The translations under genes and the position numbers were made by a program. A stretch of 64,000 nt of DNA, from assembly GCA_050952525.1 (NCBI GenBank), contig JBMNLC010000004.1, positions 102,437 through 166,436 on the forward strand, given 5' to 3'. Under the pieces are notes generated by a model. That model did no database searches. It was not told the DNA's origin and saw only the letters and a program-made list of their open reading frames with translations. Within the stretch, counting starts at the first letter, position 1. Every line of letters starts with the position of its first letter. This document shows positions 1-64,000 of the stretch, piece by piece. This stretch comes from Clostridia bacterium. GTDB taxonomy: Bacteria; Bacillota; Clostridia; Christensenellales; JBMNLC01.

Positions 1-9
1 GTTTCCTTT

Positions 10-810
10 TTACCCTGCTGCAGCTGCCTGACGCAAGGTAAAAAGGATAATTTGCCTGGTAATGTCTTCTGCACGTCCGGCAGGTACGCCGCGTCGTATC
101 ATTTGCTCGATCAGTTCCGGTTGTTCAGCATCCAGAAGCCTAAGCATGGCGTCTGCCCGCTGCTGGAAATTCCTTGCGGCTGGGATACGGTTGATATTCA
201 CCAGGGTGAACCGGATGATATCGCTAACAATAGCCCGAGCAATAACGGTTGATATATTGAAAATATTTGTAAGACCAAGGAAGTTAGGGAATTGATTTTC
301 AAACGCCCGCAATATTCTTCTGACCTGAGCTTCGATATCAGGGGTCGGAAGAGGAGGAATTGTGACGATGTTCTGCAGTGTTACCCGAATGACACATCGG
401 ATATAATCATCGATGATCTCCTGAGGTATTCTGAATAACCTAAGCAGAACATCAACCACTCTGTCTTCCTGCATAAAACGTCGAAACAAGGTCGCTGTTC
501 GTTGCTGAAGATTGCCCGACACCTGGGCTGCATGATCCAGTACAAAGCGAATGATGCGTCTTGTTAAGGCTCTGGTAATTCGTCGCGGTACACCATATAT
601 TTCAACAAGGGAAATAGGTCTTTGGCAGCGTACCAATACAATTTCAAGGAGCTCTCCTACCTGATCCCTTTGTCTCGGAGTTCTTTCCTGCAAAGCGTCT
701 TCAGCCAATTCATTGCGAAGGTACTGTTCCAGTAAAGGGGTGATGGAATCAGCAAATCCGGGAACGGCGCCAGAGAGTCGTTCAAAAGGGTTTACATACC
801 TGTAAGGCAA
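10..810 (-). CDS. Hypothetical Arg-rich protein built from four ~55-aa tandem repeats
   Basis: ORF 10..843(-). A GGAGAGGAGG RBS lies 8 nt upstream of the in-frame TTG at 810. Four repeat units each end in a (V/I)P...I(I/R)RFTL-like helix (RRIIRFVL, IRCVIRVTL, DIIRFTL, QIILFTL). No family recognised. Confidence 0.55.
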   Translation of the reverse strand: MPYRYVNPFERLSGAVPGFADSITPLLEQYLRNELAEDALQERTPRQRDQVGELLEIVLVRCQRPISLVEIYGVPRRITRALTRRIIRFVLDHAAQVSGNLQQRTATLFRRFMQEDRVVDVLLRLFRIPQEIIDDYIRCVIRVTLQNIVTIPPLPTPDIEAQVRRILRAFENQFPNFLGLTNIFNISTVIARAIVSDIIRFTLVNINRIPAARNFQQRADAMLRLLDAEQPELIEQMIRRGVPAGRAEDITRQIILFTLRQAAAAG

Positions 811-994
811 TATATTCACCTCCTCTCCATGGGATATAAACAAATATTGCTACTACAGTATACGCCGGGATATGGTCTGAGGTGAAATGGGAGATAAAGA
901 ATGCTTCCGGTGTCCATTTCCAATATGGAAAGAAGGCTATGAAGTCGGCGGCTTTGATTAAACAAAGCAAGGAAACAATGGGACTGAAGGGGAA

Positions 995-1023
995 TTGTGA
1001 ATGAAAGACCTGCATGTTATAAT
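995..1023 (+). promoter_or_regulatory. Sigma-A-type promoter for the isomerase-araB operon
   Basis: TTGTGA (995-1000), 17-nt spacer, TATAAT (1018-1023) preceded by TGt (extended -10), ~45 nt upstream of the start codon. Confidence 0.55.
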
Positions 1024-1066
1024 TAATTAGAAAGTTCGTATATTATTGAAGAAGGGGGTCATGTTC

Positions 1067-2548
1067 ATGAGAAACATTCCTGATGTAAAGCTAGGGCTTG
1101 TGGCGGTAAGCAGGGACTGCTTCCCATTGGAGCTTAGCAAGAGAAGGAGTGAAGCGGTGGTTTCCGCCTGCAGAAGCAAGGGGATTGAGATTTTTCAGAC
1201 TCCGACGATTGTTGAAAACGAGAAGGATGTATTGAAAGCCTTGGAAGAGTTGAAGAATGCAGGGGTAAATGGGCTGGTGGTTTATTTGGGGAACTTTGGA
1301 CCGGAAGGCCCGGAAACCATGCTGGCTCAGAAATTCGACGGTCCTGCTATGTATGTTGCAGCAGCTGAGGAAACCCAGGATGATCTGATCGATGGACGTG
1401 GTGATGCATTCTGTGGTATGCTGAATGCTTCCTATAATCTGGCATTAAGGGAGCTGACTCCTTACATTCCCGAATATCCGGTGGGAACGGCTGAGGAGAT
1501 TGCCGACATGATATTCGATTTTCAGGATATCGCCAGGGTCATTATAGGGATTTCAAAACTTAAAATATTTGGTTTCGGACCAAGGCCTCAGGATTTTCTC
1601 GCATGCAATGCACCCATCAAGCCCTTGTATGATTTAGGGGTGGAAATCATGGAGAATTCTGAACTGGATCTATTCGAGTCCTTTAATGAGCATGCCGGTG
1701 ATGAAAGAATCCCGGCCGTCGTGCAGGATATGGAAGAGGAACTGGGGGATGGAAACAATCATCCGGGCATTCTACCTAAGTTAGCCCAATTTGAACTTAC
1801 CTTGCTGGATTGGATGGAAAAGCATATCGGGGCATCCGAATTTGCCGTATTCGCCAACAAATGCTGGCCGGCCTTCGAGAGGCAATTCGGTTTTGTTCCT
1901 TGCTATGTCAATTCAAGATTAGCCGCCAGGGGAATACCGGTTTCCTGTGAAGTGGATATCTATGGAGCTTTGAGTGAATACATCATTACATGCGCTACGA
2001 AAATGCCCGCTACCCTTTTGGATATCAACAATACCGTACCCAAGGATATGTATGATTCCAATCGGGATCGTTTTGCCGGCTATAAACTGAGTGACCTTTT
2101 TATGGGCTTCCACTGCGGGAACACGCCCATATGCTGTATGAAGGAAGCAGCTATGAAGTATCAGTTGATTCAGCATCGATTACTGGAACCCGATAAGGAA
2201 CCCGATATTACCCGGGGAACTTTGGAAGGGATCATCAGACCAGGTGAGATCACCCTTTTCAGGCTGCAGGGCACAGCAGACTGTGCTTCAAGAAGTTATG
2301 TAGCGCAGGGTGAGATTATTGACGTGGATCCAAAATCCTTCGGCGGAATAGGCGTGTTTGCCGTCAAGGAAATGGCAAGATTCTATCGCCATGTATTGAT
2401 CGGCAGGCATTATCCCCATCACGCCGGGGTCGGCTTCAAGCATGCAGGGAAGGTACTGTTTGCTGCGATGAAGATGCTGGGGATAGAAGAAGTATCCTTT
2501 AACCAGCCGACTTCCATGCTGTATAAGAATGAAAACCCATTCGGATAA
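1067..2548 (+). CDS. L-fucose/L-arabinose isomerase family protein (probable pentose/deoxyhexose aldose-ketose isomerase)
   Basis: ORF 1046..2548, ~490 aa with FucI/AraA-like layout. RBS GAAGGGGG (1051-1058) favours the ATG at 1067. Lies directly upstream of ribulokinase. Confidence 0.75.
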   Translation: MRNIPDVKLGLVAVSRDCFPLELSKRRSEAVVSACRSKGIEIFQTPTIVENEKDVLKALEELKNAGVNGLVVYLGNFGPEGPETMLAQKFDGPAMYVAAAEETQDDLIDGRGDAFCGMLNASYNLALRELTPYIPEYPVGTAEEIADMIFDFQDIARVIIGISKLKIFGFGPRPQDFLACNAPIKPLYDLGVEIMENSELDLFESFNEHAGDERIPAVVQDMEEELGDGNNHPGILPKLAQFELTLLDWMEKHIGASEFAVFANKCWPAFERQFGFVPCYVNSRLAARGIPVSCEVDIYGALSEYIITCATKMPATLLDINNTVPKDMYDSNRDRFAGYKLSDLFMGFHCGNTPICCMKEAAMKYQLIQHRLLEPDKEPDITRGTLEGIIRPGEITLFRLQGTADCASRSYVAQGEIIDVDPKSFGGIGVFAVKEMARFYRHVLIGRHYPHHAGVGFKHAGKVLFAAMKMLGIEEVSFNQPTSMLYKNENPFG

Positions 2549-2729
2549 GACACGAAGGTGCATTGGATCCAGATAATGCAGATATGGCAGAAGATAATAC
2601 TATACAGGAGAAATACATGGCGGGAGTGTTTTAAAGCGTGCAGGTGAATCTCGGCGACCGGTTTTATCAGAAGCTTATCCTAAGGAAAGAGTTAAAAATA
2701 GTCAGCAGATGGAAAGGAAGGAATGATCG

Positions 2730-4406
2730 TTGAGCAAAAAATATACAATCGGTGTAGACTTTGGCACCCAATCCGGAAGGGCGGTGCTGGTGGAAGTGGA
2801 CATCGGGGTAGAGGTTGCCACAGCTATAAAGGAGTACCCCCATGGTGTGATGGACGAATACCTTCCGGATGGGAAGACGAAATTGGATCCTGATTGGGCT
2901 CTGGAGCATCCTCAGGATTTCCTGGATGTGCTCCATGAAACGATACCGGCTGTTCTGGAAAAGGCTGGAGTATCTGCAGAAGACGTGATAGGTGTAGGGA
3001 TCGATTTTACCTCATGTACCATGCTTGCTGTGGACAAGGAAGGTACTCCCCTTTGTTTTTATCCGGAGTATCAGTCCAATCCCCATGCCTATGTAAAACT
3101 ATGGAAGCACCATGCCGCTCAGGATGAGGCAAACAAACTGAATCAGATTGCTGAAGAGAGAGGCGAAGATTTTCTTCAGCGCTATGGCGAGAAGATTTCA
3201 TCCGAATGGCTTTTTCCTAAAATATGGCAGGTACTTGATGAAGCCCCGGAGATTTATGAAAAGGCTGATCGATTCATGGAGCTGGCGGACTGGATCGTTC
3301 TTCAATTAACGGGGGAGGAAAAAAGAAACAGCTGTACCGCCGGCTATAAAGCCCTCTGGCATAAACAAAAGGGATATCCATCCAAGGATTTCTTTAAGGC
3401 CCTTGATCCAAGGCTCGAGAACGTAGTAGAAGAGAAATTAAGTACGGATATTTATCCCATTGGAAGCAAAGCAGGCGAAATTACTCCGGAGGCAGCCCGT
3501 CTGACAGGACTAAAACCGGGGACTGCCGTTGCCGTTGGTAATGTTGACGCCCATGTAGCGGTTCCTGCCGTAGGGATTACGGAAGAAGGAAAAATGCTGA
3601 TGATTATGGGTACCTCTACCTGCCATATGATATTGGGGAAGGAAGAGAAGATGGTACCAGGTATATGCGGTGTGGTAGAAGATGGAATCATCCCCGGCTA
3701 TCTGGGATATGAAGCAGGTCAATCCTGCGTGGGCGACCATTTTGAATGGTTCGTGGAGAATTATGTGCCTGCTGAGTATCAAAAAGAAGCGGAAGAGAGG
3801 GGCATGAATATCCACGATCTTCTGAGCGAAAAGGCACAGAAACTGAAAGTTGGGGAAAGCGGTTTAATCGCCCTCGACTGGTGGAACGGTAACCGTTCCG
3901 TCCTTGTGGATGTGGATCTCACAGGCCTTATTCTGGGATGCACTTTATTGACCAAGCCCGAAGAGATGTACAGGGCTTTAATCGAAGCCACCGCATATGG
4001 TACACGGAAGATTATTCAAACCTTTGAAGATCATGGTGTGCCGATCAAAGAACTGTATGCAGCGGGCGGAATTGCTGAAAAGAACGAAATGCTGATGCAG
4101 ATTTATGCGGATGTAACCAATCGGGAAATCCGGATTTCTGCTTCTTCCCAGACTCCTGCTCTGGGTTCAGCCATGTTTGGCGCTGTTGCGGCGGGTAAGG
4201 AAAGGGGCGGATATGACAGCATTGTTGATGCAGCCAAGGCAATGGCCCGGTTGAAGGATAAGGTGTATAAGCCCATACCTGAGAATGTAGAAATGTATGA
4301 TAAATTATACAGGGAATATGAGATACTCCACGATTATTTTGGACGAGGGACGAACGACGTAATGAAAAGACTGAAGGAGATCAAGAAACAGGTTACGAAG
4401 TCCTAA
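2730..4406 (+). CDS. araB: Ribulokinase (FGGY family)
   Basis: 558 aa. N-terminus [17 protein letters not shown] is typical of Gram-positive AraB; length and C-terminal FGGY domain fit. TTG start with an AAGGAAGGA RBS. Confidence 0.85.
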
Positions 4407-4429
4407 GGCCTATCCATAGTGCAGAAAGC

Positions 4430-4492
4430 GGGCAAGACGGAAACAATCCAGGGGAGGAGACGGATCCCGTGTTTATGTCTTGCCCTTTTTTT
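4430..4492 (+). terminator. Rho-independent terminator after araB
   Basis: GGGCAAGAC (4430-4438) pairs with GTCTTGCCC (4477-4485), followed by T7 (4486-4492). The loop is unusually long. Confidence 0.55.
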
Positions 4493-4524
4493 GTACCTAA
4501 AATGCATTCGAACAGGGGGATAGT

Positions 4525-5481
4525 ATGAAGAGGAAAGAAGTGGTTAAACGGGCGGTAGAGATGAGGAATCCTCCCAGGGTTCCAATTTTATTCTTTAATA
4601 AGGATACGGAGAAATCGGAAATTAAACTGGTGGGATACGAAACGGCTGCCGATTTTCCCTATAAGGGAACCAACATCTCAGAGTGGGGTTTTGAATGGCA
4701 AAGGTTGGATGATACCATGGGGCAGCCGAAAAACCATCCCATTCGGACATGGGCGGATTTTGAAAACTACATACCGCCCGATCCTGATGCAGCCGGCAGG
4801 TTTGAGCATCTGCCTGATGAAATCGCCCAAAACAAGGATCGCTACATCCTGGCGAGCCTGGGGATTACAGGATTCAACATGGTGACTTTCATACGAGGAT
4901 TTGAAAATACCTTGGAGGATTTATACCTGAACAGGGAGAGAATTGAGAAGTTGATAGACATGGTGTTTTCCTTTGAAAAGGGAATTATCCGTCATTACTG
5001 CAGTTACGAAATCGATGGCATCTCCTTCGGTGATGATTGGGGTACCCAGAACAGCCTGATGATTTCGCCTTCCCTATGGGGAAAGATTTTCAAACCCCGG
5101 TATAAGGAGCAGTTTGATCTGGTTCACTCCTATGGGAAGCATGTCTATTTCCATTCCTGCGGAAACATCATGGAGATCATTCCCGATCTCATTGAGATCG
5201 GAGTTGACATTCTGAATTTAAATCAGCCTGATTTGTTTGGGATTGAAAGATTGGGCCGTGAATATGGTGGGAAGGTTTGCTTTAATTGCCCTGTGGATCA
5301 TCAGACGGTTGCCATCAAGGGTACACGGGATGAGATATTTGATTATGTGAGAAGGCTGAATCAACATCTGGGTAGCTTTCAAGGAGGATTTATCGGTTAT
5401 ATCGAGGAATACCATAGTGTGGGAATGAGCGATCAAAACTATGCGTGGATTGTAGAAGCCTTTGAGACTTTGAACGGATGA
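4525..5481 (+). CDS. Uroporphyrinogen decarboxylase (URO-D)-like family protein, paralog 1
   Basis: 318 aa. URO-D/MtaA-like core FGDDWGTQNSLMISP...YFHSCGNIMEIIPDLIEIGVDILNLNQP. AGGGGGA RBS. Confidence 0.8.
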   Translation: MKRKEVVKRAVEMRNPPRVPILFFNKDTEKSEIKLVGYETAADFPYKGTNISEWGFEWQRLDDTMGQPKNHPIRTWADFENYIPPDPDAAGRFEHLPDEIAQNKDRYILASLGITGFNMVTFIRGFENTLEDLYLNRERIEKLIDMVFSFEKGIIRHYCSYEIDGISFGDDWGTQNSLMISPSLWGKIFKPRYKEQFDLVHSYGKHVYFHSCGNIMEIIPDLIEIGVDILNLNQPDLFGIERLGREYGGKVCFNCPVDHQTVAIKGTRDEIFDYVRRLNQHLGSFQGGFIGYIEEYHSVGMSDQNYAWIVEAFETLNG

Positions 5482-5493
5482 GGATGTGATGGA

Positions 5494-6621
5494 ATGAATT
5501 ATCGAGAACGGTTTGAGGCCACTTTGGAGCATAGGCCCTTGGACCGTGTTCCCTTTGATTTGGCGGGCACTTCACTGACGGGAATGGAACATAAGTATTC
5601 TATTGATAAATTAAGGGAATATCTTGGATTTACTCGCTCCTATGACGGGTGGTATGAAAAATTTGATGAACGAATCCTTCAGTATCTGGACATTGACATC
5701 AGGAGGGTAGGGGATATCCTGGAGCCCGAGAGCCCTTTGTCAGGCCGGATCGATGAGAATACTTATGTAGACTGTTGGGGGATAAAACGGGTATTTACCG
5801 GTTTGTACTGGGATATTCAGGATCCACCTTTAAAGGGAGCGGATCTTGATGATCTGAAAAGATATCCATGGCCGGATCCTGACAGAATTGATATAAAAAA
5901 AATGGAAGCATATAGGGAACAGGCCAAGCGCTTATACCTGGAAACAGATTACGTGGTTTGTGCAGAGCATCCGGTCTATGGTGTGCTGGAGCTGGGCTGT
6001 TGGATGTGCGGTTTTGACGATTTTCTGCTAAAGATGGCTCTGGATCCGTCCTTTGTACGGCATTTTTTTGATAAGGTTTTGGAGTATCAAAAGAAGATTA
6101 TCGAAATTTATTACGGTGCGCTGGGTGAATACATCCACTTTACAACCAGTGGGGATGATTTCGGTACCCAGACAGGCCCCTTTATGTCTCCTCAAATGTT
6201 TGAAACGCTGGTAAAACCTTATTATGAAGAAAGGATTGCTTACACGAAAAAGTTTACCAAAGCTCGATATTTTCACCATACCTGCGGTTCTGTATACTCC
6301 CTGATTCCCCATTTGATTGGTGCGGGAGTGAACATCCTTAATCCTATTCAGCCCGGAGCCAGGGATATGGAACCGGAGAAGCTGAAGAAGGCGTATGGAG
6401 ATCAATTGACTTTCTGGGGAGGCATAGATACCCAGCATACCCTTCCCTATGGGACGAAGGAAGAAGTGAAAGAAGAGGTGTGGAGAATCCTGGACGCCAT
6501 GGGAGCGGAAAGAGGTGGATATGTCCTGGCTCCGGCCCATAATATCCAGCCCGATGTGCCTCCGGAAAACATCATTGCCCTCTTCGAAGCAGGAAGGGAA
6601 TATTTTTCCCAGAGGCAATAA
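5494..6621 (+). CDS. URO-D-like family protein, paralog 2
   Basis: 375 aa. SGDDFGTQTGPFMSPQMF...FHHTCGSVYSLIPHLIGAGVNILNPIQP, the same subtype as paralog 1. Confidence 0.8.
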   Translation: MNYRERFEATLEHRPLDRVPFDLAGTSLTGMEHKYSIDKLREYLGFTRSYDGWYEKFDERILQYLDIDIRRVGDILEPESPLSGRIDENTYVDCWGIKRVFTGLYWDIQDPPLKGADLDDLKRYPWPDPDRIDIKKMEAYREQAKRLYLETDYVVCAEHPVYGVLELGCWMCGFDDFLLKMALDPSFVRHFFDKVLEYQKKIIEIYYGALGEYIHFTTSGDDFGTQTGPFMSPQMFETLVKPYYEERIAYTKKFTKARYFHHTCGSVYSLIPHLIGAGVNILNPIQPGARDMEPEKLKKAYGDQLTFWGGIDTQHTLPYGTKEEVKEEVWRILDAMGAERGGYVLAPAHNIQPDVPPENIIALFEAGREYFSQRQ

Positions 6622-6769
6622 AATACTTCTTTTTGTGCTAATCCATCTTTTTTTTGTTCTATCCCTCGACGCCGGCAGTTCTATTATAATAAAGGATGGC
6701 AGAATACAGGGCAGCGCTGAATGAAAAGGCTTCATTTATTGCTGCCTGGATTTGGAAGGGAGATAATCA

Positions 6770-7774
6770 ATGACAAGTCGAGAGCGTTTTTTAAAGGTAC
6801 TGCACTTTGAAAAGCCGGATGACAGGTTGCCTATGGTGGAATGGGCTCCGTGGTGGGATAAGACAATTGAGCGCTGGGAGCAGGAAGGGCTGCCCAGAGG
6901 GATGAGTCTGGAGGAATCCCTTCGGTATTTTGACTTAGATGTCATGATCATGCTGATGGCTTCCCCCATGTCTCCGGAATGTCCCAGACCTTCATCCCAT
7001 GGGGCAGGAATCGTCACGGACGAAAGATCCTACGAAGCGATAAGGCCTTACCTATACCCGAAATCATCTATTGAGAGCTTGAAAAAAACAGCTCTGGCCC
7101 TGAAGGAGCGGCATGAAAAGGGCGATATCATCATTCGTTTATGGCTGGATGGATTTTTTTGGTTTCCCAGATCTCTTTTTGGTATTGAGAATCATTTATA
7201 TGCCTTTTATGATTATCCGGAATTAATGCACCGCATGAATAATGATTTGTCAGATTACCTGATTCAAACCATAGAAGCCCTCTGCCCAATCCTGGTACCG
7301 GACATGGTAGGCTTTGCCGAGGATATGTCATACAATCACGGCCCCATGCTGTCATACGGGTTATTCAAAGAATTCTTGCTCCCCTATTATCAGAAGGTTA
7401 TCCCTTATCTCCGAGAAGCGGGGGTCAAGGTTCTGGTGGACAGTGATGGAAACATTGAAGATATGATACCTTGGATGTTGGAAGCCGGAATAGAAGGGGT
7501 GTACCCGCTGGAAAGACAGGCACAGGTCGATATCAAACGAATCCGTAGAAATTATCCGAGCTTTCTGATGATGGGCGGTTATGATAAGATGGTGATGTCA
7601 AAAGGGGAAGGGGCCATGCGGGCAGAGTTTGAGCGCATCCTTCCGGTGATGAAATCCGGAGGCTATATTCCTTCGGTGGATCATCAGACTCCGCCGGGCG
7701 TTTCCTTGGAAAACTACAATATTTATCTCCGGTTGTTCAAGGAATATGCACGAAAGGCTGTGAAGGAAGTCTGA
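6770..7774 (+). CDS. URO-D-like family protein, paralog 3 (second subtype)
   Basis: 334 aa. FAEDMSYNHGPMLS...GGYIPSVDHQTPP, clearly homologous to the ORF at 19518. Confidence 0.8.
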   Translation: MTSRERFLKVLHFEKPDDRLPMVEWAPWWDKTIERWEQEGLPRGMSLEESLRYFDLDVMIMLMASPMSPECPRPSSHGAGIVTDERSYEAIRPYLYPKSSIESLKKTALALKERHEKGDIIIRLWLDGFFWFPRSLFGIENHLYAFYDYPELMHRMNNDLSDYLIQTIEALCPILVPDMVGFAEDMSYNHGPMLSYGLFKEFLLPYYQKVIPYLREAGVKVLVDSDGNIEDMIPWMLEAGIEGVYPLERQAQVDIKRIRRNYPSFLMMGGYDKMVMSKGEGAMRAEFERILPVMKSGGYIPSVDHQTPPGVSLENYNIYLRLFKEYARKAVKEV

Positions 7775-7809
7775 ACGCCTCCGGCAGAATAAAAGAGTGC
7801 ACAACTTTT

Positions 7810-7836
7810 CTTGCAGTCAGCTGCAAGATTTTTTTT
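7810..7836 (+). terminator. Rho-independent terminator
   Basis: CTTGCAG-tcag-CTGCAAG hairpin followed by a T8 run. Confidence 0.75.
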
Positions 7837-7994
7837 GCTGATTCCCCGACAGGATGGCATATCTATTATAACGGTCAGAGTATGATTCTATAATAAGGAT
7901 ATGATGATAGGATTTCTTTGCCCGACTGGGAGGGCTGCCGGTTTTTGACATCATATTCGAGCTGTTATGGATAATAAAGGAAATATTGCGCAGG

Positions 7995-8023
7995 TTGACA
8001 TGCCAAAACATGAAGCATATAAT
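7995..8023 (+). promoter_or_regulatory. Consensus sigma-A promoter for the deoC-oxidoreductase operon
   Basis: Perfect TTGACA (7995-8000), 17-nt spacer, TATAAT (8018-8023). Leaves a ~105-nt leader before the deoC ATG. Confidence 0.7.
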
Positions 8024-8133
8024 GGACGTATACATACAAAATTTGGATGAATCCACAGAGTATCTTCGAGAAGATGCGATACCGGAAAAGGATAGGACAA
8101 GAAGGATCCGGATACTTGAGAGGAGGTCAGGTC

Positions 8134-8823
8134 ATGCTAAGCGTGAAAGATTTGGCGAAGATGATTGATCATTCCCTGCTGAGACCGGAACTGACCGTTG
8201 ATCAGGTAAGAGAAGGTTGCAGGCTTGCAAAGAAATATGGTACGGCATCGGTGTGTGTGAGGCCTTGTGATGTAGCCATTGCCAAAGAGGAACTGGAAGG
8301 CACTGATGTTTTGGTCACAACAGTTATTGGTTTTCCCCTCGGGGACAATACAACGGAAGTCAAGGTGTTTGAAACCGAACAAGCCATACGGGACGGAGCC
8401 CAAGAAGTGGATATGGTTTTAAATATTGGCAGACTTATCTCTCGTGACTTTGATTACGTGGAAAAGGATATTAAAGCCGTGGTAGATCTAGCCCATCAGA
8501 ATGGGGTCCTTGTCAAGGTCATTCTGGAGAATTGTTATTTGACCGATGACTTGAAAGAAGCTGCGTGCAGAATATCTGAAAAAGCGGGAGCAGATTTTGT
8601 TAAGACATCTACTGGCTTTGGTACAGGGGGTGCAACGGTCGAGGACATCAGACTAATGCGAAAAAACTGCAGCCCCAAAGTGAAGATAAAAGCTGCAGGT
8701 GGTATTCGAACTTATGACGCCGCACTGGCTGTATGGAAAGAAGGCGCAGTGCGATTGGGAGCAACCGCCACCAAGGCTATTCTTGAGGAAGCCAAAAAGA
8801 GAGAAGAGCTAGGGGGACAATGA
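8134..8823 (+). CDS. deoC: Deoxyribose-phosphate aldolase
   Basis: ORF 8047..8823. GGAGG RBS then ATG at 8134. IDHSLLRP, VCV.P and the Schiff-base lysine context ADFVKTSTGF are DeoC hallmarks. Confidence 0.85.
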   Translation: MLSVKDLAKMIDHSLLRPELTVDQVREGCRLAKKYGTASVCVRPCDVAIAKEELEGTDVLVTTVIGFPLGDNTTEVKVFETEQAIRDGAQEVDMVLNIGRLISRDFDYVEKDIKAVVDLAHQNGVLVKVILENCYLTDDLKEAACRISEKAGADFVKTSTGFGTGGATVEDIRLMRKNCSPKVKIKAAGGIRTYDAALAVWKEGAVRLGATATKAILEEAKKREELGGQ

Positions 8824-8877
8824 GAAACAGGCAGCGCGGAAAACCTGCAGCAAAAAGATGGGGGGAGACAAGAGAAA

Positions 8878-9903
8878 ATGGAAAAACTGCGCGTGGCAAT
8901 TATCGGGTGTGGAGCCATTCATAGGGTGCATGCCGATGCAATCGTGAACAGTGAGTTGGCTCAACTGAAATATGTTGTGGATATTCAGGCAGACAATGCT
9001 CGTAGTTCCGGAGAAAAGTACAGATGTCAATGGTACACGGACTATAAAGAAATCTTACAAAAAGATGATGTGGATGTCGTACATATCTGTACACCCCATT
9101 ATTTACATGCCGACATGACCATCCATGCCGTTCAATCAGGCAAGCATGCCTTTGTGGAAAAACCCGTGGTGTCGCATTGGAAGCAGGCTCGGGAACTGAT
9201 AGAAGAAACGAAGAAAAGCGGCTGTTATGTAGGAGTATGTTTTCAAAACCGCTTGAATCCCAGTTCGGTAAAGGCAAAGGAGATTCTTGACAGTGGCAGA
9301 CTGGGGAGAATATTGGGCATCAAGGGTCTGGTAACATGGTATAGGGATGAAGCATACTATCGGGAGAGCGGATGGAGGGGCTTTTTTGCTACTGAAGGAG
9401 GCGGAGTCCTCATCAACCAGTCCATCCATACTCTGGACCTTATGCAGTGGTTAGGCGGAGGCGTAGAAGCCGTAATAGGGAATGTCGCCACTAGGATACT
9501 GGGGAATGTCATTGAAGTAGAGGACACCGCAGATGCCACCCTGTTCTTCCGGAACGGAGCCAGGGGAATTTTCTATGCCACCAACTGCTATACGACCAAT
9601 TCCCCCGTAGAGATAGAAGTACATTGTGAAAAGGGGAGCTTACGGATTTATAATGGGGAGCTGTATATAATCAGCGATGGCCGGCAAACCAAGATTGTCG
9701 ATGAAAATTGTGAGGACAGCCCCTATAGATCCTACTGGGGAAAGAGTCATTCCTTGGCTATTCATAGTTTTTACCAAAGTATTCTTCATGATGAACCTAA
9801 GAATTTTATACCTGTAGAACAGGGAGTAGAAGCTGTAAAGATCATCGATGCCATTTACAAATCGTCTTCTACAGGTAATAAAATAATAATAAAAAATGAA
9901 TAA
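8878..9903 (+). CDS. Gfo/Idh/MocA family oxidoreductase
   Basis: 341 aa. N-terminal Rossmann LRVAIIGCGAIH and the EKP motif (AFVEKPV). Confidence 0.85.
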   Translation: MEKLRVAIIGCGAIHRVHADAIVNSELAQLKYVVDIQADNARSSGEKYRCQWYTDYKEILQKDDVDVVHICTPHYLHADMTIHAVQSGKHAFVEKPVVSHWKQARELIEETKKSGCYVGVCFQNRLNPSSVKAKEILDSGRLGRILGIKGLVTWYRDEAYYRESGWRGFFATEGGGVLINQSIHTLDLMQWLGGGVEAVIGNVATRILGNVIEVEDTADATLFFRNGARGIFYATNCYTTNSPVEIEVHCEKGSLRIYNGELYIISDGRQTKIVDENCEDSPYRSYWGKSHSLAIHSFYQSILHDEPKNFIPVEQGVEAVKIIDAIYKSSSTGNKIIIKNE

Positions 9904-9919
9904 GGATGAGGTGAAGGAT

Positions 9920-10693
9920 ATGAGTCAACCGGTAATTGCTGCGCAACTTTTTACCATTCGGGATTATACGGAAACCCCTGAAGATATTGCCCAAAGTATG
10001 AAAAAGATCAAGGAAATGGGCTATAATGCCGTGCAGGTTTCGGGATTCGGTCCCATTGAGCATCAACAGGTGAAGGATATCATGGACAGTCAAGGTCTCA
10101 CCATTTGTGCTACCCATATTGGATTTGACCGCCTGCAAAATGATCTGGAGGATGTCATTGAACAGCATAAGCTGTGGAATTGCAAATATGTGGGTCTGGG
10201 CAGTATGCCGGCCGAATACGCAACAAGCAGAGATGGCTATATCGCTTTCGCCAAGGAGGCTTCCGAGATTGCCCGGAAGCTGGCCGACAATGGCCTCCGC
10301 TTTATTTACCATAACCATCATTTCGAGTTTATGAAGTTCGATGGGGTAACGGGAATGGAAATTCTTTTTGAGGAAACAGACCCGGAGGTCTTTGACTTTG
10401 AGCTTGATACATATTGGATCCAGGCAGGGGGAGCCAACCCTGTAGACTGGATATATAAAGTCAAGGGTCGTATGAAGGTGATCCACTTTAAGGACATGGG
10501 AGTAAGTAGTGAGAGACAGGTCATCATGACCGAGGTTGGTGAGGGAAACCTGAATTGGCCTGCCATTATTCAGGCGTGTAAAGAAACGGGTGTGGAATGG
10601 TGTCCTGTGGAGCAGGATATCTGCCAGCGAAATCCCTTTGAAAGCCTGGCGATCAGCCTGGAGAATTTAAAGAAGCTTGGCTTGCAGGCATGA
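9920..10693 (+). CDS. Sugar phosphate isomerase/epimerase (xylose-isomerase-like TIM barrel)
   Basis: ORF 9896..10693. RBS GAGGTGA favours the ATG at 9920. ~257 aa with the AP-endonuclease-2/xylose-isomerase-like pattern (YNHHFEF...D.YW...H.KD). Confidence 0.75.
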   Translation: MSQPVIAAQLFTIRDYTETPEDIAQSMKKIKEMGYNAVQVSGFGPIEHQQVKDIMDSQGLTICATHIGFDRLQNDLEDVIEQHKLWNCKYVGLGSMPAEYATSRDGYIAFAKEASEIARKLADNGLRFIYHNHHFEFMKFDGVTGMEILFEETDPEVFDFELDTYWIQAGGANPVDWIYKVKGRMKVIHFKDMGVSSERQVIMTEVGEGNLNWPAIIQACKETGVEWCPVEQDICQRNPFESLAISLENLKKLGLQA

Positions 10694-10725
10694 GGACATC
10701 GTGAAAGCCCAAGGGAGGTATGAGA

Positions 10726-11583
10726 ATGAAACGTTTTATCCTGTCTGCATTTGCAGATGAGATTGATGCTGACCTGACAATGCAGATAGATGTACTGGAG
10801 CAGCATGATATTCGATATATCGAAATGAGGGGCGTAAACGGAAAAAATCTGGTGGACTATTCCATCGATGAAGTGAAAGAGATTAAAGAACAATTGGAAA
10901 GTCGCGGCTTTAAAATCTCCGCTATCGGCTCCCCAATCGGAAAGATTGGGATTCGTGATGATTTTGCTCCCCATCTGGCCCTGTTCAAGCATACTTTAGA
11001 GATCGCTCAAATAATGGAAACGAACTACATCCGGATGTTCAGTTTCTTCATGCCCAAGGGGGAGAATCCCGATCAATACAGAGATCAGGTCATAGAGCGC
11101 TGGAGAGAGTTTGTAAAAGCTGCAGAAGGAAAGGGGATTACTCTGCTCCATGAGAATGAGAAGGGTATATATGGTGATACGCCGGAACGCTGCCTGGATT
11201 TACTCGAGACTTTGTCCTGCGATTACGTGAAGGCTACCTTTGATCCGGCTAACTTTGTCCAGTGTGATGTGGAGACATATCCCCGTGCTTTTCAAATGCT
11301 GAAGGATCATATTGTCTACCTGCATATTAAGGATGCCCTGTACAGCAATCACCAGGTTGTTCCTTCAGGTCATGGTGACGGGAAGATAAAGGAAATTCTT
11401 ACAGCACTGTGGAATATGGGATTTGAAGGCTTCCTTTCTCTTGAGCCCCACTTGGGTAATTTCGAAGGCTTTGCTGCACTGGAGCCGGGGACACCGGCTG
11501 CTGATTTGCCCGAATGTGGACCCAGGCAGTTTGCCATAGCAGCCCATGCACTGAAAAAAATAATCTCTGAGCTGGAAAGGTAG
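10726..11583 (+). CDS. Sugar phosphate isomerase/epimerase (xylose-isomerase-like TIM barrel), second copy
   Basis: ORF 10720..11583. GGGAGG RBS 7 nt before the ATG at 10726. LHENE...FDPANF...LHIKD...LSLEPH metal-ligand pattern. Confidence 0.8.
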   Translation: MKRFILSAFADEIDADLTMQIDVLEQHDIRYIEMRGVNGKNLVDYSIDEVKEIKEQLESRGFKISAIGSPIGKIGIRDDFAPHLALFKHTLEIAQIMETNYIRMFSFFMPKGENPDQYRDQVIERWREFVKAAEGKGITLLHENEKGIYGDTPERCLDLLETLSCDYVKATFDPANFVQCDVETYPRAFQMLKDHIVYLHIKDALYSNHQVVPSGHGDGKIKEILTALWNMGFEGFLSLEPHLGNFEGFAALEPGTPAADLPECGPRQFAIAAHALKKIISELER

Positions 11584-11592
11584 GGGAGAATC

Positions 11593-12753
11593 GTGGATAA
11601 GGTTAGAATCGGTATTATCGGAATCGGTAATATGGGAAGCGGACATATGGAGTATCTGTTGGCAGGTGAAGTCCCCAATGCAGAACTGACAGCAGTATGC
11701 GATATTAAACCGGAGCGGTTAAGATGGGCTAAAGAGCGGTTAGGCGATAAGATACGATACTTTGATAACGCAGAAGCCTTAATGGATTCTAAGGCAGTGG
11801 ACGGTGTCCTTATTGCTACTCCCCATTATGATCACCCGATCCTGGCTATCGAAGCATTTAAGAGGGGCCTACATGTGTTGGCGGAAAAACCGGCAGGGGT
11901 ATATACCAAGAAGGTTGCCGAGATGAATGAAGCTGCAAAAAAAAGCGGCAAGGTTTTTGGGATCATGTACAACCAGCGAACCAATCCCCTGTATCAAAAA
12001 TTCAGAGATTTGGTAAAATCGGGGGAACTGGGAGAAATAAAGCGAACGAACTGGATTATCACCGATTGGTATCGATCACAGAGTTACTATGATTCCGGTG
12101 GATGGAGGGCTACCTGGAAAGGAGAAGGCGGAGGAGTTCTTCTCAATCAGTGTCCCCACAACCTGGATTTGTGGCAGTGGATTTGTGGAATGCCCGTTCG
12201 GGTGAGGGCTTTCTGTTCCTATGGCAAATACCATGATATCGAAGTTGAGGACGATATGACCGCATATGTGGAATATGAAAACGGTGCAACAGGGGTTTTT
12301 ATCACTTCTACAGGAGAAGCCCCGGGGACCAATCGTTTTGAAGTGACCGGTGATCGCGGAAAAATTGTTCTGGAAGACGGCAAACTGACATTTTGGAGGC
12401 TGCGTGTATCGGAGAGGCAGTTTAATCGCGAATATAAAGGGGGATTCGGAAGCCCTGAATGTTGGCGCTGTGATATTCCCGTCAGAGGAGTGGAAACAGC
12501 CCATAAAGGGATCACCACCGATTGGGTGAAGGCTATCCTGAAGGGCACACCATTGCTGGCACCGGGGGTAGAAGGCATCAATGGGCTTACGATCTCCAAT
12601 GCCATGCATCTGTCCTCCTGGCTTGATGCATGGGTGGATATCCCCTTTGATGAAGATCTCTTCTATGAAAAGCTTCAGGAAAAAATAAAAAGCTCTACTT
12701 TTCAGAAAAAAACCGATGGGAATAAACTATTGGACGTTGAAGGAACGTTCTAG
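11593..12753 (+). CDS. Gfo/Idh/MocA family oxidoreductase
   Basis: 386 aa, GTG start after an AGGGGAG RBS. VRIGIIGIGNMG Rossmann motif and VLAEKP motif. Confidence 0.85.
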   Translation: MDKVRIGIIGIGNMGSGHMEYLLAGEVPNAELTAVCDIKPERLRWAKERLGDKIRYFDNAEALMDSKAVDGVLIATPHYDHPILAIEAFKRGLHVLAEKPAGVYTKKVAEMNEAAKKSGKVFGIMYNQRTNPLYQKFRDLVKSGELGEIKRTNWIITDWYRSQSYYDSGGWRATWKGEGGGVLLNQCPHNLDLWQWICGMPVRVRAFCSYGKYHDIEVEDDMTAYVEYENGATGVFITSTGEAPGTNRFEVTGDRGKIVLEDGKLTFWRLRVSERQFNREYKGGFGSPECWRCDIPVRGVETAHKGITTDWVKAILKGTPLLAPGVEGINGLTISNAMHLSSWLDAWVDIPFDEDLFYEKLQEKIKSSTFQKKTDGNKLLDVEGTF

Positions 12754-12763
12754 CTTTCATGTG

Positions 12764-12806
12764 CAAAACGGAATGGATACCGCTTAAAGGCATCTATTCC
12801 GTTTTG
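12764..12806 (+). terminator. Probable terminator of the deoC-oxidoreductase operon
   Basis: CAAAACGGAAT (12764-12774) pairs with ATTCCGTTTTG (12796-12806). The T tract is weak. Confidence 0.5.
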
Positions 12807-13057
12807 TCCGTACTGGACAATTTTATGCGATGGAAACGAAACGGAAACCAAGCTGTACCCCGATATATTCCTCAATTGCAACGCTTAACCGGAAAATGCT
12901 GGGCGTTTATAGGATGCGAGTCTATTTCACAAGATAAGCGAGGTATGTTGTGTACGGATGGATTTATGGATTTTTTGGCTACAATTGCGGTTTGGGAAAG
13001 ATCAAAGGACAATTCGCATATGAATAGAATAATTCATAAGTTTTAGGGGGGATATGT

Positions 13058-13252
13058 TTGAAACACTGGACAGCTCAGGATTATATCCGTAATATTTGTG
13101 AAGGTTCGCCATGCGCAGGACAGGTAAAAACCTATAAATTATCCGAGGAAGAGAGGCAGGCTATCATTGCCAAGTACGGTCCTCCGAAAGGAAAGCCGGG
13201 AAGGGTTTCAAACTTTGACATAAAAAGGAAGAAAGATAGAAGCTTGAGGTAA
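13058..13252 (+). CDS. Small hypothetical protein (64 aa, basic C-terminus)
   Basis: TTG start 6 nt after a GGGGGG run, followed by a strong terminator. No family recognised. Confidence 0.3.
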   Translation: MKHWTAQDYIRNICEGSPCAGQVKTYKLSEEERQAIIAKYGPPKGKPGRVSNFDIKRKKDRSLR

Positions 13253-13291
13253 CCTAAAAAGATATTTTTCCTACTCGTATGGAAAGGTACA

Positions 13292-13327
13292 GCAAAGGGT
13301 GCTTTACGTCTGTAAAGCACCCTTTGC
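13292..13327. terminator. Bidirectional terminator
   Basis: Perfect 16-bp stem GCAAAGGGTGCTTTAC / GTAAAGCACCCTTTGC with a 4-nt loop, between convergent genes. Confidence 0.8.
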
Positions 13328-13342
13328 TTGTCATGGATCGGG

Positions 13343-14512
13343 TTATAGGAAAGCCTCGCGGGCTTCTTTGATCATCTCAGGGATATTGAGCTTGTATTCA
13401 CACCAGGGGAGGCATTCGCCGCATTCGATGCATTCCTGCATATCGTATTTTTTCTCCTTGTACTGTTCGGAGAAGGCTGATGTTTCCTTGCCCAGTCGTT
13501 TACTGATTGTATAACGGGAATATATTGATAGTATCCCGGGAAAATCGACTTCCTGAGGACATGAGAATTTTTCCAGACAGTGCATACACTCACGGCATAC
13601 ATCCCGCATACTGGGGGCTACTTTATCCGCTTCCTGAATCAGAAGCGACAATTTCTCCGGGCTCATCCGCTCTCTGCAGGCAGTTTCAATGTTCATCTCC
13701 ATCTGTCGGATGGAGGTTGCACCGGCATCCACAGTTGTAATATAGGGGTTGCAAAGGCAAAAGTCCAACATGGCGGGATAATCAATCGAGATGTATTCCT
13801 TGAGTATATTATAGATAGGAGGCATACTGTTGCCGCTAAAAGCCTTCATGTTAACAATACCAATGTCCTTCTTATATAGATACTCGAAAATGTTAACAGG
13901 ATTATCCTCACTTAGAGAGCGATTGAACACATTGTAAGGGAGTTCCACTACCTCGAAGATCCCTGTATCAGTGGCTGCCATGATCTCCTCCGTATCATGG
14001 TAATGGCTGGAGAATCCGATGTGGTTGATATAGCCATCTTTCTTCAGTTCTTGAATTCTGTCCAGCACGCCCGATTTAAGCATAGTCGTCCAACGATCCT
14101 TGTTGATGCCGTGGAAAAAATACACCAGCTTAATATCCTTGTCACCGATCTTCAGATCACCCTGCCCTTCTATTCCCAGCTTACCCCGGCTTGTAAACAA
14201 ATCGGCTTCCAAATCCTCCAGTGTATATCCGTGGCCTTTTGTAACGATTACAATGGGTTCGCTCAGATGCGGATGGTTACGGATAGCTTTTCCAACCAGG
14301 ACTTCGCTTTCGACCAGCGCCCCTTCATCATTATGCCCTTTGTATGCTCTTGCAGTATCCACCAGATTGATTCCCTGGCCGAGCACAAAGTGAAGTAACT
14401 GCTCGGCTTCATCAACCGTATTCATGATTCTAAGGTTCATCGCTCCGAAGCTCAGCTCAGTTACCCAAAGATTGGTTCGACCTAGCCGTCTTCTTTTGAT
14501 TTCCCGTTTCAT
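13343..14512 (-). CDS. Aldo/keto reductase with C-terminal Cys-rich (Fe-S-type) domain
   Basis: ORF 13343..14623. AGAGGGGTGA RBS before the ATG at 14512 (MKREIKRRRLGRTNL). AKR core followed by CRECMHC...C and CIECGEC...C cysteine clusters. Confidence 0.8.
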   Translation of the reverse strand: MKREIKRRRLGRTNLWVTELSFGAMNLRIMNTVDEAEQLLHFVLGQGINLVDTARAYKGHNDEGALVESEVLVGKAIRNHPHLSEPIVIVTKGHGYTLEDLEADLFTSRGKLGIEGQGDLKIGDKDIKLVYFFHGINKDRWTTMLKSGVLDRIQELKKDGYINHIGFSSHYHDTEEIMAATDTGIFEVVELPYNVFNRSLSEDNPVNIFEYLYKKDIGIVNMKAFSGNSMPPIYNILKEYISIDYPAMLDFCLCNPYITTVDAGATSIRQMEMNIETACRERMSPEKLSLLIQEADKVAPSMRDVCRECMHCLEKFSCPQEVDFPGILSIYSRYTISKRLGKETSAFSEQYKEKKYDMQECIECGECLPWCEYKLNIPEMIKEAREAFL

Positions 14513-14755
14513 CACTATATCACCCCTCTTTGCTTCTATGTATATTTTACCATATATAGATCTTTTCCGGTACCACATAATTGTCCATACCGGACGGTTA
14601 GGCCGGAAAGGATGGCTATCCATATGCCTGATAGAATCTTTAAAGGAAATGGGGACTGAAATGTAGAATGTTAGATTTAGGATTTACATATGAATAGAAA
14701 GACTTGGAGTGCACCCATAGGGATCTGAATATCCAACGAACAGGGAAAGGGTGAG

Positions 14756-15994
14756 ATGATGAGAATATTGCATACTTCCGACTGGCATCTGGGCAAGACC
14801 TTGGAGGGCTTTAGTCGTCTGGAAGAGCAGAAGTTGTTCCTGGAGGAATTACTGGAAATTATTGAAGAACAGCAGGTTGACCTGGTTATGATCGCAGGGG
14901 ATATCTATGACACGGCAAATCCTCCGGCTGCGGCCGAAAAACTGTTCTATAGCACCTTGGAGAGAATAACAAAGGGTGGAAGAAGGGGAGTTTTGGTGAT
15001 TGCAGGGAACCATGATAATCCGGAACGATTGGAAGCAGCTGCAACTTTAGCGTACCCCCATGGGGTTATCCTGCTGGGAAAACCGTCAAGTCGTGTGGAA
15101 AAGGGCAAATATGGGCCTATGGATGTGCTTGAATCCGGTGAAGGATATTTGAGGATAAGAATCAATGGGCAAGAATCTGTTATTGCTACCCTTCCCTTTC
15201 CCAGCGAGAAGAGACTAGATGAGATCCTGCCCGTAGATCAGAAGGATGAAGAGCGCAGGAAATGCTACAGCGAAAGGATAGGCGAGTTGTTTCAGAAGAT
15301 TTCCGCTCATTTTCGGGAGGATACCATCAACCTGGCTGTCAGTCATCTCTACATGACCGGAGGGGAGGAGAGCCAATCAGAAAGGCCCATTCAGTTGGGC
15401 GGTACCTTTGCAGTGGAGTTTGCAATGCTTCCCGATGCCCAATATATCGCCCTGGGTCATCTTCATAAGAGCCAAAGAGTCTCCGGGTCCAGTAAAGTCC
15501 GCTACAGCGGATCTCCATTGCAATACAGTCGAAGCGAGATACATAACAGTAATGCTGTGTACATTGTGGATCTGCAGCCTGGGCAGGAGCCTGTTATCCA
15601 GGAAGTATTTTTGCGGAATTATAAGCCCATCGAGATCTGGGAGTGCAGCAGCATTGAGGAAGCTATAGAGAGGTGCAGGGCTAATAGCCACAGGGATATT
15701 TGGGTATATATGGACATAAAGACAGACAGGGGGATTACCCAGGGTGAGATAAAGGAAATGAAAAGTCTGGTAAAGGATATCGTACAGATCAGACCCATAT
15801 TCCCGAACGAGATCATGAGGGAGGAACCCTTGGAGGACATAAATGTCCCAATTGATGATCTGTTCAGCTCCTATTATCGAAGCAGACGGGGCACAGAGCC
15901 CCCGGAAGAGCTTATGGATATGTTCTATAAAATTCTTGGGCAGGAGGATGATTCGGATGAAGCCGAGGATGTTGAAAATTCGAGGGCTGAATAG
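14756..15994 (+). CDS. sbcD: Exonuclease SbcCD, nuclease subunit D (Mre11-like)
   Basis: MRILHTSDWHLGK, GDIYD and GNHD phosphoesterase motifs. Confidence 0.85.
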   Translation: MMRILHTSDWHLGKTLEGFSRLEEQKLFLEELLEIIEEQQVDLVMIAGDIYDTANPPAAAEKLFYSTLERITKGGRRGVLVIAGNHDNPERLEAAATLAYPHGVILLGKPSSRVEKGKYGPMDVLESGEGYLRIRINGQESVIATLPFPSEKRLDEILPVDQKDEERRKCYSERIGELFQKISAHFREDTINLAVSHLYMTGGEESQSERPIQLGGTFAVEFAMLPDAQYIALGHLHKSQRVSGSSKVRYSGSPLQYSRSEIHNSNAVYIVDLQPGQEPVIQEVFLRNYKPIEIWECSSIEEAIERCRANSHRDIWVYMDIKTDRGITQGEIKEMKSLVKDIVQIRPIFPNEIMREEPLEDINVPIDDLFSSYYRSRRGTEPPEELMDMFYKILGQEDDSDEAEDVENSRAE

Positions 15995-18900
15995 TTTTAT
16001 CGAGGAACAGAAAATTGATTTCAGCAAACTGGCGGAATACGGTCTTTTTGGGATATTCGGTCCGACAGGCAGCGGCAAATCCACCATATTGGACGCCATC
16101 ACCCTGGTCCTTTATGGAACAATTCCACGATGTGGAAAGAGAGCGTCGGGGTTTATCAATACAAATACGGATGAAGCATATGTCTACTATGAATTTGAAA
16201 TTGGTCCCCGTACTCGGCGTAAAAAGTATTATGTGGAACGTTTGATTGAAAAGCTGGATGAGGGAAGCATCAGAACGAAGAAAGCTATTATCTGTGATAC
16301 TACAAATCCTGACAAGGTGGAAGTCTTATCCGACCGTGTGGCTGAAACCAACCGCTTGCTCGAAGGAATCATCGGCTTGAGCTCCGATGATTTCACGAGG
16401 TCCGTTGTACTACCCCAGGGCAGCTTTAGTGAGTTTCTGAGGCTGACGGGCATGGAAAGGCGAGAGATGTTGGAACGTATATTTAAACTGGAAGAGTACG
16501 GGAAAAAGCTGATGGATAAGGCAAGACGCTTTAAAAGGATCAAAGAGACAGAGCGGAGTGAATTAAATGGAAAGTTAAGCGCCTATGAGGGTGTCTCCCA
16601 GGAAGCGTATGAGGATGCAGTGAACGAAGCAGATGAATGGGCCGTTCGCCAAAAAACGGCGACGAGACGATACGAAGAAGCAGAAAAGGACTTTGAAAGA
16701 TACAAAAGTATTTGGGAGCTCCGACAGGAAAAGGAACGGGAGCAGCGCAAGCAAGAAGCTCTGATGGCTCAAAAGGAAAGCATCCATCAAAAGGAGCAGG
16801 CACTGGAATGGGGAAAAAGGGCCTTTTTGATCGCGCCCTTGATAGAAAAAGTGGATGAAAAGGAGGCAGCTCTGAAAGCGAAGCTGGAAGAGACAGAACA
16901 AATCGGAGAAGATTACAATCGGATATGTGAAAGGGCTGAAGATATAGAAAACCATTGGAGGAAAGCCCTTGAAAAGAAGGAAAGAGATTTGCCGCAGCTG
17001 TCTGCCAAGAGGGAAATCCTTCTACAGGCAGTAAAGATGCAGGATCAGATTCGAACGGACATCGAAAAAATAGAGGAAATGAAGAAAGCATATAACTTGA
17101 CCCTTCAACAGATTGAAGAAAGGAAAAAAGCAGCTGATTTTCTCCTATTGGAACTGGAGAATGGGAAGGGCCAATTAAAGGACCTGGAGGCCCAAATGAG
17201 GGAGCTGAGGATATCCCCAAACTATCGGCAAGAGCTTGATACAGCCCTTGAGCATGAGCGAAGCTATGTGGAATCCTTGCAGGAATGCAAAACCCTTTAC
17301 GAGAAAGGGGAAGCCCAGCGGCAGAAAACCCAAATCCTACGCGAAGAGCTGGATAACACGCAACATGTCATGGAAGAAAAGGAAGATGTCTGGAAGGATC
17401 TCCAGGCCCAATGGAAGGAGTTGCAGGAAAACTGTCCGGGAAACAGAAATGACCTGCTGGAACAACAGAAAGCCTTGGGGAATATGCAGAGCGAGATACG
17501 AGAGCTTAGGGATATCTGTAAGGATATGGAAGAACTTAAGAAAGAGCATAGAGAATTGTCCCACAGCCGGGAAGAGATAATCGGTCATTTGGATAAGGCC
17601 AGGCAGGCATATCAGGAATGGGAGGACAGATTCCGCAATCTGGATCATGCCTATCAACAAATGCAGCGAATGAACATGGCGTCCATCCTTTCTAAGGAAT
17701 TACAGGATGGTACGCCATGTCCGGTTTGCGGTTCAACACATCACCCCCATCCCAGAATTGGGGGAGAGGAGCTCTTGATGGAGGAAATGAAGCAACTGGC
17801 GCAGCAGCGGGATGCGGCGAATGAAGAGCTTATCGAGCGGAAAGGGACACTGGCAAGCCTTCAAGCAAAACTGGACGGCATTGCTGCTCAATTGCATCAG
17901 AATGAAAAGGCTCTGGAGGAGAAAAAGCAAAGAAGAATGGGGCGAGATGTCCATGATCTGGAGAAACGGTGGGAAGACCTCAACCGCAGTTTTACGGAGA
18001 CGGCAGAAAAAATCGATATCTGGGAGAGCCGGCAGGAACAGCTTCGGAAAGCAATTGACGGGTTAAATGAAGAACTTTCGGAACTCAAAGCCCAGAAAGC
18101 CTCAAAAGGGGCGGCTCTCAGTGCTGAAACGAATTTACTGCTTTCACTGGAAATGGAGTATAAAAAGGCACTGCAAAATATGGAGGAAAACAAAAAAGCT
18201 TATGAGGAAGTTAAACGGAAGTTGGGTCTGAACAATATCGCTGCTAAAATACAGGAGATCAGAGAGCAGGACCATAAACTGGAAGAGATGAGAAAGTGGG
18301 AAGAGGAAGTTCAGGCCCTGCTGGATAGATGGACCAAAGACCTGGAAGAAAACAGAAGGAAAATGGCCGATTTGGAGATACAGAAGACCAAGGAGGAGGA
18401 AGGCTGGAAGGAAAAGCAGAGGGTGGTTGATGAACGGCGCAAGGAACTTCATCGATTAACGGAAGGGAAGGAGGCAAGTTCTTATCTTGAGGAGATATCC
18501 GGCCAGATAGAAAAGATACAGGCTGAATGGAACGAACTGGAAAGCTCCCTCCGGCAGATCAATGAGGAAAAAGAAAAACTGTACCAAGCCTATCTGACTG
18601 CTGCAGAGAACAGCAGAATGTTGAAAGAGGATTTGGAGAAGGAGATTCGGGAACTGGAGCGGATGATCGAGGAGAAGGGCTTCAGAACAAAAGAAGAGGT
18701 GTTGGAAAAATATCTGAGCCAGAACGAAATGGATCGCTTGGATGTAGAAATAAACAGCTATAAGGATGAGCTAAAAATCGTCCATGACCGGATAGCTGCC
18801 ATTGAGGAAAAGCTTAAGGGACAAAGGGTCTCTGAAGCGGATTGGATGGAAATCCAGCAAAGGAGGAAAGGCTTGAGAGAAGAATTGGAGACGATAAAAG

Positions 18901-19499
18901 AGCAAACGATCAGGTTAGCGAGCAAAAAGGAGGAGCTTCAAAGACGACTGAAGGAAAAGCAGGAATTAGAGGCAGACTATAAAGCCCTTGACCATGAATG
19001 CGGCCTTCTCAATGATTTAATGTCTCTGCTGCAGGGTAAAAAATTTGTGGATTATATCGCTCAAAGGCAGCTGAGAATAATTGCTCATGAAGCCTCCAGA
19101 CGTTTGAAGGAGATCACCCGGGGAAGATATGCCTTAGAGTTGGATTCCGGAGGAAATTTCATTATGCGCGACGACTTCAACGGGGGTGCCAGAAGGCCTA
19201 CCCATACCTTGTCAGGAGGTGAAACCTTTGTGACTTCCCTTTCCTTGGCTTTGGCTTTATCCGCCCATATACAGCTGGGCAAAGCTGTTCTGGAATTTTT
19301 CTTCCTGGATGAAGGATTCGGTACCTTGGACGAGGAATTGTTAAATGTGGTGATCAGCTCTTTGGAACAGCTCCGGAGTGAACAGTTAAGCGTCGGCTTG
19401 ATCAGTCACGTGGAGGAGTTGAGGCATAGAATTCCCAGAAAGCTGCTGGTACACCCGGCTGTTCCGGGACTGAGGGGGACACGGGTAGAAATGGAGTAG
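15957..19499 (+). CDS. sbcC: Exonuclease SbcCD, ATPase subunit C (Rad50-like)
   Basis: Start MKPRMLKIRGLNSF overlaps the sbcD end. Walker A GPTGSGKST, long E/K/Q coiled coil, CPVCGS zinc hook, LSGGETF signature, Walker B FFFLDEGFG. Confidence 0.85.
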   Translation: MKPRMLKIRGLNSFIEEQKIDFSKLAEYGLFGIFGPTGSGKSTILDAITLVLYGTIPRCGKRASGFINTNTDEAYVYYEFEIGPRTRRKKYYVERLIEKLDEGSIRTKKAIICDTTNPDKVEVLSDRVAETNRLLEGIIGLSSDDFTRSVVLPQGSFSEFLRLTGMERREMLERIFKLEEYGKKLMDKARRFKRIKETERSELNGKLSAYEGVSQEAYEDAVNEADEWAVRQKTATRRYEEAEKDFERYKSIWELRQEKEREQRKQEALMAQKESIHQKEQALEWGKRAFLIAPLIEKVDEKEAALKAKLEETEQIGEDYNRICERAEDIENHWRKALEKKERDLPQLSAKREILLQAVKMQDQIRTDIEKIEEMKKAYNLTLQQIEERKKAADFLLLELENGKGQLKDLEAQMRELRISPNYRQELDTALEHERSYVESLQECKTLYEKGEAQRQKTQILREELDNTQHVMEEKEDVWKDLQAQWKELQENCPGNRNDLLEQQKALGNMQSEIRELRDICKDMEELKKEHRELSHSREEIIGHLDKARQAYQEWEDRFRNLDHAYQQMQRMNMASILSKELQDGTPCPVCGSTHHPHPRIGGEELLMEEMKQLAQQRDAANEELIERKGTLASLQAKLDGIAAQLHQNEKALEEKKQRRMGRDVHDLEKRWEDLNRSFTETAEKIDIWESRQEQLRKAIDGLNEELSELKAQKASKGAALSAETNLLLSLEMEYKKALQNMEENKKAYEEVKRKLGLNNIAAKIQEIREQDHKLEEMRKWEEEVQALLDRWTKDLEENRRKMADLEIQKTKEEEGWKEKQRVVDERRKELHRLTEGKEASSYLEEISGQIEKIQAEWNELESSLRQINEEKEKLYQAYLTAAENSRMLKEDLEKEIRELERMIEEKGFRTKEEVLEKYLSQNEMDRLDVEINSYKDELKIVHDRIAAIEEKLKGQRVSEADWMEIQQRRKGLREELETIKEQTIRLASKKEELQRRLKEKQELEADYKALDHECGLLNDLMSLLQGKKFVDYIAQRQLRIIAHEASRRLKEITRGRYALELDSGGNFIMRDDFNGGARRPTHTLSGGETFVTSLSLALALSAHIQLGKAVLEFFFLDEGFGTLDEELLNVVISSLEQLRSEQLSVGLISHVEELRHRIPRKLLVHPAVPGLRGTRVEME

Positions 19500-19517
19500 T
19501 ATAAGGAGGTTATTAAA

Positions 19518-20678
19518 ATGGACCATCTAAATCCAAAGGATGGTATTCATGGAATGGTGCCTCGGGAAAAGATGAGCAAGGGTGCAAAAAAGCTACGAGA
19601 TTTCTATGAGAGAAAACCGGATGCACCGATCTATCAAACGGAATTCGGCTATTTTTGTCTGGAGCGCTGGAAGAAAGAGGGACATATTGATGATCACACC
19701 GATCTGGCCGAATTATTTGGATACGATGAGCCAGGCAATCACAGCCTTGGGCAACTTGGCTGGTGTGAAGCTGCCTTTTACCCTGAATTTGAAGTGAAAG
19801 TCCTGGAGGACCGTGGTGAATATGAGTTGGTCCAGGATCATGCCGGCAGACACCTCCTCTGCTTTAAGGGAAGAAGGCAAGGGTTCATGCCCGAGTATAT
19901 TGACCATCCAGTCAAGGATATGAAGACCTGGGAAGAAAACTGCAAATGGCGCTTGAATTCAAAGACGGAGGAACGCTATAAGGACCTCGAAGAAAGGATG
20001 GTGCTTGCCAGGGAATGTGCAGGAAAGGGTATGATCATTACCCAAAATCTGATTGGAGGCTATATGTACCTGCGAAGTCTCATTGGACCGGTGGAGCTCT
20101 TATATAAGTTTTATGATGAACCGGAGCTTATCCATGACTGCATGAAGACCTGGCTGGAGCTGTCCGACGCTGTGATCGCACGGCATCAGGAGCATGTGAC
20201 CATTGATGAGATATTTATCGCAGAGGATATCTGTTATAATCATGGACCCTTGATCTCCCCGGAAATGATTAAGGAATTCCTGTTTCCGTATTACCAGCAG
20301 TTAATCAGCAATGTGAAAGCCCGCCAGATTGATAAAAGCCGTCATTTGTATTTTCAGGTGGATACAGATGGATATTCGGAGCCGGTTATCCCCTTATATC
20401 GTGAAATCGGTATGGACTATATGAGCCCTTTCGAGGTGGCAGCGGGTTGCAATGTGGTGAAAGTCGGGCAAGAGTATCCTGATTTGATTATAAGGGGTGG
20501 AATTGATAAGAGAGTGCTGGCGAAAGGAAAAGACGAGATTGACAGGCATATAGACAGCATCCTGCCGGTCATGAAACGGAGGGGAGGCTATATTCCTACT
20601 TGTGACCATGGAGTGCCGGAGGAGGTTTCTTTTGAAAATTACATGCATTTTCGCAAAAGGCTTCAGGGGTTTGCTTGA
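19518..20678 (+). CDS. URO-D-like family protein, paralog 4
   Basis: 386 aa. IAEDICYNHGPLISPEM...GGYIPTCDHGVPE, homologous to the ORF at 6770. Strong AAGGAGG RBS 18 nt after the sbcC stop. Confidence 0.8.
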   Translation: MDHLNPKDGIHGMVPREKMSKGAKKLRDFYERKPDAPIYQTEFGYFCLERWKKEGHIDDHTDLAELFGYDEPGNHSLGQLGWCEAAFYPEFEVKVLEDRGEYELVQDHAGRHLLCFKGRRQGFMPEYIDHPVKDMKTWEENCKWRLNSKTEERYKDLEERMVLARECAGKGMIITQNLIGGYMYLRSLIGPVELLYKFYDEPELIHDCMKTWLELSDAVIARHQEHVTIDEIFIAEDICYNHGPLISPEMIKEFLFPYYQQLISNVKARQIDKSRHLYFQVDTDGYSEPVIPLYREIGMDYMSPFEVAAGCNVVKVGQEYPDLIIRGGIDKRVLAKGKDEIDRHIDSILPVMKRRGGYIPTCDHGVPEEVSFENYMHFRKRLQGFA

Positions 20679-20701
20679 GGATTGACAAATTGATGAAAAA
20701 A

Positions 20702-20739
20702 GGACTGTTCGTGAACATTTCACGAACAGTCCTTTTTTT
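20702..20739 (+). terminator. Rho-independent terminator
   Basis: 14-bp stem GGACTGTTCGTGAA / TTCACGAACAGTCC followed by T7. Confidence 0.9.
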
Positions 20740-20774
20740 ATATTTGCTTTTCATGTTTATTTTACAAAATCTAC

Positions 20775-20804
20775 TTGACATATAGGAATGCTGTGATATA
20801 TACT
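20775..20804 (+). promoter_or_regulatory. Promoter of the cop operon
   Basis: TTGACA (20775-20780), 18-nt spacer, TATACT (20799-20804). Confidence 0.6.
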
Positions 20805-20818
20805 AAATACACCAAAGC

Positions 20819-20839
20819 TACCCCACCCAGGGTGGGGTA
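20819..20839. promoter_or_regulatory. CsoR-type operator (perfect 10+1+10 palindrome)
   Basis: TACCCCACCC-a-GGGTGGGGTA lies immediately downstream of the -10 and matches the GC-rich TACCC...GGGTA architecture of CsoR boxes. Confidence 0.75.
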
Positions 20840-20906
20840 GGGTATGTCGATATAATTACCTGTAGAATAGGCAATTATATTCATAAACCCGGTAATCAGA
20901 CAGAAA

Positions 20907-21197
20907 ATGCTTGGAGGTGTCAGTGTCAGGATGGAGTATACGGATAAGTATCAAGTCCTTAATCTTCTTAAAACTTCGAGAGGACAAATGGATGGGATCA
21001 TAAGAATGGTGGAAGATGATCGGTATTGTGTGGATATTTCAAAACAAATTCTGGCCGTCCAAGCCCTTTTGAAGAAGGCAAATCTCAGAATCATTGATCA
21101 GCATATCAGGCATTGCGTTAAAGAGGCTTTTACAAAAGGCGACGGAGAAGAAAAAGTTGATGAAATCATTGAGCTAATCGACAAGTATGCAAAATGA
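20907..21197 (+). CDS. csoR: CsoR-family copper-sensing transcriptional repressor
   Basis: RGQMDGIIRMVEDDRYCVDISKQILAVQ...HIRHC carries the CsoR C-H-C ligand pattern. The true start may be the ATG at 20931. Confidence 0.85.
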   Translation: MLGGVSVRMEYTDKYQVLNLLKTSRGQMDGIIRMVEDDRYCVDISKQILAVQALLKKANLRIIDQHIRHCVKEAFTKGDGEEKVDEIIELIDKYAK

Positions 21198-21236
21198 TAC
21201 GAAGAAAGCATACAGGTATGGAAAGGAGAAACCACA

Positions 21237-23693
21237 GTGGAAAAGAAAACCCTCCAAATAACCGGCATGACCTGTGCGTCCTGTGCCAGGGCAGTGGAAA
21301 GAAGCGTCAGTAAGCTTGAAGGTGTTCATTCGGCCAATGTGAATCTAGCTACTGAAAAATTGAATGTGGAATTTGATGACAGGCTGAGCCTTTCTAATCT
21401 GAAGGAAGCGATCAGAAAAGCAGGATATGATGTACTGGAAGAAGCCGATATTTCCCTTCGTGAGGTGATGATACCCATTTCCGGTATGACCTGTGCATCC
21501 TGTGCCAGGGCTGTTGAAAGGGCTATCAACAAACTGGCCGGTATAAGGGAGGCAAGTGTTAACCTTGCCTCAGAGAAAGCGAAGGTAGTGTACGATCCCT
21601 CTGAAAGCAGGATATCAGAAATTAAAGCTGCCATTACAAAGGCCGATTATGAGCCTCTTGAAATTGAAAGGGGAGAAGGTTTGGACAAAGACAGGGAACG
21701 AAGACAGAAGGAAATCAAATCCCTCTGGACCAGATTTATGATTGCAGCCATCTTTACCGTTCCCCTTATGTACATTGCCATGGGACATATGATAGGCTTG
21801 CCCCTGCTCGAGCTGATCATGCCAGAAAAAAATCCCCTCAACTTTGGGCTCGTACAGCTCATTTTAACCATTCCCGTCATGATTGCGGGATACCGCTTCT
21901 ATACAGTGGGGTTCAGTCGTTTATTCAGAAGGGAACCAAATATGGATTCATTGATTGCCATTGGCACCGGTGCAGCATTCCTATATGGCGTATATGCCAT
22001 CTATCAAATTGTCAACGGAAACTTGGATTATGCCATGGACTTGTATTTTGAGAGCGCCGGAACGATTATTACCCTCATTATGTTGGGGAAATACCTTGAG
22101 GCTGTATCCAAGGGAAAAACCTCAGAAGCCATTAAAAAGCTGATGGGGCTCGCACCTAAAACCGCAACGGTCATACAGGATGGACAAGAGATGGTGATAC
22201 CCATAGAGGAGGTTGAAACCGGCGATATCATCCTGGTAAAACCGGGAGAGAAAATCCCCGTAGACGGAGAGGTTGTCGAGGGCAGAACGGCGATTGATGA
22301 GTCCATGTTTACCGGCGAGAGCATTCCTGTAGAGAAAAATCCCGGCAGCCAGGTCATCGGTGCCAGCATCAATAAGAATGGAACGATCAAGTTTAGAGCT
22401 ACAAAGGTTGGGAAGGATACAGTCCTTGCCCAAATTATAAAGCTTGTCGAGGACGCCCAGGGATCCAAAGCCCCTATCGCCAAAATGGCTGATATTATTT
22501 CTGGCTACTTTGTGCCCATTGTGATTGCCGTTGCAGTTTTAGCAGCTTTAGCGTGGTACATCTCCGGCATGTTGGTCGTTTTCTCATTGACAATATTCAT
22601 ATCCGTTCTTGTTATCGCTTGCCCATGCGCCCTCGGTTTAGCAACCCCTACTGCGATCATGGTGGGTACCGGAAAAGGGGCGGAATACGGAGTGTTGATA
22701 AAAGGCGGTGAAGCGCTGGAGACTGCTCATAAAATAAACACCGTCGTTCTTGATAAAACAGGCACCATTACGGAAGGTAGCCCCAAAGTCACGGACATCA
22801 TTACTACCGGTAAAATGAGTGAAACAGAGCTCCTGCAATTATCTGCTTCAGCAGAAAGGGGTTCAGAACACCCCTTAGGGGAAGCCATTGTGGAGCTGGC
22901 AAAAGAAAGGAACTTAGAGTTTTTCCCTACGGAAAACTTTGAAGCCATTCCGGGCCATGGAATTGATGTGACAATTCAAGAGAGGAGAATTCTACTCGGT
23001 AATCGAAAGCTTATGGATGATAAGGGGATTGATATCCGTATGGATAATGAATCCGACAGGCTGGCGGAGGAAGGGAAAACTCCCATGTATGTTGCTGTGG
23101 AGAATGAGCTTGTTGGTATGATTGCAGTGGCGGATGTGATGAAAGAGAACAGCAAGAGAGCCGTTCAGGTTCTGCATAATATGGGGATAGAGGTAGTTAT
23201 GATCACAGGTGATAACAGAAGGACCGCGGAAGCGATTGCCAGGCAGGTAGGCATCGATCGGGTATTTGCTGAAGTGCTGCCACAGGACAAAGCCGAAGAG
23301 GTTAAGAAGCTTCAGAATGAGGGCAAAAAGGTTGCCATGGTAGGGGACGGCATCAACGATGCGCCCGCCCTGGCCCAGGCGGATATAGGAATTGCTATTG
23401 GCTCCGGAACGGATGTGGCGATGGCTTCAGCGGATATCGTTCTAATGAAAAGTGATCTTATGGATGTACCTACGGCTATCCAATTGAGTAAGCAGACCAT
23501 AAGGAATATCAAGCAAAATCTTTTCTGGGCTTTTGCTTATAATACTGCCGGTATACCGATAGCAGCGGGCTTGCTGTACCTCTTTGGAGGTCCTCTGCTG
23601 AACCCAATGATTGCAGCAGCGGCAATGGCATTCAGTTCTGTATCGGTTTTGTCCAACGCTCTAAGGCTTAAGAAATTCAAGCCAGTTCATTGA
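21237..23693 (+). CDS. copA: Copper-translocating P1B-type ATPase
   Basis: Two N-terminal [11 protein letters not shown] domains, TGES, CPC ([11 protein letters not shown]), [16 protein letters not shown] start after an AAAGGAGA RBS. Confidence 0.95.
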
Positions 23694-23726
23694 CGGATCA
23701 CTACAAATTATGAAAGGATGATGATT

Positions 23727-23936
23727 ATGACAAAGAAGGTCTATATTGAAGGCATGACATGTAATCACTGTGCCAAGCATGTTGAAGATGCATTGAAGGA
23801 AATTGACGGAGTTCAATCCGTGAAGGTCGACCTGAAGGGCAAGTTTGCCGTCATTGAATCAGCAAAGCCGATTGAAGATGCTTCCATAAAAGCGACAATT
23901 GAAGATGCAGGATATGAGCCGGTAAAAATTGAATAG
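23727..23936 (+). CDS. copZ: Copper chaperone CopZ (HMA domain)
   Basis: 69 aa with GMTCNHCAKHVE metal-binding motif. ORF 23718..23936; RBS spacing favours the ATG at 23727. Confidence 0.9.
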   Translation: MTKKVYIEGMTCNHCAKHVEDALKEIDGVQSVKVDLKGKFAVIESAKPIEDASIKATIEDAGYEPVKIE

Positions 23937-24152
23937 GGATAAGGAGAACGGGCAGTTCGTTATCTGGCTGCCTGTTTTCTTTTTTTGGCAAAATGAAATG
24001 ACTTTGTTCATTCTCAGACCCTTTTTCGCCATGTAAAGAAAGATGAGTATGGAAGACAGCAAGGATATCATGCATACGGAAAGCAGGCTTTGTATAGATA
24101 ATTTAGATAATAGCCGGGATGAAAAAGGGAAACAAGCTCGTGTGTAGAATTT

Positions 24153-24172
24153 GTACTAGGACGTACTAGGAC
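24153..24172. repeat. Perfect tandem 10-bp direct repeat (GTACTAGGAC x2) upstream of the dehydratase
   Basis: Read directly from the sequence, 80 nt upstream of the ATG at 24252. Confidence 0.6.
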
Positions 24173-24251
24173 CTTAAACACTAAGAATCTTCAGTTTTGT
24201 ACGAATCTTATTTGATATCTATACACTCAGGAAAAGAGAGGAGAGGTAGAA

Positions 24252-25985
24252 ATGGGTGTTATTTCGAGCAATCCACGAAGCATGGGAGAACGTAGGCTAT
24301 GGGCTCAATTTGATGCACTGCAGATGGGAATGGACTGGGATGAGGAAGATATACGAAAACAACAAATCCTCATCGAAGATGTATTTGGAGAGAGTCACCC
24401 GGGAAGCAGTCATTTGATTGGATTAACACGACAGGCCGGCATCGGTGTTTACGAAAGAGGCGGGCGACCGGCACAGTTTCATGTGACGGATATCTGTGAC
24501 GGATGTGCCCAAGGCCATGATGGAATGAATTATGTATTGGCCTCTCGGGAAGTCATTTCGGATATGGTAGAGATCCACGGGTCGTTTTTTTCATGGGATG
24601 GATTGATCCTGATTTCTTCCTGTGATAAATCCATACCCGCTCATCTCAAAGCAGCCGCCCGTCTGGACCTTCCGACCGTCTTTATACCGGGTGGAAGCAT
24701 GCGTCCGGGGCCGGATATGTCTACCTCTATCAGAGCCGGAGACATCTCCTTAAGGGAGAAGAGGGAAGGGGTTTCCCCGGAGGAGCTTCGCAACTATAAG
24801 ATGACGGGATGTCCGTCCGTTGGCGCATGCCAATTTCTGGGCACTGCCAGTACCATGCAGTGTATGGCGGAGGCATTGGGTCTGGCCCTTCCCGGAAGCG
24901 CTCTAATACCTGCCACCATTCGGGATATCACTGCAATGGCCAGAAGGGCAGGAAGGCATATTATGGAAATATTGGAGAAGGGCATTACAGCGAGGGACAT
25001 CCTGACAGCGGAAGCATTTCGAAATGCGATTGTTGTCCATGCAGCCATCGGAGGGTCCACTAATGCCATGCTCCATCTTCCGGCCATTGCCCATGAAGTG
25101 GGCATTGAGCTGGATCCACAGATTTTTGATGAAATCAACAGAAAGACACCCCATATTGGGAACATCTATCCCAGCGGTCAATATCCTACGGAGGCTTTTT
25201 GGTTTGCAGGAGGGATTCCCAAGGTCCAGTGGCTGTTAAGGGATTATCTTGATCTGGACGTCCTGACAGTTACCGGTAAGACCTTAGGGGAGAACCTGGA
25301 GGACCTTCAAGAGGAAGGCTTTTTCGCAAGGATTGAGAGATACCTCCATAACTATGGCCTTGAGCCGGAGCAGGTCATTAGAAAGCTTGAAGACACCCAT
25401 GAAAGGGGGTCCATCGCCGTTTTGAAAGGAAATCTGGCGCCGGAGGGGGCAGTGGTTAAATACGCAGCCGTTGATGAGAAGATGATGCATCATATTGGTG
25501 AAGCACGGGTATTCAATTCAGAGGAGGAATGCTATCAGGCAATAGTGGAAGAGAGGATTACTCCCGGCATGGTGCTTATTATCCGGTATGAAGGTCCACG
25601 GGGAGCAGGAATGCCCGAAATGCTGATGACAACAGAGGCGATCGTATGTGATAGCCGGCTTAACGGTACGACTGCCTTGATTACGGACGGCCGTTTTTCC
25701 GGGGCGACCCGGGGACCATGTATAGGCCATGTTTCTCCTGAAGCTGCTGTGGGTGGACCGATTGCCTTGGTGGAGGACGGGGATCTTATTGAACTGGATA
25801 TAGAGAACCGTCAGCTGAACATCATTGGGATAAACGGACAGCGTTTGTCCCCGGAAGGATTTAAAAGGGTGTTGGCAGAAAGAAGGAAACGGTGGCAGCC
25901 CCCTGATCGGAAACTTCGTAATGGGGTCTTTAAACGCTATACCCAAGGAGCTGTTTCGGCCATGAAGGGCGCCTATATGGAATAA
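24252..25985 (+). CDS. IlvD/Edd family dehydratase (sugar-acid or dihydroxy-acid dehydratase)
   Basis: 577 aa. [10 protein letters not shown] (the CDK cluster motif of IlvD/Edd), [14 protein letters not shown] and TDGRFSG motifs. Confidence 0.85.
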
Positions 25986-26023
25986 AACAGGAAAAACCTT
26001 AGTAAGAAAGAGCTGAAGCGAAT

Positions 26024-26995
26024 CTATTCAGGAACTACCCATTCAATGAATTTCACATAGAATTTGATAAGGGGCAGAAAAAGGACGGCGCTGAGGATAT
26101 TGAACAGGGTATGGGAATTGGCCACCAGCCTTGTCTGATCCATCCCGAGGAATGTGGTGATGTTTTCAACAAGGTTAGCGAAGGGTTTAAGAAAAGTGAA
26201 AGCGATGATGACTCCGATGATGTTGTAGAGGGTGTGGGCCCAGACAGTACGTTTTGCAGCGATATTTCCTTTTAGACCGGCAAGCTGTGCGGTTATGCAG
26301 GTACCGATATTATCCCCCAGCACCAAGGCGACGGCACCTTCGAAGGGAAGAAGCCCGGCATTGTATAAAAGGATGGTTAGCCCAACGGTGGCACTGCTGC
26401 TGTGGACCAATGCTGTGGCAATCATACCGATGAAAAGGCTGATAAAGGGATTTCCCCCATAGTGTAAAAAAAGCTGTTGAATTTTGGGGTTGTCCCGGAC
26501 ATAGGGGATACTTGCGTTTAAGACCATAAGGCCGGCAAAGAGGAATCCAATACCTGTTATTGCTTGACCAATACTTCGAATGGTTGGTCTTCGTGAAAGG
26601 ACTATTGTCCCAATGCCAATGATGAGGGCAGGTATCGAAATGTGGGAAATGGGAAAGGAAATAAGCTGAGCGGTGACCGTGGTTCCGATATTGGCGCCCA
26701 GAATGATTCCTACTGCTTGGGACAGTTTCATAATGCCGCTGTTCACTAGTCCCACCGTTAATACGGTGACAGCCGTGCTGCTTTGGATGAGTGCAGTTAA
26801 GAAGGTACCGGCCAGGAATGCCCGCCATGTTTTTCCTGTGAGGTTTGCCATGACTTTTTCGAGTAAGCTCCGGTTGGCCTTTTCCAATCCTTGTCCCATC
26901 CAGTCCACGCCGGCTAACAGGAGGATGGTTCCGCTTACAAGATTAATGAGGATGATCAGGAGAGTTTGGGTCTTCAACACTGTCCCTCCCTTCAT
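26024..26995 (-). CDS. Na/Pi-cotransporter family protein (short form, no PhoU-like domain)
   Basis: 323 aa polytopic protein with the duplicated motif QSS(T/S)A...G.NIGT (ALIQSSTAVTV...GANIGTTVTAQ and LVHSSSATVG...GDNIGTCITAQ). Confidence 0.8.
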   Translation of the reverse strand: MKGGTVLKTQTLLIILINLVSGTILLLAGVDWMGQGLEKANRSLLEKVMANLTGKTWRAFLAGTFLTALIQSSTAVTVLTVGLVNSGIMKLSQAVGIILGANIGTTVTAQLISFPISHISIPALIIGIGTIVLSRRPTIRSIGQAITGIGFLFAGLMVLNASIPYVRDNPKIQQLFLHYGGNPFISLFIGMIATALVHSSSATVGLTILLYNAGLLPFEGAVALVLGDNIGTCITAQLAGLKGNIAAKRTVWAHTLYNIIGVIIAFTFLKPFANLVENITTFLGMDQTRLVANSHTLFNILSAVLFLPLIKFYVKFIEWVVPE

Positions 26996-27188
26996 AAAGC
27001 CGGAGGATGTACCATATACAGATAAAATATATTCAAGCGGTAATTCGTTTATGATGCATTAACCTATATACCGGGATGCTACGGTAATGGCTTCGGGCAT
27101 GGGAGGATGATTTTGTTCCAGCTGACATACATAGAAAAAAATATTAAGTCTAAGGGGATTCAGACAGAAAAAGTCAGGAGGGATTCAT

Positions 27189-27965
27189 GTGAGGATATAT
27201 ATTCATACGGATCTGGAGGGAATCAGCGGGATTGATTCCATTGAAATGATCGGTCGGAATAATTCGAAGCATCCATATGCGATTGCCAGGCTTATGGCGG
27301 ATGTGAATGCAGCCATAGACGGAGCCTTTGCAGGGGGAGCCAGTCATGTGACAGTATTGGACAGTCACGCAGGGGGCGGGAATTTTGATCTTTCCCTTCT
27401 GGATAAACGGGCAGAACTGGATACCAAGGAAAACGGAAAGTGGTGGGGGAAGCTGGATGACACATATGATGGCACCTTTTTTATCGGTGCCCATGCCATG
27501 GCAGGAACCATAAACGGTTTTTTAGACCATACCCAAAGCAGTATGAGCTGGTACAATTACTGGGTGAATGGACGAAGGATGGGAGAACTGGCTCAGTGGG
27601 CTATGGTTGCAGGTCACTTTGGCGTTCCCATGTTGTTTGTCAGCGGAGATGAAGCAGCATGTACCGAAGCGAGACAATTCTTCCATCCATTGGAATGCGC
27701 TACAGTAAAACGGGGTATCGGAAGAAACCGAGCCGAATTGCTTGATCCCAATAAGGCTGAAGAAAGTATTCGTGAGGGAGCATGTAGAGCGATGCAGCTG
27801 GTGGGAAAGGCAAAGCCCTTTACTCCCATTCTCCCCATGGAGATTAAACTGGAGCTGTACCGATCCGATTATTGTGATGAAATTGCTTTGAAGCCCGGGA
27901 TAGAAAGACTGGATGCCCGAACGGTAAGGAAAATAGCCCATAGCTATCTGGAGTTGTTCTTTTGA
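27189..27965 (+). CDS. M55 family (DppA-like D-aminopeptidase) protein
   Basis: GTG start 6 nt after an AGGAGGG RBS. MRIYIHTDLEGISG...VLDSH...GAHAMAG...VSGDEAA parallels B. subtilis DppA. Confidence 0.8.
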   Translation: MRIYIHTDLEGISGIDSIEMIGRNNSKHPYAIARLMADVNAAIDGAFAGGASHVTVLDSHAGGGNFDLSLLDKRAELDTKENGKWWGKLDDTYDGTFFIGAHAMAGTINGFLDHTQSSMSWYNYWVNGRRMGELAQWAMVAGHFGVPMLFVSGDEAACTEARQFFHPLECATVKRGIGRNRAELLDPNKAEESIREGACRAMQLVGKAKPFTPILPMEIKLELYRSDYCDEIALKPGIERLDARTVRKIAHSYLELFF

Positions 27966-28073
27966 TTCTTACATGGAAAATGCGGCAAAAAGGCAAGCGA
28001 TTTGTTTGATCAGAAATGAATACAGGATTTCCTCTGCAAAATGTAGAATAGCTAAGGGAGTAGGGAAAGAAAA

Positions 28074-28931
28074 ATGAAGCATCAGGAGGCATATCAGATG
28101 GATTATAAGGATAGCCATTGGCATATCGAAGTATTGAAGGATGAAGTAAAACGGGGACATTTTAAATCAGCACTGTTTGATTTCGATGGTACCATCAGTC
28201 TCATCCGCCAAGGATGGCAGGAGGTGATGGTCCCTTATTTCACAGAGGTCCTCCTTGAAACTCCGGAGGCGGAGGACTTGGATACTTTATCTGCATGTGT
28301 ACGTGATTTTGTGGATCTGTTAACGGGCAAGCAGACCATATACCAGTGTATTCGTCTGGCAGAGGAAGTGGAAAAAAGGGGAGGCCGGCCTGAAGATCCC
28401 TTGGTATATAAAAGGGGATACAATCGACGCCTGCTGGAGCGAATTAACTATCGAATTCAAGGCCTTGAAGATGGTAGTCTTAAACCGGAAGACCTATTGG
28501 TACCCGGATCCCTTTCATTCCTATCCCTTCTTCGGGAACGTAGCATGGTACTTTATCTTGCCAGTGGTACGGATGAGCCCTATGTCTTGAAGGAGGCGGA
28601 ATTGCTGGGAATCAGTTCATTCTTTGACGGTGGTATATATGGAGCCAGAGATGATTACAAGACCTTTTCCAAAGCCATGGTCATTCAGAGGATTATCGAG
28701 AGCCACGGGCTGTCAGGGTATGAATTGCTGGGCTTTGGGGACGGATATGTGGAGATAGAGAATGTAAAGGCTGTAGATGGCTTTGCAGTGGGGGTTGCGT
28801 CGGACGAGGTACGGCGTATAGGTGTTGATGAATGGAAGCGGAATCGTTTGATCGGAGCGGGTGCGGATATCATTATACCCGATTTCAGAGAGGCGGCTGA
28901 ACTCGATCATTATCTTTTTCAGGGGAGGTAG
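28074..28931 (+). CDS. HAD-superfamily hydrolase
   Basis: Motif I LFDFDGT, motif II LASGT, motif IV GFGDGYVE. Confidence 0.75.
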   Translation: MKHQEAYQMDYKDSHWHIEVLKDEVKRGHFKSALFDFDGTISLIRQGWQEVMVPYFTEVLLETPEAEDLDTLSACVRDFVDLLTGKQTIYQCIRLAEEVEKRGGRPEDPLVYKRGYNRRLLERINYRIQGLEDGSLKPEDLLVPGSLSFLSLLRERSMVLYLASGTDEPYVLKEAELLGISSFFDGGIYGARDDYKTFSKAMVIQRIIESHGLSGYELLGFGDGYVEIENVKAVDGFAVGVASDEVRRIGVDEWKRNRLIGAGADIIIPDFREAAELDHYLFQGR

Positions 28932-28937
28932 ATATGG

Positions 28938-29909
28938 ATGTCCTTTAGAAAATTCAATCGGGATTTGTTGAAATTAAAACCCTTGAAAGAGCGAGAACAT
29001 GATTTGCATATGGATATTATGCTTAATCTGGAGGATGAGATTCCTGAGTTCGAACATCCGACTTTGGATATTTTAGCCGATCGTATATGGGAAGCCAGCA
29101 AAAAACAGGCCAGTGTGATTTTCATGATGGGAGGTCATGTGATTCGTTCGGGCGTTTCGCCCTTTCTTATTGAGCTGATGAAGAGAGGACTGGTAAGTCA
29201 TTTTGCCATGAATGGGGCAGGGGCCATCCATGATTTTGAATTAGCCCTTATCGGAGCTACTACTGAGAGCGTAGCCAAATATATCAGTGAAGGACAATTT
29301 GGTCTGTGGCAGGAAACGGGGCGAATCAATGAAGCGGCCATAGAGGGAGCCAGGGATGGCTTAGGATTGGGGGAAGCCATCGGCCGGATGATCGAGACGG
29401 AAGATTTCCCATATAAGGAAAACAGTATTTTGGCTGCCGGATACCGGTACCGTGTGCCTGTGACCGTTCATGTGGGCATCGGATGCGATATTATCCACGA
29501 GCACCCCAATTGCGATGGGGCGGCTTTGGGAGAAAGCTCTTATACGGATTTCCTCATCTATGCAAACAGCATCTATCACTTAGAAAATGGGGTATTCCTT
29601 AATTTTGGATCTGCTGTCGTAGGACCGGAAGTATACCTGAAATGCCTGGCAATGGCAAGGAATGTGGCTCACCAACAGGGCAAAGTCATTACCCATTTTA
29701 CAACCGCTGTGTTTGATCTGTTACCTCTGGAAGAAGAGAACTTCCATGAAACGCCCCCTAAGGATGATCCCCGCTACTATTTCAGACCCTGGAAGACCAT
29801 TCTGACCCGTACGGTAGCCGATGGCGGTGAGGCCTTCTATATCCAGGGCAGCCACAGGCAAACAATACCCAACCTGGCAAAAAAGCTGTTTCTACGAAGC
29901 AATTCTTGA
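28938..29909 (+). CDS. Conserved hypothetical protein, deoxyhypusine-synthase-like fold (tentative)
   Basis: 323 aa. VIFMMGGHVIRSGVSPFLIELMKRGLVSHFAMNGAGAIHDFELAL lines up by eye with the DHS segment IFLGYTSNLISSGIRE...VDVLVTTAGGVEEDLIKCL, and the later VPVTVHVG and NFGSAVVG segments also match positionally. Function unknown. Confidence 0.5.
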   Translation: MSFRKFNRDLLKLKPLKEREHDLHMDIMLNLEDEIPEFEHPTLDILADRIWEASKKQASVIFMMGGHVIRSGVSPFLIELMKRGLVSHFAMNGAGAIHDFELALIGATTESVAKYISEGQFGLWQETGRINEAAIEGARDGLGLGEAIGRMIETEDFPYKENSILAAGYRYRVPVTVHVGIGCDIIHEHPNCDGAALGESSYTDFLIYANSIYHLENGVFLNFGSAVVGPEVYLKCLAMARNVAHQQGKVITHFTTAVFDLLPLEEENFHETPPKDDPRYYFRPWKTILTRTVADGGEAFYIQGSHRQTIPNLAKKLFLRSNS

Positions 29910-29934
29910 TCACAATATGGATGGAGGAGCGAAA

Positions 29935-30969
29935 ATGGAAGAAAGAGAGTTAATCCGTATTTTGAAGCAACTAAAGGATGTTTCCATTGGTGTGATTGGT
30001 GACTTTTTTCTGGATAAACATCTGATCATCGATCCCCAAAGGGACGAACCCTCCCTTGAGACAGGTCTGACGGCTTACCAGGTCGTAGCCAAAAGGATCA
30101 GTCCCGGTGCAGCAGGTACGGTTACCAATAATCTGACCGCATTACAGGTGGGACGAGTGATGGCATTGGGGATTATCGGGGAAGACGGGGAAGGCTATGA
30201 ATTGATGCAGGGTCTCGTATCAAGAGGCGTAGACATCCAATACCTTATCCGAACGACTGAACGGGTTACCCCGACCTACACCAAGCCCATGGTGATGGAG
30301 CAAGGGGGAGAACGGGAGATAAACCGCCTTGATATCAAGAATTTTTCTCCTACTCCGCCAGAGCTGGAAGAACAGATTCTGGAAAGGCTTTATGCCATGG
30401 CGGAACAGGTGGATGCCATTATTGCCCTGGATCAGGTAGTGGAAGAAAACTGCGGTGTTCTTACATCAAGGGTGCGGGAAGCCTTGGCTGATATAGGAAA
30501 GAAAGAAGAAGCCCCCTTTATTTACGTCGATTCCAGAGCGAATACCTTCAAATTTCGAAATGTGATGGTAAAGTGCAATCATTATGAGGCGGTAAAGGCC
30601 ATCAAGCCTGACTTTGAGGGAGAACCTGACGATCAGACCATTGCAGATTGCGGTATGGATCTGGCCAGGAGGACAAAAAAACCTGTATTCATTACCTGGG
30701 GGGAACGGGGACAGTTGGTCATCCGTGATACAACCGTTAGTCATGTTCCTGCCATACGGGTGGAAGGACCTATTGATATCTGTGGAGCGGGGGATGCAGC
30801 CAGCTCCGGAACGGTGTCTGCCCTATGCTGTGGTGCATCTCTGGAGGATGCAGCCTTTTTTGGAAACATCGTTGCTTCCATAACCATCCAGCAGTTGGGA
30901 ACCACGGGAACGGCTTCCCCCGAACAAGTTCTCCGCCGCTTCAAGGACTTCACGGGCAAGAACCATTGA
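29935..30969 (+). CDS. PfkB-family carbohydrate kinase (RfaE-domain-I-like)
   Basis: ORF 29821..30969. GGAGGAG RBS then ATG at 29935. GDFFLDKH N-terminus, GAAGTVTNNL, C-terminal ICGAGDA motif. Confidence 0.8.
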   Translation: MEERELIRILKQLKDVSIGVIGDFFLDKHLIIDPQRDEPSLETGLTAYQVVAKRISPGAAGTVTNNLTALQVGRVMALGIIGEDGEGYELMQGLVSRGVDIQYLIRTTERVTPTYTKPMVMEQGGEREINRLDIKNFSPTPPELEEQILERLYAMAEQVDAIIALDQVVEENCGVLTSRVREALADIGKKEEAPFIYVDSRANTFKFRNVMVKCNHYEAVKAIKPDFEGEPDDQTIADCGMDLARRTKKPVFITWGERGQLVIRDTTVSHVPAIRVEGPIDICGAGDAASSGTVSALCCGASLEDAAFFGNIVASITIQQLGTTGTASPEQVLRRFKDFTGKNH

Positions 30970-31006
30970 TTCATTACCATCAGAAATCGGAGAAGAGGAA
31001 TAAGGC

Positions 31007-32551
31007 ATGGCGAAGAGATTATTGTTGAGTATAGATGTAGGGACCTCGGGGTGTAAAATTACAGCCTTTGATTTTGCGGGAAAGGTAACGGCCAGCCATA
31101 CAGGAAGCTATAAGACCTTTTATGGGCAATTTGGATGTGTGGAGCAGGACGCCTTGGAATGGTGGAGAATCATCTGTCAGAGCCTCCAAAGGCTTATCCG
31201 CGAATCCCGGCTTGATCCTGCCGAAATTGCCGCCATTGGAGTGGACGGTACCAGTTGGGCATGTCTCCCAGTGGATCGACAGGGGGTTCCCCTTCGCCGG
31301 GTTATGATGTGGATGGATAGAAGGGCGGAGTCGCAAACCCGGTGGATGGGGGAGGCAATAGGGGGGGAACGCCTGTTACGGCTCAATGGCAACCCGGTGG
31401 ATTCAGCCTATATCGTACCCAAGATGCTATGGTTGAAGGATCATGAGCCGGATGTATATCATCAAGCCTATAAGTTCCTGCAGAGCAATGCTTATATTGT
31501 CTTTAAACTGACGGGTGATTACTCCCAGGATTTTTCCCAGGGATATGGTTTCCACTTTTTTGATATGTCGAGGGGGTGCTGGGACGAAAAAGTCGCGGAA
31601 GAGTTGGGAATTTCGCTGGATTTGCTGGCACCCCTGGTTCAGTGTCACCACGTAGTTGGCACCGTCACAAGAAAGGCGGCTGAGGAAACCGGATTAATGC
31701 CCGGTATTCCTGTGGTGGCCGGCGGTTTGGATGCAGCCTGCTGCGCGCTGGGGGCAGGGGTTGTAGAGCCCGGACAGACCCAGGAACAAGGGGGACAGGC
31801 AGGAGGGATGAGCATTCAGCTGGATCGCCCCCTTATTCATCCAAAGCTGATTCTGGGATACCATGTCATTCCCGATCAATGGCTCCTTCAGGGGGGTACT
31901 GTAGGGGGAGGGGGTACCCTCCGATGGTTCAATGACCGGCTGGGATATTATGAACAGACGGTGGGGAAGGAGAGAGGATGCAGCTCCTATGATGTGATGA
32001 ATGAAGAGGCGGATAAGATCAGCCCTGGAAGCGACGGACTTATCTTCCTTCCCTACATGGCCGGTGAACGCTCCCCTATTTGGAACAGTAAAGCCAGGGG
32101 GGTTTTCTTCGGACTGTCCTATGATAAAACCCGTGGCCATCTTATCCGTTCCATGATGGAAGGGGTCGCTTTTTCCCTGCTGCATAACCTGAAGACGGCG
32201 GAGGAAGCGGGGGCATATGTCCGGGTCATGAACAGTGTGGGGGGTGCCGCCAACAGCCGGGTATGGACACAAATCAAAGCGGATATTACCGGCAAAATCG
32301 TTTGTGTGCCTTCTTCGGACCATGCCACTGCTTTGGGGGCAGCCATCCTGGCTGGGGTCGGATTGGGGATATACAGGGATTTTAAACAGGCAGTGGAGCA
32401 GACCGTTCAAATCCGGCGCACCCATATCCCGGATGAAAGGAATCACCGGATATATCAAAAGTATTATGCATTATACCTTGAACTGTATGAAAAACTAAAG
32501 GACAGCTATGACAGACTGGATGAAATCGCACAAGACGAAGGAAAGATATGA
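31007..32551 (+). CDS. FGGY-family carbohydrate kinase (xylulokinase/glycerol-kinase-like)
   Basis: LLLSIDVGTSGCK N-terminus, and VGGAANSRVWTQIKADITG in the FGGY C-terminal domain. Confidence 0.85.
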   Translation: MAKRLLLSIDVGTSGCKITAFDFAGKVTASHTGSYKTFYGQFGCVEQDALEWWRIICQSLQRLIRESRLDPAEIAAIGVDGTSWACLPVDRQGVPLRRVMMWMDRRAESQTRWMGEAIGGERLLRLNGNPVDSAYIVPKMLWLKDHEPDVYHQAYKFLQSNAYIVFKLTGDYSQDFSQGYGFHFFDMSRGCWDEKVAEELGISLDLLAPLVQCHHVVGTVTRKAAEETGLMPGIPVVAGGLDAACCALGAGVVEPGQTQEQGGQAGGMSIQLDRPLIHPKLILGYHVIPDQWLLQGGTVGGGGTLRWFNDRLGYYEQTVGKERGCSSYDVMNEEADKISPGSDGLIFLPYMAGERSPIWNSKARGVFFGLSYDKTRGHLIRSMMEGVAFSLLHNLKTAEEAGAYVRVMNSVGGAANSRVWTQIKADITGKIVCVPSSDHATALGAAILAGVGLGIYRDFKQAVEQTVQIRRTHIPDERNHRIYQKYYALYLELYEKLKDSYDRLDEIAQDEGKI

Positions 32552-33609
32552 AAGGAGGAGCTCAATCATTGAAGGCAGCAGTTTTATACGGACAGCAGGA
32601 TATCCGATATGAAGATGTGGAGATGCCTGTGATTCAGGAAGATGAAGTATTGGTGAGGGTAAAGGCGATGGGTATCTGTGGTTCGGATATGCCCCGTGTA
32701 TTGGGGAAAGGTGCACATTTTTACCCCATCATTTTGGGGCATGAGTTTTCAGGAGAGGTTGTTGAGCTTGGAGACAAGGTACAAGGCCTGGCGGCAGGTG
32801 ATAAGATTGCCGGCGCACCCCTTATCCCTTGTCATGAATGCAAAGATTGCCTGCAAGGGAATTACTCCCAATGCAAACATTACAGTTTTATCGGATCCAG
32901 AACCCATGGGGCATGGGCAGAATATGTAAAACTGCCTGGGATTAATGCAGTGAAATTGCCAGAGGGGATAAGCTTCGTCCAAGGGGCTTTCTATGAACCG
33001 ATTACCGTTGCCCTTCACGGCCTGTTTGTAATGGATTACCAGGGGGGCAGGGATGTTGCCATACTGGGTATGGGAACGATCGGCCTTCTGACTCTCCAGT
33101 GTGCCAGGATATTCGGAGCAAAAAGAATCTTCGCCTTCGATATCGATGAAGAGCGTTTGAAGGTCGCCAAGGAGTATGGGGCTGATTTTTGCCTGAATAC
33201 CCGGGATGAACCCTTTCGAGAGCTTATCGACAGGGAGACGGACGGATGGGGTCTTGAAATGGTCATTGAAACAGCGGGCGTGGAATTTACCGAAAAGCTG
33301 AGTCTGGAAATTGCTTCTGCCAAAGGAAATGTCATGTTTATCGGTACACCCTCTAATCCGATATCCCTGATGCCCCGGGAATTTGAATACATCAATCGCA
33401 AGGAGCTGATGGTGAGGGGATCGTGGATGTCCTATTCAGCTCCTTTTCCGGGGAGGGAGTGGGAGTTGGCGGGATACTATCTGGAAAAAGGCTTGATTCA
33501 AGTGGACAAACTAATTAACAGAATCATCCCTCTGGCGAATGTTGGTGAAGCCTTTGCAGATCTGGCCGTTCCAGGCAGGGTAAAAGGGAAAATATTATTG
33601 GAGGTTTGA
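32548..33609 (+). CDS. Zn-dependent polyol(-phosphate) dehydrogenase (MDR family, GatD/sorbitol-DH-like)
   Basis: GICGSD, GHEFSGEV, structural-zinc CHECKDCLQGNYSQC, GMGTIG Rossmann. The true start is possibly the TTG at 32569, after an AAGGAGGAG RBS. Confidence 0.85.
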   Translation: MKGGAQSLKAAVLYGQQDIRYEDVEMPVIQEDEVLVRVKAMGICGSDMPRVLGKGAHFYPIILGHEFSGEVVELGDKVQGLAAGDKIAGAPLIPCHECKDCLQGNYSQCKHYSFIGSRTHGAWAEYVKLPGINAVKLPEGISFVQGAFYEPITVALHGLFVMDYQGGRDVAILGMGTIGLLTLQCARIFGAKRIFAFDIDEERLKVAKEYGADFCLNTRDEPFRELIDRETDGWGLEMVIETAGVEFTEKLSLEIASAKGNVMFIGTPSNPISLMPREFEYINRKELMVRGSWMSYSAPFPGREWELAGYYLEKGLIQVDKLINRIIPLANVGEAFADLAVPGRVKGKILLEV

Positions 33610-33612
33610 ATC

Positions 33613-34488
33613 ATGGGATTGGTAAATCCATTGTTTTTTATCGAAGCTGCCCGAAGGAAGGGAATAGCCATAGCGGCTTTTAATGTTCATAATTTAGAAA
33701 CCATTCAGGGCGTAGTGGAAGGTGCAGCGGCTGAACGAACCCCGGTTATTGTTCAAACTACCCCTGGAACCTTGAAACACGCAGGGATTCCATATGTGGC
33801 TGCCTGTGTAAAGGTAGCTGCTGAACTACATGATATCCCCATAGCCCTCCATGTAGACCACTGTTCATCCTATAGTACCATCGAGGAGTGCATTCGGTAT
33901 GGTTATACATCGGTGATGATTGACGGATCCAAGCTGCCTTATGACGAAAATGTTAATCTGGTAAAGAGGGTGGTGGAGTTAGCCCATGGGGTCGGTGTTG
34001 CTGTGGAGGGGGAATTGGGAAGAATCGGGGGTACAGAGGACGACCTGTCCATCGATGAGAGGGAAGCTGCTTTGACCGTCCCTGAAGAAGCCGATGCCTT
34101 TGCTAAGGCTACAGGCATCGATACCTTGGCGATTGCCATTGGCACAGCCCACGGTGTATATAAGGGAGAACCCAAACTGGATTATAAGCGCCTAGCCGCC
34201 ATCAAGGAGCGGGTCAGCCTGCCTCTGGTTCTCCATGGTGCTTCCGGAGTACCCGAGGCTAGTATAAAAGCGGCCATCCAAGGAGGAATAGCGAAGATCA
34301 ATATTGCCACAGAATTAAAAATACCCATGGCCCATGCCATTCAGCAGGTGTTTAAGGAGAAACCTGAAGAGAATGATCCCCGCAACTATATGGGAGCCGC
34401 CAAGGAAGCAGTCAAGGAAGTTGTTCGCCAAAAAATCCGCCTGTGTGGTTGCAGTGGACTGGCCGATGAGCTGGGCGAATGGAAATAG
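33613..34488 (+). CDS. Class II ketose-bisphosphate aldolase (FbaA/GatY/KbaY family)
   Basis: AAFNVHNLE, LHVDH, MIDGS, VEGELG, LVLHGASG motifs. Confidence 0.85.
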   Translation: MGLVNPLFFIEAARRKGIAIAAFNVHNLETIQGVVEGAAAERTPVIVQTTPGTLKHAGIPYVAACVKVAAELHDIPIALHVDHCSSYSTIEECIRYGYTSVMIDGSKLPYDENVNLVKRVVELAHGVGVAVEGELGRIGGTEDDLSIDEREAALTVPEEADAFAKATGIDTLAIAIGTAHGVYKGEPKLDYKRLAAIKERVSLPLVLHGASGVPEASIKAAIQGGIAKINIATELKIPMAHAIQQVFKEKPEENDPRNYMGAAKEAVKEVVRQKIRLCGCSGLADELGEWK

Positions 34489-34646
34489 TATGGACGTCCT
34501 TCCACCATGTTTTTGCCCAGCATGGAGCAAGAAAAGATCCATAAAATGACGAGTTTTAAAAAGGAAAATCCTTCTCAAGCTCGAATAGGACATAAGAGAA
34601 TCCATAAGGAAGGGTACTCCATATAAAAGAGACAGGGGGTAAGGAA

Positions 34647-35736
34647 ATGAAAAAGTTGAGAATCGGCATCATAGGAACGGGTGGTATCGCCAACGCTCAT
34701 GTAAATGCTTACAAGAATTTTCCGGATGTAGAGGTCGTTGCAGGAGCGGACATTGTTCCGGGTAAGGCGGCAGCCTTTTTGGAACGCCACGGACTTCACG
34801 AGGCAAAGGCTTTTGAGAGGCATGAGGATTTATTGGAGATGGATTTGGATGCAGTCAGTGTATGTACATACAACTCCACCCATGCCATATGTACCATTGA
34901 TGCATTAAATGCAGGAAAGCATGTTCTACTTGAAAAACCTATGTCCATTACACTGGATGAAGCAGTGGAGATGGTACGTACGGAGAAAAAAACAGGAAAG
35001 ATACTTACTATTGGCTTTCAACCTCGATATGATGCAAACATGCAAATGATTAAAGAAATCATTCAATCGGGCATGTTGGGGAAGGTTTATTATGTCCAGA
35101 CCGGTGGGGGAAGGCGAAGAGGGATACCGGGAGGAACTTTTATCTCGAAGGAATTAGCAGGAGTTGGAGCTCTGGCGGATATTGGTTGTTATTCTCTGGA
35201 TATGGCATTGAACTCCCTTGGCTATCCCAAGCCTTTAACAGTTTCAGCCTATGCATCCAATTACTTTCGGAACCAACCCCAAGTATTACAAGGAAGCAGG
35301 AAGTTTTGAAGTAGATGATTTTTCGGCTGCATTCATTCGTTTGGAGGGGGATGTAGTTCTAGATTTTAAGATCTCCTGGGCTATGCATATGGATACCATG
35401 GGTGATACGATCTTTCTCGGCCAGGATGCTGGTTTGAAGGTGAAATCCCCGCGGTTGGGACACCCCTGGGGTGGCGCCTGGGATGGAGGGGTAGGCCCCA
35501 TCTCCTTCTTCCACGATGTGATGGGACAGCAGGTGGAAACTGGCATTCCTCTGAAGGAGACAACGGGTCCCAGCCTATTTGAAAGGAAGGTAAGGGACTT
35601 CGTAGATGCCGTGATTGATCATAAGCCTGCACCTATACCCACCGATCAGATCCTTTATAATCAGGCTATTATAGATGGAATTATTCGATCGGCGGCTTTA
35701 CGACGTGAAGTGGAAGTGAGAATTCCGGAGATTTAG
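34647..35736 (+). pseudogene. Gfo/Idh/MocA oxidoreductase, one frameshift
   Basis: The N-terminal 220 aa (ORF 34647..35309; LRIGIIGTGGIA, LLEKP) continue in the +1 frame as ORF 35251..35736. The junction is near TACTTTCGG (35263-35270); removing one T restores ...SNYFGTNPKYY... Confidence 0.7.
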
Positions 35737-35757
35737 GCACTTTCGTTGAAAAAATAG

Positions 35758-35800
35758 GAAGGCCATAGGGATAAAAAAGCACCCCTATGGCCTTCTTATT
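35758..35800 (+). terminator. Terminator of the eight-gene operon
   Basis: 13-bp stem GAAGGCCATAGGG / CCCTATGGCCTTC, T-poor tail. Confidence 0.65.
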
Positions 35801-35856
35801 GCTGATAGCCTTAAGTTGGATGCTTCAGATTTTACACCAGATGATCCGATAATGAA

Positions 35857-36120
35857 ATGGCAAACCAAATCCATATGCTTCAATCCGCTTTAGCAGGTGC
35901 AGAGCGTATATTTAAGGTGATGGACCAGGAGCCGGAATATAAGGATGAGGCTGTGAAGCCTGAAATCCGGGACATGGAAGGAGCTGCTAATTTCAATGAT
36001 GTAACCTTCGGTTACAAAAAGGATACCCCGGTACTAAAGGATGTTGACAAAGGCTTTATTCTGTCGACGGAAAAGATATATGAGCTATATACCAGCCAGT
36101 TCAAACGGCAGGCATCTTGA
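35857..36120 (+). pseudogene. Remnant of an ABC exporter (fused TMD-NBD type) with an internal deletion
   Basis: 87 aa. LQSALAGAERIFKVMDQEPE...VTFGYKKDTPVLKDV is the TMD/NBD junction, joined directly to a C-terminal tail (...YELYTSQF...). Walker A, signature and Walker B are absent. Confidence 0.6.
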
Positions 36121-36215
36121 GGGTAGGCAAGGACACATTGAAGAATATGGAAGGGAAATAAATCTCTGATGGGATATATAAACTTCGGATTTTTATTTTA
36201 TTTCCACATTTAGGG

Positions 36216-36245
36216 TTGACGCGTACTAAATCAGAGCGTTATAAT
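36216..36245 (+). promoter_or_regulatory. Promoter of the LacI-family gene
   Basis: TTGACG (36216-36221), 18-nt spacer, TATAAT (36240-36245). The -35 overlaps a TTGACGCGT half-site. Confidence 0.55.
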
Positions 36246-36253
36246 AAAAACAA

Positions 36254-36267
36254 AGATTGACACGCGT
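36254..36267. promoter_or_regulatory. Putative LacI-type operator copy
   Basis: The reverse complement AAAACGCGTGTCAA matches the 37396 palindrome at 11/14 positions. Confidence 0.4.
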
Positions 36268-36282
36268 TTTTTGAGGAAACAT

Positions 36283-37340
36283 ATGAAGAATAAACCGAAA
36301 AAAGTAACACGAAATGATATTGCCCGTTTAGCGGGTGTTGCCCCTTCAACGGTATCCAATGTGTTGAATAATAAAAGGGTAAGCGATAAATTAAGGAACA
36401 GGGTACTGCAAGCTATTGAGGAATTGGATTATACACCGAATTTGGTTGCTCGGAGTCTGGTGACAAAATCATCAAAGCATATTGAATTGATTATTACGGA
36501 TATCACCAATCCTAATTTCGCAGCTATTGCGGAAGGAATGCAGATGGAAGCCCATAGGTTTGGTTATATGCTGTCCATCAGCCTGAGTAATGAGAATGAG
36601 ATGGACCAGTTGGTGGATTCATGTGTCGGCAGGAATGTGGATGCAGTGGTGTTCTTATTTTGCTATGATGCCTTCCACGATCGACTTAAAAGAGCGCCTG
36701 CTAAACAATGATATTATTGTTGTCGATATCCACAATCGTTATGTTTTTCCTCAAGTTGCTCCCCATATCCGTGTGGAACCGGGTTATATGGAGGGAATGA
36801 AAAAGGCTTTCAAGCATTTGGTGGATTTGGGCCACAAAAGGATTGCTTATGTAACGGCTGAAGGAGGCGAAATGGAGAAAGGCTTCTTTCGTGAATCCCG
36901 GGCAGAGATCTTCAGGCAGTGTTCTATCCAATACTTTGGACAGTTTGATGAGAAATACATGATTACCAATTCAGGGATAAAAGGATAACCATATGATCGG
37001 TTTACATGCCGGAAAGGAACTAATGCATCGCGACTTGGACTGTACTGCCGCCATCGTGGTTAGTGACAGCCTGGTATTCGGCTTCATGAAAGCCCTCCGA
37101 GATGCAGGGAAGTCCGTTCCAAAGGATTTGTCGGTGGTCAGCTTTGGAAACACCCCTTTCGCCCAGACCAGCAACCCCACCCTGACCTCCGTGACAATAC
37201 CTACCCATGAAATAGGGGAGACCATTGTCAGGTATATAATGGGCTATAAGGACAGAGTGGAGGAAATGAAGGAGACCATTCAAATGGATTTCCCTGTAGA
37301 TGTTGTCAGCAGGGAGTCTACGGGAATGCCTCGTTATTAA
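36283..37340 (+). pseudogene. LacI-family transcriptional regulator, two frameshifts
   Basis: HTH TRNDIARLAGVAPSTVSNVLNN in frame 1 (to 36711), sugar-binding core in frame 2 (to 36988), C-terminus in frame 3 (36993..37340). The second shift lies in an A4 run (36979-36982). Confidence 0.8.
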
Positions 37341-37395
37341 GACAATGGGCATCATGTCATGGCCGAGAGAGGCCCACTTTTTTATATATCATATT

Positions 37396-37409
37396 TTGAC
37401 GCGTGTCAA
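37396..37409. promoter_or_regulatory. Putative LacI-type operator (near-palindrome TTGACGCGTGTCAA)
   Basis: 12/14 self-complementary, CG-centred, and overlapping a TTGACG -35-like hexamer upstream of the solute-binding-protein gene. Confidence 0.5.
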
Positions 37410-37557
37410 AGATTTTTAATATCAGACCGCCTCTGTTGATCATCGGAAAGATGGAATATAACCAAACCTTTCGATCTATTGGTTGGCCCCTTAGCCAAGG
37501 TAGTAAGGATGGGTTTGGATTATATAATGATAACATATTTATGAGGAGGGGTCTAAT

Positions 37558-39517
37558 ATGAAAAAAGTATCAATCATGTTATTGTCACTGCTATTCCTCA
37601 CTGTTGCCATTTTAGTAGGCTGTAGCAACAAGCCTGTGGTTGGACCTACTGTGGCTCCTGAGGATAGTCAAGCCCCTGTGGAGAGCGAGACGCCGGCAGA
37701 GAGCCAGGCTCCGGAAGAATCAAAAGCCCCTGAAAAAATGGTCTATAAGCAGTCTCCTTTTCTCGAGGGGAAGGGATTACCCCCTGTGGAAGAACGCTTA
37801 CCCAAGGAACCTAAGATTACCAATGAAATGCCTGATGAACTACTGGATTATGAAATCGGTACATACGGCGGTACCATCCGGTCTGCCAATAGCTCCATTG
37901 ATTATAATCCCAATCTTTTCGTTATGAACAACGAGCCGCATGATAAATACACCCGGTATCCTAGGTGAAGAAATTACTCCAAATATTGTCAAGGGTTTTG
38001 AAGTAACACCTGACCAGAAGGAGTTCACTTTCTATATGCGGGAGGGGCTGAAGTGGTCTGATGGTCAGCCCGTCACGACAGAAGATGTGCGGTTTGCTGT
38101 CGAGGACGTGCTGTATAATGAAAAACTGACCCCCGGCATACCTGCATGGTTAAGATCTGGAGGAACAGCCTCCGGAACTCCTGTGGCTTTGGAGGTTATA
38201 GACGATTTCACCTTCAAACTTGAAATTTGACGAGCCCTATGGAGGCTTCCTGGTTCGTCTGGCCATTCAGGGCTGGAGAGGCTATACCGAGTCTATTAAA
38301 GCCAGCCCATTTCCTAAAGGATTACCATGAGAAATATGCAGATGCCGATGAATTAAAGGAAAAAACGAAAGAAGCGGGCTTCAATGAGGAAGAGTGGTGG
38401 AACCTGTTTAACGACAAGGATATCCTGAATAACGAGCTGGTAAGCTCTAAAGCTATAGGCTTTCCTGTTTTGTATCCCTGGATGGCTGTGAACAAGACAG
38501 AAACATCGGTGGAATTTGAACGGAATCCTTATTATTTCAAGGTGGACCCGGAAGGCAACCAACTGCCGTATGTCGACAAGCTGGTTAACAACCTGGTGGA
38601 AAACATGGAAGTAGTGACCATGAAAATCCTTACGGGGGAAATAGACTTTGCCTACGGCATGTTGACCTCCATGCCTAAGATTCCCTTGTACAAGGAGAAT
38701 GAGGATAAGGGTGGATATAATATCTATATGACCAAATATCACACAACGCCTACCGATATCCATTTAAACCTAACCTATGAAGATCCTGTATGGAGAGAGG
38801 TTGTCCAGGATATCCGGTTCAGGAACGGCCCTGAACATGGCTATCGATCGGGAGGAAATCATAGATGCCGTATATTATGGTTTCGGTGAGCCAGGTAAAA
38901 TCATTGACAGCACCTTTAATCTGGAAGAGGCGAATAAGCTGTTGGATGAAATGGGGATGACAAGGGGAAGTGACGGTTTCCGAGTAGGTCCTGACGGTAA
39001 GAAATTCACCATTCCTTTTGAAATCGGAGGTCAGGTAGTGGATATGGCACCCGTCACAGAACTGGTGGTGGAGCAGTGGAGAGCTCTGGACCTGGATGTA
39101 ACCATGAAGATGATTGATGCTGCCCTCTGGGGTACCCGTAATTCTGCTAATGAACTCCAGGCTACTGTTATGTTTACCCATACACCTCTATGGTATCAGG
39201 GCGATTTCGGACAACAGCTCTGGGGTCCATTCTGGCATCGGTATCATACTTCAGGAGGAAAGCAGGGCGAAAAACCTCCTGCAGATGTCCAGAAGATGTA
39301 TGATTTGATCGACAAATCGTCCGTTGTTTCACCCGATGAGGGACGGAAGTTGATTGAGGAAGTAAAGAGTGAAATCGGGGAGAACGTCTGGTATTTCATA
39401 TGGGCGGAGAATGTAAGGCAGCCCTTTATCGCTAAGAAGAATCTTGGCAATATGTCAGACAAAGGTTTCTCCATCGCATGCGGATTCAGCGGCGAACAGT
39501 TTTTCTACAGAGATTAA
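37558..39517 (+). pseudogene. ABC-transporter substrate-binding lipoprotein (family-5-like), four frameshifts
   Basis: Lipobox LLFLTVAILVGCSN. The reading frame hops 1>2 (~37938), 2>3 (~38224), 3>1 (~38290) and 1>2 (~38822). Each hop is repaired by deleting one nucleotide. No cognate permease or ATPase genes are adjacent. Confidence 0.8.
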
Positions 39518-39724
39518 CCGGCGACTGAAACAAAGGGACGCAAAGATAAAGATATGATAGGGATAATATCAGTATGGCAGCTGGGTATATGCTTTGAAAG
39601 ACATGATGTTATCCCTTATCTTTTCTTGTTTTACTGGAATTCTGAATTCTGGGGTTTCTCCTTAAAAGGAGGCGATGGATCCCGAAGATGTCATGTCAGA
39701 TTACTGAAAGAAAGAAGGGATAAG

Positions 39725-41251
39725 ATGAAGCGCCCCAATATCGTTTTTGTATTCGCAGATCAGATGAGGGCAAGTGCCCTGGGCTGCTTAGGCATAGAAC
39801 ATGTCAAAACTTCAAATTTAGACAGGCTGGCCAAGGAAGGAACCCTTTTTACACGAGCCGTATCCAACTATCCGGTCTGCTGTCCTGCGCGGGCTACCTT
39901 ACTGACGGGATTACACAGTCAGAACCATGGCCTTGTAACCAATGATCAGCAGCTTCGAACGGACTTGCCGACCATTGCTCATTATCTAAATAAGGCCGGT
40001 TACAGATGTGGATACATTGGAAAGTGGCATGTTGATTGTGTCGACCGGGGAGCCTATATACCTCTCGGTTCAAGGAGAAGGGGATTTGACGACCTTTGGG
40101 CTGTGAATAACTGCAACCATGCATATATGAATAGCTATTATTATTTGAATGACTGTGAGGAACCAATCTGGATTGAAGGATATGAACCCGAGGCGCAAAC
40201 GGATATCGCTGTAGATTATATTGAAAAGAAAACACAAAAAAATGATCCTTTTTCTCTTTTTCTTTCCTGGGGGCCTCCCCATTGTCCATATAAAATGGTT
40301 CCGCAGGAATACCTGGATATGTATCCTCCGGAGGAAATTGAATTAAAGCCGAACGCTGTAGATACGGCAGACAAAAGCATTATTGCGGGATATTATGCCC
40401 ATATTACAGCCTTGGATGATTGCATGGGCAGGATACTGGAGACAATCGATCGATGCGGTATAAGGGAGAATACAATAGTGATCTGTACATCAGACCATGG
40501 TGACATGCTTTTTTCCCATAACCGTGGCTGGAAGATGAAGCCATGGGCTGAATCGGTTCATATCCCTTTTGTCGTCCGTTGGCCCCATAAAATCCCTGCA
40601 GGCAGATACTGCACCAGCCCTATAGGGCTGGTCGATGTGATGCCTACTTTATTGGGATTGGTTGGATTGGAAGTGCCTGATCATGTGGATGGGAGTGATT
40701 TGTCACAGCTATTTATGGGCAAAACCTCAAAGGGGCCCAGATCCCAATTTATCTACAATATCATCGGTTATAAGGGCTGGTCTGACGGCTACAATGAATG
40801 GAGAGGAGTTGTTACGGGAACCCATACGTATGTTCGATTGCGAGACAGGGCTTGGCTCCTGTTTCACGATGAGAAGGATCCATATCAGTTGAATAATCTC
40901 GTTGATGACCATCACTATACAGGACTAAAAGAAGAAATGGAGGCAGAATTGCAAAAGCATCTTGATGCGGTCAATGATCCTTTCCCTTCATCCGATGAGG
41001 CTGTTGAAAAATATGTGGTAGGGAAAGTGATTGTTTCGGACGATAAAGAAGAGCTGATATCCTCCATCGTACGTGAATATAGGACTGTTCATCATTCTGA
41101 TCCGGATGTGGATGAGCTAAGCGCCTTTCTGCCCTTCCGACCCGATGAAAGACGCTTTGTAAGATTCTTTGAAAATCAGAAGATTGTCAATGGTAAGAAG
41201 GGTGTAGGAAGAAAGCTGTTTCATAGGGATTTTTTTAACAAGACGCTATAA
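39725..41251 (+). CDS. Cys-type sulfatase
   Basis: ORF 39554..41251; start taken as MKRPNIVFVFADQMR. Formylglycine motif C-C-P-A-R (VCCPARATLLTG), GKWH, TSDHGD. Confidence 0.85.
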   Translation: MKRPNIVFVFADQMRASALGCLGIEHVKTSNLDRLAKEGTLFTRAVSNYPVCCPARATLLTGLHSQNHGLVTNDQQLRTDLPTIAHYLNKAGYRCGYIGKWHVDCVDRGAYIPLGSRRRGFDDLWAVNNCNHAYMNSYYYLNDCEEPIWIEGYEPEAQTDIAVDYIEKKTQKNDPFSLFLSWGPPHCPYKMVPQEYLDMYPPEEIELKPNAVDTADKSIIAGYYAHITALDDCMGRILETIDRCGIRENTIVICTSDHGDMLFSHNRGWKMKPWAESVHIPFVVRWPHKIPAGRYCTSPIGLVDVMPTLLGLVGLEVPDHVDGSDLSQLFMGKTSKGPRSQFIYNIIGYKGWSDGYNEWRGVVTGTHTYVRLRDRAWLLFHDEKDPYQLNNLVDDHHYTGLKEEMEAELQKHLDAVNDPFPSSDEAVEKYVVGKVIVSDDKEELISSIVREYRTVHHSDPDVDELSAFLPFRPDERRFVRFFENQKIVNGKKGVGRKLFHRDFFNKTL

Positions 41252-41499
41252 ATTCTGGCAATTACGGATTAGAACAATTGCAGGGTTACCCACAGAGAAT
41301 ATCCCGGAATCCGGTTTTCCGCTTCAATCCTATCTGTCAAAATCAAATTATAGTATATGAAGGCTTTTTGCCGATCTATGTAGTAAAATAAAACTGTGTC
41401 AGAAAAAGATATGAACATGCTGATAAGGGGGCAGTACCATATGATATCTGCCACGGCAAGCATATTGCCCCTGTCAGCTTGGTGGAAGGAGAGGATCAG

Positions 41500-42887
41500 A
41501 TGAAGCTCAAACAGAATCCCAATATCCTGTTTTTATTTTCGGACCAGCACCGATGGTGTGATCTGGGCTGCTATGGCAATGATCAGATTATCTCACCCAA
41601 TCTGGATGCCTTTGCCCAAAAGGCGATCCGGTTTAACAATTGTATTTCCAATTCACCTGTTTGTGTTCCTGCCCGGGGATCCTTGCTGACGGGGCTTTTC
41701 CCTTTAAGACATGGCGCCGTGTCCAATGACCTTCCTATGAGAAAGGATGTGGAAAGTATTTCCCATGTCCTGGCCCGAGAGGGCTATCACACTGGCTATA
41801 TAGGAAAATGGCACCTGGCGGGTATTCCAAGGGATCAGTATATTCCAGAAGGAAAGGGACGATTTGGTTTCAAGGAATGGAAGGTTGCAAACTGCAACCA
41901 CGATTATATGAATGCCTATTATTATGATGAGGAAAACAACCGCGGATAGATATTGACGGATATGAACCCATTGAACAAACCAATCTGGCTGTCGATTACA
42001 TTCATCGCAATAGCGGTAGGAACCCTTGGTTTTTGGTATTGTCCTGGGGTCCTCCCCATGACCCTTATCATCAAGTGCCTCAAAAGTATCTGGATATGTA
42101 CAGGGATATCGATATGAAACTCCGTCCCAATGTACCGGAGCTGATTCGTACCGGATCCAGCCGAACCATGAAACGGGAAGATATCGTACGGAACTACCGG
42201 GGATATTATGCCCATATCACTGCCCTGGATGAACAATTCGGCAGGCTTATGGCTGTCCTGGTGGAGACAGGCGAGATAGACAACACCATTGTTGTATATA
42301 CCAGTGATCATGGTGATATGCTGGGCAGCCAGGGAACAACCAATAAACAGTGGGCGTATGAGGAATCCATTAAGGTTCCTCTCATCGTGTACTGGAAGGG
42401 GAAGACCATCCAGACATCCAGTGATGAGTTGATCGGTCTTGTGGATCTGCCCGTCAGTTTGCTGGACTTGCTAGGACTCCGTTTTTCCGGAAACGTGGAT
42501 GGAAAAGACCTTCATGAGCTTTTCATAAATCCGGATGCAAAGGGCTTGGAAGAATGCTATATTTTTGATCATATTCCATGTCATCAGGCTTTTTTCAGAG
42601 GAAGCAGTGAATGGAGAGGAATCAGGACGAGACGTTATACATATGCCCGTACTGCAGCGGATGATGGCTATATGCTGTACGATAATTTAGAGGACCCTTA
42701 TCAGATGGTCAATCGAATCAATGACCCGGACTATGAGCAAATAAAGAAAGATCTGAAGGAAAAGCTGAACGAGTATATTCAAAAGCACGACAAGCTTCTT
42801 CCGTGGCAGGATTTTATCAAGGAATTCGGCTTGAAGGATGAATGGAATCGAAGCCAGACTTATTTCAAACTTCCCCTGTTGGAGTGA
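41500..42887 (+). pseudogene. Cys-type sulfatase paralog, one frameshift
   Basis: MKLKQNPNILFLFSDQHR, C-V-P-A-R motif, GKWH in frame 1 (to 41949). SWGPPHDPY...TSDHGD continues in frame 3. The junction is at AACCGCGGATA (41938-41948), where an extra CG dinucleotide (or a 1-nt loss) breaks ...EENNRIDIDGYEP... Confidence 0.8.
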
Positions 42888-42929
42888 CTTGACGTTTTAA
42901 GGGGAATGTCCATCAGGTTAAAGGATTGC

Positions 42930-42969
42930 AGAGCTGTAGGATGAATCCACAGCTCTTTCTTTTTCTTTT
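42930..42969 (+). terminator. Rho-independent terminator
   Basis: AGAGCTGT / ACAGCTCT stem followed by TTCTTTTTCTTTT. Confidence 0.8.
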
Positions 42970-43360
42970 CATCATGGCCAATAGAAAACCCTGGTAATGT
43001 GATATAATGAAGTTGATATATAGCATGTTTCCGGCAGATTGCCGGAAGAGACGGAAAAGATGGGGGATATGGATGGGAATGTATGTGGATTGGCTGGTAC
43101 GAGAACAGAGCAAATGCCCCATCCCATATGAAATTGCCATGTCACCGGGTGGCCAGGCAAGAAAGGCATCTTTGCACCCCATTATGTTTTCGGCGGCAGG
43201 GAGATACAAAGAGCATTATTGGAAAAGGAAGGGATCCCTTTTTTGGAGGACGAATCCATTAATATGGAGGCACACCAATGGCATTCGGATGGATTTCCCG
43301 CTACTGGGGAACCTTAAAAACAGATCAAACAATAGTGCCGGTATGTAAGGATGTGAATGT

Positions 43361-43960
43361 GTGAATTTTATCGTGTACGATACTGAGTTCAGTCAACCCC
43401 AACCTAAATTATACAATGCCAATTCCAGGTTTCGCCCAAACCCAATCAGCCCCTTTGAAATCATTGAGATTGGTGCAGTAAAGGTAGATGAAAATCTGGA
43501 AATAAAGGATAGCTTTCAACGTTTGGTGAGACCGGTTATCTACAAACGGCTGAGTCCGATTGTTGTACGTAAAACGGGGATCACTAAAAGGAAATTGCTG
43601 ACGAAGGGTGAGAATTTTCCAAAGGTTATTCAGGATTTTAAAAAATGGGCGGGAAAGGATTTTATCCTGTGCACCTGGAGCAGCAATGACGTGATGATTC
43701 TGAAAAAGAATTGCAGATTTCATCGTCTGGAATGCGATTGGTTACACCGGTACTTTGATGTTCAGAAGCTTTGTTCCCGGTTTTTAGGATTGCCGGAGCA
43801 CCAGGCTATTGGCTTAAAGAGGGCATTGAATACACTCCAGATTGATGTGGAGGGAAAGCTTCATAGGGCCTTGGAGGATGCATTTCATACTGCAAAGATA
43901 TTGGCGGAGATATTGGGACAGGAAGAATTCCCTACGGGGGAAAGACTTAACAGCCTTTAG
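43361..43960 (+). CDS. DEDDh 3'-5' exonuclease (KapD/ERI-1-like)
   Basis: VYDTEF (DxE), WSSNDV, HRALEDA (H-x4-D). GTG start. Confidence 0.75.
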   Translation: MNFIVYDTEFSQPQPKLYNANSRFRPNPISPFEIIEIGAVKVDENLEIKDSFQRLVRPVIYKRLSPIVVRKTGITKRKLLTKGENFPKVIQDFKKWAGKDFILCTWSSNDVMILKKNCRFHRLECDWLHRYFDVQKLCSRFLGLPEHQAIGLKRALNTLQIDVEGKLHRALEDAFHTAKILAEILGQEEFPTGERLNSL

Positions 43961-44035
43961 AAAAAGCCGGGCAGTTGTATGGTGCCTTGAAAGTGCCAAA
44001 AAAGCAAAGCCATCATTACGGGGAGATGAGTAAGA

Positions 44036-45364
44036 ATGCGGATGTATGATATCATTATGAAGAAGAGAAACGGTTGTTCTCTGTCACGGGAAGATATCGA
44101 ATATTTTGTGAAAGGATATGTTTCCGGCACTACCCCTGATTACCAGGCTTCTGCACTGCTGATGGCCATCTTTTTTCAAGGGATGACCAGGGAAGAAACG
44201 GCAGACCTGACCATGGCAATGGTACATTCAGGTGATGTGGTGGACCTTTCTTCCATTCACTGTACAAAGGTGGATAAACACAGCACCGGAGGGGTAGGAG
44301 ACACAACAACCCTTGTGTTGGCACCCCTTGTGGCGGCCTGTGGCGTACCCGTTGCAAAGATGTCCGGCAGAGGTTTGGGGCATACCGGCGGTACTCTGGA
44401 CAAACTGGAGTCCATACCCGGCTTTTGCGTGCATCAAACCATCCCAGATTTTATCGACATCGTGAATCGGGTAGGGCTAGCCATTATTGGACAGACAGGG
44501 GATTTGGTGCCGGCGGATAAAATGCTATATGCTTTAAGGGACGTAACAGCTACCGTGGATCATATTTCTCTGATTGCCAGCAGCATTATGAGCAAGAAAA
44601 TCGCTGCCGGGACCGATGCCATTGTGCTGGATGTGAAGGCCGGGAACGGGGCTTTTATGCAGTCCATTGAGGATGCATTTGCCTTGGCCGAGGAGATGGT
44701 CCATATAGGGAAGCAAGTAGGACGAAAAACCACCGCCTTGGTAACCGATATGAATCAGCCCCTGGGAATGGCAGTTGGAAATGCCCTTGAAGTAAAGGAA
44801 GCGATTGAGGTATTGAAAGGAATCCACAGAGGACCACTCATGGAGGTTTGCTTGTTGCTGGGGGCTTATATGCTCTATACGGCAGGTCGTTGCCGGGATG
44901 TGGAGGAAGCAAGGAGCATGCTGGCGGATGCATGGAGCAGGGGGGAGGGCTTGGAGAAGTTCAAAGAAATGGTTCGGGCCCAGGGAGGAGAGGCAAGCAT
45001 TGTGGATGATCCTGAGGGGCTTCCCAAAGCAAGGACTGTTCTACCGGTGAAAGCAGACAGAGAGGGCTATGTGACCTCCATCCAAGCTCAGTCCATTGGC
45101 ATAAGTGCCCTTCTGCTCGGAGCTGGTCGGTCTACCAAGGAAGATAGGATTGACCCTGCGGTAGGAATCATTATGAAAAAGCGAAGAGGCGATAGGGTAC
45201 AAGAGGGGGAAGTGATAGCTGAATTCCATGTGAATAGGGAAGATAAGCTGGAGGAAGCGGTGGCATTGTTCAATGAAGCTATTACCATAGGGAATACCAT
45301 GCCGGAGCATAGGCCTTTGGTCTATGGAGTGATTACAGACCGTGGAATTGAAAAATGGTACTGA
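44036..45364 (+). CDS. pdp: Pyrimidine-nucleoside (thymidine) phosphorylase
   Basis: MRMYDIIMKKRNG, DKHSTGGVGD, SGRGLGHTGGTLDKLESIPG. Confidence 0.9.
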   Translation: MRMYDIIMKKRNGCSLSREDIEYFVKGYVSGTTPDYQASALLMAIFFQGMTREETADLTMAMVHSGDVVDLSSIHCTKVDKHSTGGVGDTTTLVLAPLVAACGVPVAKMSGRGLGHTGGTLDKLESIPGFCVHQTIPDFIDIVNRVGLAIIGQTGDLVPADKMLYALRDVTATVDHISLIASSIMSKKIAAGTDAIVLDVKAGNGAFMQSIEDAFALAEEMVHIGKQVGRKTTALVTDMNQPLGMAVGNALEVKEAIEVLKGIHRGPLMEVCLLLGAYMLYTAGRCRDVEEARSMLADAWSRGEGLEKFKEMVRAQGGEASIVDDPEGLPKARTVLPVKADREGYVTSIQAQSIGISALLLGAGRSTKEDRIDPAVGIIMKKRRGDRVQEGEVIAEFHVNREDKLEEAVALFNEAITIGNTMPEHRPLVYGVITDRGIEKWY

Positions 45365-45389
45365 TCAAGCTTTCTTCTGTTTGGAGTGA

Positions 45390-48653
<3,264 letters not shown>

Positions 48654-48700
48654 AGGATGCATGGGATAGCTAGGTTTTTCATAGGAATTCCTTTGGCAAC

Positions 48701-48739
48701 AAGAAGGATTGTACGCAAGCGGTACAATCCTTCTTTTAC
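48701..48739. terminator. Bidirectional terminator
   Basis: 14-bp stem AAGAAGGATTGTAC / GTACAATCCTTCTT between convergent genes. Confidence 0.8.
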
Positions 48740-48762
48740 GGTGTTCCCGGTGAATCAGGCGG

Positions 48763-48957
48763 TCATCCCAAGGTTTCATTCTCTTCCCTGACCATCTTAT
48801 CCAAGAGGTAAAGCCGGTTGTTTTCTTCATCATGAGCAGTCAAAATGGCTACCGATCCGTTGGAGATGCTCATGAGCTTGACAACCTTACCGTTAAGCTC
48901 ATTCCATATGTCTGCTTTGCTCATGAGCACACTGTCCGTCATCCTGTTTAACTCCAT
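48763..48957 (-). CDS. Small hypothetical protein (64 aa)
   Basis: AAGGAGG RBS 7 nt before the ATG at 48957 (MELNRMTDSVL...). No family recognised. Confidence 0.5.
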   Translation of the reverse strand: MELNRMTDSVLMSKADIWNELNGKVVKLMSISNGSVAILTAHDEENNRLYLLDKMVREENETLG

Positions 48958-49201
48958 ATAAATACCTCCTTGCTTTTTTTTACATTGCCCGTTACAGGCC
49001 TGTATTATGCATGATATACAGGCCAAGTTACAAACACAATGGATAGAAGAGTGAAAAAATTCCGGGATGAAAAGCTATTTTGACAGGGAAGGAAAGCAGT
49101 GATGTATATCGAATATAGTAAATGTATAGTAAATGTCGGAGTTCTGTCTCGATGGAGAAGGATATGAATGGGCAGAAAAGAAGGCAGAGGAGGGAAAATC
49201 A

Positions 49202-50104
49202 ATGTGGAAAGGCGTTTTTACCCCTGTCATAACGGTTTTTGACAAGGAAGGCAACTTGGATCTGGAAGGGAATGAGAAAATCCTGAACCGCTTGGTAGAC
49301 AGCAAGGTGAACGGAATACTGGTGCAAGGGAGCATTGGCGAATTCTTTACTCTGACCATGGAGGAAAAAAAGCGCTTTGCCAGCTTCGCGATTCGCACCA
49401 TCAATCACAGGATCCCTGTCTTTATCGGCACAGGGGGAACCTGTGTTGACGAAGTGATCGAACTGACCCGGCATGCGGAGAGAGAAGGAGCTGATGCAGC
49501 TGTTGTGATTGCCCCCTATTATTTTAAACTGGATGAAGAGAGCATGTACCGGTATTATGGGGAAGTCGCCGCCAGTGTGGATATGCCAATTATACTGTAT
49601 AACTTCCCGGACAGGACAGCTGTCAATATGGAGCCTGCATTCATCCTTCGGCTGGCCAAGGATTTTCCCAATATAGTGGGGATTAAGGATACAGTGGATA
49701 GCATCAACCATACACGTAAAATCATACAGATTGTAAAATCGGAGCTTAAGGATTTCAGAGTATATTCAGGATTTGATGAATACCTTCTTCCCAACCTCAT
49801 GGCAGCTGGTGATGGGGTGATTGGCGGTTTATCCAACATTGCTCCTGAAATTTTTGTTGAGTATTGTGAAGGATTCCGGAAGAAGAATTTTGAGCAAATG
49901 GCTGGCTTGCAGAAGAAAGTGAACATTTTGATGAATCTTTACGATCAATCGCAACCCTTTATCCCAGCCGTAAAGGAAGCCGTGAATTTGGTGGTTCCGG
50001 GAGGAATTTCATCTGTTTCCAGGAAGCCGGCCGGCGGTCTGAGTAAAGAACAAATAGAAAGGATAAGGAACATTCTAATGCAGGCGGGCTTATTGAATGG
50101 TTGA
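49202..50104 (+). CDS. DapA/N-acetylneuraminate-lyase family class I aldolase
   Basis: ORF 49133..50104; GAGGAGGG RBS then ATG at 49202. GILVQGSIGEF, PVFIGTGG, YNFP, GIKDT (Schiff-base Lys context). Confidence 0.8.
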   Translation: MWKGVFTPVITVFDKEGNLDLEGNEKILNRLVDSKVNGILVQGSIGEFFTLTMEEKKRFASFAIRTINHRIPVFIGTGGTCVDEVIELTRHAEREGADAAVVIAPYYFKLDEESMYRYYGEVAASVDMPIILYNFPDRTAVNMEPAFILRLAKDFPNIVGIKDTVDSINHTRKIIQIVKSELKDFRVYSGFDEYLLPNLMAAGDGVIGGLSNIAPEIFVEYCEGFRKKNFEQMAGLQKKVNILMNLYDQSQPFIPAVKEAVNLVVPGGISSVSRKPAGGLSKEQIERIRNILMQAGLLNG

Positions 50105-50349
50105 TATTGATAAAAGACGCTGCATCTTTTTGAACGTATTGGAAAGCGGCTCCAGGGAATGAAAAAGTTACATTGGTAGATACTCCCTTATTTTCTTACT
50201 AATTACTAAAAGATTTATTATAATGAGGATACAAAACATCTGATGATCTTTCCTGTTTGAGCTTTAGATCGATAAAAGACAGGATAGATGTCAGTTTTTT
50301 TTAGCCTAAAATGATGTTTTGGACATTGATGATCTATGGGGGAGTCTCA

Positions 50350-51577
50350 ATGACAAGTATTGATATTTTAAGTATGGAGAGCAGAAGGTGTTTTGATTTT
50401 TTTTGCAGGAAGTGAATCTTGACAAGAACAGCCCAGGCTATGGGCTGATACGTGACAGAGCTCCATCCAGTCCGGAAATTGCCAGCATAGCGTCCGTGGG
50501 TTTTGGTTTAACAGCCATTCCCATCGGTGTGGAGAGGGGATGGATCACCAGGAGACAAGGATATGAAAGGGCATTGAGTACTCTCAAAACTCTCTTATAT
50601 CAAACTGAACAGCTGAATGGTTTTTTCTATCATTTTATGGACATTCGTACCGGAAAAAGGGCAATGAAAAGCGAGCTATCCGTCATCGATACAGCTATTG
50701 CCATTTGTGGAGCCATCACAGCGGGAGAATATTTTGGTCAAGGGGTTAAAGAGTTGGCTGAAATACTGTACAGGCGTGTTCAGTGGGGCTGGTACAGGGA
50801 TCCCCGAAGAAATCAATTTTATATGGCTATACTCCAGAAGAAGGTTTTTCGGGATGGTGGGATTTTTATGCAGAACAATTGATCATGTATATTCTGGGAG
50901 CTGCCTCTCCTACTCATGCGGTAGGAGGAGATATGTTTTACAGCTTTGTAAGACAGTATAACTGCGATGGACATCATCTCTCTTTTATCTATTCATGGTA
51001 TGGCTCCCTCTTCACCCACCAGTTTTCCCATGCTTGGCTTGATATGAGAAATAAAGTCGATGGGGTGGGTGCGGATTGGTGGGAAAATTCCATAGCGGCT
51101 TCCAAATCCAATTACCTGTTCTGTGTGGAGCAAGGTGAAAAATACAAAAGCTTGGGGCCATTTTCCTGGGGACTGACGGCTTGCGACGGTCCATGGGGTT
51201 ACAATAGACGATATGGAGCGGCACCATCAGGTCTTTATGACAATGAACATGTGGTGGATGGGACTGTTCCTCCCTGCGGAGCCGCAGGTTCAATCGTCTT
51301 TGTCCCCCAGGAGTCCCTGTCAGCCCTTCAATATTATTATGAGCAATACCCTGAACTGTGGGGGAAATATAGTTTTGCGGACGCATTTAATATTGATGTT
51401 TCACCTAACTGGTTTAGTAGAGATGTCATCGGGATAAATAAGGGCATCACCCTCTTGATGGTTGAAAACTATCGGACAGGATTTGTATGGAGCTATTTTA
51501 TGAAAAATCGCTATGTACAGCGAGGATTGAAGAAGGTAGGAATAATAGAAACGATCAGGGAGCCGATCATTGCCTAG
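50350..51577 (+). pseudogene. Glucoamylase-like / GH144-type (beta-1,2-glucanase-like) protein, two frameshifts
   Basis: ATG at 50350 (MTSIDILSMESRRCFDFF) runs into a T8 tract (50397-50404) and continues in ORF 50403..50882. A second shift near 50815-50830 joins ORF 50783..51577. The family call rests on FYHFMD, WDFYAEQLIMYILG, SWGLTACDGP and GINKGITLLMVEN. Confidence 0.65.
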
Positions 51578-51616
51578 GAAGAGGAAAGGCCACGGACGGT
51601 ATTTGGGCTTGATGTT

Positions 51617-51656
51617 AAAAAGGGATATATGCTTTATCAGCATATATCCCTTTTTT
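51617..51656. terminator. Bidirectional terminator
   Basis: A5-GGGATATATGC / GCATATATCCC-T6 hairpin between convergent genes. Confidence 0.85.
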
Positions 51657-51698
51657 CATTCCCATACCCACAGGAGTGGGAATGATTCAACCGAACAA

Positions 51699-52970
51699 TT
51701 ATCTCTTAGAAAGCACTTCTACTTCATATTTTTTGACTTCATCCAGCCATTCTTCGCCTACGGGCACACCCTTCTTCATGCAGTAGTAATCCCATACAGC
51801 ACCGAAAGGATAGGTCTTGAATTCTTCCATCAGAGCCAATCTGGAAGTGAAATCCCAATCCAGCTCAGCTTTTTTCAAGATGGCGGTAGGTTCCAGCATG
51901 GCTATGAGCAGGGCTTTGATCATATTCCTGGTGCCAATGACCCATGCAGCAACTCTGTTGATGCTGGCATCAAAGAAATCAAGGCCGATATGGACTCTGT
52001 CGAGGAAGCCGTTTCTGACGATTTCCTGGGCAATACCCATTAATTCATCATTTAAGACTACAACATGGTCGCTGTCCCACCTGACAGCACGGCTGACATG
52101 AAGCAGTATTTCGTCAGTGAAGAGGAGAATGGATGAAATTTTATCTACAATTGTCTCAGTGGGATGGAAATGTCCAGCATCCAAGCAAATCAGCTTGTTG
52201 TTTTTCAATGCATATCCCATATAGAATTCATGAGATCCTACCACATAGCTTTCTGATCCGATACCGAAGAGCTTGCATTCGACGGCATCAAGGTTATATT
52301 CCGGTGAAATCTCTTCTGTAAAAACTTCATCCAATGCTGCTTTTAATCTTTCACGGGGCAGATAACGATCTGCAGGAATGTCTTTTAAGCCATCGGGGAT
52401 CCATACGTTTGTCACGCAGGGAGTGCCCAGTTCCTTTCCGAAGTACTCACCGATTTTGCGGGATGCCTTGCAGTGGCGAATCCAGAAATCCCGTACTTCC
52501 TTGTCCGGGTGACTTAAGGTCATCCCGTCATCGCTCAAGGGATGGGAAAAATAGGTGGGGTTGAAATCCAAACCAATTCCCATGGCTTTGGCCCATTCCA
52601 CCCAATTCTTAAAATGCTCGGGTTTAAGCTGATCCCGTTCAACCTTTTCTCCACCGGTCTCAGCATAAATAGCATGGAGACTCACACGGTGCTTTCCGGG
52701 AATCATGGAGAGGGCTTTGCCTAGATCCTGCCGTAATTCCTCTGCGTTTCTGGCTTTTCCGGGATAGTTACCGGTAGCCTGGATTCCTCCTGTCAAATCG
52801 CCTTCCGGGTTTTCAAAGCCACCAACGTCATCTCCCTGCCAGCAGTGGATGGAGACGGCTACCTTCTCAAGTTGTTCCAGAACCTTGTCGGTATCAATAC
52901 CCCATTTCGCATATTTCTCTTTTGCCGCCAGATACGCGTCCTGGATGCGTTTTTCTTTGTTGCCGCTCAT
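51699..52970 (-). CDS. rhaA: L-rhamnose isomerase
   Basis: ORF 51699..52979; RBS AAAGGAG favours the ATG at 52970. [16 protein letters not shown] and overall RhaA length. Confidence 0.9.
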
Positions 52971-53282
52971 TTCATTCATCTCCTTTAAACAAGTTCGTAT
53001 TCCTATTTGTACAATCCTAATTATATCATATTTTCTGTGAAAAGCTATGTTCTATTACTAATGATTTGTTTTTTTTGTACATTCATCCATATATTCGCCA
53101 TTTGTGTAACGATCCGGAATAGCATGCCTTTAGGATCTTGACGGATATGAAAATGATGCCACCATCCGTAAAGATCATTGGAAAGAGTTTGATTTTAGAT
53201 GGTTATAATTGTATAATTACATGGAGAAGTAAATATTTGGGGATATTGAATCAGGGAGAAGCAAAGAGAAGGGGTTGTTTTT

Positions 53283-54737
53283 ATGTTTGTGCTCGGTCTT
53301 GATATTGGCACTCAGGGAGTCAGGGGAATAATTGCCCACAAATCAGGAGAGGTCGTTGTTTCTTTAAATACGCCTTTTGTATCTATGAATATCGCAACTG
53401 TCGAGGGACATAAAGAGCAGGATGCTCTGGTATGGTGGCAGGCTGCTTTGCATACCATCCAAACCATCGTGAGGGATTTTAGAAATATAGGGCATCGCGT
53501 CGATGAAATTGCTGCTTTGGCTGTGGATGGCACTTCCGGAACCATCGTTCCCTTGGATGATCAGAATATCCCCTTATGCAGAGCCCTGCTCTATAATGAT
53601 GCACGATCAACGAAGGAAACAATGCTGGTGCGGGAAAAGGGAAAGGAACTGGAAGACAAACTCGGATACCGCTTCAATTCCTCCTATGCGCTTCCCAAGA
53701 TGTTATGGATAAAACGAAATATGCCAGAGATTTGGAGAAAAACCAGGATAATTGCCCATCAGTCAGACTATATCGTGGGACGCCTGACCGGTATCTACAA
53801 TGTCTCCGATTATTCCAACGCATTGAAATCAGGCTATGATCTGATCGATAAGAAATGGCCCCGATTTATTGAGGAGGATCTGGAAATCCCTGTTGACTTG
53901 CTTCCGAGGATCGTTGCACCGGGCACCTTGATAGGAAATATTTCCCCGGAGGGATCAGAGCAAACAGGTTTATCCGTTAAAACCGCCGTAGTGGCGGGGG
54001 CGACGGATGGCTATGCCTCTGCCATTGCTTCAGGCGCGATTGAACCAGGTGATTTTAATACAACCATTGGTACAACGATGGTGATCAAGGGGGTCACCCC
54101 CAATCTTATTACGGATCCGAAAGGCCGGGTCTACTGTCATCTTTATCCTGATGGCTATTGGATGCCCGGGGGTGCTTCCAATGTCGGGGGAAGATGTCTC
54201 AACCACCGCTTTCATCCGTCGGTGTTTGACAGATATAATAAGGATGTACCGGTATGGACCCCCACCGGTGTGATCGTATATCCCTTGGTAGGTACGGGGG
54301 AGAGATTTCCCTTTATTAAGGAAGACGCCAAGGGGTTTATTCTCGGCGAGTATAGGGATGACAGGCAGTTGTATGCGGCTTTGATGGAGGGGGTAGCATA
54401 TACTGAAAGACTTGCCTATGATACCCTGGAGGAATTGGGATGTAAAATAGGGGAAAGGATTTATGTAGCCGGTGGTGCGGTAAAATCCAGGGAATGGTCC
54501 CAACTGAGGGCGAATATTTTGAACAAAACCCTTTTAAAGCCTCAGGTAGTGGAAGCTGCCATGGGGAGCGCCATCATCGCAGCATCTACCACTCTTTATG
54601 GCAACATCACCGATGCCGCTCGCAGTATGGTGAAAATTACGGAGGAAATATATCCCCGGCCGGAGAAAGTGGATCAATACCAGTCATTTTACGAGCGTTT
54701 CAAGAAGGAATGTAGAGAACGGGGATATATTGAATAA
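53283..54737 (+). CDS. FGGY-family carbohydrate kinase (specificity unclear)
   Basis: LGLDIGTQGVRG N-terminus, and GGAVKSREWSQLRANIL in the FGGY C-terminal domain. Divergent from rhaA. Confidence 0.8.
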   Translation: MFVLGLDIGTQGVRGIIAHKSGEVVVSLNTPFVSMNIATVEGHKEQDALVWWQAALHTIQTIVRDFRNIGHRVDEIAALAVDGTSGTIVPLDDQNIPLCRALLYNDARSTKETMLVREKGKELEDKLGYRFNSSYALPKMLWIKRNMPEIWRKTRIIAHQSDYIVGRLTGIYNVSDYSNALKSGYDLIDKKWPRFIEEDLEIPVDLLPRIVAPGTLIGNISPEGSEQTGLSVKTAVVAGATDGYASAIASGAIEPGDFNTTIGTTMVIKGVTPNLITDPKGRVYCHLYPDGYWMPGGASNVGGRCLNHRFHPSVFDRYNKDVPVWTPTGVIVYPLVGTGERFPFIKEDAKGFILGEYRDDRQLYAALMEGVAYTERLAYDTLEELGCKIGERIYVAGGAVKSREWSQLRANILNKTLLKPQVVEAAMGSAIIAASTTLYGNITDAARSMVKITEEIYPRPEKVDQYQSFYERFKKECRERGYIE

Positions 54738-54789
54738 AACATATTTTTTCTACAGAACAAGATGACGATACAGAAGGCGGGATGATAAA

Positions 54790-56142
54790 ATGAGTATTTA
54801 CAAGGATTGTGATATTCGAGGAATTTATAATGAGGAATTCTGTGATGAGACAGCCTATGACATAGGAAGGGCCGTTGGTACCATTATGAAGGGGAAAAAG
54901 GTCGTTGTCAGCGGCGATGTGCGTGTCTCCACGGAAGCCATTAAGAAAAAGCTGCTGGACGGATTATATGATAGCGGTACCCACATCATTGATCTTGGAA
55001 TGACCCCCACACCTGTTTTTTATTATGCCAAACAACTACTTGGTGCAGAAGGGGGAGTGATGGTGACCGCTTCCCATAATCCGGCAGAATACAATGGATT
55101 TAAGGTTGTATTCGGCGATAGGCCCGTGACTCCTGAAGATATCAAGAGAGTAGAAAGAATCATTCGGGAGGGCAGCTTTGCCAAAGGTCAAGGTCAGTTA
55201 GAAAAAGCGGATGTATTGGAAGAGTATGTTCAAATGGTGAAGAGCCATACTAAAAAACACAGGGATTTAAGAATCGTGATTGATGCCGGCAACGGCACCG
55301 TTTCAAAAATCGGTCCCGGGATATTCAGGGAATTGGGCTACGAGGTGATCGAGCTGTTTTGTGAATATGACGGCAGCTTTCCAAATCGGGAGCCCAATCC
55401 TGCCGTGTATAAGCATCTTGCCCAGGCCCAGAGAAAGGTGCTTGATGAGCAGGCTGATCTTGGCGTTGCTTTTGATGGGGACGGCGACAGAGTGGTATTT
55501 ATTGATGAGAAGGGAAGGGTTGCTGTCAGCGAAGAAAGCTTTGTGGTATTTATACGGGAATACTTGAGGGACAATCCTTCTTCCGTTGTGTATGATTTGA
55601 AATCCTCGAGCATTGTGGAGAGGGAGATTCGAAAATATCATTCCGAACCGATCATGGAGCGATCCGGTCATGCATTCATAAAAAAGACATTTTTGGAGAA
55701 CGATTCTGTCCTTGCGGGGGAGATCAGCGGGCATTTCTTCTTTAGGGAATTGGGTCATGATGATGGGATTTATGCAGCAGTGAAGATGGCTGAAATCATT
55801 GGTAAGCAAAATTGCCCCTTTTCAAGCATTCTGGACGGGATTCAAAAAACCATCATTACTCCTGATATCAGGATCCCTTATCCCACTGACAGGCAGGATG
55901 AGATGTTGAAGAGAGTAGAAGCTTTGAGGGAGAAATATCCTGTTTCAAGGCTGGATGGGATAAGAGTCCAGTTCCCCAAGGGCTGGTTATTAGTAAGAAA
56001 ATCGGTCACAGAGGCTGGAATTACCATTCGGATTGAGGCAGACAGCCACGAAGAGATGGCCTTCATAAAAGGCATGCTCTTTGAAGCTGCACCTGAACTT
56101 GATGGTAAACATGAGCTTCTCCGCTCTGGTCAGGAAGTATAG
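54790..56142 (+). CDS. Phosphomannomutase/phosphoglucomutase
   Basis: Catalytic TASHNP, Mg site FDGDGDR, sugar-binding loop GEISGH. Confidence 0.85.
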   Translation: MSIYKDCDIRGIYNEEFCDETAYDIGRAVGTIMKGKKVVVSGDVRVSTEAIKKKLLDGLYDSGTHIIDLGMTPTPVFYYAKQLLGAEGGVMVTASHNPAEYNGFKVVFGDRPVTPEDIKRVERIIREGSFAKGQGQLEKADVLEEYVQMVKSHTKKHRDLRIVIDAGNGTVSKIGPGIFRELGYEVIELFCEYDGSFPNREPNPAVYKHLAQAQRKVLDEQADLGVAFDGDGDRVVFIDEKGRVAVSEESFVVFIREYLRDNPSSVVYDLKSSSIVEREIRKYHSEPIMERSGHAFIKKTFLENDSVLAGEISGHFFFRELGHDDGIYAAVKMAEIIGKQNCPFSSILDGIQKTIITPDIRIPYPTDRQDEMLKRVEALREKYPVSRLDGIRVQFPKGWLLVRKSVTEAGITIRIEADSHEEMAFIKGMLFEAAPELDGKHELLRSGQEV

Positions 56143-56182
56143 GACAGACGCATGTAATGGTGATAGGAGAGGTTTTAAAATT

Positions 56183-56218
56183 AGAAAAAGTCTTTGGAGA
56201 GATCCAAAGACTTTTTCT
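56183..56218. terminator. Bidirectional terminator
   Basis: Perfect 15-bp stem AGAAAAAGTCTTTGG / CCAAAGACTTTTTCT. Confidence 0.85.
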
Positions 56219-56252
56219 AATTCAGGGTATTGGATGATTACGGAAAATGCCG

Positions 56253-56444
56253 TTACTTGTTCTGAATTTCTGACAGGAGTTTTCCGCCCACACCAATATT
56301 ATCCCTATCGTTTTCCCGAATGTAGACGGTGAAAGCCTGCTCCGGAATGCCTAAAACTTCGTGGGCTGTGCGGGTTAATTTAGCAATTAGTTCAGCCTTC
56401 ATTTCTTTAGTCATCTTTGACGCATCTACTCGTATTGTTGGCAT
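56253..56444 (-). CDS. 4-oxalocrotonate tautomerase family protein
   Basis: 63 aa beginning MPTI (catalytic Pro1), with GAGGAGA RBS. Confidence 0.8.
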   Translation of the reverse strand: MPTIRVDASKMTKEMKAELIAKLTRTAHEVLGIPEQAFTVYIRENDRDNIGVGGKLLSEIQNK

Positions 56445-56543
56445 ACATCATTCTCCTCTCCAGTATAGTGTCAAATGAAAATTGACCTGTTCTACCATAT
56501 TATTCTATCATAGGATCCTAATTCACGCTAGCAAAAATGAAGA

Positions 56544-56583
56544 AGAGGCATGCCTTGTGCCTGATCATGCAAGGTCTGCCTCT
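56544..56583 (-). terminator. Probable terminator of the coat-protein gene
   Basis: 14-bp stem with a 2-nt internal mismatch (AGAGGCATGCCTTG / CAAGGTCTGCCTCT), with an A5 run on the plus strand. Confidence 0.5.
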
Positions 56584-56600
56584 CCTGAAACCCTTTCGAA

Positions 56601-57083
56601 TCACTTCGGAGTATACATGCCTTTGCTCTGCATATACTTGAAGATTCCTTCCCCATGTCCTTGTTCTTCTTTCTGGATATGGTTCAGGACCTGACGGACG
56701 TTTGAATCCGTTTGCTCAAAAATTGCCGTATCATACGTGGACGAAACATATTTTTCTGTCATGAGCATGTCAGAACAGAGAACAGCATCATTTTGACTTC
56801 CGCCATTTCCTAAAAACTTCCCTTGAACCCCAGCCGGGGCAGTGTTCCGCTGTTGCATCTGTTGTCCCTGCTGCTGCCCCATTTGAGGAATTTGCCCGTT
56901 GAGCAGCTGATTGATGGAGTTCAAATGCTCCTGTTCCTGAGCTGCATATGTTTGAAACATTTGCTTCAGCTGTGGACACTGTGCACTGTTGGCGTAGGCT
57001 GTGTATTTTTGTATGCACACTTCCTCATGACTTTTTTGATCTTCTAATAGGACTCTTTCTTTTTGCGTTAAATTTAATGGCAT
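56601..57083 (-). CDS. CotF-like spore coat protein
   Basis: AGGAGG RBS 8 nt before the ATG at 57083. Two Coat-F-like halves (LLEDQKSHEEVCIQKYTAYA... and DMLMTEKYVSSTYDTAIFE...) are joined by a Q/G-rich linker. Confidence 0.8.
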   Translation of the reverse strand: MPLNLTQKERVLLEDQKSHEEVCIQKYTAYANSAQCPQLKQMFQTYAAQEQEHLNSINQLLNGQIPQMGQQQGQQMQQRNTAPAGVQGKFLGNGGSQNDAVLCSDMLMTEKYVSSTYDTAIFEQTDSNVRQVLNHIQKEEQGHGEGIFKYMQSKGMYTPK

Positions 57084-57292
57084 CAACAACACCTCCTGTC
57101 CTTATTATGGTTACCCGTTCATGGATTATGCATGACAAGTGAAAAAACCGAAAGATGAAACATATTCATTGGTGGCGATAAATTTTATCATGATGAAATG
57201 AAGATCATAAAAGGATTTTGAAGAAGAGCGACGAATATGTGAATGTAGGACTTCATGCCCATGCTGTTTGATAAAAAAGGGGGAGAAGGATC

Positions 57293-58273
57293 GTGCGTTA
57301 CAAAACCATTCCTAAAACCGATCTCAGAGCATCCCATATATGCATGGGGGGCGGTGCGATTGGCATATCCCTTGATGAAAGGGAATCTTTCCGAATGCTG
57401 GACACATTCGTGGATCTTGGAGGAAACTTTATCGACACTGCCAACATCTACGGGAAGTGGCTGCCCCATGGAAGAAATTCCAGCGAGGAAATGATTGGCA
57501 AGTGGTTGAAAAAGAGAAACAATCGGGATCGCATTATTTTGGCTACCAAGGGGGCACATCCGAATCTGAATACCATGGACATACCACGTCTGGGACGCCG
57601 GGAAATACGAGAGGACTTAGAAGAGAGCCTGGATACCCTTCAAACCGATACCATTGATATGTACTGGCTGCACAGGGATGATGAAAACCGACCTGTCGGC
57701 GATATCCTGGAGACCATGAACGAATTGGTAAGCGAGGGGAAAATCCGTTATTTTGGCTGCTCCAATTGGAAACCGAATCGTATTGCAGAAGCTTTGAACT
57801 ATGCAGAGCAAAACGGGATGAAATCCTTCGTAGCCAATCAAGTGATGTGGAGCCTGGCAGAACCTGATATGATGGCAGTAGCCGATAAGACGCTGGTTGC
57901 CATGGACAAGGAAGGCTTGGATTTTCACAAAAAAACCAATATGGCAGCTGTCCCTTATAGCTCCCAGGCGAACGGTTATTTTACTAAACTGGCGAAGGGC
58001 GGCCCAGCCTTATTGGATGATAGGGTGAAGAGGATATATCACCATAAAAGCAATATACAGCGTATGGAAAGAATCCTGAAACTTGCCCGTGAAATGTCCT
58101 GTACAGTGACAGAAATCGCTCTGGCTTATCTGATAAGTCATGATTTTCCCACCTTCCCTATCGTGGGATGTCGGAGTGTAGATCAGCTAATGGAAAGTAT
58201 GAAGGCGGGCGATCTTGTCCTGGATGCAGAAAGGATGGACTACTTGAATTCGGGTACCGGAGGGGAAGGGTAA
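57293..58273 (+). CDS. Aldo/keto reductase
   Basis: GTG start after a GGGGGAG RBS. FIDTANIYG, DMYWLHRDD, GCSNW motifs. Confidence 0.85.
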   Translation: MRYKTIPKTDLRASHICMGGGAIGISLDERESFRMLDTFVDLGGNFIDTANIYGKWLPHGRNSSEEMIGKWLKKRNNRDRIILATKGAHPNLNTMDIPRLGRREIREDLEESLDTLQTDTIDMYWLHRDDENRPVGDILETMNELVSEGKIRYFGCSNWKPNRIAEALNYAEQNGMKSFVANQVMWSLAEPDMMAVADKTLVAMDKEGLDFHKKTNMAAVPYSSQANGYFTKLAKGGPALLDDRVKRIYHHKSNIQRMERILKLAREMSCTVTEIALAYLISHDFPTFPIVGCRSVDQLMESMKAGDLVLDAERMDYLNSGTGGEG

Positions 58274-58420
58274 TAGTCTATTTATCGGAATATCTAAATA
58301 CTTCCTTAGGATTGTAATAGAAATATGAAATATACAACCGATTTGTAACAAATATGTAACAATTTGTTCATAAACCAGTAAAATATAAAGAAAACGGGAT
58401 TATTTCCCTATATAGGACGT

Positions 58421-58449
58421 TTGATTTTCGAGACAAGAAAGGATATACT
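58421..58449 (+). promoter_or_regulatory. Promoter driving the riboswitch-hydrolase transcript
   Basis: TTGATT (58421-58426), 17-nt spacer, TATACT (58444-58449). Confidence 0.55.
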
Positions 58450-58455
58450 GTGATA

Positions 58456-58605
58456 GAAAAGAGGGCTGAATTCCTATTATATAGGATACGGAGGAACCAA
58501 CTATGGGGTGAATCTGCTTGCTTCATCAAGCAGTAGGGGGTGCCTTCTCCTCCGAACCCGACAGCTAACTTCGGAAGCCCAGGGAATCTTGCATTCCCGT
58601 AAGAC
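58456..58605 (+). promoter_or_regulatory. c-di-AMP riboswitch (ydaO/yuaA motif)
   Basis: Contains the conserved blocks CUGAAUUCC, ACGGAGGAACCA, GGGGUGAAUC and CCGAACCCGACAGCUAACUUCGGAAGC in the order and spacing of the ydaO motif. It sits in the 5' leader of a cell-wall hydrolase, a typical ydaO-regulated gene class. Confidence 0.8.
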
Positions 58606-58622
58606 AGAAGGGATGTGTTTAC

Positions 58623-59765
58623 ATGAAAAAGATTAAACCGGTTCTTTGTGGCTGTATAGCGATGGGCTTGTTGCTCTCTTCGGGTTTCTATCAAAAGGCA
58701 AATGCCGCTTCAACGAAGGGGACGATCAATGCCAACAAGGTCAATTTCAGAACTGGTGCTTCCTTAACTTCAGACGTAATCACCCGATTGAGAAAAGGCG
58801 AAGAGGTACGAGTGAGAAGCCAGTCAGGCGATTGGGTGAAGGTTACTTTCAATAACCGCACGGGATATGTGTTTAAGAGCTATGTAAACGTAGCGAAAAG
58901 CAGCTCCGGTTCAAGCAGTAGCCTTAGATACGAAGATCGAGGAGATGCTGTCAAAAAGGTTCAAAAAGCTTTGAAAGATAAAGGCTTTTTGAATGGCAAG
59001 GTCGACGGCATATTCGGCAGGCAGACTTTAGCTGCTGTAGAAGCCTTCCAGAGGAGAATGGGGCTAAAAGTAGATGGAATAGTCGGCCCCAAAACTCAGC
59101 AAAAGCTGTTCAACGACGGGGACTCATCCCGAGGGTCCTCTTCATCCGGTATTCTAAAAGTGGGGAGTAAGGGTAAGGCCGTTATTGACCTGCAGAAGGC
59201 TTTGAAAGCCAAAGGCTATTATACATATAAGGTAACCGGTGTCTATGGGTCCATCACCCGTGCAGCCGTCAAGGATTTCCAAAAGGATGCGCGTATAAAG
59301 GTTGATGGAATAGCCGGCCCGGTAACCCTGAAAAAACTCTCTTCCTCCTCTGTGAAGAAAAGCAGCTCATCCCGTAGTAGTGCAGACAGGAGCAGTTCCA
59401 GCTCCAGCAGCCGAAAGGGATCGGATGTCGTTGCCTATGCAAAGAAGTTCATAGGCGTGCCTTACCGATATGGAGGCAGCTCACCGAAAACGGGATTCGA
59501 CTGTTCCGGTTTCACAAGTTATGTCTATAAGCATTTCGGTGTAAAACTGCCCAGGTCATCCCGTGACCAGCTGAAGGTAGGGACTGCCGTCTCCAGGAGC
59601 AATTTAAAGCCCGGCGATTTGGTGTTGTTTGGTAATCCTGTTCATCATGTCGGTATTTACGTGGGCGATGATAAGTATATCCATGCTCCTAGGACAGGGG
59701 AAAAGGTGAAGATCTCCAAATTAAGCGGACGGAAATTCTATTATGCCAGAAGAATATTCAAATAA
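58623..59765 (+). CDS. Secreted peptidoglycan hydrolase: SH3b + 3x PG-binding-1 + NlpC/P60
   Basis: Signal peptide. SH3-like segment (VNFRTGASL...GDWVKV). Three copies of the GxxGxxVxxxQxxLxxxGxxxGxxDGxFGxxTxxAVxxFQ repeat. Ser-rich linkers. C-terminal YRYGGSSPKTGFDCSGF...HHVGIY (Cys/His catalytic pair). Confidence 0.85.
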   Translation: MKKIKPVLCGCIAMGLLLSSGFYQKANAASTKGTINANKVNFRTGASLTSDVITRLRKGEEVRVRSQSGDWVKVTFNNRTGYVFKSYVNVAKSSSGSSSSLRYEDRGDAVKKVQKALKDKGFLNGKVDGIFGRQTLAAVEAFQRRMGLKVDGIVGPKTQQKLFNDGDSSRGSSSSGILKVGSKGKAVIDLQKALKAKGYYTYKVTGVYGSITRAAVKDFQKDARIKVDGIAGPVTLKKLSSSSVKKSSSSRSSADRSSSSSSSRKGSDVVAYAKKFIGVPYRYGGSSPKTGFDCSGFTSYVYKHFGVKLPRSSRDQLKVGTAVSRSNLKPGDLVLFGNPVHHVGIYVGDDKYIHAPRTGEKVKISKLSGRKFYYARRIFK

Positions 59766-59795
59766 CATCGGAGTTTTGTGAGTAAGGGCATCGTT

Positions 59796-59825
59796 AGGGG
59801 TACTTTTGTACCCCTTTCTTTATTA
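59796..59825 (+). terminator. Rho-independent terminator
   Basis: AGGGGTAC-tttt-GTACCCCT hairpin followed by a T-rich tail. Confidence 0.8.
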
Positions 59826-59906
59826 TATAGGCCAGAGGTTAAGATGAACGGTATGGCCTTTCTTTATGATGGGGATATACCACTGTACATAAGGAGGGAT
59901 GCTGAA

Positions 59907-61124
59907 ATGAAGCAATTGTCGGTATTATTAGCGGGTGCGGGAGGGTACGGAAACGTCTATTTGAAAGCCCTTTTGGATGAAAAAAAGGATGATCATTTTG
60001 TTATCAGCGCTATTGTGGATCCCAAACCTCAGAATTCCCATTATTATCAGCGGATAAAGGATTTGGGTATTCCCATTTACTCCACGATGGAGGCTTTTTA
60101 TGAGGAAGGCAGGGCAGACCTGGCGATCATTGTATCACCTATACAATATCATTGCTCCCAGACCTGTCTCGCCCTTTCCCAAGGAAGCCATGTCCTGTGC
60201 GAGAAACCTGCCAGTGCTGTCATACAAGAAATTGACCGGATGATCGAGGCAAGGGATCGGGCAAGCAGAATGGTTGCTATCGGTTACCAGTGGTCCTTCA
60301 GCGATACCATACAGGAACTAAAAAAGGATATACAGAAGGGTTTTTTGGGAAAGCCCAAGCGCTTGAAGTCATTGGTTCTTTGGCCCCGACGCCAATCTTA
60401 TTTTCAACGGAACAATTGGGCGGGTAAAAAGATGGATGACAAGGGGAATTGGATATTGGACAGTGTGGTGAACAACGCTACTGCCCACTACTTGCATAAT
60501 ATGTTTTACGTTCTTGGGAAGGAGATAGACCGAAGTGCCCGTCCTGAATGGGTGGTGGCAGAGTTGTATCGTGCCAATGACATCGAGAATTTTGATACGG
60601 CAGCTGTCCGGGTACAGACCGAAGAGGGAGTAGAACTGCTTTTTATTGCTTCCCATGCCGTGGATATAGAAAGAGGCCCGGCCTTTTGCTATGAATTTGA
60701 GAAGGCAACCGTCGTTTATGAAAGAGCACAGAAAAACGAAAGGAGCGAAGTGATCGCCGTCTTCAAGGATGGAACGCAAAAGTCATATGGAGATCCCTTC
60801 CGCAAGGAAGCCGGAAAATTATGGAGGACCATGAACGCAATCCGAGGGAATGAAATCACTCCTTGCGGTCTTGAAGCAGCATCTTCCCATACACTGTGTG
60901 TCAATGGAATGCAGGAGTCGGTAAAGGATATCCCGTCTTTTCCGGAGGAGCTCATCCGTGTAGATGAAACAGACCCAAAGGATCCCCTGGTTTTTATGGA
61001 AAACCTTGTTCAGCTTTTAACGGACTGCTACGAAAGCTGGAAAATGCCCCATGAAGCAGGCATCCTTTGGGCGAAAGCAGGGCAAAGAGTGGAACTGAGA
61101 GGATATAAGGAGTTTAATGGTTAA
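59907..61124 (+). CDS. Gfo/Idh/MocA family oxidoreductase
   Basis: ORF 59778..61124; AAGGAGGG RBS 8 nt before the ATG at 59907. VLLAGAGGYG Rossmann motif and VLCEKP motif. Confidence 0.8.
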   Translation: MKQLSVLLAGAGGYGNVYLKALLDEKKDDHFVISAIVDPKPQNSHYYQRIKDLGIPIYSTMEAFYEEGRADLAIIVSPIQYHCSQTCLALSQGSHVLCEKPASAVIQEIDRMIEARDRASRMVAIGYQWSFSDTIQELKKDIQKGFLGKPKRLKSLVLWPRRQSYFQRNNWAGKKMDDKGNWILDSVVNNATAHYLHNMFYVLGKEIDRSARPEWVVAELYRANDIENFDTAAVRVQTEEGVELLFIASHAVDIERGPAFCYEFEKATVVYERAQKNERSEVIAVFKDGTQKSYGDPFRKEAGKLWRTMNAIRGNEITPCGLEAASSHTLCVNGMQESVKDIPSFPEELIRVDETDPKDPLVFMENLVQLLTDCYESWKMPHEAGILWAKAGQRVELRGYKEFNG

Positions 61125-61194
61125 TCCCTCTTAACAGATGAAAGAGGGAGTTTTACAGCTGATTCTACTGATAGTTTGCATATAAAGATGAAGA

Positions 61195-61226
61195 AAGAGT
61201 GTGCTCATGACCGACACACTCTTTTT
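61195..61226. terminator. Bidirectional terminator
   Basis: AAGAGTGTG / CACACTCTT stem with T-rich flanks on both strands. Confidence 0.6.
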
Positions 61227-61229
61227 AGC

Positions 61230-61376
61230 TCAATCTTTTTCGGAAGGAGAGTCCTTTTCAAGGTTGTCATAGCGTTCCGGACGGAATTCTTCGGATGCAT
61301 TTTCACCCAGCTGGTCATTATAGGCAGCTGTTGGCACGGAGTGCCTGTTCTTTTTCTTTTTCTTCTTCGCCATCAT
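61230..61376 (-). CDS. Unlisted 48-aa Lys-rich small protein
   Basis: Translated by hand from the minus strand: AAAGGAGGT RBS, then ATGATG... = MMAKKKKKKNRHSVPTAAYNDQLGENASEEFRPERYDNLEKDSPSEKD*, followed by the 61195-61226 hairpin. It falls below the 60-aa cutoff of the ORF track. Confidence 0.45.
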   Translation of the reverse strand: MMAKKKKKKNRHSVPTAAYNDQLGENASEEFRPERYDNLEKDSPSEKD

Positions 61377-61542
61377 TCCTACCTCCTTTATTTGTTGTAT
61401 AGGATATCCTTCAATTCCCCTAAATATTCTTTTTTTCTGTATCGAGAGCTGCTGCGATTATGGGCTGTTTTCTTTTCATTGTTTATCATACTATTATCTG
61501 GTATGATAAAAGGGTATGAGAGTGAAATAAGGGTGGTGGTGA

Positions 61543-62778
61543 ATGATGAGCAGACACTTTATGCTCGCATTACAGGATGATAAAAATCGTTTCAAGGCCA
61601 TACAGGCATTGTACTGGGGTGGATACATTTTATATTACGTGTACTATGTTTATTATTTGAACACCGTCCGAGGTTTTAGGAGCAGTGAGATAGGTGCCCT
61701 TGTCTCAATCACCGCCTTTGTCACCTTAATCTCCCAGGGATTCTGGGGATATGTATGCGATCGATTTCGCAATATAAAGGCAGTCGTGATGCTGCTGTAC
61801 CTATGCACAACCGTTTTAATATCCATATTCCCATTATTTTCTCACTTCGTCACCATCGGTTTGACGATGGCCCTCATCGCTTTTTTTGAACCCCCTATTC
61901 CTGTTATCGTAGACAGTTGGATTGCCCGCTATCTGGAAGAAAAGCCCCAATTGAATTATACGGGGATCAGATTATGGGGTTCTCTGAGTGTCGCTCTGGT
62001 TTCCGTCGTTATCGGTCGAATTGCCCTGTGGAATGTCTCCTATGTTTTTCATCTTTACATACTCTTTGGCCTGCTGAGTATTTTTATCTGCAGCCAGGTG
62101 GATTTCAGTGCCCATTATAAGGAGAAGGAGCCTAAAATACGGGAAAGCTTACCCCTCCTATTGAAAAACCATGAATATGTCGTATTTGTAATCAGCGCAA
62201 CCTTGATTATGACTGCCTTTCGCAGCGCAAGCCTGTTTTTACCCAATAAGGTTATCGAAGTAGGCGGGAATCAAGGGCACATCAGTCTGACTTGGACCAT
62301 CTCAGTCATGAGTGAAATACCTGTTTTGTTATTGGGAAAAAAGTGGATCAAGCGTTTTAAGTCCCTTAGCCTGTTTATTTTCTCATATTGTATGTTTGGT
62401 ATGCGGATCCTTCTGTACTATTTGGGAACCAATGTGTATATGGTCCTTTTAAGCAATGCATTTAACGGAGTATCCTTCGGGATTTTTCTTTCCGTTGTTG
62501 TGATATATATTAACCGAATCGCTCCGGAGAGAATAAAAACGTCAGCCTTTACACTGGCAGCAGCATGTTATAACAGTGCCAGCGTAATTATTGGAAGCTC
62601 CTTAGGAGGCTTTATCCTGGACAAACATGGACTCGATAAAGTGTATATCACCGGTCTGATCATGAATTTGGCAGGTATCCTCCTTCTCTCAGGCTATAAT
62701 ATATTCAAGGGCAGCGGGAGGCAGAACCGGGATCTTTTCCGAAGGTACGTGGCCACTGGATCATCCTCTCAGCAATAA
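61543..62778 (+). CDS. MFS transporter
   Basis: 411 aa, ~12 predicted hydrophobic spans, no soluble domains. Confidence 0.75.
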   Translation: MMSRHFMLALQDDKNRFKAIQALYWGGYILYYVYYVYYLNTVRGFRSSEIGALVSITAFVTLISQGFWGYVCDRFRNIKAVVMLLYLCTTVLISIFPLFSHFVTIGLTMALIAFFEPPIPVIVDSWIARYLEEKPQLNYTGIRLWGSLSVALVSVVIGRIALWNVSYVFHLYILFGLLSIFICSQVDFSAHYKEKEPKIRESLPLLLKNHEYVVFVISATLIMTAFRSASLFLPNKVIEVGGNQGHISLTWTISVMSEIPVLLLGKKWIKRFKSLSLFIFSYCMFGMRILLYYLGTNVYMVLLSNAFNGVSFGIFLSVVVIYINRIAPERIKTSAFTLAAACYNSASVIIGSSLGGFILDKHGLDKVYITGLIMNLAGILLLSGYNIFKGSGRQNRDLFRRYVATGSSSQQ

Positions 62779-62789
62779 GGAAATGAAAC

Positions 62790-62818
62790 TTGATTGTTAC
62801 AGCTTTTTACCTTATAAT
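62790..62818 (+). promoter_or_regulatory. Promoter of icd
   Basis: TTGATT (62790-62795), 17-nt spacer, TATAAT (62813-62818). Confidence 0.55.
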
Positions 62819-62889
62819 GATGTATATTTATTCGTAACTATCAGTAGTATTTTTTAATAACAATATAACAATATGAAAGGAAGAACAAT

Positions 62890-64000
62890 ATGAGAAACAA
62901 GATTGCTATGAAGGTTCCCCTGGTGGAAATGGATGGAGATGAAATGACGAGAATCATCTGGAAGATGATTAAGGATATCCTGTTGGAACCATACATCGAT
63001 TTAAAGACGGAATATTATGATCTTGGGCTGAAAAAGCGAGACGAAACAAACGATCAAATCACAGTCGATGCAGCCATGGCCATTAAGAAATATGGGGTGG
63101 GTGTGAAGTGTGCAACCATTACGCCCAATGCCCAACGAGTGGAGGAGTATGGCTTAAAGGAGATGTGGAAAAGCCCGAATGCAACCATTCGTGCCATTTT
63201 GGACGGTACCGTATTCCGGACGCCTATTATGCTGGAATCGATTGAGCCCTTCGTAAAGACATGGAAGAAACCGATTACCATTGCCCGGCACGCATATGGG
63301 GACGTATACAAAAATGTTGAATTTTACGTTCAGGGACCCGGTAAAGTAGAGCTGGTATACACTTCTGAAACAGGAGAGGAATCCAGGCTGCTTGTCCATG
63401 AATTCGAAGGGCCGGGAGTCGTACAGGGTATGCATAACCTGGATGAGTCCATCGAAAGCTTTGCCAGATCCTGTTTCAACTATGCTTTGGATCTGAAGCA
63501 GGATCTTTGGTTTGCAACGAAGGATACAATATCTAAGGTATATGACCATCGTTTTAAGGATATCTTTCAGGAGATTTATGACAGGGATTATAAAGATGCT
63601 TTTGAAGATGCAGGAATTGAATATTTCTATACCTTGATCGATGACGCGGTTGCGCGCATAATTCGTTCAGAAGGTGGCATGATTTGGGCATGCAAAAATT
63701 ACGATGGAGATGTAATGTCCGATATGGTGGCTAACGCCTTTGGCAGTCTCGCCATGATGACGTCTGTACTGGTATCACCGGATGGCTGCTATGAGTACGA
63801 AGCTGCCCATGGCACGGTAACCCGTCACTATTACAGGCATCTAAAGGGGGAAGTAACCTCTACCAATGCGATGGCCACCTTGTTTGCATGGACCGGTGCC
63901 TTACGCAAACGGGGTGAACTGGATGGTATTGAGGATCTGGTCTCTTTTGCAGACATTCTGGAGAAGACATCCATCCAGGTCATTGAGGGAGGAATCATGA
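62890..64000 (+). CDS. icd: NADP-dependent isocitrate dehydrogenase (eukaryotic-like subfamily), 3'-truncated by the window end
   Basis: Not in the ORF track because no stop lies in the window. Hand translation gives [24 protein letters not shown]...TITPN...IARHAYGD...[10 protein letters not shown]..., with a GAAAGGAAG RBS. Confidence 0.9.

Follow-up and report, generated by a model that had tools for sequence, protein, structure and literature searches.

The uroporphyrinogen decarboxylase (UroD) superfamily includes corrinoid-dependent O-, S-, and halogen-demethylases (PMC10418091). Among its members are the MT I components of O-demethylases, i.e., OdmB/VdmB of Acetobacterium dehalogenans, MtvB of Moorella, and MtoB of Methermicoccus. 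The corrinoid protein of MT I O-demethylases is a separate component, and these enzymes also work with a methyl-THF methyltransferase and an ATP-dependent activase of the RACo/RamA type (PMC10418091). The metal site varies with the reaction: S-methyltransferases of the superfamily have His-Cys-Cys, whereas O-methyltransferases swap one or both Cys for carboxylates or non-ligands (PMC10418091). The only sugar O-demethylase in the literature searched is the cytochrome P450 6-O-methyl-D-galactose demethylase of marine Bacteroidota (PMC6292453, PMC9400963), and that literature holds no characterized sugar-acting member of the URO-D fold. Here, we describe four URO-D-fold genes, P1 to P4, in a 64,000-nt stretch of DNA from an uncultured Clostridia bacterium; we refer to this whole stretch as the window. 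We propose, with about even confidence, that P1–P4 belong to the MT I type of UroD-superfamily enzymes and act as substrate-specific, corrinoid-dependent methyltransferases that share a hub encoded elsewhere.

As the first-pass annotation of this DNA had claimed, all four genes are intact at the positions given in Table 1 and carry the URO-D fold, matching PF01208 with 45.7–82.2 bits (Pfam scan; gathering score, 23.9 bits). These matches begin at profile positions 96–161 of 346, leaving the N-terminal part of the profile unaligned. In HemE, the residues for substrate binding and catalysis (human Arg37, Arg41, Asp86, and Tyr164) are in the N-terminal half, and the substrate-binding Arg and Asp residues sit in this N-terminal part of the profile. 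AlphaFold models of P2 and P3 (pLDDT 95 and 93) confirm the fold, with TM ~0.65–0.72 against human UROD and MtaA (4ay7). The top structural match of the P3 model is human UROD (TM 0.70), and that of the P2 model is MtaA 4ay7 (E 1.7e-15, TM 0.65/0.71). The proteins are nevertheless divergent, being neither HemE nor MtaA, with NCBIfam scores of 17–53 bits against cut-offs of 235–400. With the HemE model (TIGR01464; cut-off, 302.95 bits), P2, P3, and P4 score 24.3, 16.9, and 24.8 bits, and P1 gives no match. With the MtaA/CmuA models (TIGR01463 and NF040654; cut-offs, 235.4 and 400), P2 scores best (48.6 and 52.8 bits), and the other three reach ≤28 bits. Beyond generic URO-D, the NCBIfam/Pfam comparison found no curated family model that recognizes P1–P4.

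Table 1. Features of the window discussed in the text (positions are those of the window)
Feature	Position	Strand	Remarks
Promoter-like site (predicted)	995..1023	+	TTGTGA-17-TATAAT with TG extension, 10/12 consensus matches; upstream of isomerase operon
FucI-like aldose-ketose isomerase, operon gene 1	1046..2548	+	Pfam Fucose_iso_C, E 1.6e-21
Ribulokinase (AraB-type FGGY kinase)	2730..4406	+	TIGR01234, 809.7 bits vs 583-bit cut-off; Pfam FGGY_N, FGGY_C
P1	4525–5481	+	318 aa, short; HxC subtype; PF01208 E 1e-12
P2	5494–6621	+	375 aa; MtaA-like, HxC subtype; PF01208 E 5e-23
P3	6770–7774	+	334 aa; UROD-like, DxD subtype; PF01208 E 9e-16
Intrinsic-terminator-like hairpin plus T8 run	7809..7836 (hairpin 7810–7827)	+	CTTGCAGTCAGCTGCAAG; closes isomerase-kinase-P1-P2-P3 unit
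Perfect sigma-70 consensus promoter	7995..8023	+	TTGACA-17-TATAAT, 12/12 matches; boundary mark, outside P1–P3 unit
Separate unit opened by the 7995..8023 promoter	8047–12753		deoC, GFO, two xylose-isomerase-like TIM barrels, second GFO
P4	19518–20678	+	386 aa; second DxD-subtype protein; PF01208 E 6e-12
Terminator 3′ of P4	20694–20740		20-bp stem

The division of the four proteins into two subtypes, first drawn from shared motifs, is borne out by pairwise comparison: P1 and P2 are 29% identical (E 1e-25) and P3 and P4 36% (E 6e-41), while identities across the subtypes are 21–25%. The motifs are also present as described, i.e., GDDWGTQ/HSCG in P1, GDDFGTQ/HTCG in P2, AEDMSYNHGP/GGYIPSVDH in P3, and AEDICYNHGP/GGYIPTCDH in P4. 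Residues invariant in the P2 family are H262, C264, H349, and N350, together with a GCWMCGF motif; those invariant in the P3 family are E184, D185, D224, D226, D304, and H305. When compared with the Zn ligands of MtaA, HTCG of P2 aligns to LHICG and H349 to the Cys of APGCG, and D224, D226, and H305 of P3 occupy equivalent positions in the alignment. The His-x-Cys...Cys zinc triad of S-methyltransferases is not found: the third ligand in P2 is His (H262-x-C264 plus H349), in P1, which has HSCG, the third ligand is uncertain, and P3 and P4 have D-x-D plus D-H. These predicted metal sites, His-Cys-His in P2 and Asp-Asp-His in P3/P4, are consistent with the O-type rather than the S-type pattern (PMC10418091).

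P1–P3 form one transcription unit with the FucI-like isomerase and the ribulokinase. The isomerase, which probably starts at an ATG near 1068, has a weak NCBIfam match (68 bits vs a 700-bit cut-off), and no sequence relative of it was found in the PDB. The sugar-gene neighborhood originally described for the paralogs also took in deoC and sugar oxidoreductases. The isomerase and ribulokinase do lie within the P1–P3 unit, but deoC and the oxidoreductases belong to another, because the terminator hairpin and the consensus promoter intervene. The P1–P3 operon includes no transporter or glycosidase that would name the sugar, and no aromatic-catabolic or acid-sugar pathway gene. P4, contrary to the initial description, is not part of any sugar locus; it begins 19 nt past sbcC, upstream of a copper ATPase, and this placement behind sbcCD says nothing about sugars. 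The P4 family comprises 283 representative clusters (E ≤ 1e-30), and in one locus (L078) a P4 ortholog (59% identity) lies 3 kb away from a P3 ortholog.

The first-pass annotation found no haem or corrinoid gene in the window and took P1–P4 to lack corrinoid partners. The observation stands: Pfam scans of all large ORFs and tblastn with corrinoid protein and RACo seeds detected no B12-binding, RACo, or haem-pathway gene in the 64 kb, and a riboswitch scan detected no cobalamin riboswitch there. The premise built on it does not, having arisen because only 64 kb were viewed. The window is 100% identical to two loci (L001/L002), the second of which is a JGI metagenome contig of 365,319 bp. The longest contig carrying the corrinoid protein P0255 is also 365,319 bp, equal to the window's contig, and P0255 shares three further samples with the operon (SRR31065934, 3300064082, and SRR31066034). 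From the identical size and the sample co-occurrence, we infer that P0255 lies on the window's 365-kb contig. P0255 consists of PF02607 and PF02310, scores 207.8 bits with TIGR02370 (“methyltransferase cognate corrinoid protein”), just under the 215.3 cut-off, and is accompanied by a PocR-AraC regulator. With this placement, the genome of P1–P4 has a cognate corrinoid protein of the methyltransferase type. For this genome, neither a RACo nor a methyl-THF methyltransferase was found. A co-regulated corrinoid system elsewhere in the genome had been named as a finding that would refute the first-pass reading; such a system exists, but no motif common to the operon promoter and the corrinoid-protein promoter was found.

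Orthologs of P1, P2, and P3 (43–70% identical) are operonic with a corrinoid protein, RACo, DUF2284, and PocR-AraC across several unrelated lineages. P3 orthologs (60–70% identity) are in operons with corrinoid machinery in three loci. In L056 (Eubacteriales), a PocR-AraC gene is divergent from an operon of corrinoid protein, DUF2284, MtaA-like URO-D, RACo, and a P3 ortholog (60%), without a pterin-binding methyltransferase. In L088 (a Ruminococcus MAG), a single strand encodes a P3 ortholog and a DxD paralog along with a corrinoid protein, DUF2284, and RACo. L011 has RACo, PocR-AraC, a corrinoid protein, and a MetH-activation-like domain, then an AraC regulator, a DxD URO-D, and a P3 ortholog (70%). 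For the HxC subtype, a P2 ortholog (51%) and a P1 relative (43%), the latter with a DDHCYI signature identical to that of P1, are divergent in L153 from a MetH-activation-like domain, RACo, a corrinoid protein, and PocR-AraC. L124 combines sugar ABC permeases, three URO-D genes, GH2, a corrinoid protein, and a P2 ortholog, and in L099 a MetH-activation-like gene adjoins a P2 ortholog. In L005 (Caldicoprobacter algeriensis), PocR-AraC, a corrinoid protein, CobW, and a URO-D gene lie 5 kb from a 74% P3 ortholog, and L061 also links the family to corrinoid machinery. P1 orthologs (50–58% identity) adjoin P2 orthologs in L089, L091, L116, and L142. Linkage of the P1–P3 families to a corrinoid protein and reductive activase is observed, though a corrinoid-system component occurs within the fetched flanks of only 9 of the 160 loci scanned; ~94% show none, many contigs being short, and for most family members the link is indirect. 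Mahella australiensis has a hub without URO-D, arranged as PocR-AraC, a methyl-THF:corrinoid methyltransferase (NF005719, 374 bits vs a 259-bit cut-off), a corrinoid protein that is the same as the P0255 type, a MetH-activation-like domain, and RACo. Because relatives elsewhere are tied to B12 carrier proteins, P1–P4 are most likely B12-dependent demethylases.

The association with sugars extends well beyond this genome, with neighborhood comparison placing the P1–P4 families in carbohydrate loci of many phyla. Neighbors of the orthologs include GH2, GH29, AXE1, GH78, a GH140-type apiosidase, CE15 glucuronyl esterase, GH4, and sulfatases, as well as sugar ABC transporters, ROK proteins, and AraC regulators. 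Glycosidases, sugar transporters, sugar kinases, and AraC regulators make up the overwhelming share of the neighbors across the 160 loci; GFO oxidoreductases are frequent, and the esterases present include BD-FAE (the ferulic acid esterase type), CE2/GDSL, and a CE15 enzyme. The hosts, which belong to many phyla, ferment sugars and are not acetogens.

Two activities had been put forward for the paralogs, O-demethylation of methylated sugars and decarboxylation of a uronic/keto acid, neither with an established enzyme in this fold. O-demethylation is the better candidate. Corrinoid-dependent O-demethylases of this fold are in fact known (PMC10418091), and it is for sugar O-demethylation that the statement holds. 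Removal of an O-methyl group from a sugar fits the isomerase and ribulokinase in the P1–P3 unit. In the mechanism that we propose, P1–P4 would have no private corrinoid protein and would instead use a common hub elsewhere in the genome. The hub would include P0255 behind PocR-AraC and, as in relatives, RACo reductive activase and a methyl-THF:corrinoid methyltransferase. At least one of P1–P3 would bind an O-methylated aldose or small glycoside at the putative metal site (His-Cys-His in P2, Asp-Asp-His in P3), and the methyl group would move to Co(I) of the corrinoid protein. The FucI-like isomerase would turn the freed aldose into a ketose, which the ribulokinase would phosphorylate, and tetrahydrofolate would receive the methyl group. 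An aliphatic methyl ether, as in a sugar, is chemically harder for Co(I) to attack than an aryl methyl ether, and the literature searched holds no precedent for it. More tentatively, and with somewhat less than even confidence, these genes may represent a widespread, undescribed anaerobic route that strips O-methyl groups from sugars, with dozens of substrate-specific UroD-fold methyltransferases in glycan loci served by one shared B12 hub. That hub would consist of the corrinoid protein, RACo, and methyl-THF methyltransferase; the enzymes would fall into two classes, His-Cys-His and a previously unrecognized Asp-Asp-His; and the substrates would be sugars like 2-O-methyl-fucose, 2-O-methyl-xylose, 4-O-methyl-glucuronate, and the methyl sugars of algae or bacteria. 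If true, this would be the anaerobic equivalent of the P450 sugar demethylase and would make polysaccharide degradation B12 dependent in many anaerobes.

Corrinoid dependence does not by itself specify the methyl donor, which could be methanol, some other small methyl compound, or a methoxylated aromatic set free along with plant cell-wall glycans (of the ferulate, sinapate, syringate, or vanillate type), the sugar neighbors merely reflecting joint use of plant biomass. All characterized O-demethylating MT I enzymes of the superfamily act on aryl methyl ethers (PMC10418091), BD-FAE, CE2/GDSL, and CE15 esterases are among the neighbors, and the layout of PocR-AraC and corrinoid protein is similar to the methanol system that MtaR controls in Eubacterium limosum (PMC13602510). 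We nonetheless consider a non-sugar donor unlikely, given that the tight P1–P3 unit includes an aldose isomerase and a sugar kinase but no aromatic-catabolic gene, that glycan and sugar genes dominate the neighborhoods, and that the hosts ferment sugars and are not acetogens. The subtypes might also divide the labor as in methanogens, with DxD proteins (P3, P4) loading the corrinoid protein and MtaA-like HxC proteins (P1, P2) unloading methyl-Co(III); P1 and P2 would then be of MT II type, with a thiol or other acceptor, and not substrate-specific demethylases. Such an arrangement has little probability in our view. The URO-D proteins linked to the corrinoid protein are two of the DxD subtype in L088 and L011, without any HxC protein, and of the HxC subtype only in L153 and L124; therefore, each subtype works with a corrinoid protein without the other. 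The third ligand of P2 is His rather than Cys, which argues against an S-methyltransferase by the published rule (PMC10418091), and the Mahella hub provides an MT II of the methyl-THF type. These points outweigh the presence of both subtypes in the window's operon, the pairing in L056 of an MtaA-like URO-D with a P3 ortholog in the absence of a pterin-binding methyltransferase, and the resemblance of P2 to MtaA, its best structural match, whose His-x-Cys it keeps.

The corrinoid neighbors might, on the other hand, serve other paralogs on the few occasions where they occur, leaving P1–P4 as cofactor-independent sugar enzymes (uronic/keto acid decarboxylases, isomerases, or hydrolases) that reuse the URO-D barrel. 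HemE, the founding member, needs no cofactor, URODs are the closest structures to P3, ~94% of the scanned loci have no nearby corrinoid gene, and the GFO oxidoreductases that are frequent neighbors could make keto-sugars. We consider this reading improbable in the face of same-strand operons that join P3 orthologs (60–70%) and P1/P2 orthologs (43–51%) to a corrinoid protein and RACo. The HemE scores of 17–25 bits against a 303-bit cut-off, the Pfam matches that miss the N-terminal profile region, and the absence of acid-sugar pathway genes from the P1–P3 unit all speak against it as well, and sugar-acid decarboxylation now has no positive support.

The proposed methyltransferases can be set against each of the described systems. 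HemE/UROD has the same fold, and H305 of P3 aligns with the His of the C-terminal “LGHG” motif of HemE; however, identity is 14–19%, the FDSW and TKGG positions of HemE correspond to EDMSYNHG and DSDG in P3, and the haem pathway context of HemE is absent from the window. The methylcobamide:coenzyme M methyltransferases MtaA/MtbA/MtsA (4ay7) show 17% identity, with HTCG of P2 and LHICG, and likewise the third-ligand position, aligned. They differ in that the third ligand is Cys in MtaA and His in P2, that P3/P4 have Asp-x-Asp in place of His-x-Cys, that the NCBIfam MtaA scores are 18–53 bits (cut-off, 400 bits), and that the window offers no coenzyme M context. The MtaA-like proteins (Mlps) of type 1 mlp clusters resemble P1–P4 in being UroD methyltransferase homologs of non-methanogens, and their clusters have corrinoid proteins and Ram/RACE activases with no nearby H4folate methyltransferase (Kountz et al., PMC10418091). 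Mlps are >25% identical to SCMTs, have His-Cys-Cys, and occur among sulfur/selenium metabolism genes, whereas P1–P4 are more distant, have predicted O-type ligand sets, and occur among sugar genes. OdmB/VdmB, MtvB, and MtoB have the UroD-superfamily barrel in common with P1–P4, and replacement of the metal-site Cys by carboxylates or non-ligands in MT I O-demethylases (PMC10418091) is like the O-type pattern predicted for P1–P4; the P1–P3 orthologs in L011, L056, L088, and L153 show the MT I partner set. The match to these enzymes is by description, not sequence. P1–P3 differ in that the sugar operons in which they lie encode neither a corrinoid protein nor an MT II; for P1–P4, an aliphatic methyl ether of a sugar takes the place of a phenyl methyl ether as the predicted substrate; and the families have hosts of many phyla that ferment sugars and are not acetogens. 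The P450 sugar demethylase would be a functional analogue of the proposed enzymes, in that it removes an O-methyl group so that the sugar enters catabolism; it has an unrelated fold, needs O2, and gives formaldehyde, whereas P1–P4 would transfer the methyl group to a corrinoid.

Four proteins encoded in the window, P1, P2, P3 and P4, have the uroporphyrinogen decarboxylase (URO-D) fold, and all four genes are intact in the ORF listing and Pfam scans of the window (see table). The first-pass annotation had divided them into two subtypes, and pairwise BLAST bears this out: P1 and P2 are 29% identical (E 1e-25) and P3 and P4 are 36% identical (E 6e-41), with cross-subtype identities of 21–25%. 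The motifs GDD(W/F)GTQ and H(S/T)CG, common to P1 and P2, and AED..YNHGP, D(S/T)DG and GGYIP..DH, common to P3 and P4, are likewise seen in the alignment. We refer to the first pair as the HxC subtype and to the second as the DxD subtype. AlphaFold models built from family alignments are confident (pLDDT 95 for P2 and 93 for P3). In Foldseek searches against the PDB, the top match of P2 is MtaA (4ay7, E 1.7e-15), followed by UROD, and the top match of P3 is human UROD (TM 0.70), followed by MtaA; MetE comes next. None of the four proteins has a close sequence relative in the PDB, where there are only marginal matches to UROD, MtaA and CdmB (E 1e-3 to 1e-2). Assignment of P1–P4 as HemE or MtaA was rejected, with scores of 17–53 bits for the curated models versus cut-offs of 235–400.

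Coordinates of features in the window and in loci carrying relatives
Feature	Sequence	Position	Details
Repeat-protein gene	window	10-843 (minus)	277 aa; divergent from the operon
Promoter-like site	window	995-1023	before the first gene of the operon
P1	window	4525-5481	318 aa; PF01208, E 1e-12, above gathering score
P2	window	5494-6621	375 aa; PF01208, E 5e-23, above gathering score
P3	window	6770-7774	334 aa; PF01208, E 9e-16, above gathering score
Hairpin and T8 run	window	7809-7836	CTTGCAGTCAGCTGCAAG; directly after P3
Promoter	window	7995-8023	perfect TTGACA-17-TATAAT; ahead of deoC
deoC unit	window	7995-12753	deoC TIGR00126, 253 bits
Aldo/keto reductase	window	13343-14623 (minus)	fused to 4Fe-4S dicluster domain
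P4	window	19518-20678	386 aa; PF01208, E 6e-12, above gathering score
Strong terminator	window	20694-20740	downstream of P4
GFO oxidoreductase	window	34647-35736	apparently split ORF
SBP_bac_5 binding protein	window	38227-39517	apparently split ORF
Sulfatase	window	41479-42887	apparently split ORF
Glycoamylase	window	50403-51577	apparently split ORF
c-di-AMP (ydaO/yuaA) riboswitch	window	58454-58591	87.6 bits
NlpC/P60 peptidoglycan hydrolase	window	58623-59765	SH3 and PG-binding domains
CobW/COG0523 GTPase	L005	5105-7395	Caldicoprobacter algeriensis; with a 453-aa URO-D
Zip transporter	L006	9251-9991	directly upstream of P3 ortholog
PFL-like glycyl-radical enzyme	L008	7819-11119	
PFL-like glycyl-radical enzyme	L013	13214-15331	
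OMP-decarboxylase/HUMPS-family protein	L124	11147-11623	immediately 3' of P2 ortholog
DUF4080 B12-binding radical-SAM protein	L173	6454-8199	just upstream of hub corrinoid protein
DUF4080 B12-binding radical-SAM protein	L178	8055-9818	just upstream of hub corrinoid protein

The two subtypes differ at a putative metal site. In a profile alignment, HTCG of P2 falls on LHICG of MtaA, and the invariant H349 of P2 falls on the Cys of MtaA APGCG. The spacing of 2 and 77 residues agrees with the His-x-Cys...Cys zinc motif of M. barkeri MtaA. The corresponding columns of P3 and P4 contain D224, D226 and H305, together with the adjacent D304, and these residues are invariant in 30 family members. Nearly all of the 239 URO-D ORFs in the fetched loci belong to the HxC or the DxD class, with ORF calling in these loci being crude and some divergent paralogs missed. 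Within the superfamily, S-methyltransferases have His-Cys-Cys, and in O-methyltransferases one or both Cys are replaced by Glu, Asp or non-coordinating residues (PMC10418091). By this rule, the putative metal sites of both subtypes fall on the O-methyltransferase side. Zinc-related genes next to URO-D paralogs, a CobW/COG0523 GTPase in one locus and a Zip transporter in another, hint at a metal requirement. A separate feature is the invariant GCWMCGF motif of the P2 family (residues 168–174), in which C169 is invariant and C172 nearly so; it is absent from P1, P3 and P4, and may supply additional metal ligands or form a redox pair.

P1, P2 and P3 are predicted to form a five-gene transcription unit with a FucI-like isomerase and a ribulokinase, based on the hairpin and T8 run after P3, the promoter that follows it, and the promoter-like site before the first gene. 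The gaps are 119 nt between ribulokinase and P1, 13 nt between P1 and P2, and 149 nt between P2 and P3. The ribulokinase scores 810 bits on TIGR01234 (cut-off 583 bits); the only match of the isomerase is to Fucose_iso_C, and it has neither a curated equivalog nor a PDB relative. A separate unit consists of deoC, two GFO oxidoreductase genes and, between these two, a pair of xylose-isomerase-like TIM barrels; the first GFO is weakly IolG- or levoglucosan-dehydrogenase-like. This unit looks like an oxidise-then-rearrange pathway of the keto-sugar or inosose type, with the aldolase acting last. P4, which the first-pass annotation had placed in the sugar locus, lies outside it: the gene begins 19 nt past sbcC and is followed by a copper ATPase gene. 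The aldo/keto reductase fusion lies between the sugar operons and sbcCD. The gene divergent from the operon was considered as a regulator and rejected; its product is built from repeated segments rich in arginine and isoleucine, matches no Pfam or NCBIfam model, and in L001 and L002, two loci from other assemblies, adjoins spore-coat (TGL) genes. The earlier statement that the window has no haem or corrinoid genes holds, and extends to RACo, B12-binding proteins and pterin-binding methyltransferases. Similarly, an Rfam scan of the window found no cobalamin riboswitch; the sole match is the distant c-di-AMP riboswitch, immediately followed by the NlpC/P60 hydrolase gene.

Metagenome assemblies are the only place where the exact operon is found. 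L001 and L002 match the window at 100% identity, with the identity between independent assemblies covering the shared window positions 1-16621; the overlapping or adjacent split ORFs further along, which may be pseudogenes or assembly frameshift errors, lie outside these positions. L002 is a 365,319-bp JGI contig (3300053716, Ga0534105_00284), on which the window occupies, by coordinate arithmetic, ~198,884-262,883 in reversed orientation. The host is a Clostridia MAG of a spore former, and spore-coat genes lie upstream. Its nearest named relatives are Caldicoprobacter species, in which P3 orthologs are 73–74% identical.

Relatives of these proteins are abundant and widespread. At E <= 1e-10, the scored candidates include 4,759 homologs of P2 and 5,970 of P3, many of them 55–75% identical across phyla; family members are annotated merely as “uroporphyrinogen decarboxylase family”, “methyltransferase” or “hypothetical”. 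The P4 family comprises 283 representative clusters at E <= 1e-30. The P3 family occurs in at least 584 species-representative genomes, from phyla that include Bacillota, Atribacterota, Latescibacterota, Chloroflexota, Lentisphaerota, Planctomycetota, Verrucomicrobiota (including an Akkermansia MAG), Fibrobacterota, Spirochaetota (Treponema) and Armatimonadota. The gene order on which the first-pass annotation drew is not conserved, with the isomerase, kinase, deoC, GFO and TIM-barrel genes not kept beside P2 or P3 orthologs. Neighbors vary widely between loci, and the neighborhood in the window cannot be used as a conserved pathway. The most common neighbors are AraC-type regulators (23 of 80 loci); further URO-D paralogs, GFO oxidoreductases, sulfatases, GH78-like rhamnosidase, enolase-superfamily and glycyl-radical enzymes, and sugar ABC permeases are also common. 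A census of 148 immediate flanking proteins returned 143 Pfam families, with AraC domains ranking first, followed by ROK, GT2, AP_endonuc_2, sugar-binding proteins and esterases. PFL-like glycyl-radical enzymes directly adjoin P2- or P3-family genes in Anaerolineae and Chloroflexia genomes, and are found in 5 of 80 P3 loci. True P1 orthologs have a P2 ortholog nearby in every case; most P2 orthologs have no adjacent P1, and an obligate P1-P2 pairing (heterodimer) was therefore rejected.

In a minority of loci, relatives are linked directly to corrinoid genes. In L153, genes for a MetH-activation-like protein, RACo (RACo_middle and RACo_C_ter), a corrinoid protein (B12-binding_2 and B12-binding) and a PocR-AraC regulator are divergent from a P2 ortholog (51%) and a P1 ortholog (43%, with the exact P1 DDHCYI signature). 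In L124, two ABC permease genes and three URO-D genes precede GH2, a corrinoid protein and a P2 ortholog, after which comes an OMPdecase/HUMPS protein; the last could be of the hexulose-phosphate synthase or keto-gulonate-phosphate decarboxylase type. A PocR-AraC gene in L056 is divergent from genes for a corrinoid protein and DUF2284, which are followed by an MtaA-like URO-D, RACo and a P3 ortholog (60%), and L088 carries, on a single strand, a P3 ortholog and a DxD paralog together with a corrinoid protein, DUF2284 and RACo. L011 has RACo, PocR-AraC, a corrinoid protein and a MetH-activation-like domain, followed by an AraC regulator, a DxD URO-D and a P3 ortholog (70%). Lastly, C. algeriensis (L005) has PocR-AraC, corrinoid protein, CobW and URO-D genes, and 5 kb away a P3 ortholog (74%) that abuts FGGY kinase genes.

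A candidate partner for P1–P4 exists in the genome of the window. With a Caldicoprobacter corrinoid protein as the query, searches returned a very large conserved family that includes P0255, a protein named “corrinoid protein [Clostridia bacterium]” at NCBI and 83% identical to the query. P0255 scores 207.8 bits on TIGR02370 (“methyltransferase cognate corrinoid protein”), below the 215.3-bit cut-off. Its longest contig is 365,319 bp, exactly matching that of the window, and it also occurs in SRR31065934, 3300064082 and SRR31066034, the same samples in which the operon occurs; given the matching length and the shared samples, we infer that P0255 lies on the window's own contig. A B12-binding radical-SAM protein and a PocR-AraC regulator are encoded on one side of P0255, and an SBP_bac_5 ABC transporter on the other. 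A DUF4080 radical-SAM gene next to the corrinoid-protein gene is seen in two unrelated genomes, one being the window's organism. The shared corrinoid machinery, or hub, of this genome is thus partly located, as P0255 and PocR-AraC. A co-regulated corrinoid system elsewhere in the genome, which the first-pass annotation had set against its own carbohydrate reading, is therefore found as to its presence and not as to its regulation: no promoter motif common to the operon and the PocR/corrinoid-protein promoters rises above shuffled controls. In the complete genome of Mahella australiensis, the hub has the order PocR-AraC, methyl-THF:corrinoid methyltransferase (NF005719, 374 bits versus a 259-bit cut-off), the orthologous corrinoid protein, MetH-activation-like domain and RACo with a 2Fe-2S domain, and there is no URO-D gene near it. 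Of two further members of the corrinoid-protein family, one is found with RACo and the other with PocR-AraC alone. In the methanol system of E. limosum, a PocR-AraC regulator, MtaR, leads the corrinoid methyltransferase operon (PMC13602510).

The most economical reading is that P1–P4 are substrate-specific methyltransferases that depend on corrinoid and draw on a hub encoded elsewhere. We consider the corrinoid dependence itself probable. Its rival is sugar chemistry that needs no cofactor, e.g., decarboxylation. Of 160 loci, 9 have one or more corrinoid-system components in the fetched flanks, with most family loci having no direct corrinoid evidence. In 1.29 Mb of P3 loci there are four corrinoid proteins, versus ~0.3–0.9 expected, a rough figure that assumes one or two such proteins per 3–4 Mb genome. 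More persuasive than these counts are the tight operons in independent lineages. A further alternative is that the two subtypes divide the labor of methyl loading (MT I) and unloading (MT II); a strict rule of one HxC plus one DxD protein per corrinoid operon was rejected because each class is found alone with a corrinoid protein.

As to the substrate, an O-methyl sugar is suggested by the predicted co-transcription of P1–P3 with an aldose isomerase and a ketose kinase: the demethylated product would be an aldose, which would then be catabolised via these two enzymes. The rival is a non-sugar methyl donor, e.g., aromatics or methanol. Glycan-degrading genes surround relatives in several genomes. 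A Victivallales MAG has GH2, three URO-D genes (including orthologs of P1, 58%, and P2, 64%), GH29 fucosidase and AXE1. Caldicoprobacter oshimai has GH78 rhamnosidase, URO-D, an unknown protein, URO-D, a P3 ortholog (73%), PfkB kinase and a GH140-type apiosidase; GH78 and GH140 enzymes target rhamnogalacturonan II, which bears 2-O-methyl-fucose and 2-O-methyl-xylose. A termite-gut Defluviitaleaceae MAG has URO-D, GH2, a P3 ortholog, a second GH2 and a CE15 glucuronyl esterase, the targets of CE15 being 4-O-methyl-glucuronic acid esters; farther along are URO-D, DUF1638, a corrinoid protein and GH4. A sugar methyl-ether as the substrate is a tentative assignment, falling a little short of an even chance; corrinoid dependence and a sugar methyl-ether substrate, combined in one statement, we regard as evenly balanced. 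The sugar is not nameable from a kinase that is an AraB equivalog and an uncharacterised isomerase, and the five-gene operon has neither transporter nor glycosidase. A substrate-specific proteome list for Clostridium cellulovorans that includes cobalamin biosynthesis proteins was set aside as circumstantial, since the passage containing it does not state the growth substrate, and because B12 also serves otherwise on pectin sugars.

If P1–P4 are indeed such methyltransferases, a large block of misannotated genes would gain a function class, and their orphan look would be explained, because the partner is shared and distant. B12 supply would be tied to glycan degradation in gut, rumen, sediment and digester communities, and the family would be a source of new ether-cleaving biocatalysts. 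The reading is open to direct test with cultured relatives (Caldicoprobacter and Mahella) and defined proteins.

The literature searched contains no characterised UroD-fold enzyme that acts on sugars, and no published account of how anaerobes handle methyl-etherified sugars of pectin, xylan, algal or microbial glycans; the sole sugar O-demethylase found there is an aerobic P450 for 6-O-methyl-galactose (PMC6292453, PMC9400963). The corrinoid methyltransferase machinery itself is already known, and the hub-and-spoke layout, the sugar context and the Asp-Asp-His subtype appear to be undescribed. Of the described systems, the aryl-ether O-demethylases and the Mlp clusters come nearest to P1–P4 (PMC10418091). 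Most of the bacterial systems that have been studied keep the donor methyltransferase in one gene cluster with the corrinoid protein and the H4folate methyltransferase (PMC10418091), whereas here the methyl-transfer genes appear to be split between one hub and many dispersed, donor-specific enzymes.

Follow-up and report, generated by a model that had tools for sequence, protein, structure and literature searches.

The window analysed here, a 64-kb stretch of DNA, contains an operon in which positions 8878-12753 probably encode four cytoplasmic enzymes that cleave glycosides non-hydrolytically, a module of the P2B11 type. P2B11 is the Iso1-Oxido1-Oxido2-Iso2 glucuronide-cleaving cluster of a Collinsella-like gut bacterium, whose four enzymes hydrolyse alpha-, beta- and thio-glucuronides via 3-keto intermediates (Nasseri et al. 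2024, bioRxiv 10.1101/2024.03.25.586180; PDB 8TDI). Judged by their protein sequences, four of the five genes of the operon form a clear relative of this known 2024 system and not a new pathway. The initial annotation had proposed a cassette that oxidises, eliminates, hydrates and reduces glycosides. This proposal is supported by four one-to-one homologues of the experimentally reconstituted P2B11 enzymes, and by the TIM barrel TIM1, which retains the complete active site seen in the structure of a 3-keto-O-glycoside beta-eliminase.

Features of the operon and its boundaries, with positions in the window
Feature	Coordinates	Strand	Description	Basis or remark
Hairpin and T-run	7809..7828	+	terminator-like, 5' boundary of the unit	ends the upstream URO-D gene
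Promoter	7995..8023	+	sigma-70-type, perfect TTGACA-17-TATAAT	exact-match scan
Leader	8030..8133	+	probable 5' untranslated leader, ~105 nt	deoC start at 8134
deoC	8134..8823	+	deoxyribose-phosphate aldolase, 229 aa, first gene of the transcription unit	TIGR00126
Gfo1	8878..9903	+	Gfo/Idh/MocA oxidoreductase, P2B11-Oxido2 counterpart	BLASTP vs L087
TIM1	9920..10693	+	AP_endonuc_2 TIM barrel, metal-dependent 3-keto-glycoside 1,2-lyase (beta-eliminase) by homology	probable start
TIM2	10726..11583	+	AP_endonuc_2 TIM barrel, metal-dependent, P2B11-Iso1 counterpart	probable start
Gfo2	11593..12753	+	Gfo/Idh/MocA, glycoside 3-dehydrogenase (probably for hexuronides), P2B11-Oxido1 counterpart	
Hairpin and T-run	12804..12830	+	terminator-like, 3' boundary of the unit, after the last gene	

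Cassette proteins and their P2B11 counterparts

The P2B11 cluster was recovered as locus L087, in which protein P0241 shares 99% identity with 8TDI and the termini agree with the cloning primers listed in the supplementary information of the paper. Both systems have the same four protein types, and in BLASTP against L087 each cassette protein has one exclusive best match, with identities of 31-45%. Gfo2 pairs with P2B11-Oxido1 (45% over 392 aa, 1.6e-112), TIM2 with P2B11-Iso1 (39.5%, E 3e-70), Gfo1 with P2B11-Oxido2, its best reciprocal partner (37%, E 1e-64), and TIM1 with P2B11-Iso2 (31%, E 5e-40).

The match of Gfo2 to 8TDI, deposited as 'P2B11 glucuronide-3-dehydrogenase', has an E value of 1e-101, with the second-ranked chain at 7e-34. 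The Oxido1 pocket is conserved, as all six residues named by its authors (N147, W179, R181, Y185, N205 and H209) are identical in Gfo2. TIM1 has counterparts in P2B11-Iso2, AL1/BT1 and the Agrobacterium O-glycoside beta-eliminase AtOGE, the last of which is its closest sequence relative in the PDB (8BVK, E 4e-32; 8TCD/8TCS, 6e-20). The five AtOGE residues that serve as metal ligands or base (H132, H134, D163, H189 and E233) are all conserved in TIM1. Residues E143, D173, H200 and E240 of TIM2 are invariant, and the fold of its AlphaFold2 model (pLDDT 89) has no match beyond generic TIM epimerases and isomerases. [quoted passage not shown] The PDB neighbours of Gfo1 are sugar C3 dehydrogenases (WlbA, 8TDI and DgpA), and P2B11-Oxido2 is an auxiliary 3-dehydrogenase or 3-keto-sugar reductase.

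Inspection of the four cassette sequences revealed no signal peptide-like N-terminus. Like P2B11, the module appears to be cytoplasmic and has neither a DUF1080 protein nor an adjacent regulator, and glucuronate catabolism genes are linked to relatives of both. However, the two differ in gene order (Gfo1-TIM1-TIM2-Gfo2 here, Iso1-Oxi1-Oxi2-Iso2 in P2B11), and Gfo2, with 386 aa, lacks the N-terminal insertion of P2B11-Oxido1. Members of the window-type Gfo2 family, from thermophilic and environmental Clostridia, Bacilli, Latescibacterota and others, share a constant 42-49% identity with Oxido1. They form a sister subfamily of their own, and its substrate specificity may therefore differ. Furthermore, L087 includes uxaC and a GPH-family transporter, neither of which is near the cassette in this window, whereas the operon described here includes deoC, which is not found beside P2B11.

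Two other systems share parts of this scheme. The 3-keto-glycoside pathway of Alistipes AL1-4 and Bacteroides BT2156-2160 (PDB 8TCD, 8TCR, 8TCS and 8TCT) uses the same chemistry as proposed here, but it is periplasmic and has a DUF1080 protein as its alpha-lyase/hydratase, and the Gfo proteins of the cassette reach no more than 39-46 bits with the BT_2158 and BT_2159 families (cutoffs 650-750). The AtOGE/AtHYD/Gfo system of Agrobacterium tumefaciens (PDB 8BVK; PMC10628242) likewise assigns hydration to a second TIM barrel and reduction to a Gfo enzyme, but a flavoenzyme (GlycDH) carries out the initiating oxidation and the substrates are neutral beta-glucosides.

Transcription unit and deoC

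As initially annotated, a perfect TTGACA-17-TATAAT promoter precedes five tightly packed genes, and no second exact match occurs in the 64 kb, where shuffled sequences predict 0.01. The hexamers and their spacing are kept exactly in a close relative (L082, Gfo2 93% identical) in which the spacer and flanks have diverged, and the upstream hairpin is conserved there as well. The five same-strand ORFs are arranged in the order deoC, Gfo1, the two xylose isomerase-like TIM barrels and Gfo2, with gaps of 54, 16, 32 and 9 nt, and the consensus promoter would drive the entire operon, including deoC. Three ORFs of the URO-D family lie upstream of the unit and a fourth lies downstream. At the 3' boundary, the hairpin itself occupies 12804-12820.

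The most likely start codon of deoC is the ATG at 8134, which follows a GAGGAGG ribosome-binding site by 7 nt and is also chosen by the gene caller. The frame is open from 8047, but the extension from the ATG at that position is frameshifted by indels in L082. With this start, the transcript would carry the leader listed in the table, for which no Rfam match was found.

The presence of deoC raises the prospect that all five genes catabolise a deoxy-sugar glycoside, with aldol cleavage as the final step. The gene is co-oriented with Gfo1, lies directly behind the only strong promoter, is separated from Gfo1 by a gap in which a scan found no promoter- or terminator-like site, and holds its first position in the 93%-identity relative. 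Nevertheless, we consider a deoxy-sugar role for the five genes very unlikely. The coupling of deoC to the cassette, which the initial annotation had singled out, does not belong to the module as such, as deoC is absent beside it at all 80 of the other species-level loci, as well as in Caldicoprobacter oshimai and P2B11. Since the adjacency is confined to this lineage, a deoxy-sugar pathway or substrate is unsupported. Moreover, the protein scores as a canonical DERA equivalog (TIGR00126, 253 bits, cutoff 117), no step in the known cassette chemistry yields a 2-deoxy-pentose phosphate, and pdp, the natural partner of deoC, occurs 35-50 kb away in the same window together with a nucleoside-symporter-like MFS protein. 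Thus, deoC is probably an ordinary DERA gene that is operon-first in this lineage only, and is not a component of the pathway.

Levoglucosan, C-glycoside and inositol pathways

The four-part composition and the chemistry are identical to those of the levoglucosan (1,6-anhydroglucose) pathway of Bacillus smithii, in which LgdA, LgdB1, LgdB2 and LgdC (Gfo, TIM, TIM, Gfo) carry out oxidation, beta-elimination, hydration and reduction in a Mn2+-dependent manner (PMC7676230). The two Gfo proteins also match the levoglucosan dehydrogenase model and PDB 6A3F weakly. These scores are far from equivalence, with 117 and 77 bits against the NCBIfam LevoglcsnDh cutoff of 650, and E values of 8e-22 and 5e-17 to the LgdA structure 6A3F compared to 1e-101 for 8TDI; of the four Lgd enzymes, this comparison covered LgdA (by profile and 6A3F). 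In addition, the LacI regulator and ABC transporter of the lgd cluster (PMC7676230) have no adjacent equivalents here, the substrate of that pathway has an intramolecular 1,6-anhydro bridge, and the related AL/BT enzymes do not use levoglucosan. The Lgd enzymes, offered initially as an analogue, are thus distant relatives and not the closest ones, and a levoglucosan pathway seems most improbable.

The other proposed analogue, the C-glycoside deglycosidase system of the DgpA/DgpB-C type, likewise pairs an oxidation with a subsequent TIM-barrel lyase step, and Gfo1 matches the DgpA structures 7XR9 and 9M3D (E 4e-32 and 1e-25). However, TIM1 and TIM2 have no match to C-glycoside deglycosidase chains in the PDB at E <= 0.01, there is no gene for a small DgpB-like beta-subunit, AtOGE-type lyases, to which TIM1 belongs, are specific for O-glycosides (PMC10628242), and AL1/BT1 do not cleave 3-keto-C-glycosides. 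This kinship is again distant, and C-glycoside cleavage is scarcely to be expected. A fragment of inositol or other cyclitol catabolism (IolG, IolE, IolI and IolX) is just as implausible, even though IolG is the best NCBIfam name for both Gfo proteins and IolE for TIM1, and IolI is among the weak profile matches of TIM2. The Gfo proteins reach 146 and 113 bits against an IolG cutoff of 355, while TIM1 reaches 50 against 290 for IolE and scores higher, at 115 bits, to AtOGE. The initial annotation had allowed for iol-type TIM barrels beside an inositol operon; instead, the TIM barrels come nowhere near the thresholds for IolE and IolI, and there is no such operon, with no equivalogs of IolB, IolC, IolD, IolJ or IolA anywhere in the window. 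A distant cluster of aldolase and kinase genes is GatY/galactitol-like.

Substrates and predicted reaction sequence

Other species also have the four genes as a group, with varying order; at locus L019 it is the P2B11 order, TIM2-Gfo2-Gfo1-TIM1. Hexuronide substrates are supported because at least nine of ~75 species-level relatives carry the module beside glucuronate-catabolism genes (uxuA, uxaC and D-mannonate oxidoreductase). Specifically, 7 of 73 loci, as well as L080 and L062, have uxuA or uxaC at most 4 kb from the Gfo2 orthologue. UxuA passes its equivalog cutoff, and the neighbouring SDR passes that for D-mannonate oxidoreductase. The cassette described here has no adjacent uxaC, uxuA, transporter or regulator gene, and tblastn found neither uxaC nor uxuA across the 64-kb window. 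Sulfatases are encoded elsewhere in the window.

Homology and gene neighbourhood favour O-linked hexuronides (glucuronides) as the substrates over sugars with an anhydro or C linkage. The initial annotation had named an anhydro-, deoxy- or C-/O-linked sugar; of these, the O-linked option is the favoured one, and with deoC absent beside the module at 80 other loci a deoxy sugar is left unsupported. There is a smaller but appreciable chance that the same mechanism acts on other compounds, such as neutral O-glycosides, galacturonides, 6-sulfo- or 6-phospho-glycosides, plant or xylan-derived aldouronic acids, or S-glycosides. Gfo2 belongs to a subfamily distinct from Oxido1, related AL/BT enzymes are very broad, sulfatases are present in the window, and P2B11 itself also accepts 6-phospho, 6-sulfo and sulfoquinovoside substrates (bioRxiv 10.1101/2024.03.25.586180). 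Furthermore, uronate genes are absent within 4 kb at ~85% of related loci. In place of uxu/uxa genes, most related loci have AraC regulators, ABC permeases, other Gfo/TIM paralogues or enolase-superfamily acid-sugar dehydratases. Against this stand the linkage of uxuA, uxaC and a uxuB-type SDR to window-type orthologues, the fully conserved Oxido1 pocket, and the finding that P2B11-Oxido1 does not effectively oxidise glucosides (bioRxiv 10.1101/2024.03.25.586180).

For hexuronides, homology suggests a five-step route. Gfo2 with bound NAD+ would oxidise the C3 hydroxyl of the glycoside, which is most likely a glucuronide or another hexuronide in alpha or beta linkage. TIM1 and TIM2, dependent on Mn2+ or Co2+, would then abstract H2 and eliminate the aglycone to give a 2-hydroxy-3-keto-glycal. 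The P2B11 enzymes are activated by these metals and both Iso enzymes have eliminase activity (bioRxiv 10.1101/2024.03.25.586180); the roles assumed here for TIM1 and TIM2 follow the tentative pairing made in that paper. One TIM barrel, probably TIM2, would re-add water to form the 3-keto-uronate. Reduction of this 3-keto sugar to the free uronate would re-oxidise the enzyme-bound NADH, with Gfo1 as an auxiliary reductase or dehydrogenase. The free uronate may finally enter the UxaC/UxuB/UxuA route encoded elsewhere.

Relationship of the cassette to the P2B11 system

The oxidoreductase encoded by the last gene of the cassette, Gfo2, matches PDB entry 8TDI ("P2B11 glucuronide-3-dehydrogenase") with an E value of 1e-101, compared to 7e-34 for the next best chain, and we regard this match as decisive for the predicted identity of the cassette. 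The source of this structure, P2B11, is a human-gut fosmid found by a thio-glucuronide screen (Nasseri et al., bioRxiv 10.1101/2024.03.25.586180). The cluster of four genes on this fosmid (Iso1, Oxido1, Oxido2 and Iso2) cleaves beta-, alpha- and thio-glucuronides through C3 oxidation, elimination and hydration and acts more slowly on 6-phospho, 6-sulfo and sulfoquinovosyl glycosides. The activity is stimulated by Mn2+/Co2+ as well as by a 3-keto-sugar, which serves to re-oxidise the tightly bound NADH (10.1101/2024.03.25.586180). When the +10 numbering offset of the 8TDI construct is taken into account, all six pocket residues of Oxido1 (N147, W179, R181, Y185, N205 and H209) align with identical residues in Gfo2.

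The P2B11 cluster was recovered as a separate locus (L087). Its protein P0241 shares 99% identity with 8TDI, and the primers given for cloning in the supplementary information of the P2B11 paper fit the N and C termini of the four ORFs. In BLASTP comparisons with this locus, the window proteins form one-to-one, exclusive pairs: Gfo2 with Oxido1 (45% identity over 392 aa, E 1.6e-112), Gfo1 with Oxido2 (37%, E 1e-64), TIM2 with Iso1 (39.5%, E 3e-70) and TIM1 with Iso2 (31%, E 5e-40). Cross-pairs have E values above 0.1, and neither TIM barrel matches the partner of the other. The window therefore encodes together with Gfo2 the second, Oxido2-type Gfo protein and the two dissimilar TIM barrels that define a P2B11-type module.

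TIM1 matches the AL1/BT1 structures 8TCD, 8TCS and 8TCT (E ~1e-20), in agreement with the equation of Iso2 with AL1, a 3-keto-beta-glucoside 1,2-lyase, in the P2B11 supplementary information (10.1101/2024.03.25.586180). An even better match (E 4e-32) is to 8BVK, the Agrobacterium O-glycoside beta-eliminase AtOGE, whose metal ligands are His132, Asp163, His189 and Glu233 and whose catalytic base is His134 (PMC10628242). All five of these positions align with identical residues in TIM1. The counterpart of TIM2, Iso1, is treated as taking the functional place of the DUF1080 alpha-lyase/hydratase AL2 (10.1101/2024.03.25.586180). Sequence and profile searches of the PDB with TIM2 return only weak matches (MJ1311, Art22, AsbF and IolI), and a Foldseek search with its confident AlphaFold2 model (pLDDT 89) finds nothing but generic TIM-type epimerases and isomerases, with 13-17% identity, such that structure gives no function. 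The TIM2 family has an invariant Glu143-Asp173-His200-Glu240 set, as is usual for metal-dependent proteins with this fold.

On the basis of homology, the cassette is a relative (31-45% identity) of a system that was reconstituted and published in 2024. Homology and gene context together suggest that it would cleave glucuronides via a 3-keto intermediate, and the remaining uncertainty concerns the range of substrates within one mechanism. The oxidation-elimination route proposed in the initial annotation thus was essentially right, as all four proteins pair one-to-one with P2B11 enzymes. A literature search on 3-keto-glucuronides and glucuronide 3-dehydrogenases found only the study of Nasseri et al.

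Other pathways with a similar gene composition

The levoglucosan pathway shares both its chemistry and its composition with the cassette (PMC7676230), but Gfo1 and Gfo2, with 117 and 77 bits respectively, fall far short of the LgdA equivalog cutoff of 650 bits (NCBIfam NF052479 LevoglcsnDh). The comparison with the Lgd and Dgp systems covered LgdA and DgpA, through PDB and NCBIfam. Cleavage of C-glycosides by a DgpA oxidoreductase and a DgpB/DgpC lyase would involve a heteromeric enzyme in which a TIM-barrel alpha subunit is paired with a small beta subunit, whereas the operon has no gene for the latter. Moreover, neither TIM1 nor TIM2 matches a C-glycoside deglycosidase chain in the PDB at E <= 0.01, and lyases of the AtOGE/AL1 type do not cleave C-glycosides. 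The window proteins also differ from the Bacteroides glycoside 3-dehydrogenases BT2158 and BT2159 (NCBIfam NF058561 and NF058563), scoring 39-46 bits against cutoffs of 750 and 650. They lack a TAT or signal sequence, and no DUF1080 partner is encoded in the cassette.

Oxidoreductases and TIM barrels also occur together in myo-inositol catabolism (IolG, IolE and IolI with IolBCDJA), and the initial annotation had named inositol-type TIM barrels beside an iol operon as the finding that would overturn a glycoside pathway. However, the Gfo proteins score 146 and 113 bits against the IolG cutoff of 355, the IolE score is 50 bits against 290, and the window holds no IolB, IolC, IolD or IolJ equivalogs and no iol operon.

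Operon layout, deoC and neighbouring loci

The promoter and five ORFs are present as initially annotated (see table). The consensus promoter, with TTGACA and TATAAT hexamers separated by 17 nt, is the single exact match in the 64-kb window, where shuffled sequences lead to an expectation of 0.01. It is located in a 270-nt intergenic region, downstream of a terminator-like hairpin that closes the preceding URO-D-like gene. In the related locus L082, whose Gfo2 is 93% identical, both hexamers and their spacing are kept while the spacer and flanks have diverged. No convincing cre/CcpA site or operator palindrome was found at the promoter, and the leader of ~105 nt corresponds to no Rfam family (no match at E <= 1 in a scan of 7700-13400). 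The start codon of deoC is most probably at 8134 rather than 8047, given the GAGGAGG ribosome-binding site that precedes it, two independent gene calls, and indels that break the longer extension in L082. The five co-directional ORFs are separated by gaps of 54, 16, 32 and 9 nt. They are probably carried on one transcript, since there is no promoter- or terminator-like site between deoC and Gfo1.

Features of the window and of related loci. Coordinates are those of the window unless another locus is named.
Feature	Position	Strand	Remarks
Possible isomerase-kinase pair	1046-4406		Fucose-isomerase family, L-ribulokinase
URO-D/MtaA-like paralogue 1 (URO1)	4525-5481		
URO-D/MtaA-like paralogue 2 (URO2)	5494-6621		
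URO-D/MtaA-like paralogue 3	6770-7774		
Terminator-like hairpin	7809-7828		
Promoter	7995-8023	+	TTGACA-N17-TATAAT
deoC	start 8134 (most probable)	+	TIGR00126 equivalog
Gfo1	8878-9903	+	Gfo/Idh/MocA (Pfam, NCBIfam)
TIM1	third ORF, 3' of Gfo1	+	AP_endonuc_2 TIM barrel (Pfam, NCBIfam)
TIM2	fourth ORF, 5' of Gfo2	+	AP_endonuc_2 TIM barrel (Pfam, NCBIfam)
Gfo2	11593-12753	+	Gfo/Idh/MocA (Pfam, NCBIfam)
95-aa ORF	12759-13046		Directly 3' of Gfo2
Terminator-like hairpin	12804-12820		3' of Gfo2
Aldo/keto reductase	13343-14623	-	Convergent with operon
URO-D/MtaA-like paralogue 4	19518-20678		
Sugar/polyol operon	28074-34488		
Apparently split genes (three)	34647-35736, 38227-39517, 41479-42887		Overlapping/adjacent ORFs
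URO-D-like gene 3' of cassette	L083 (Caldicoprobacter oshimai) 7498-8520		
URO-D-like gene 3' of cassette	L004 12129-13115		
URO-D-like gene 3' of cassette	L005 5026-6012		
Third TIM barrel (cluster 6)	L083 6621-7388		Directly 3' of Gfo2

The deoC product is predicted to be a canonical DERA, with a score of 253.4 bits over the full TIGR00126 model (equivalog cutoff 117.3). Its gene adjoins the module only in the window lineage, represented by L001 (the same sequence) and L082. It is found beside the module at none of 80 other species-level loci, nor in C. oshimai, C. thermosuccinogenes or P2B11. Genes for a pyrimidine-nucleoside phosphorylase and for an MFS protein resembling nucleoside symporters lie 35-50 kb from deoC. 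We regard deoC as a lineage-specific passenger that heads the operon, and the deoxy-sugar substrate that had been proposed is therefore not supported.

Several other features of the window were noted. The 95-aa ORF that follows Gfo2 has no Pfam match and was called by the gene caller in L001, not in L082; it is probably not a gene because the second terminator-like hairpin falls inside it. The convergent aldo/keto reductase, which is kept in L082, has a C-terminal 4Fe-4S dicluster-like domain. Near the start of the window, a 500-aa fucose-isomerase-family protein (only Pfam match Fucose_iso_C; a weak 68 bits against the cutoff of 700 for the sulfoquinovose isomerase SftI) is encoded directly upstream of a bona fide L-ribulokinase (TIGR01234, 810 bits), and the two may be a non-canonical isomerase-kinase pair for L-arabinose or another pentose. 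A separate sugar/polyol operon encodes a HAD hydrolase, a GSU2086-family protein, PfkB and FGGY kinases, a galactitol-1-phosphate-dehydrogenase-like Zn-ADH and a GatY-like class II aldolase; this GatY/galactitol-like cluster is not an iol operon. Three genes appear to be split, one each for a Gfo/Idh/MocA oxidoreductase, an SBP_bac_5 binding protein and a sulfatase; either they are pseudogenes with frameshifts or the assembly is in error there.

Distribution, genomic context and biological significance

Gfo2 and TIM2 are members of extensive, well-conserved families, and thousands of database proteins match them. The best matches (67-83% identical) are from Caldicoprobacter, Petroclostridium and Pseudoclostridium and carry only generic annotation. 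A scan of one genome per species yielded at least 591 Gfo2 relatives, the best 80 of which are from Bacillota (Clostridia, Bacilli and Paenibacillus), Latescibacterota, Gemmatimonadota, Verrucomicrobiota and others. Each of the 80 is 42-49% identical to P2B11-Oxido1, which makes the window type a sister subfamily rather than a member of the same orthogroup. The gene order of the window recurs in C. oshimai and three other loci (L002, L004 and L005), one locus (L019) has the P2B11 order TIM2-Gfo2-Gfo1-TIM1, and elsewhere there are other permutations or subsets.

Clustering and annotation of module neighbours across the related loci revealed several frequent companions: AraC regulators at 16 loci, along with ABC permeases, extra Gfo and TIM paralogues, and glucuronate-pathway genes. 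Among the latter, UxuA scores above its equivalog cutoff, an SDR scores above the D-mannonate oxidoreductase cutoff, and UxaC is also present. At 7 of 73 loci, and also at L080 and L062, Gfo2 has uxuA or uxaC no more than 4 kb away, and linkage to uxuA, uxuB or uxaC is seen at no fewer than nine related loci. At L087, a GPH-family transporter and uxaC adjoin the P2B11 cluster. These neighbours of the relatives provide independent, partial support for a module that delivers free hexuronate. The authors of the P2B11 study remarked on the lack of a nearby transporter or regulator (10.1101/2024.03.25.586180), and the window cassette is similar in having no uronate gene, transporter or regulator beside it; tblastn found no remnant of uxuA or uxaC within the window. 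An enolase-superfamily neighbour at Latescibacterota loci was considered as ManD, scored below the cutoff, and was left out of the uronate evidence.

In 12 related loci, including C. oshimai, a third TIM barrel with weak similarity to D-psicose 3-epimerase and the 5-keto-L-gluconate epimerase IolO is encoded directly downstream of Gfo2. It is missing from the window, where tblastn found no remnant. In Pseudoclostridium thermosuccinogenes (L085/L086), genes for AraC, TIM2, Gfo2 and Gfo1 are followed by those for 6-phosphogluconate dehydrogenase, an SDR and an FGGY kinase, which suggests another downstream route for the released sugar acid; the third TIM barrel is there on the opposite strand.

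Four URO-D/MtaA-like paralogues occur within 20 kb, three upstream and one downstream of the cassette. URO1 and URO2 carry an H-x-C zinc motif, which is replaced by D-x-D in the last two. URO2, the paralogue queried against the PDB, yields no match, and the scanned window ORFs include no corrinoid protein. In C. oshimai and two MAGs (L004 and L005), one URO-D-like gene is located directly downstream of the cassette, although with so many paralogues this association could be coincidence. These proteins might nevertheless be functionally tied to the module, and some of them might remove the 4-O-methyl group from 4-O-methyl-glucuronosyl side chains of xylan, given that a free 4-OH is required by 3-keto enzymes of this type. 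We consider this proposal very unlikely. A literature search on 4-O-methyl-glucuronic acid demethylation found nothing beyond Nasseri et al. If true, it would give xylanolytic Clostridia a cytoplasmic, non-hydrolytic methyl-glucuronide route of unknown enzymology. In a weaker variant, deoC would be a genuine fifth step of the pathway, with a deoxy-sugar glycoside as substrate.

Returning to the cassette as a predicted glucuronide-cleaving module, the analysis points to no new type of pathway, and the coupling to deoC, its most unusual-looking feature, is not conserved. Recognition of the stepwise 3-keto "alternative glycosidase" pathway dates only from 2021-2024, and one gut fosmid is the sole characterised Gram-positive, uronide-specific example in the literature searched. 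Judged from the number of species-level genomes with a Gfo2 relative, all four enzymes belong to a sister subfamily that is very widespread, and several lineages couple the module to the catabolism of mannonate and glucuronate. The main value of these results is a concrete annotation for this uncharacterised subfamily, which includes thousands of proteins labelled "sugar phosphate isomerase/epimerase" or "Gfo/Idh/MocA oxidoreductase", and a source of thermophilic enzymes that could serve as catalysts against hydrolysis-resistant glucuronides.

Follow-up and report, generated by a model that had tools for sequence, protein, structure and literature searches.

In the mosaic consensus genome of Trypanosoma brucei Lister 427, nearby allelic variants shift the homology, so that reads are misaligned and indels and truncated open reading frames (ORFs) arise; phasing restores the ORFs (Cosentino, Brink and Siegel, 2021; PMC8445201). 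The DNA analyzed here, a stretch of 64,000 nucleotides from the metagenome-assembled genome (MAG) of a Clostridia bacterium (hereafter the window), contains a cluster of frameshifts that, taken at face value, reads as rapid and targeted decay of a locus for the utilization of sulfated glycans. Our sequence comparisons suggest that the eight lesions located between positions 35268 and 41941 are very probably consensus or polishing artefacts of collapsed haplotypes in the MAG and not mutations, and that genuine pseudogenes are a separate matter in this region.

Results

Frameshifts private to one assembly

Five genes on the forward strand of the window are present as fragmented ORFs with matching Pfam halves: those for a Gfo/Idh/MocA oxidoreductase (34647-35736; one break), a LacI regulator (36283-37340; two breaks), an SBP_bac_5 solute-binding protein (37558-39517; four breaks), a second sulfatase (sulfatase-2; 41500-42887; one lesion) and a GH144-like protein (50350-51577; two breaks). 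We placed the lesions through a base-level comparison of the window with near-identical contigs. The Gfo gene possesses an additional C at 35268, the LacI gene an additional G at both 36694 and 36983, the solute-binding protein (SBP) gene one additional base each at 37938-40, 38219-22, 38291-93, and 38822-26, and sulfatase-2 two additional bases at 41940-41, while the GH144-like gene has lost one G at about 50405 and another at about 50825. Outside of these genes, and likewise on the forward strand, there is an extra C at 36222 and a set of nine extra bases spread over 37350-37554 in the region between the LacI and SBP genes. Full ORFs were regained once the extra bases were deleted in silico.

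All ten frame breaks, together with the 87-amino-acid remnant of an ABC exporter, were thus found within about 20 nt of where the original prediction had placed them. Its assertion that every other gene is intact does not hold for a MatE remnant and a broken MGMT-like gene at 42884-43290. Nor are the indels changes within A/T runs, as had been suspected: insertions of G or C adjoin these runs, which are not lengthened, and the shift in the GH144-like gene attributed to the interior of a T8 run is the loss of a G (about 50405) directly after it. No length change of a homopolymer or simple repeat was found among the lesions, except that the two in the GH144-like gene are losses within short G runs.

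The broken ORFs correspond to the NCBI MAG proteins MGI6705677-86 ("Clostridia bacterium"; locus tags ACOX6S_052xx), all of which are encoded on one contig of 363,847 bp. No other assembly contains them, and their intact counterparts are found in JGI, Logan, and NCBI contigs. For retrieval of the sister loci, we used as an anchor the intact sulfatase-1 gene (39554-41251, forward strand), which is identical in JGI contigs. Over about 50 kb, the window is 99.98-100% identical to independent JGI and Logan contigs, and it is indel-free except for the tract 34800-38938 and position 41940. Individual independent contigs exhibit 0-3 SNPs and, apart from 41940, no indels over 9518-34700 and 39000-64000; among the indels listed, the sole other one is a 1-nt gap located 8 nt before the end of contig L013. 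The clustering of the frameshifts is therefore borne out, with zero indels relative to independent contigs in window positions 9518-64000 outside the tract, and uniform random sequencing error is indeed unable to account for it. The eight lesions between 35268 and 41941 are missing from all contigs that cover them (L001, L002, L003, L020, L021, L022, and L023-L027), which include other haplotypes and lineages, whereas the lesions of the GH144-like gene are present in sister contigs. The comparison with sister loci, proposed originally as a check, hence speaks against pseudogenization of the former group. Since the comparison contigs derive from samples or assemblies other than the MAG's, a strain-private set of mutations is formally possible.

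Several searches returned little. An exact look-up of the N-terminal Gfo fragment gave no record, and exact look-ups of both repaired recombinant SBP versions and of the repaired LacI protein were unmatched in the protein collection. A DNA pattern for the surroundings of 37940, with one optional N, had 0 matches in the metagenome contigs; the pattern contained a SNP specific to the window, and these recent samples are evidently not part of the collection. A scan of the metagenome contigs with the repaired SBP protein recovered just relatives of 45-55% identity (L015-L018), and a scan of the genome contigs with sulfatase-1 yielded only one irrelevant archaeal match (20% identity).

A strain-variable tract with two alleles

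The tract 34800-38938 (forward strand) is strain-variable. Within it, the window shares 96-100% identity with a lineage designated B (L023, L025, and L026), with 92% in the 200-nt junction bin 37000-37199; outside of the tract, in the flanks, the identity between this lineage and the window is merely 74-90%. The right crossover is clean (38938-38962), and the SBP gene, which encodes a family-5 solute-binding lipoprotein, carries the B-type base at about 139 informative SNPs as far as 38938 and is A-type beyond. The near-identity of the tract to a lineage of ~87% ANI points to a past inter-lineage recombination event. The divergence from the native allele is period-3 and transition-rich; since the substitutions are in addition not adenine-specific, we dismissed a diversity-generating retroelement or error-prone reverse transcription as their source.

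The native allele (L027 and L002) differs from the imported-type allele by 7-12% within the tract. Both alleles occur together in JGI sample 3300061563, where L027 and L002 represent the native and L021 the imported type, and we infer that they also co-occur in the sample from which the MAG was derived. Contigs from three samples break in the tract or at its edges: L014 begins at 38939, L020 stops at 36219, and L027 meets L002 at 36979. As these breaks in other assemblies fall on the tract, the strain heterogeneity appears to be real.

The insertions blend both alleles

Relative to the closest backbone, the window contains 18 extra bases and one deletion that is not private. At least ten insertions are private, versus zero private deletions and about one private substitution; only a single such substitution (37154) was found in the interval 34700-43000. 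All private +1 insertions reside within the tract 34800-38938.

Six of the coding frameshifts (one in the Gfo gene, one in the LacI gene, and four in the SBP gene) can be tested strictly, and each of the six is a superstring of both alleles. At these sites, two nearby SNPs between the alleles shift the homology, and the bases of both alleles are found in the window; e.g., GAGT-TA and GA-TCTA have become GAGTCTA. Among 9,411 possible single-base insertions, 13 (0.14%) blend both alleles, and the six testable insertions are all among these 13 (P ~7e-18), so that six of the 13 possible sites are affected. At the Gfo site (35268), TACTTTGG in the backbone and TATTTCGG in the native allele correspond to TACTTTCGG in the window; the LacI sequences at 36694 are, in the same order, AAAAGACGC, AAAAAGCGT, and AAAAGAGCGC. 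Each of the four SBP sites exactly blends the local A-type and B-type sequences. Among the k-mers of the window that carry such blends are TACTTTCGGAAC, AAAAGAGCGCC, GAGCCGCATGAT, AAACTTGAAATT, ACCGAGTCTATT, TTCAGGAACGGCC, and AACAACCGCGGAT.

The remaining insertions likewise carry bases of the other allele. At 36222, the backbone GACGGTAC and the native sequence GACGCTGTA are represented in the window by GACGCGTAC, and at 36983 in the LacI gene the native allele is one codon longer (..CAGGAAAAC..). In the LacI-SBP intergenic region (37341-37557, forward strand), extra bases with respect to lineage B are located at 37350, 37356, 37363-64, 37367, 37423, 37429, and 37553-54, most of which match the A-type allele (e.g., GGCAT, GGCCGAGAGAGG, ATATCA, and ACCG). 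The two additional bases in sulfatase-2 (AACAA[CC]GCGG) combine an A-type backbone with the B-type "CC". This site, 41940, is located outside of the variable tract in DNA that differs by ~12% between the two lineages, and it is the only blended site there. Of the 18 bases added in the tract, 17 are G or C, as are both bases at 41940-41, an excess that the allele-blend model does not predict. Single-nucleotide additions of the NHEJ type were discarded as a source of the insertions, because the other allele dictates both sites and bases. Inspection of the insertion sites by eye revealed neither a common motif of the methylation type nor a restriction-site pattern, and a codon-boundary pattern, which is seen at some sites only, is accounted for by third-position SNPs of the other allele.

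After repair, the Gfo protein is P0013, which is found in three JGI contigs, and the sulfatase-2 protein is P0040 (Logan, 461 amino acids). The dN/dS ratio, another check suggested at the outset, amounts to 0.05-0.08 for the repaired SBP gene versus the other alleles, at a dS of 0.37-0.41 in the tract. There is hence no relaxed constraint, and the low ratio indicates that the allele evolved as a functional gene. Overall, the evidence says that the genes for the Gfo oxidoreductase, LacI, the solute-binding protein, and probably sulfatase-2 should be intact and under purifying selection in real organisms.

Pseudogenes shared with sister contigs

The GH144-like gene (PF10091; 50350-51577, forward strand) contains two -1 deletions: TGG is changed to TG after the T8 run at about 50405, and one G is gone from an ATGGGC at about 50825. 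Both lesions recur in every sister assembly and are identical in L001, L010, L011, and L014. Lineage B possesses an intact ortholog of 409 amino acids (P0062), to which all three pieces of the window gene (50350 onward) can be aligned. The two longer ORF pieces can be aligned contiguously with residues 66-200 and 205-475 of 8xul_A and also match 5gzh (E 1e-10 to 1e-33), and the PF10091 match of the gene is 2.7e-64. The gene is thus homologous, over the whole catalytic domain, to solved proteins of GH144 (the endo-beta-1,2-glucanase family) or PF10091.

The 87-amino-acid remnant of a type-B ABC exporter (35857-36120, forward strand) matches residues 314-375 of TM_0288, with a further weak, non-significant stretch at residues 583-591. 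The ORF is identical in sister contigs of the A lineage, and shorter variants of 42-81 amino acids are present in other contigs; it is a real and old deletion scar of an exporter gene. At 42884-43290 (forward strand), a MatE efflux remnant (residues 1-66 with stop codons, and 508-520) is found together with a broken MGMT-like gene (DNA_binding_1). Both genes are intact in lineage B, and their losses, which are common to L001 and L014, are real deletions. In addition, a real tandem duplication of 13 bp (CAAGCGGATAGAT x2) is present in L001 and L014 at the very site of the sulfatase-2 lesion in the window, where L002 and L003 are undisrupted, and L001 carries a -1 deletion in the SBP gene. The genuine lesions, which independent assemblies have in common, comprise -1 changes in G runs, the 13-bp tandem duplication, and deletions on the kb scale. 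Judged by these comparisons, the GH144-like gene, the ABC-exporter and MatE/MGMT-like remnants, and the sulfatase-2 duplication of the sister strains are genuine pseudogene lesions of an ordinary kind.

Discussion

The eight lesions between 35268 and 41941 are private to the MAG, they combine the bases of two alleles, and, with the exception of 41940, they are confined to the variable tract. We consider it very probable that they arose as follows. The source population would harbor a cassette of about 4 kb (Gfo oxidoreductase, ABC remnant, LacI, and solute-binding protein) in at least two alleles that are 7-12% apart, one of them native and the other near-identical to the ~87% ANI lineage as a consequence of past recombination. 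The consensus of the MAG would track the imported-type allele. Where two nearby SNPs also permit an alignment with one insertion and one deletion, it may have retained the bases of both alleles, with each such blend adding one base and breaking the frame; the insertions would be retained and the compensating deletions not. The same type of blending could have produced the +2 in sulfatase-2. Some software step would be behind the blends, no single DNA molecule would carry the lesions, and the reads should be heterogeneous at these sites.

The original prediction took the clustering as a sign of genuine pseudogenization. This stands for the GH144-like gene, the ABC-exporter remnant, and the sulfatase-2 duplication of the sister strains, but not for the eight lesions, because these are private, consist of insertions only, are accompanied by about one private substitution, affect constrained genes, and fall on allele-blend sites. 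We regard it as very improbable that a dispensable locus in a single strain acquired eight independent frameshifts in its Gfo, LacI, SBP, and sulfatase-2 genes. Such private decay would fit a neighborhood with real lesions common to the sisters (GH144-like, ABC, and MatE/MGMT-like), the 13-bp sulfatase-2 duplication in L001 and L014 along with the SBP deletion in L001, an SBP gene that no permease genes adjoin, and a window that is otherwise error-free. Yet at least ten private insertions beside about one private substitution and no private deletions run contrary to the spectrum of bacterial pseudogenes, which Mira, Ochman and Moran reportedly described in 2001 as deletion-biased and substitution-rich; the substitutions, the deletions at least as frequent as insertions, and the raised dN/dS of neutral pseudogenes were not found for these lesions. 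Nothing distinguishes the flanks from those of the sister contigs (100% identity), which leaves no time for eight neutral hits in 4 kb. Decay likewise has to contend with the restriction of all six testable insertions to the 0.14% of possible insertions that blend both alleles, with a dN/dS of 0.05-0.08, and with fragments that are missing from all other assemblies.

A still smaller probability attaches to scars left in vivo by the recombination itself. Here, paired single-base loops would form in an imported lineage-B heteroduplex at homology-shifting double mismatches, and both would be retained, giving rise to +1 superstrings. Both the blends and their confinement to the imported tract would follow, and the junction 38938/38939 is apparently present in an independent Illumina assembly, since the L014 contig ends exactly there. 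Mismatch-repair tracts, however, are strand-directed and extend over hundreds of nucleotides, and any heteroduplex that escapes repair segregates into pure alleles. Two loops separated by 1-3 nt should accordingly be repaired toward one strand; more than ten sites that are all +1 and never -1 are unexpected; and four genes under strong purifying selection would have been destroyed simultaneously. If true, retention of +1 bases in vivo would leave a frameshift signature that is linked to recombination, has not been described before, and inactivates the genes imported. Sequencing error, be it random or typical of a platform (for instance, miscalled homopolymers where coverage is low), is very unlikely as well: although several lesions adjoin A/T runs and the coverage of a MAG can be locally low, the inserted G/C bases do not lengthen the adjoining runs, neither deletions nor random substitutions accompany them, their positions and bases are fully set by the other allele, and about 50 kb elsewhere are indel-free.

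The clustering of frameshifts is no argument against assembly error in a MAG, because consensus errors gather in strain-variable tracts. Assembly error concentrated in such a tract is a possibility that had been left unconsidered. Where sister contigs exist, the two-allele superstring test offers a simple, read-free diagnostic. The remaining biology is ordinary, namely the import of some 4 kb from another lineage by recombination and a few genuine accessory-gene pseudogenes; the signature of a collapsed-haplotype consensus is already documented.

Compared with known systems, the substitutions and the strain variability of the tract resemble homologous-recombination import with mosaic alleles, given its 96-100% identity (92% in one junction bin) to a lineage whose identity elsewhere is 74-90%, and given its clean right crossover; import leaves the +1 insertions unexplained. 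The -1 deletions of the GH144-like gene, the large ABC and MatE deletions, and the sulfatase-2 duplication of the sister strains, all of which recur in independent assemblies and follow a deletion or duplication spectrum, resemble ordinary bacterial pseudogenes of accessory carbohydrate-utilization loci. In contrast, the eight lesions in Gfo, LacI, SBP, and the sulfatase-2 gene of the window are not reproduced in any independent assembly and differ from such pseudogenes in being private, insertion-only allele blends. What is expected of a collapsed-haplotype artefact was found instead: divergent, co-existing alleles, indels at homology-shifting variants that hold the bases of both alleles, and, 41940 excepted, confinement to the heterogeneous tract. 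As in the collapsed haplotypes of T. brucei Lister 427 (PMC8445201), every testable frameshift is located on a double-SNP site, and removal of one base restores the ORF. The haplotypes are those of homologous chromosomes of a diploid there, whereas here they belong to co-existing strains of a metagenome that are known from contigs rather than from reads.

Clustered frame breaks and accuracy of the flanking sequence

The clustered frame breaks described in the original prediction are present in the window: the ORF map contains runs of short overlapping + strand ORFs, and Pfam searches recovered consecutive parts of single families from these pieces. All on the + strand, they comprise GFO_IDH_MocA (34647-35309 and 35251-35736; the Gfo/Idh/MocA oxidoreductase, Gfo), LacI/Peripla_BP_3 (36271-36711, 36590-36988 and 36993-37340), SBP_bac_5 (four pieces within 37558-39517; the family-5 solute-binding lipoprotein, SBP), Sulfatase (41479-41949 and 42033-42887; sulfatase-2) and PF10091 'glucoamylase' (50403-50882 and 50783-51577; the GH144-like gene). 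Sulfatase-1 (39554-41251) is intact, as are the large genes flanking the broken ones. Exact-protein look-ups identified the broken ORFs as the GenBank proteins MGI6705677-MGI6705686 ('MAG: Clostridia bacterium', locus tags ACOX6S_05275 onward), all from one 363,847-bp contig; in the 15-billion-protein collection searched, these ORFs were absent from every other assembly.

To gauge the accuracy of the window, we compared it with near-identical contigs from JGI metagenomes (3300053716, 3300061563, 3300064082) and Logan assemblies (SRR31065934, SRR31066034, SRR31066337). Across 9518-34700 and 39000-64000 the identity was 99.98-100%, and no indels were found in these regions apart from site 41940 and a single gap of 1 nt, located 8 nt from the end of contig L013. 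Since the flanks are this accurate, uniform sequencing error is ruled out, as had been argued from the clustering of the lesions. All remaining differences from these contigs fall within 35129-38938.

A strain-variable tract shared with a second lineage

In the flanks, lineage B, represented by contigs L023 (Logan SRR21487928), L025 (NCBI GCA_040364295.1) and L026 (JGI 3300065571), shares only 74-90% identity with the window, but across 34800-38938 it reaches 96-100%, except for a junction bin at 37000-37199 (92%); two otherwise divergent lineages share the Gfo-LacI-SBP cassette of ~4 kb to this degree. A native (A-type) allele of the tract is also present in the very population that matches the window at 100% elsewhere. 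Its two abutting contigs are L027, with Gfo and the 5' part of LacI (88-91% identical to the window), and L002, with the 3' part of LacI and SBP (~93%). At ~139 informative sites, the SBP gene of the window follows the lineage-B type (B-type) as far as 38938; from 38962 on it is A-type. The exact termination of Logan contig L014 at 38939 suggests that, in an independent Illumina data set, this recombinant junction is truly polymorphic. With its frames repaired, the SBP allele of the window differs from the native one by transition-rich, mostly third-position changes (dS 0.37-0.41 within the tract; dN/dS 0.05-0.08), and the cassette genes covered by L023, L024, L025 and L026 (lineages B and C) and by the native haplotype are intact. 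These comparisons point to a functional allele that was brought in by ordinary recombination.

The lineage of the window comprises at least three co-existing haplotypes: native, a partial import (L001, to ~37160) and the full import (the window, to 38938). A third lineage (L024) likewise matches the 5' part of LacI (36400-36900) at ~100% identity. The B-type segment has a finely interleaved left junction (37079-37278): the sequence changes between A-type and B-type several times within 200 nt, and the only private substitution of the window (37154 C) lies there. This pattern may reflect either a genuine zone of mosaic crossover or a consensus that is chimeric. Neither in the window (37558-39517) nor in L023, L024 and L025 are permease or ATPase genes found alongside SBP. 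Despite this, purifying selection on SBP is strong (dN/dS about 0.05), and the protein presumably relies on transporter components from other loci.

Extra bases coincide with differences between the two alleles

Eight lesions lie at 35268-41941. Relative to its closest backbone (L021, L023), the window holds 18 extra bases and no private deletions: 4 coding bases in Gfo and LacI, 1 intergenic base (36222), 9 in the LacI-SBP spacer and 4 in SBP. Only one private substitution was found in 34700-43000. Complete ORFs were regained once the extra bases were deleted, the repaired Gfo and sulfatase-2 proteins being the same as the intact database proteins P0013 and P0040, respectively.

At each testable insertion, the two alleles are distinguished by a pair of closely spaced SNPs for which an alignment with one insertion and one deletion is just as good, and at each of these homology-shifting double-SNP sites the bases of both alleles are present in the window. 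The alleles and the window read, respectively, TACTTTGG, TATTTCGG and TACTTTCGG at 35268; AAAAGACGC, AAAAAGCGT and AAAAGAGCGC at 36694; GCCCATG, GCCGCTG and GCCGCATG at 37938; AAACTTAAA, AAATTGAAA and AAACTTGAAA at 38220; CGATCTA, CGAGTTA and CGAGTCTA at 38291; and CAGGAAGG, CAGAACGG and CAGGAACGG at 38824. The core sequences of the blend sites are TACTTTCGGAAC, GACGCGTACT, AAAAGAGCGCC, AAAAGGATAAC, GAGCCGCATGAT, AAACTTGAAATT, ACCGAGTCTATT, TTCAGGAACGGCC and AACAACCGCGGAT. We enumerated such sites from the allele pairs only, blind to the window, over 3,166 nt of comparable coding sequence. Just 13 of the 9,411 distinct possible single-base insertions give a blend, and all six testable frameshifts are among them (P ~7e-18), so that 6 of the 13 candidate sites are actually affected.

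Sites outside this strict test hold bases of the other allele as well. They are the intergenic extra base at 36222, site 36983 (at which an additional codon of the native allele reads CAGGAAAAC), the spacer insertions, and the +2 at 41940 in sulfatase-2, which joins a B-type 'CC' to an A-type backbone; this last site lies beyond the bounds of the tract, yet is affected. In a genome of 46% GC, the added bases are mostly G or C: 17 of 18 within the tract (35268-38826), and both of those at 41940-41. Allele blending offers no explanation for this bias, and the consensus tool may be behind it.

The SBP gene of L001 carries a private -1 at codon ~46 (L001 ~8140-8150, window ~37690; GTGCCGCCG to GTGCGCCG), which uncouples the signal peptide of the lipoprotein; the gene call is 591 aa long. 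Since this deletion occurs in one assembly only and at a homology-shifting double SNP, it may be an artefact similar to the insertions of the window. The seemingly private SNPs in Gfo of L001 (window 35129 and 35132) are native-allele bases at a further homology-shifting site; either a short stretch was converted in L001, or its assembly blended alleles as well. The lineage B lacZ (GH2) ortholog on L025 (19463-21956; GCA_040364295.1, JBEFFF010001965.1) is called as pieces of 473 and 597 aa, possibly through a frameshift or an assembly error of that MAG.

Genuine gene decay in the neighborhood

The GH144-like gene (50350-51577) aligns in three frames to P0062, its intact 409-aa ortholog from lineage B. 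One G is missing directly after the T8 run (TGG to TG, ~50405) and another in ATGGGC (~50825). As both lesions are the same in L001, L010, L011 and L014, they are real and fixed in the lineage of the window.

The ABC exporter TM_0288 aligned with the 87-aa ORF at 35857-36120 over its residues 314-375, and its residues 583-591 gave a further weak, non-significant alignment. From this partial alignment, the ORF is indeed a remnant, with no membrane domain and only a minor part of the ATPase domain; it is common to the sister contigs, and shorter variants occur on others. The statement that all other genes are intact does not strictly hold. Between sulfatase-2 and the RNase T gene, 42884-43290 contains two previously unlisted features: what is left of a MatE efflux gene (residues 1-66, interrupted by stop codons, and 508-520), and a disrupted MGMT-like DNA_binding_1 gene. 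In lineage B (L023 8688-10688) the two genes are intact.

Exactly at the +2 site of the window (41940), sulfatase-2 of L001 (12387-12399) and L014 carries a 13-bp tandem duplication of CAAGCGGATAGAT. The equivalent position is undisrupted in L002 and L003, and a full-length intact protein is encoded on a Logan SRR31066034 contig. The duplicated form, found in two independent sister assemblies, is a genuine polymorphic pseudogene. The neighborhood is subject to ordinary accessory-gene erosion, with a spectrum of deletions and duplications quite unlike the private insertions of the window.

Origin of the eight frameshifts

Natural neutral decay predicts that substitutions accompany indels, that deletions are at least as frequent as insertions, and that lesion positions are independent of the other allele; the eight lesions show none of this. 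A consensus assembled from a mixture of two haplotypes, in turn, would yield exactly the pattern seen. Because the predictions of neutral decay fail and those of a two-haplotype mixture fit, the lesions in Gfo, LacI, SBP and the sulfatase-2 of the window are very probably haplotype-blend consensus errors. The only exotic alternative is that the blended insertions were made in vivo by heteroduplex loop repair, which we consider improbable.

Genuine pseudogenization of a glycan-utilization locus, as originally proposed, stands for two of the ten frameshifts (those in the GH144-like gene) and for the deletion scar, all of them unremarkable. The other eight are best explained as assembly artefacts within a strain-variable, recombination-imported tract, and for a consensus built from two haplotypes there is a precedent in the work of Cosentino et al. 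(PMC8445201).
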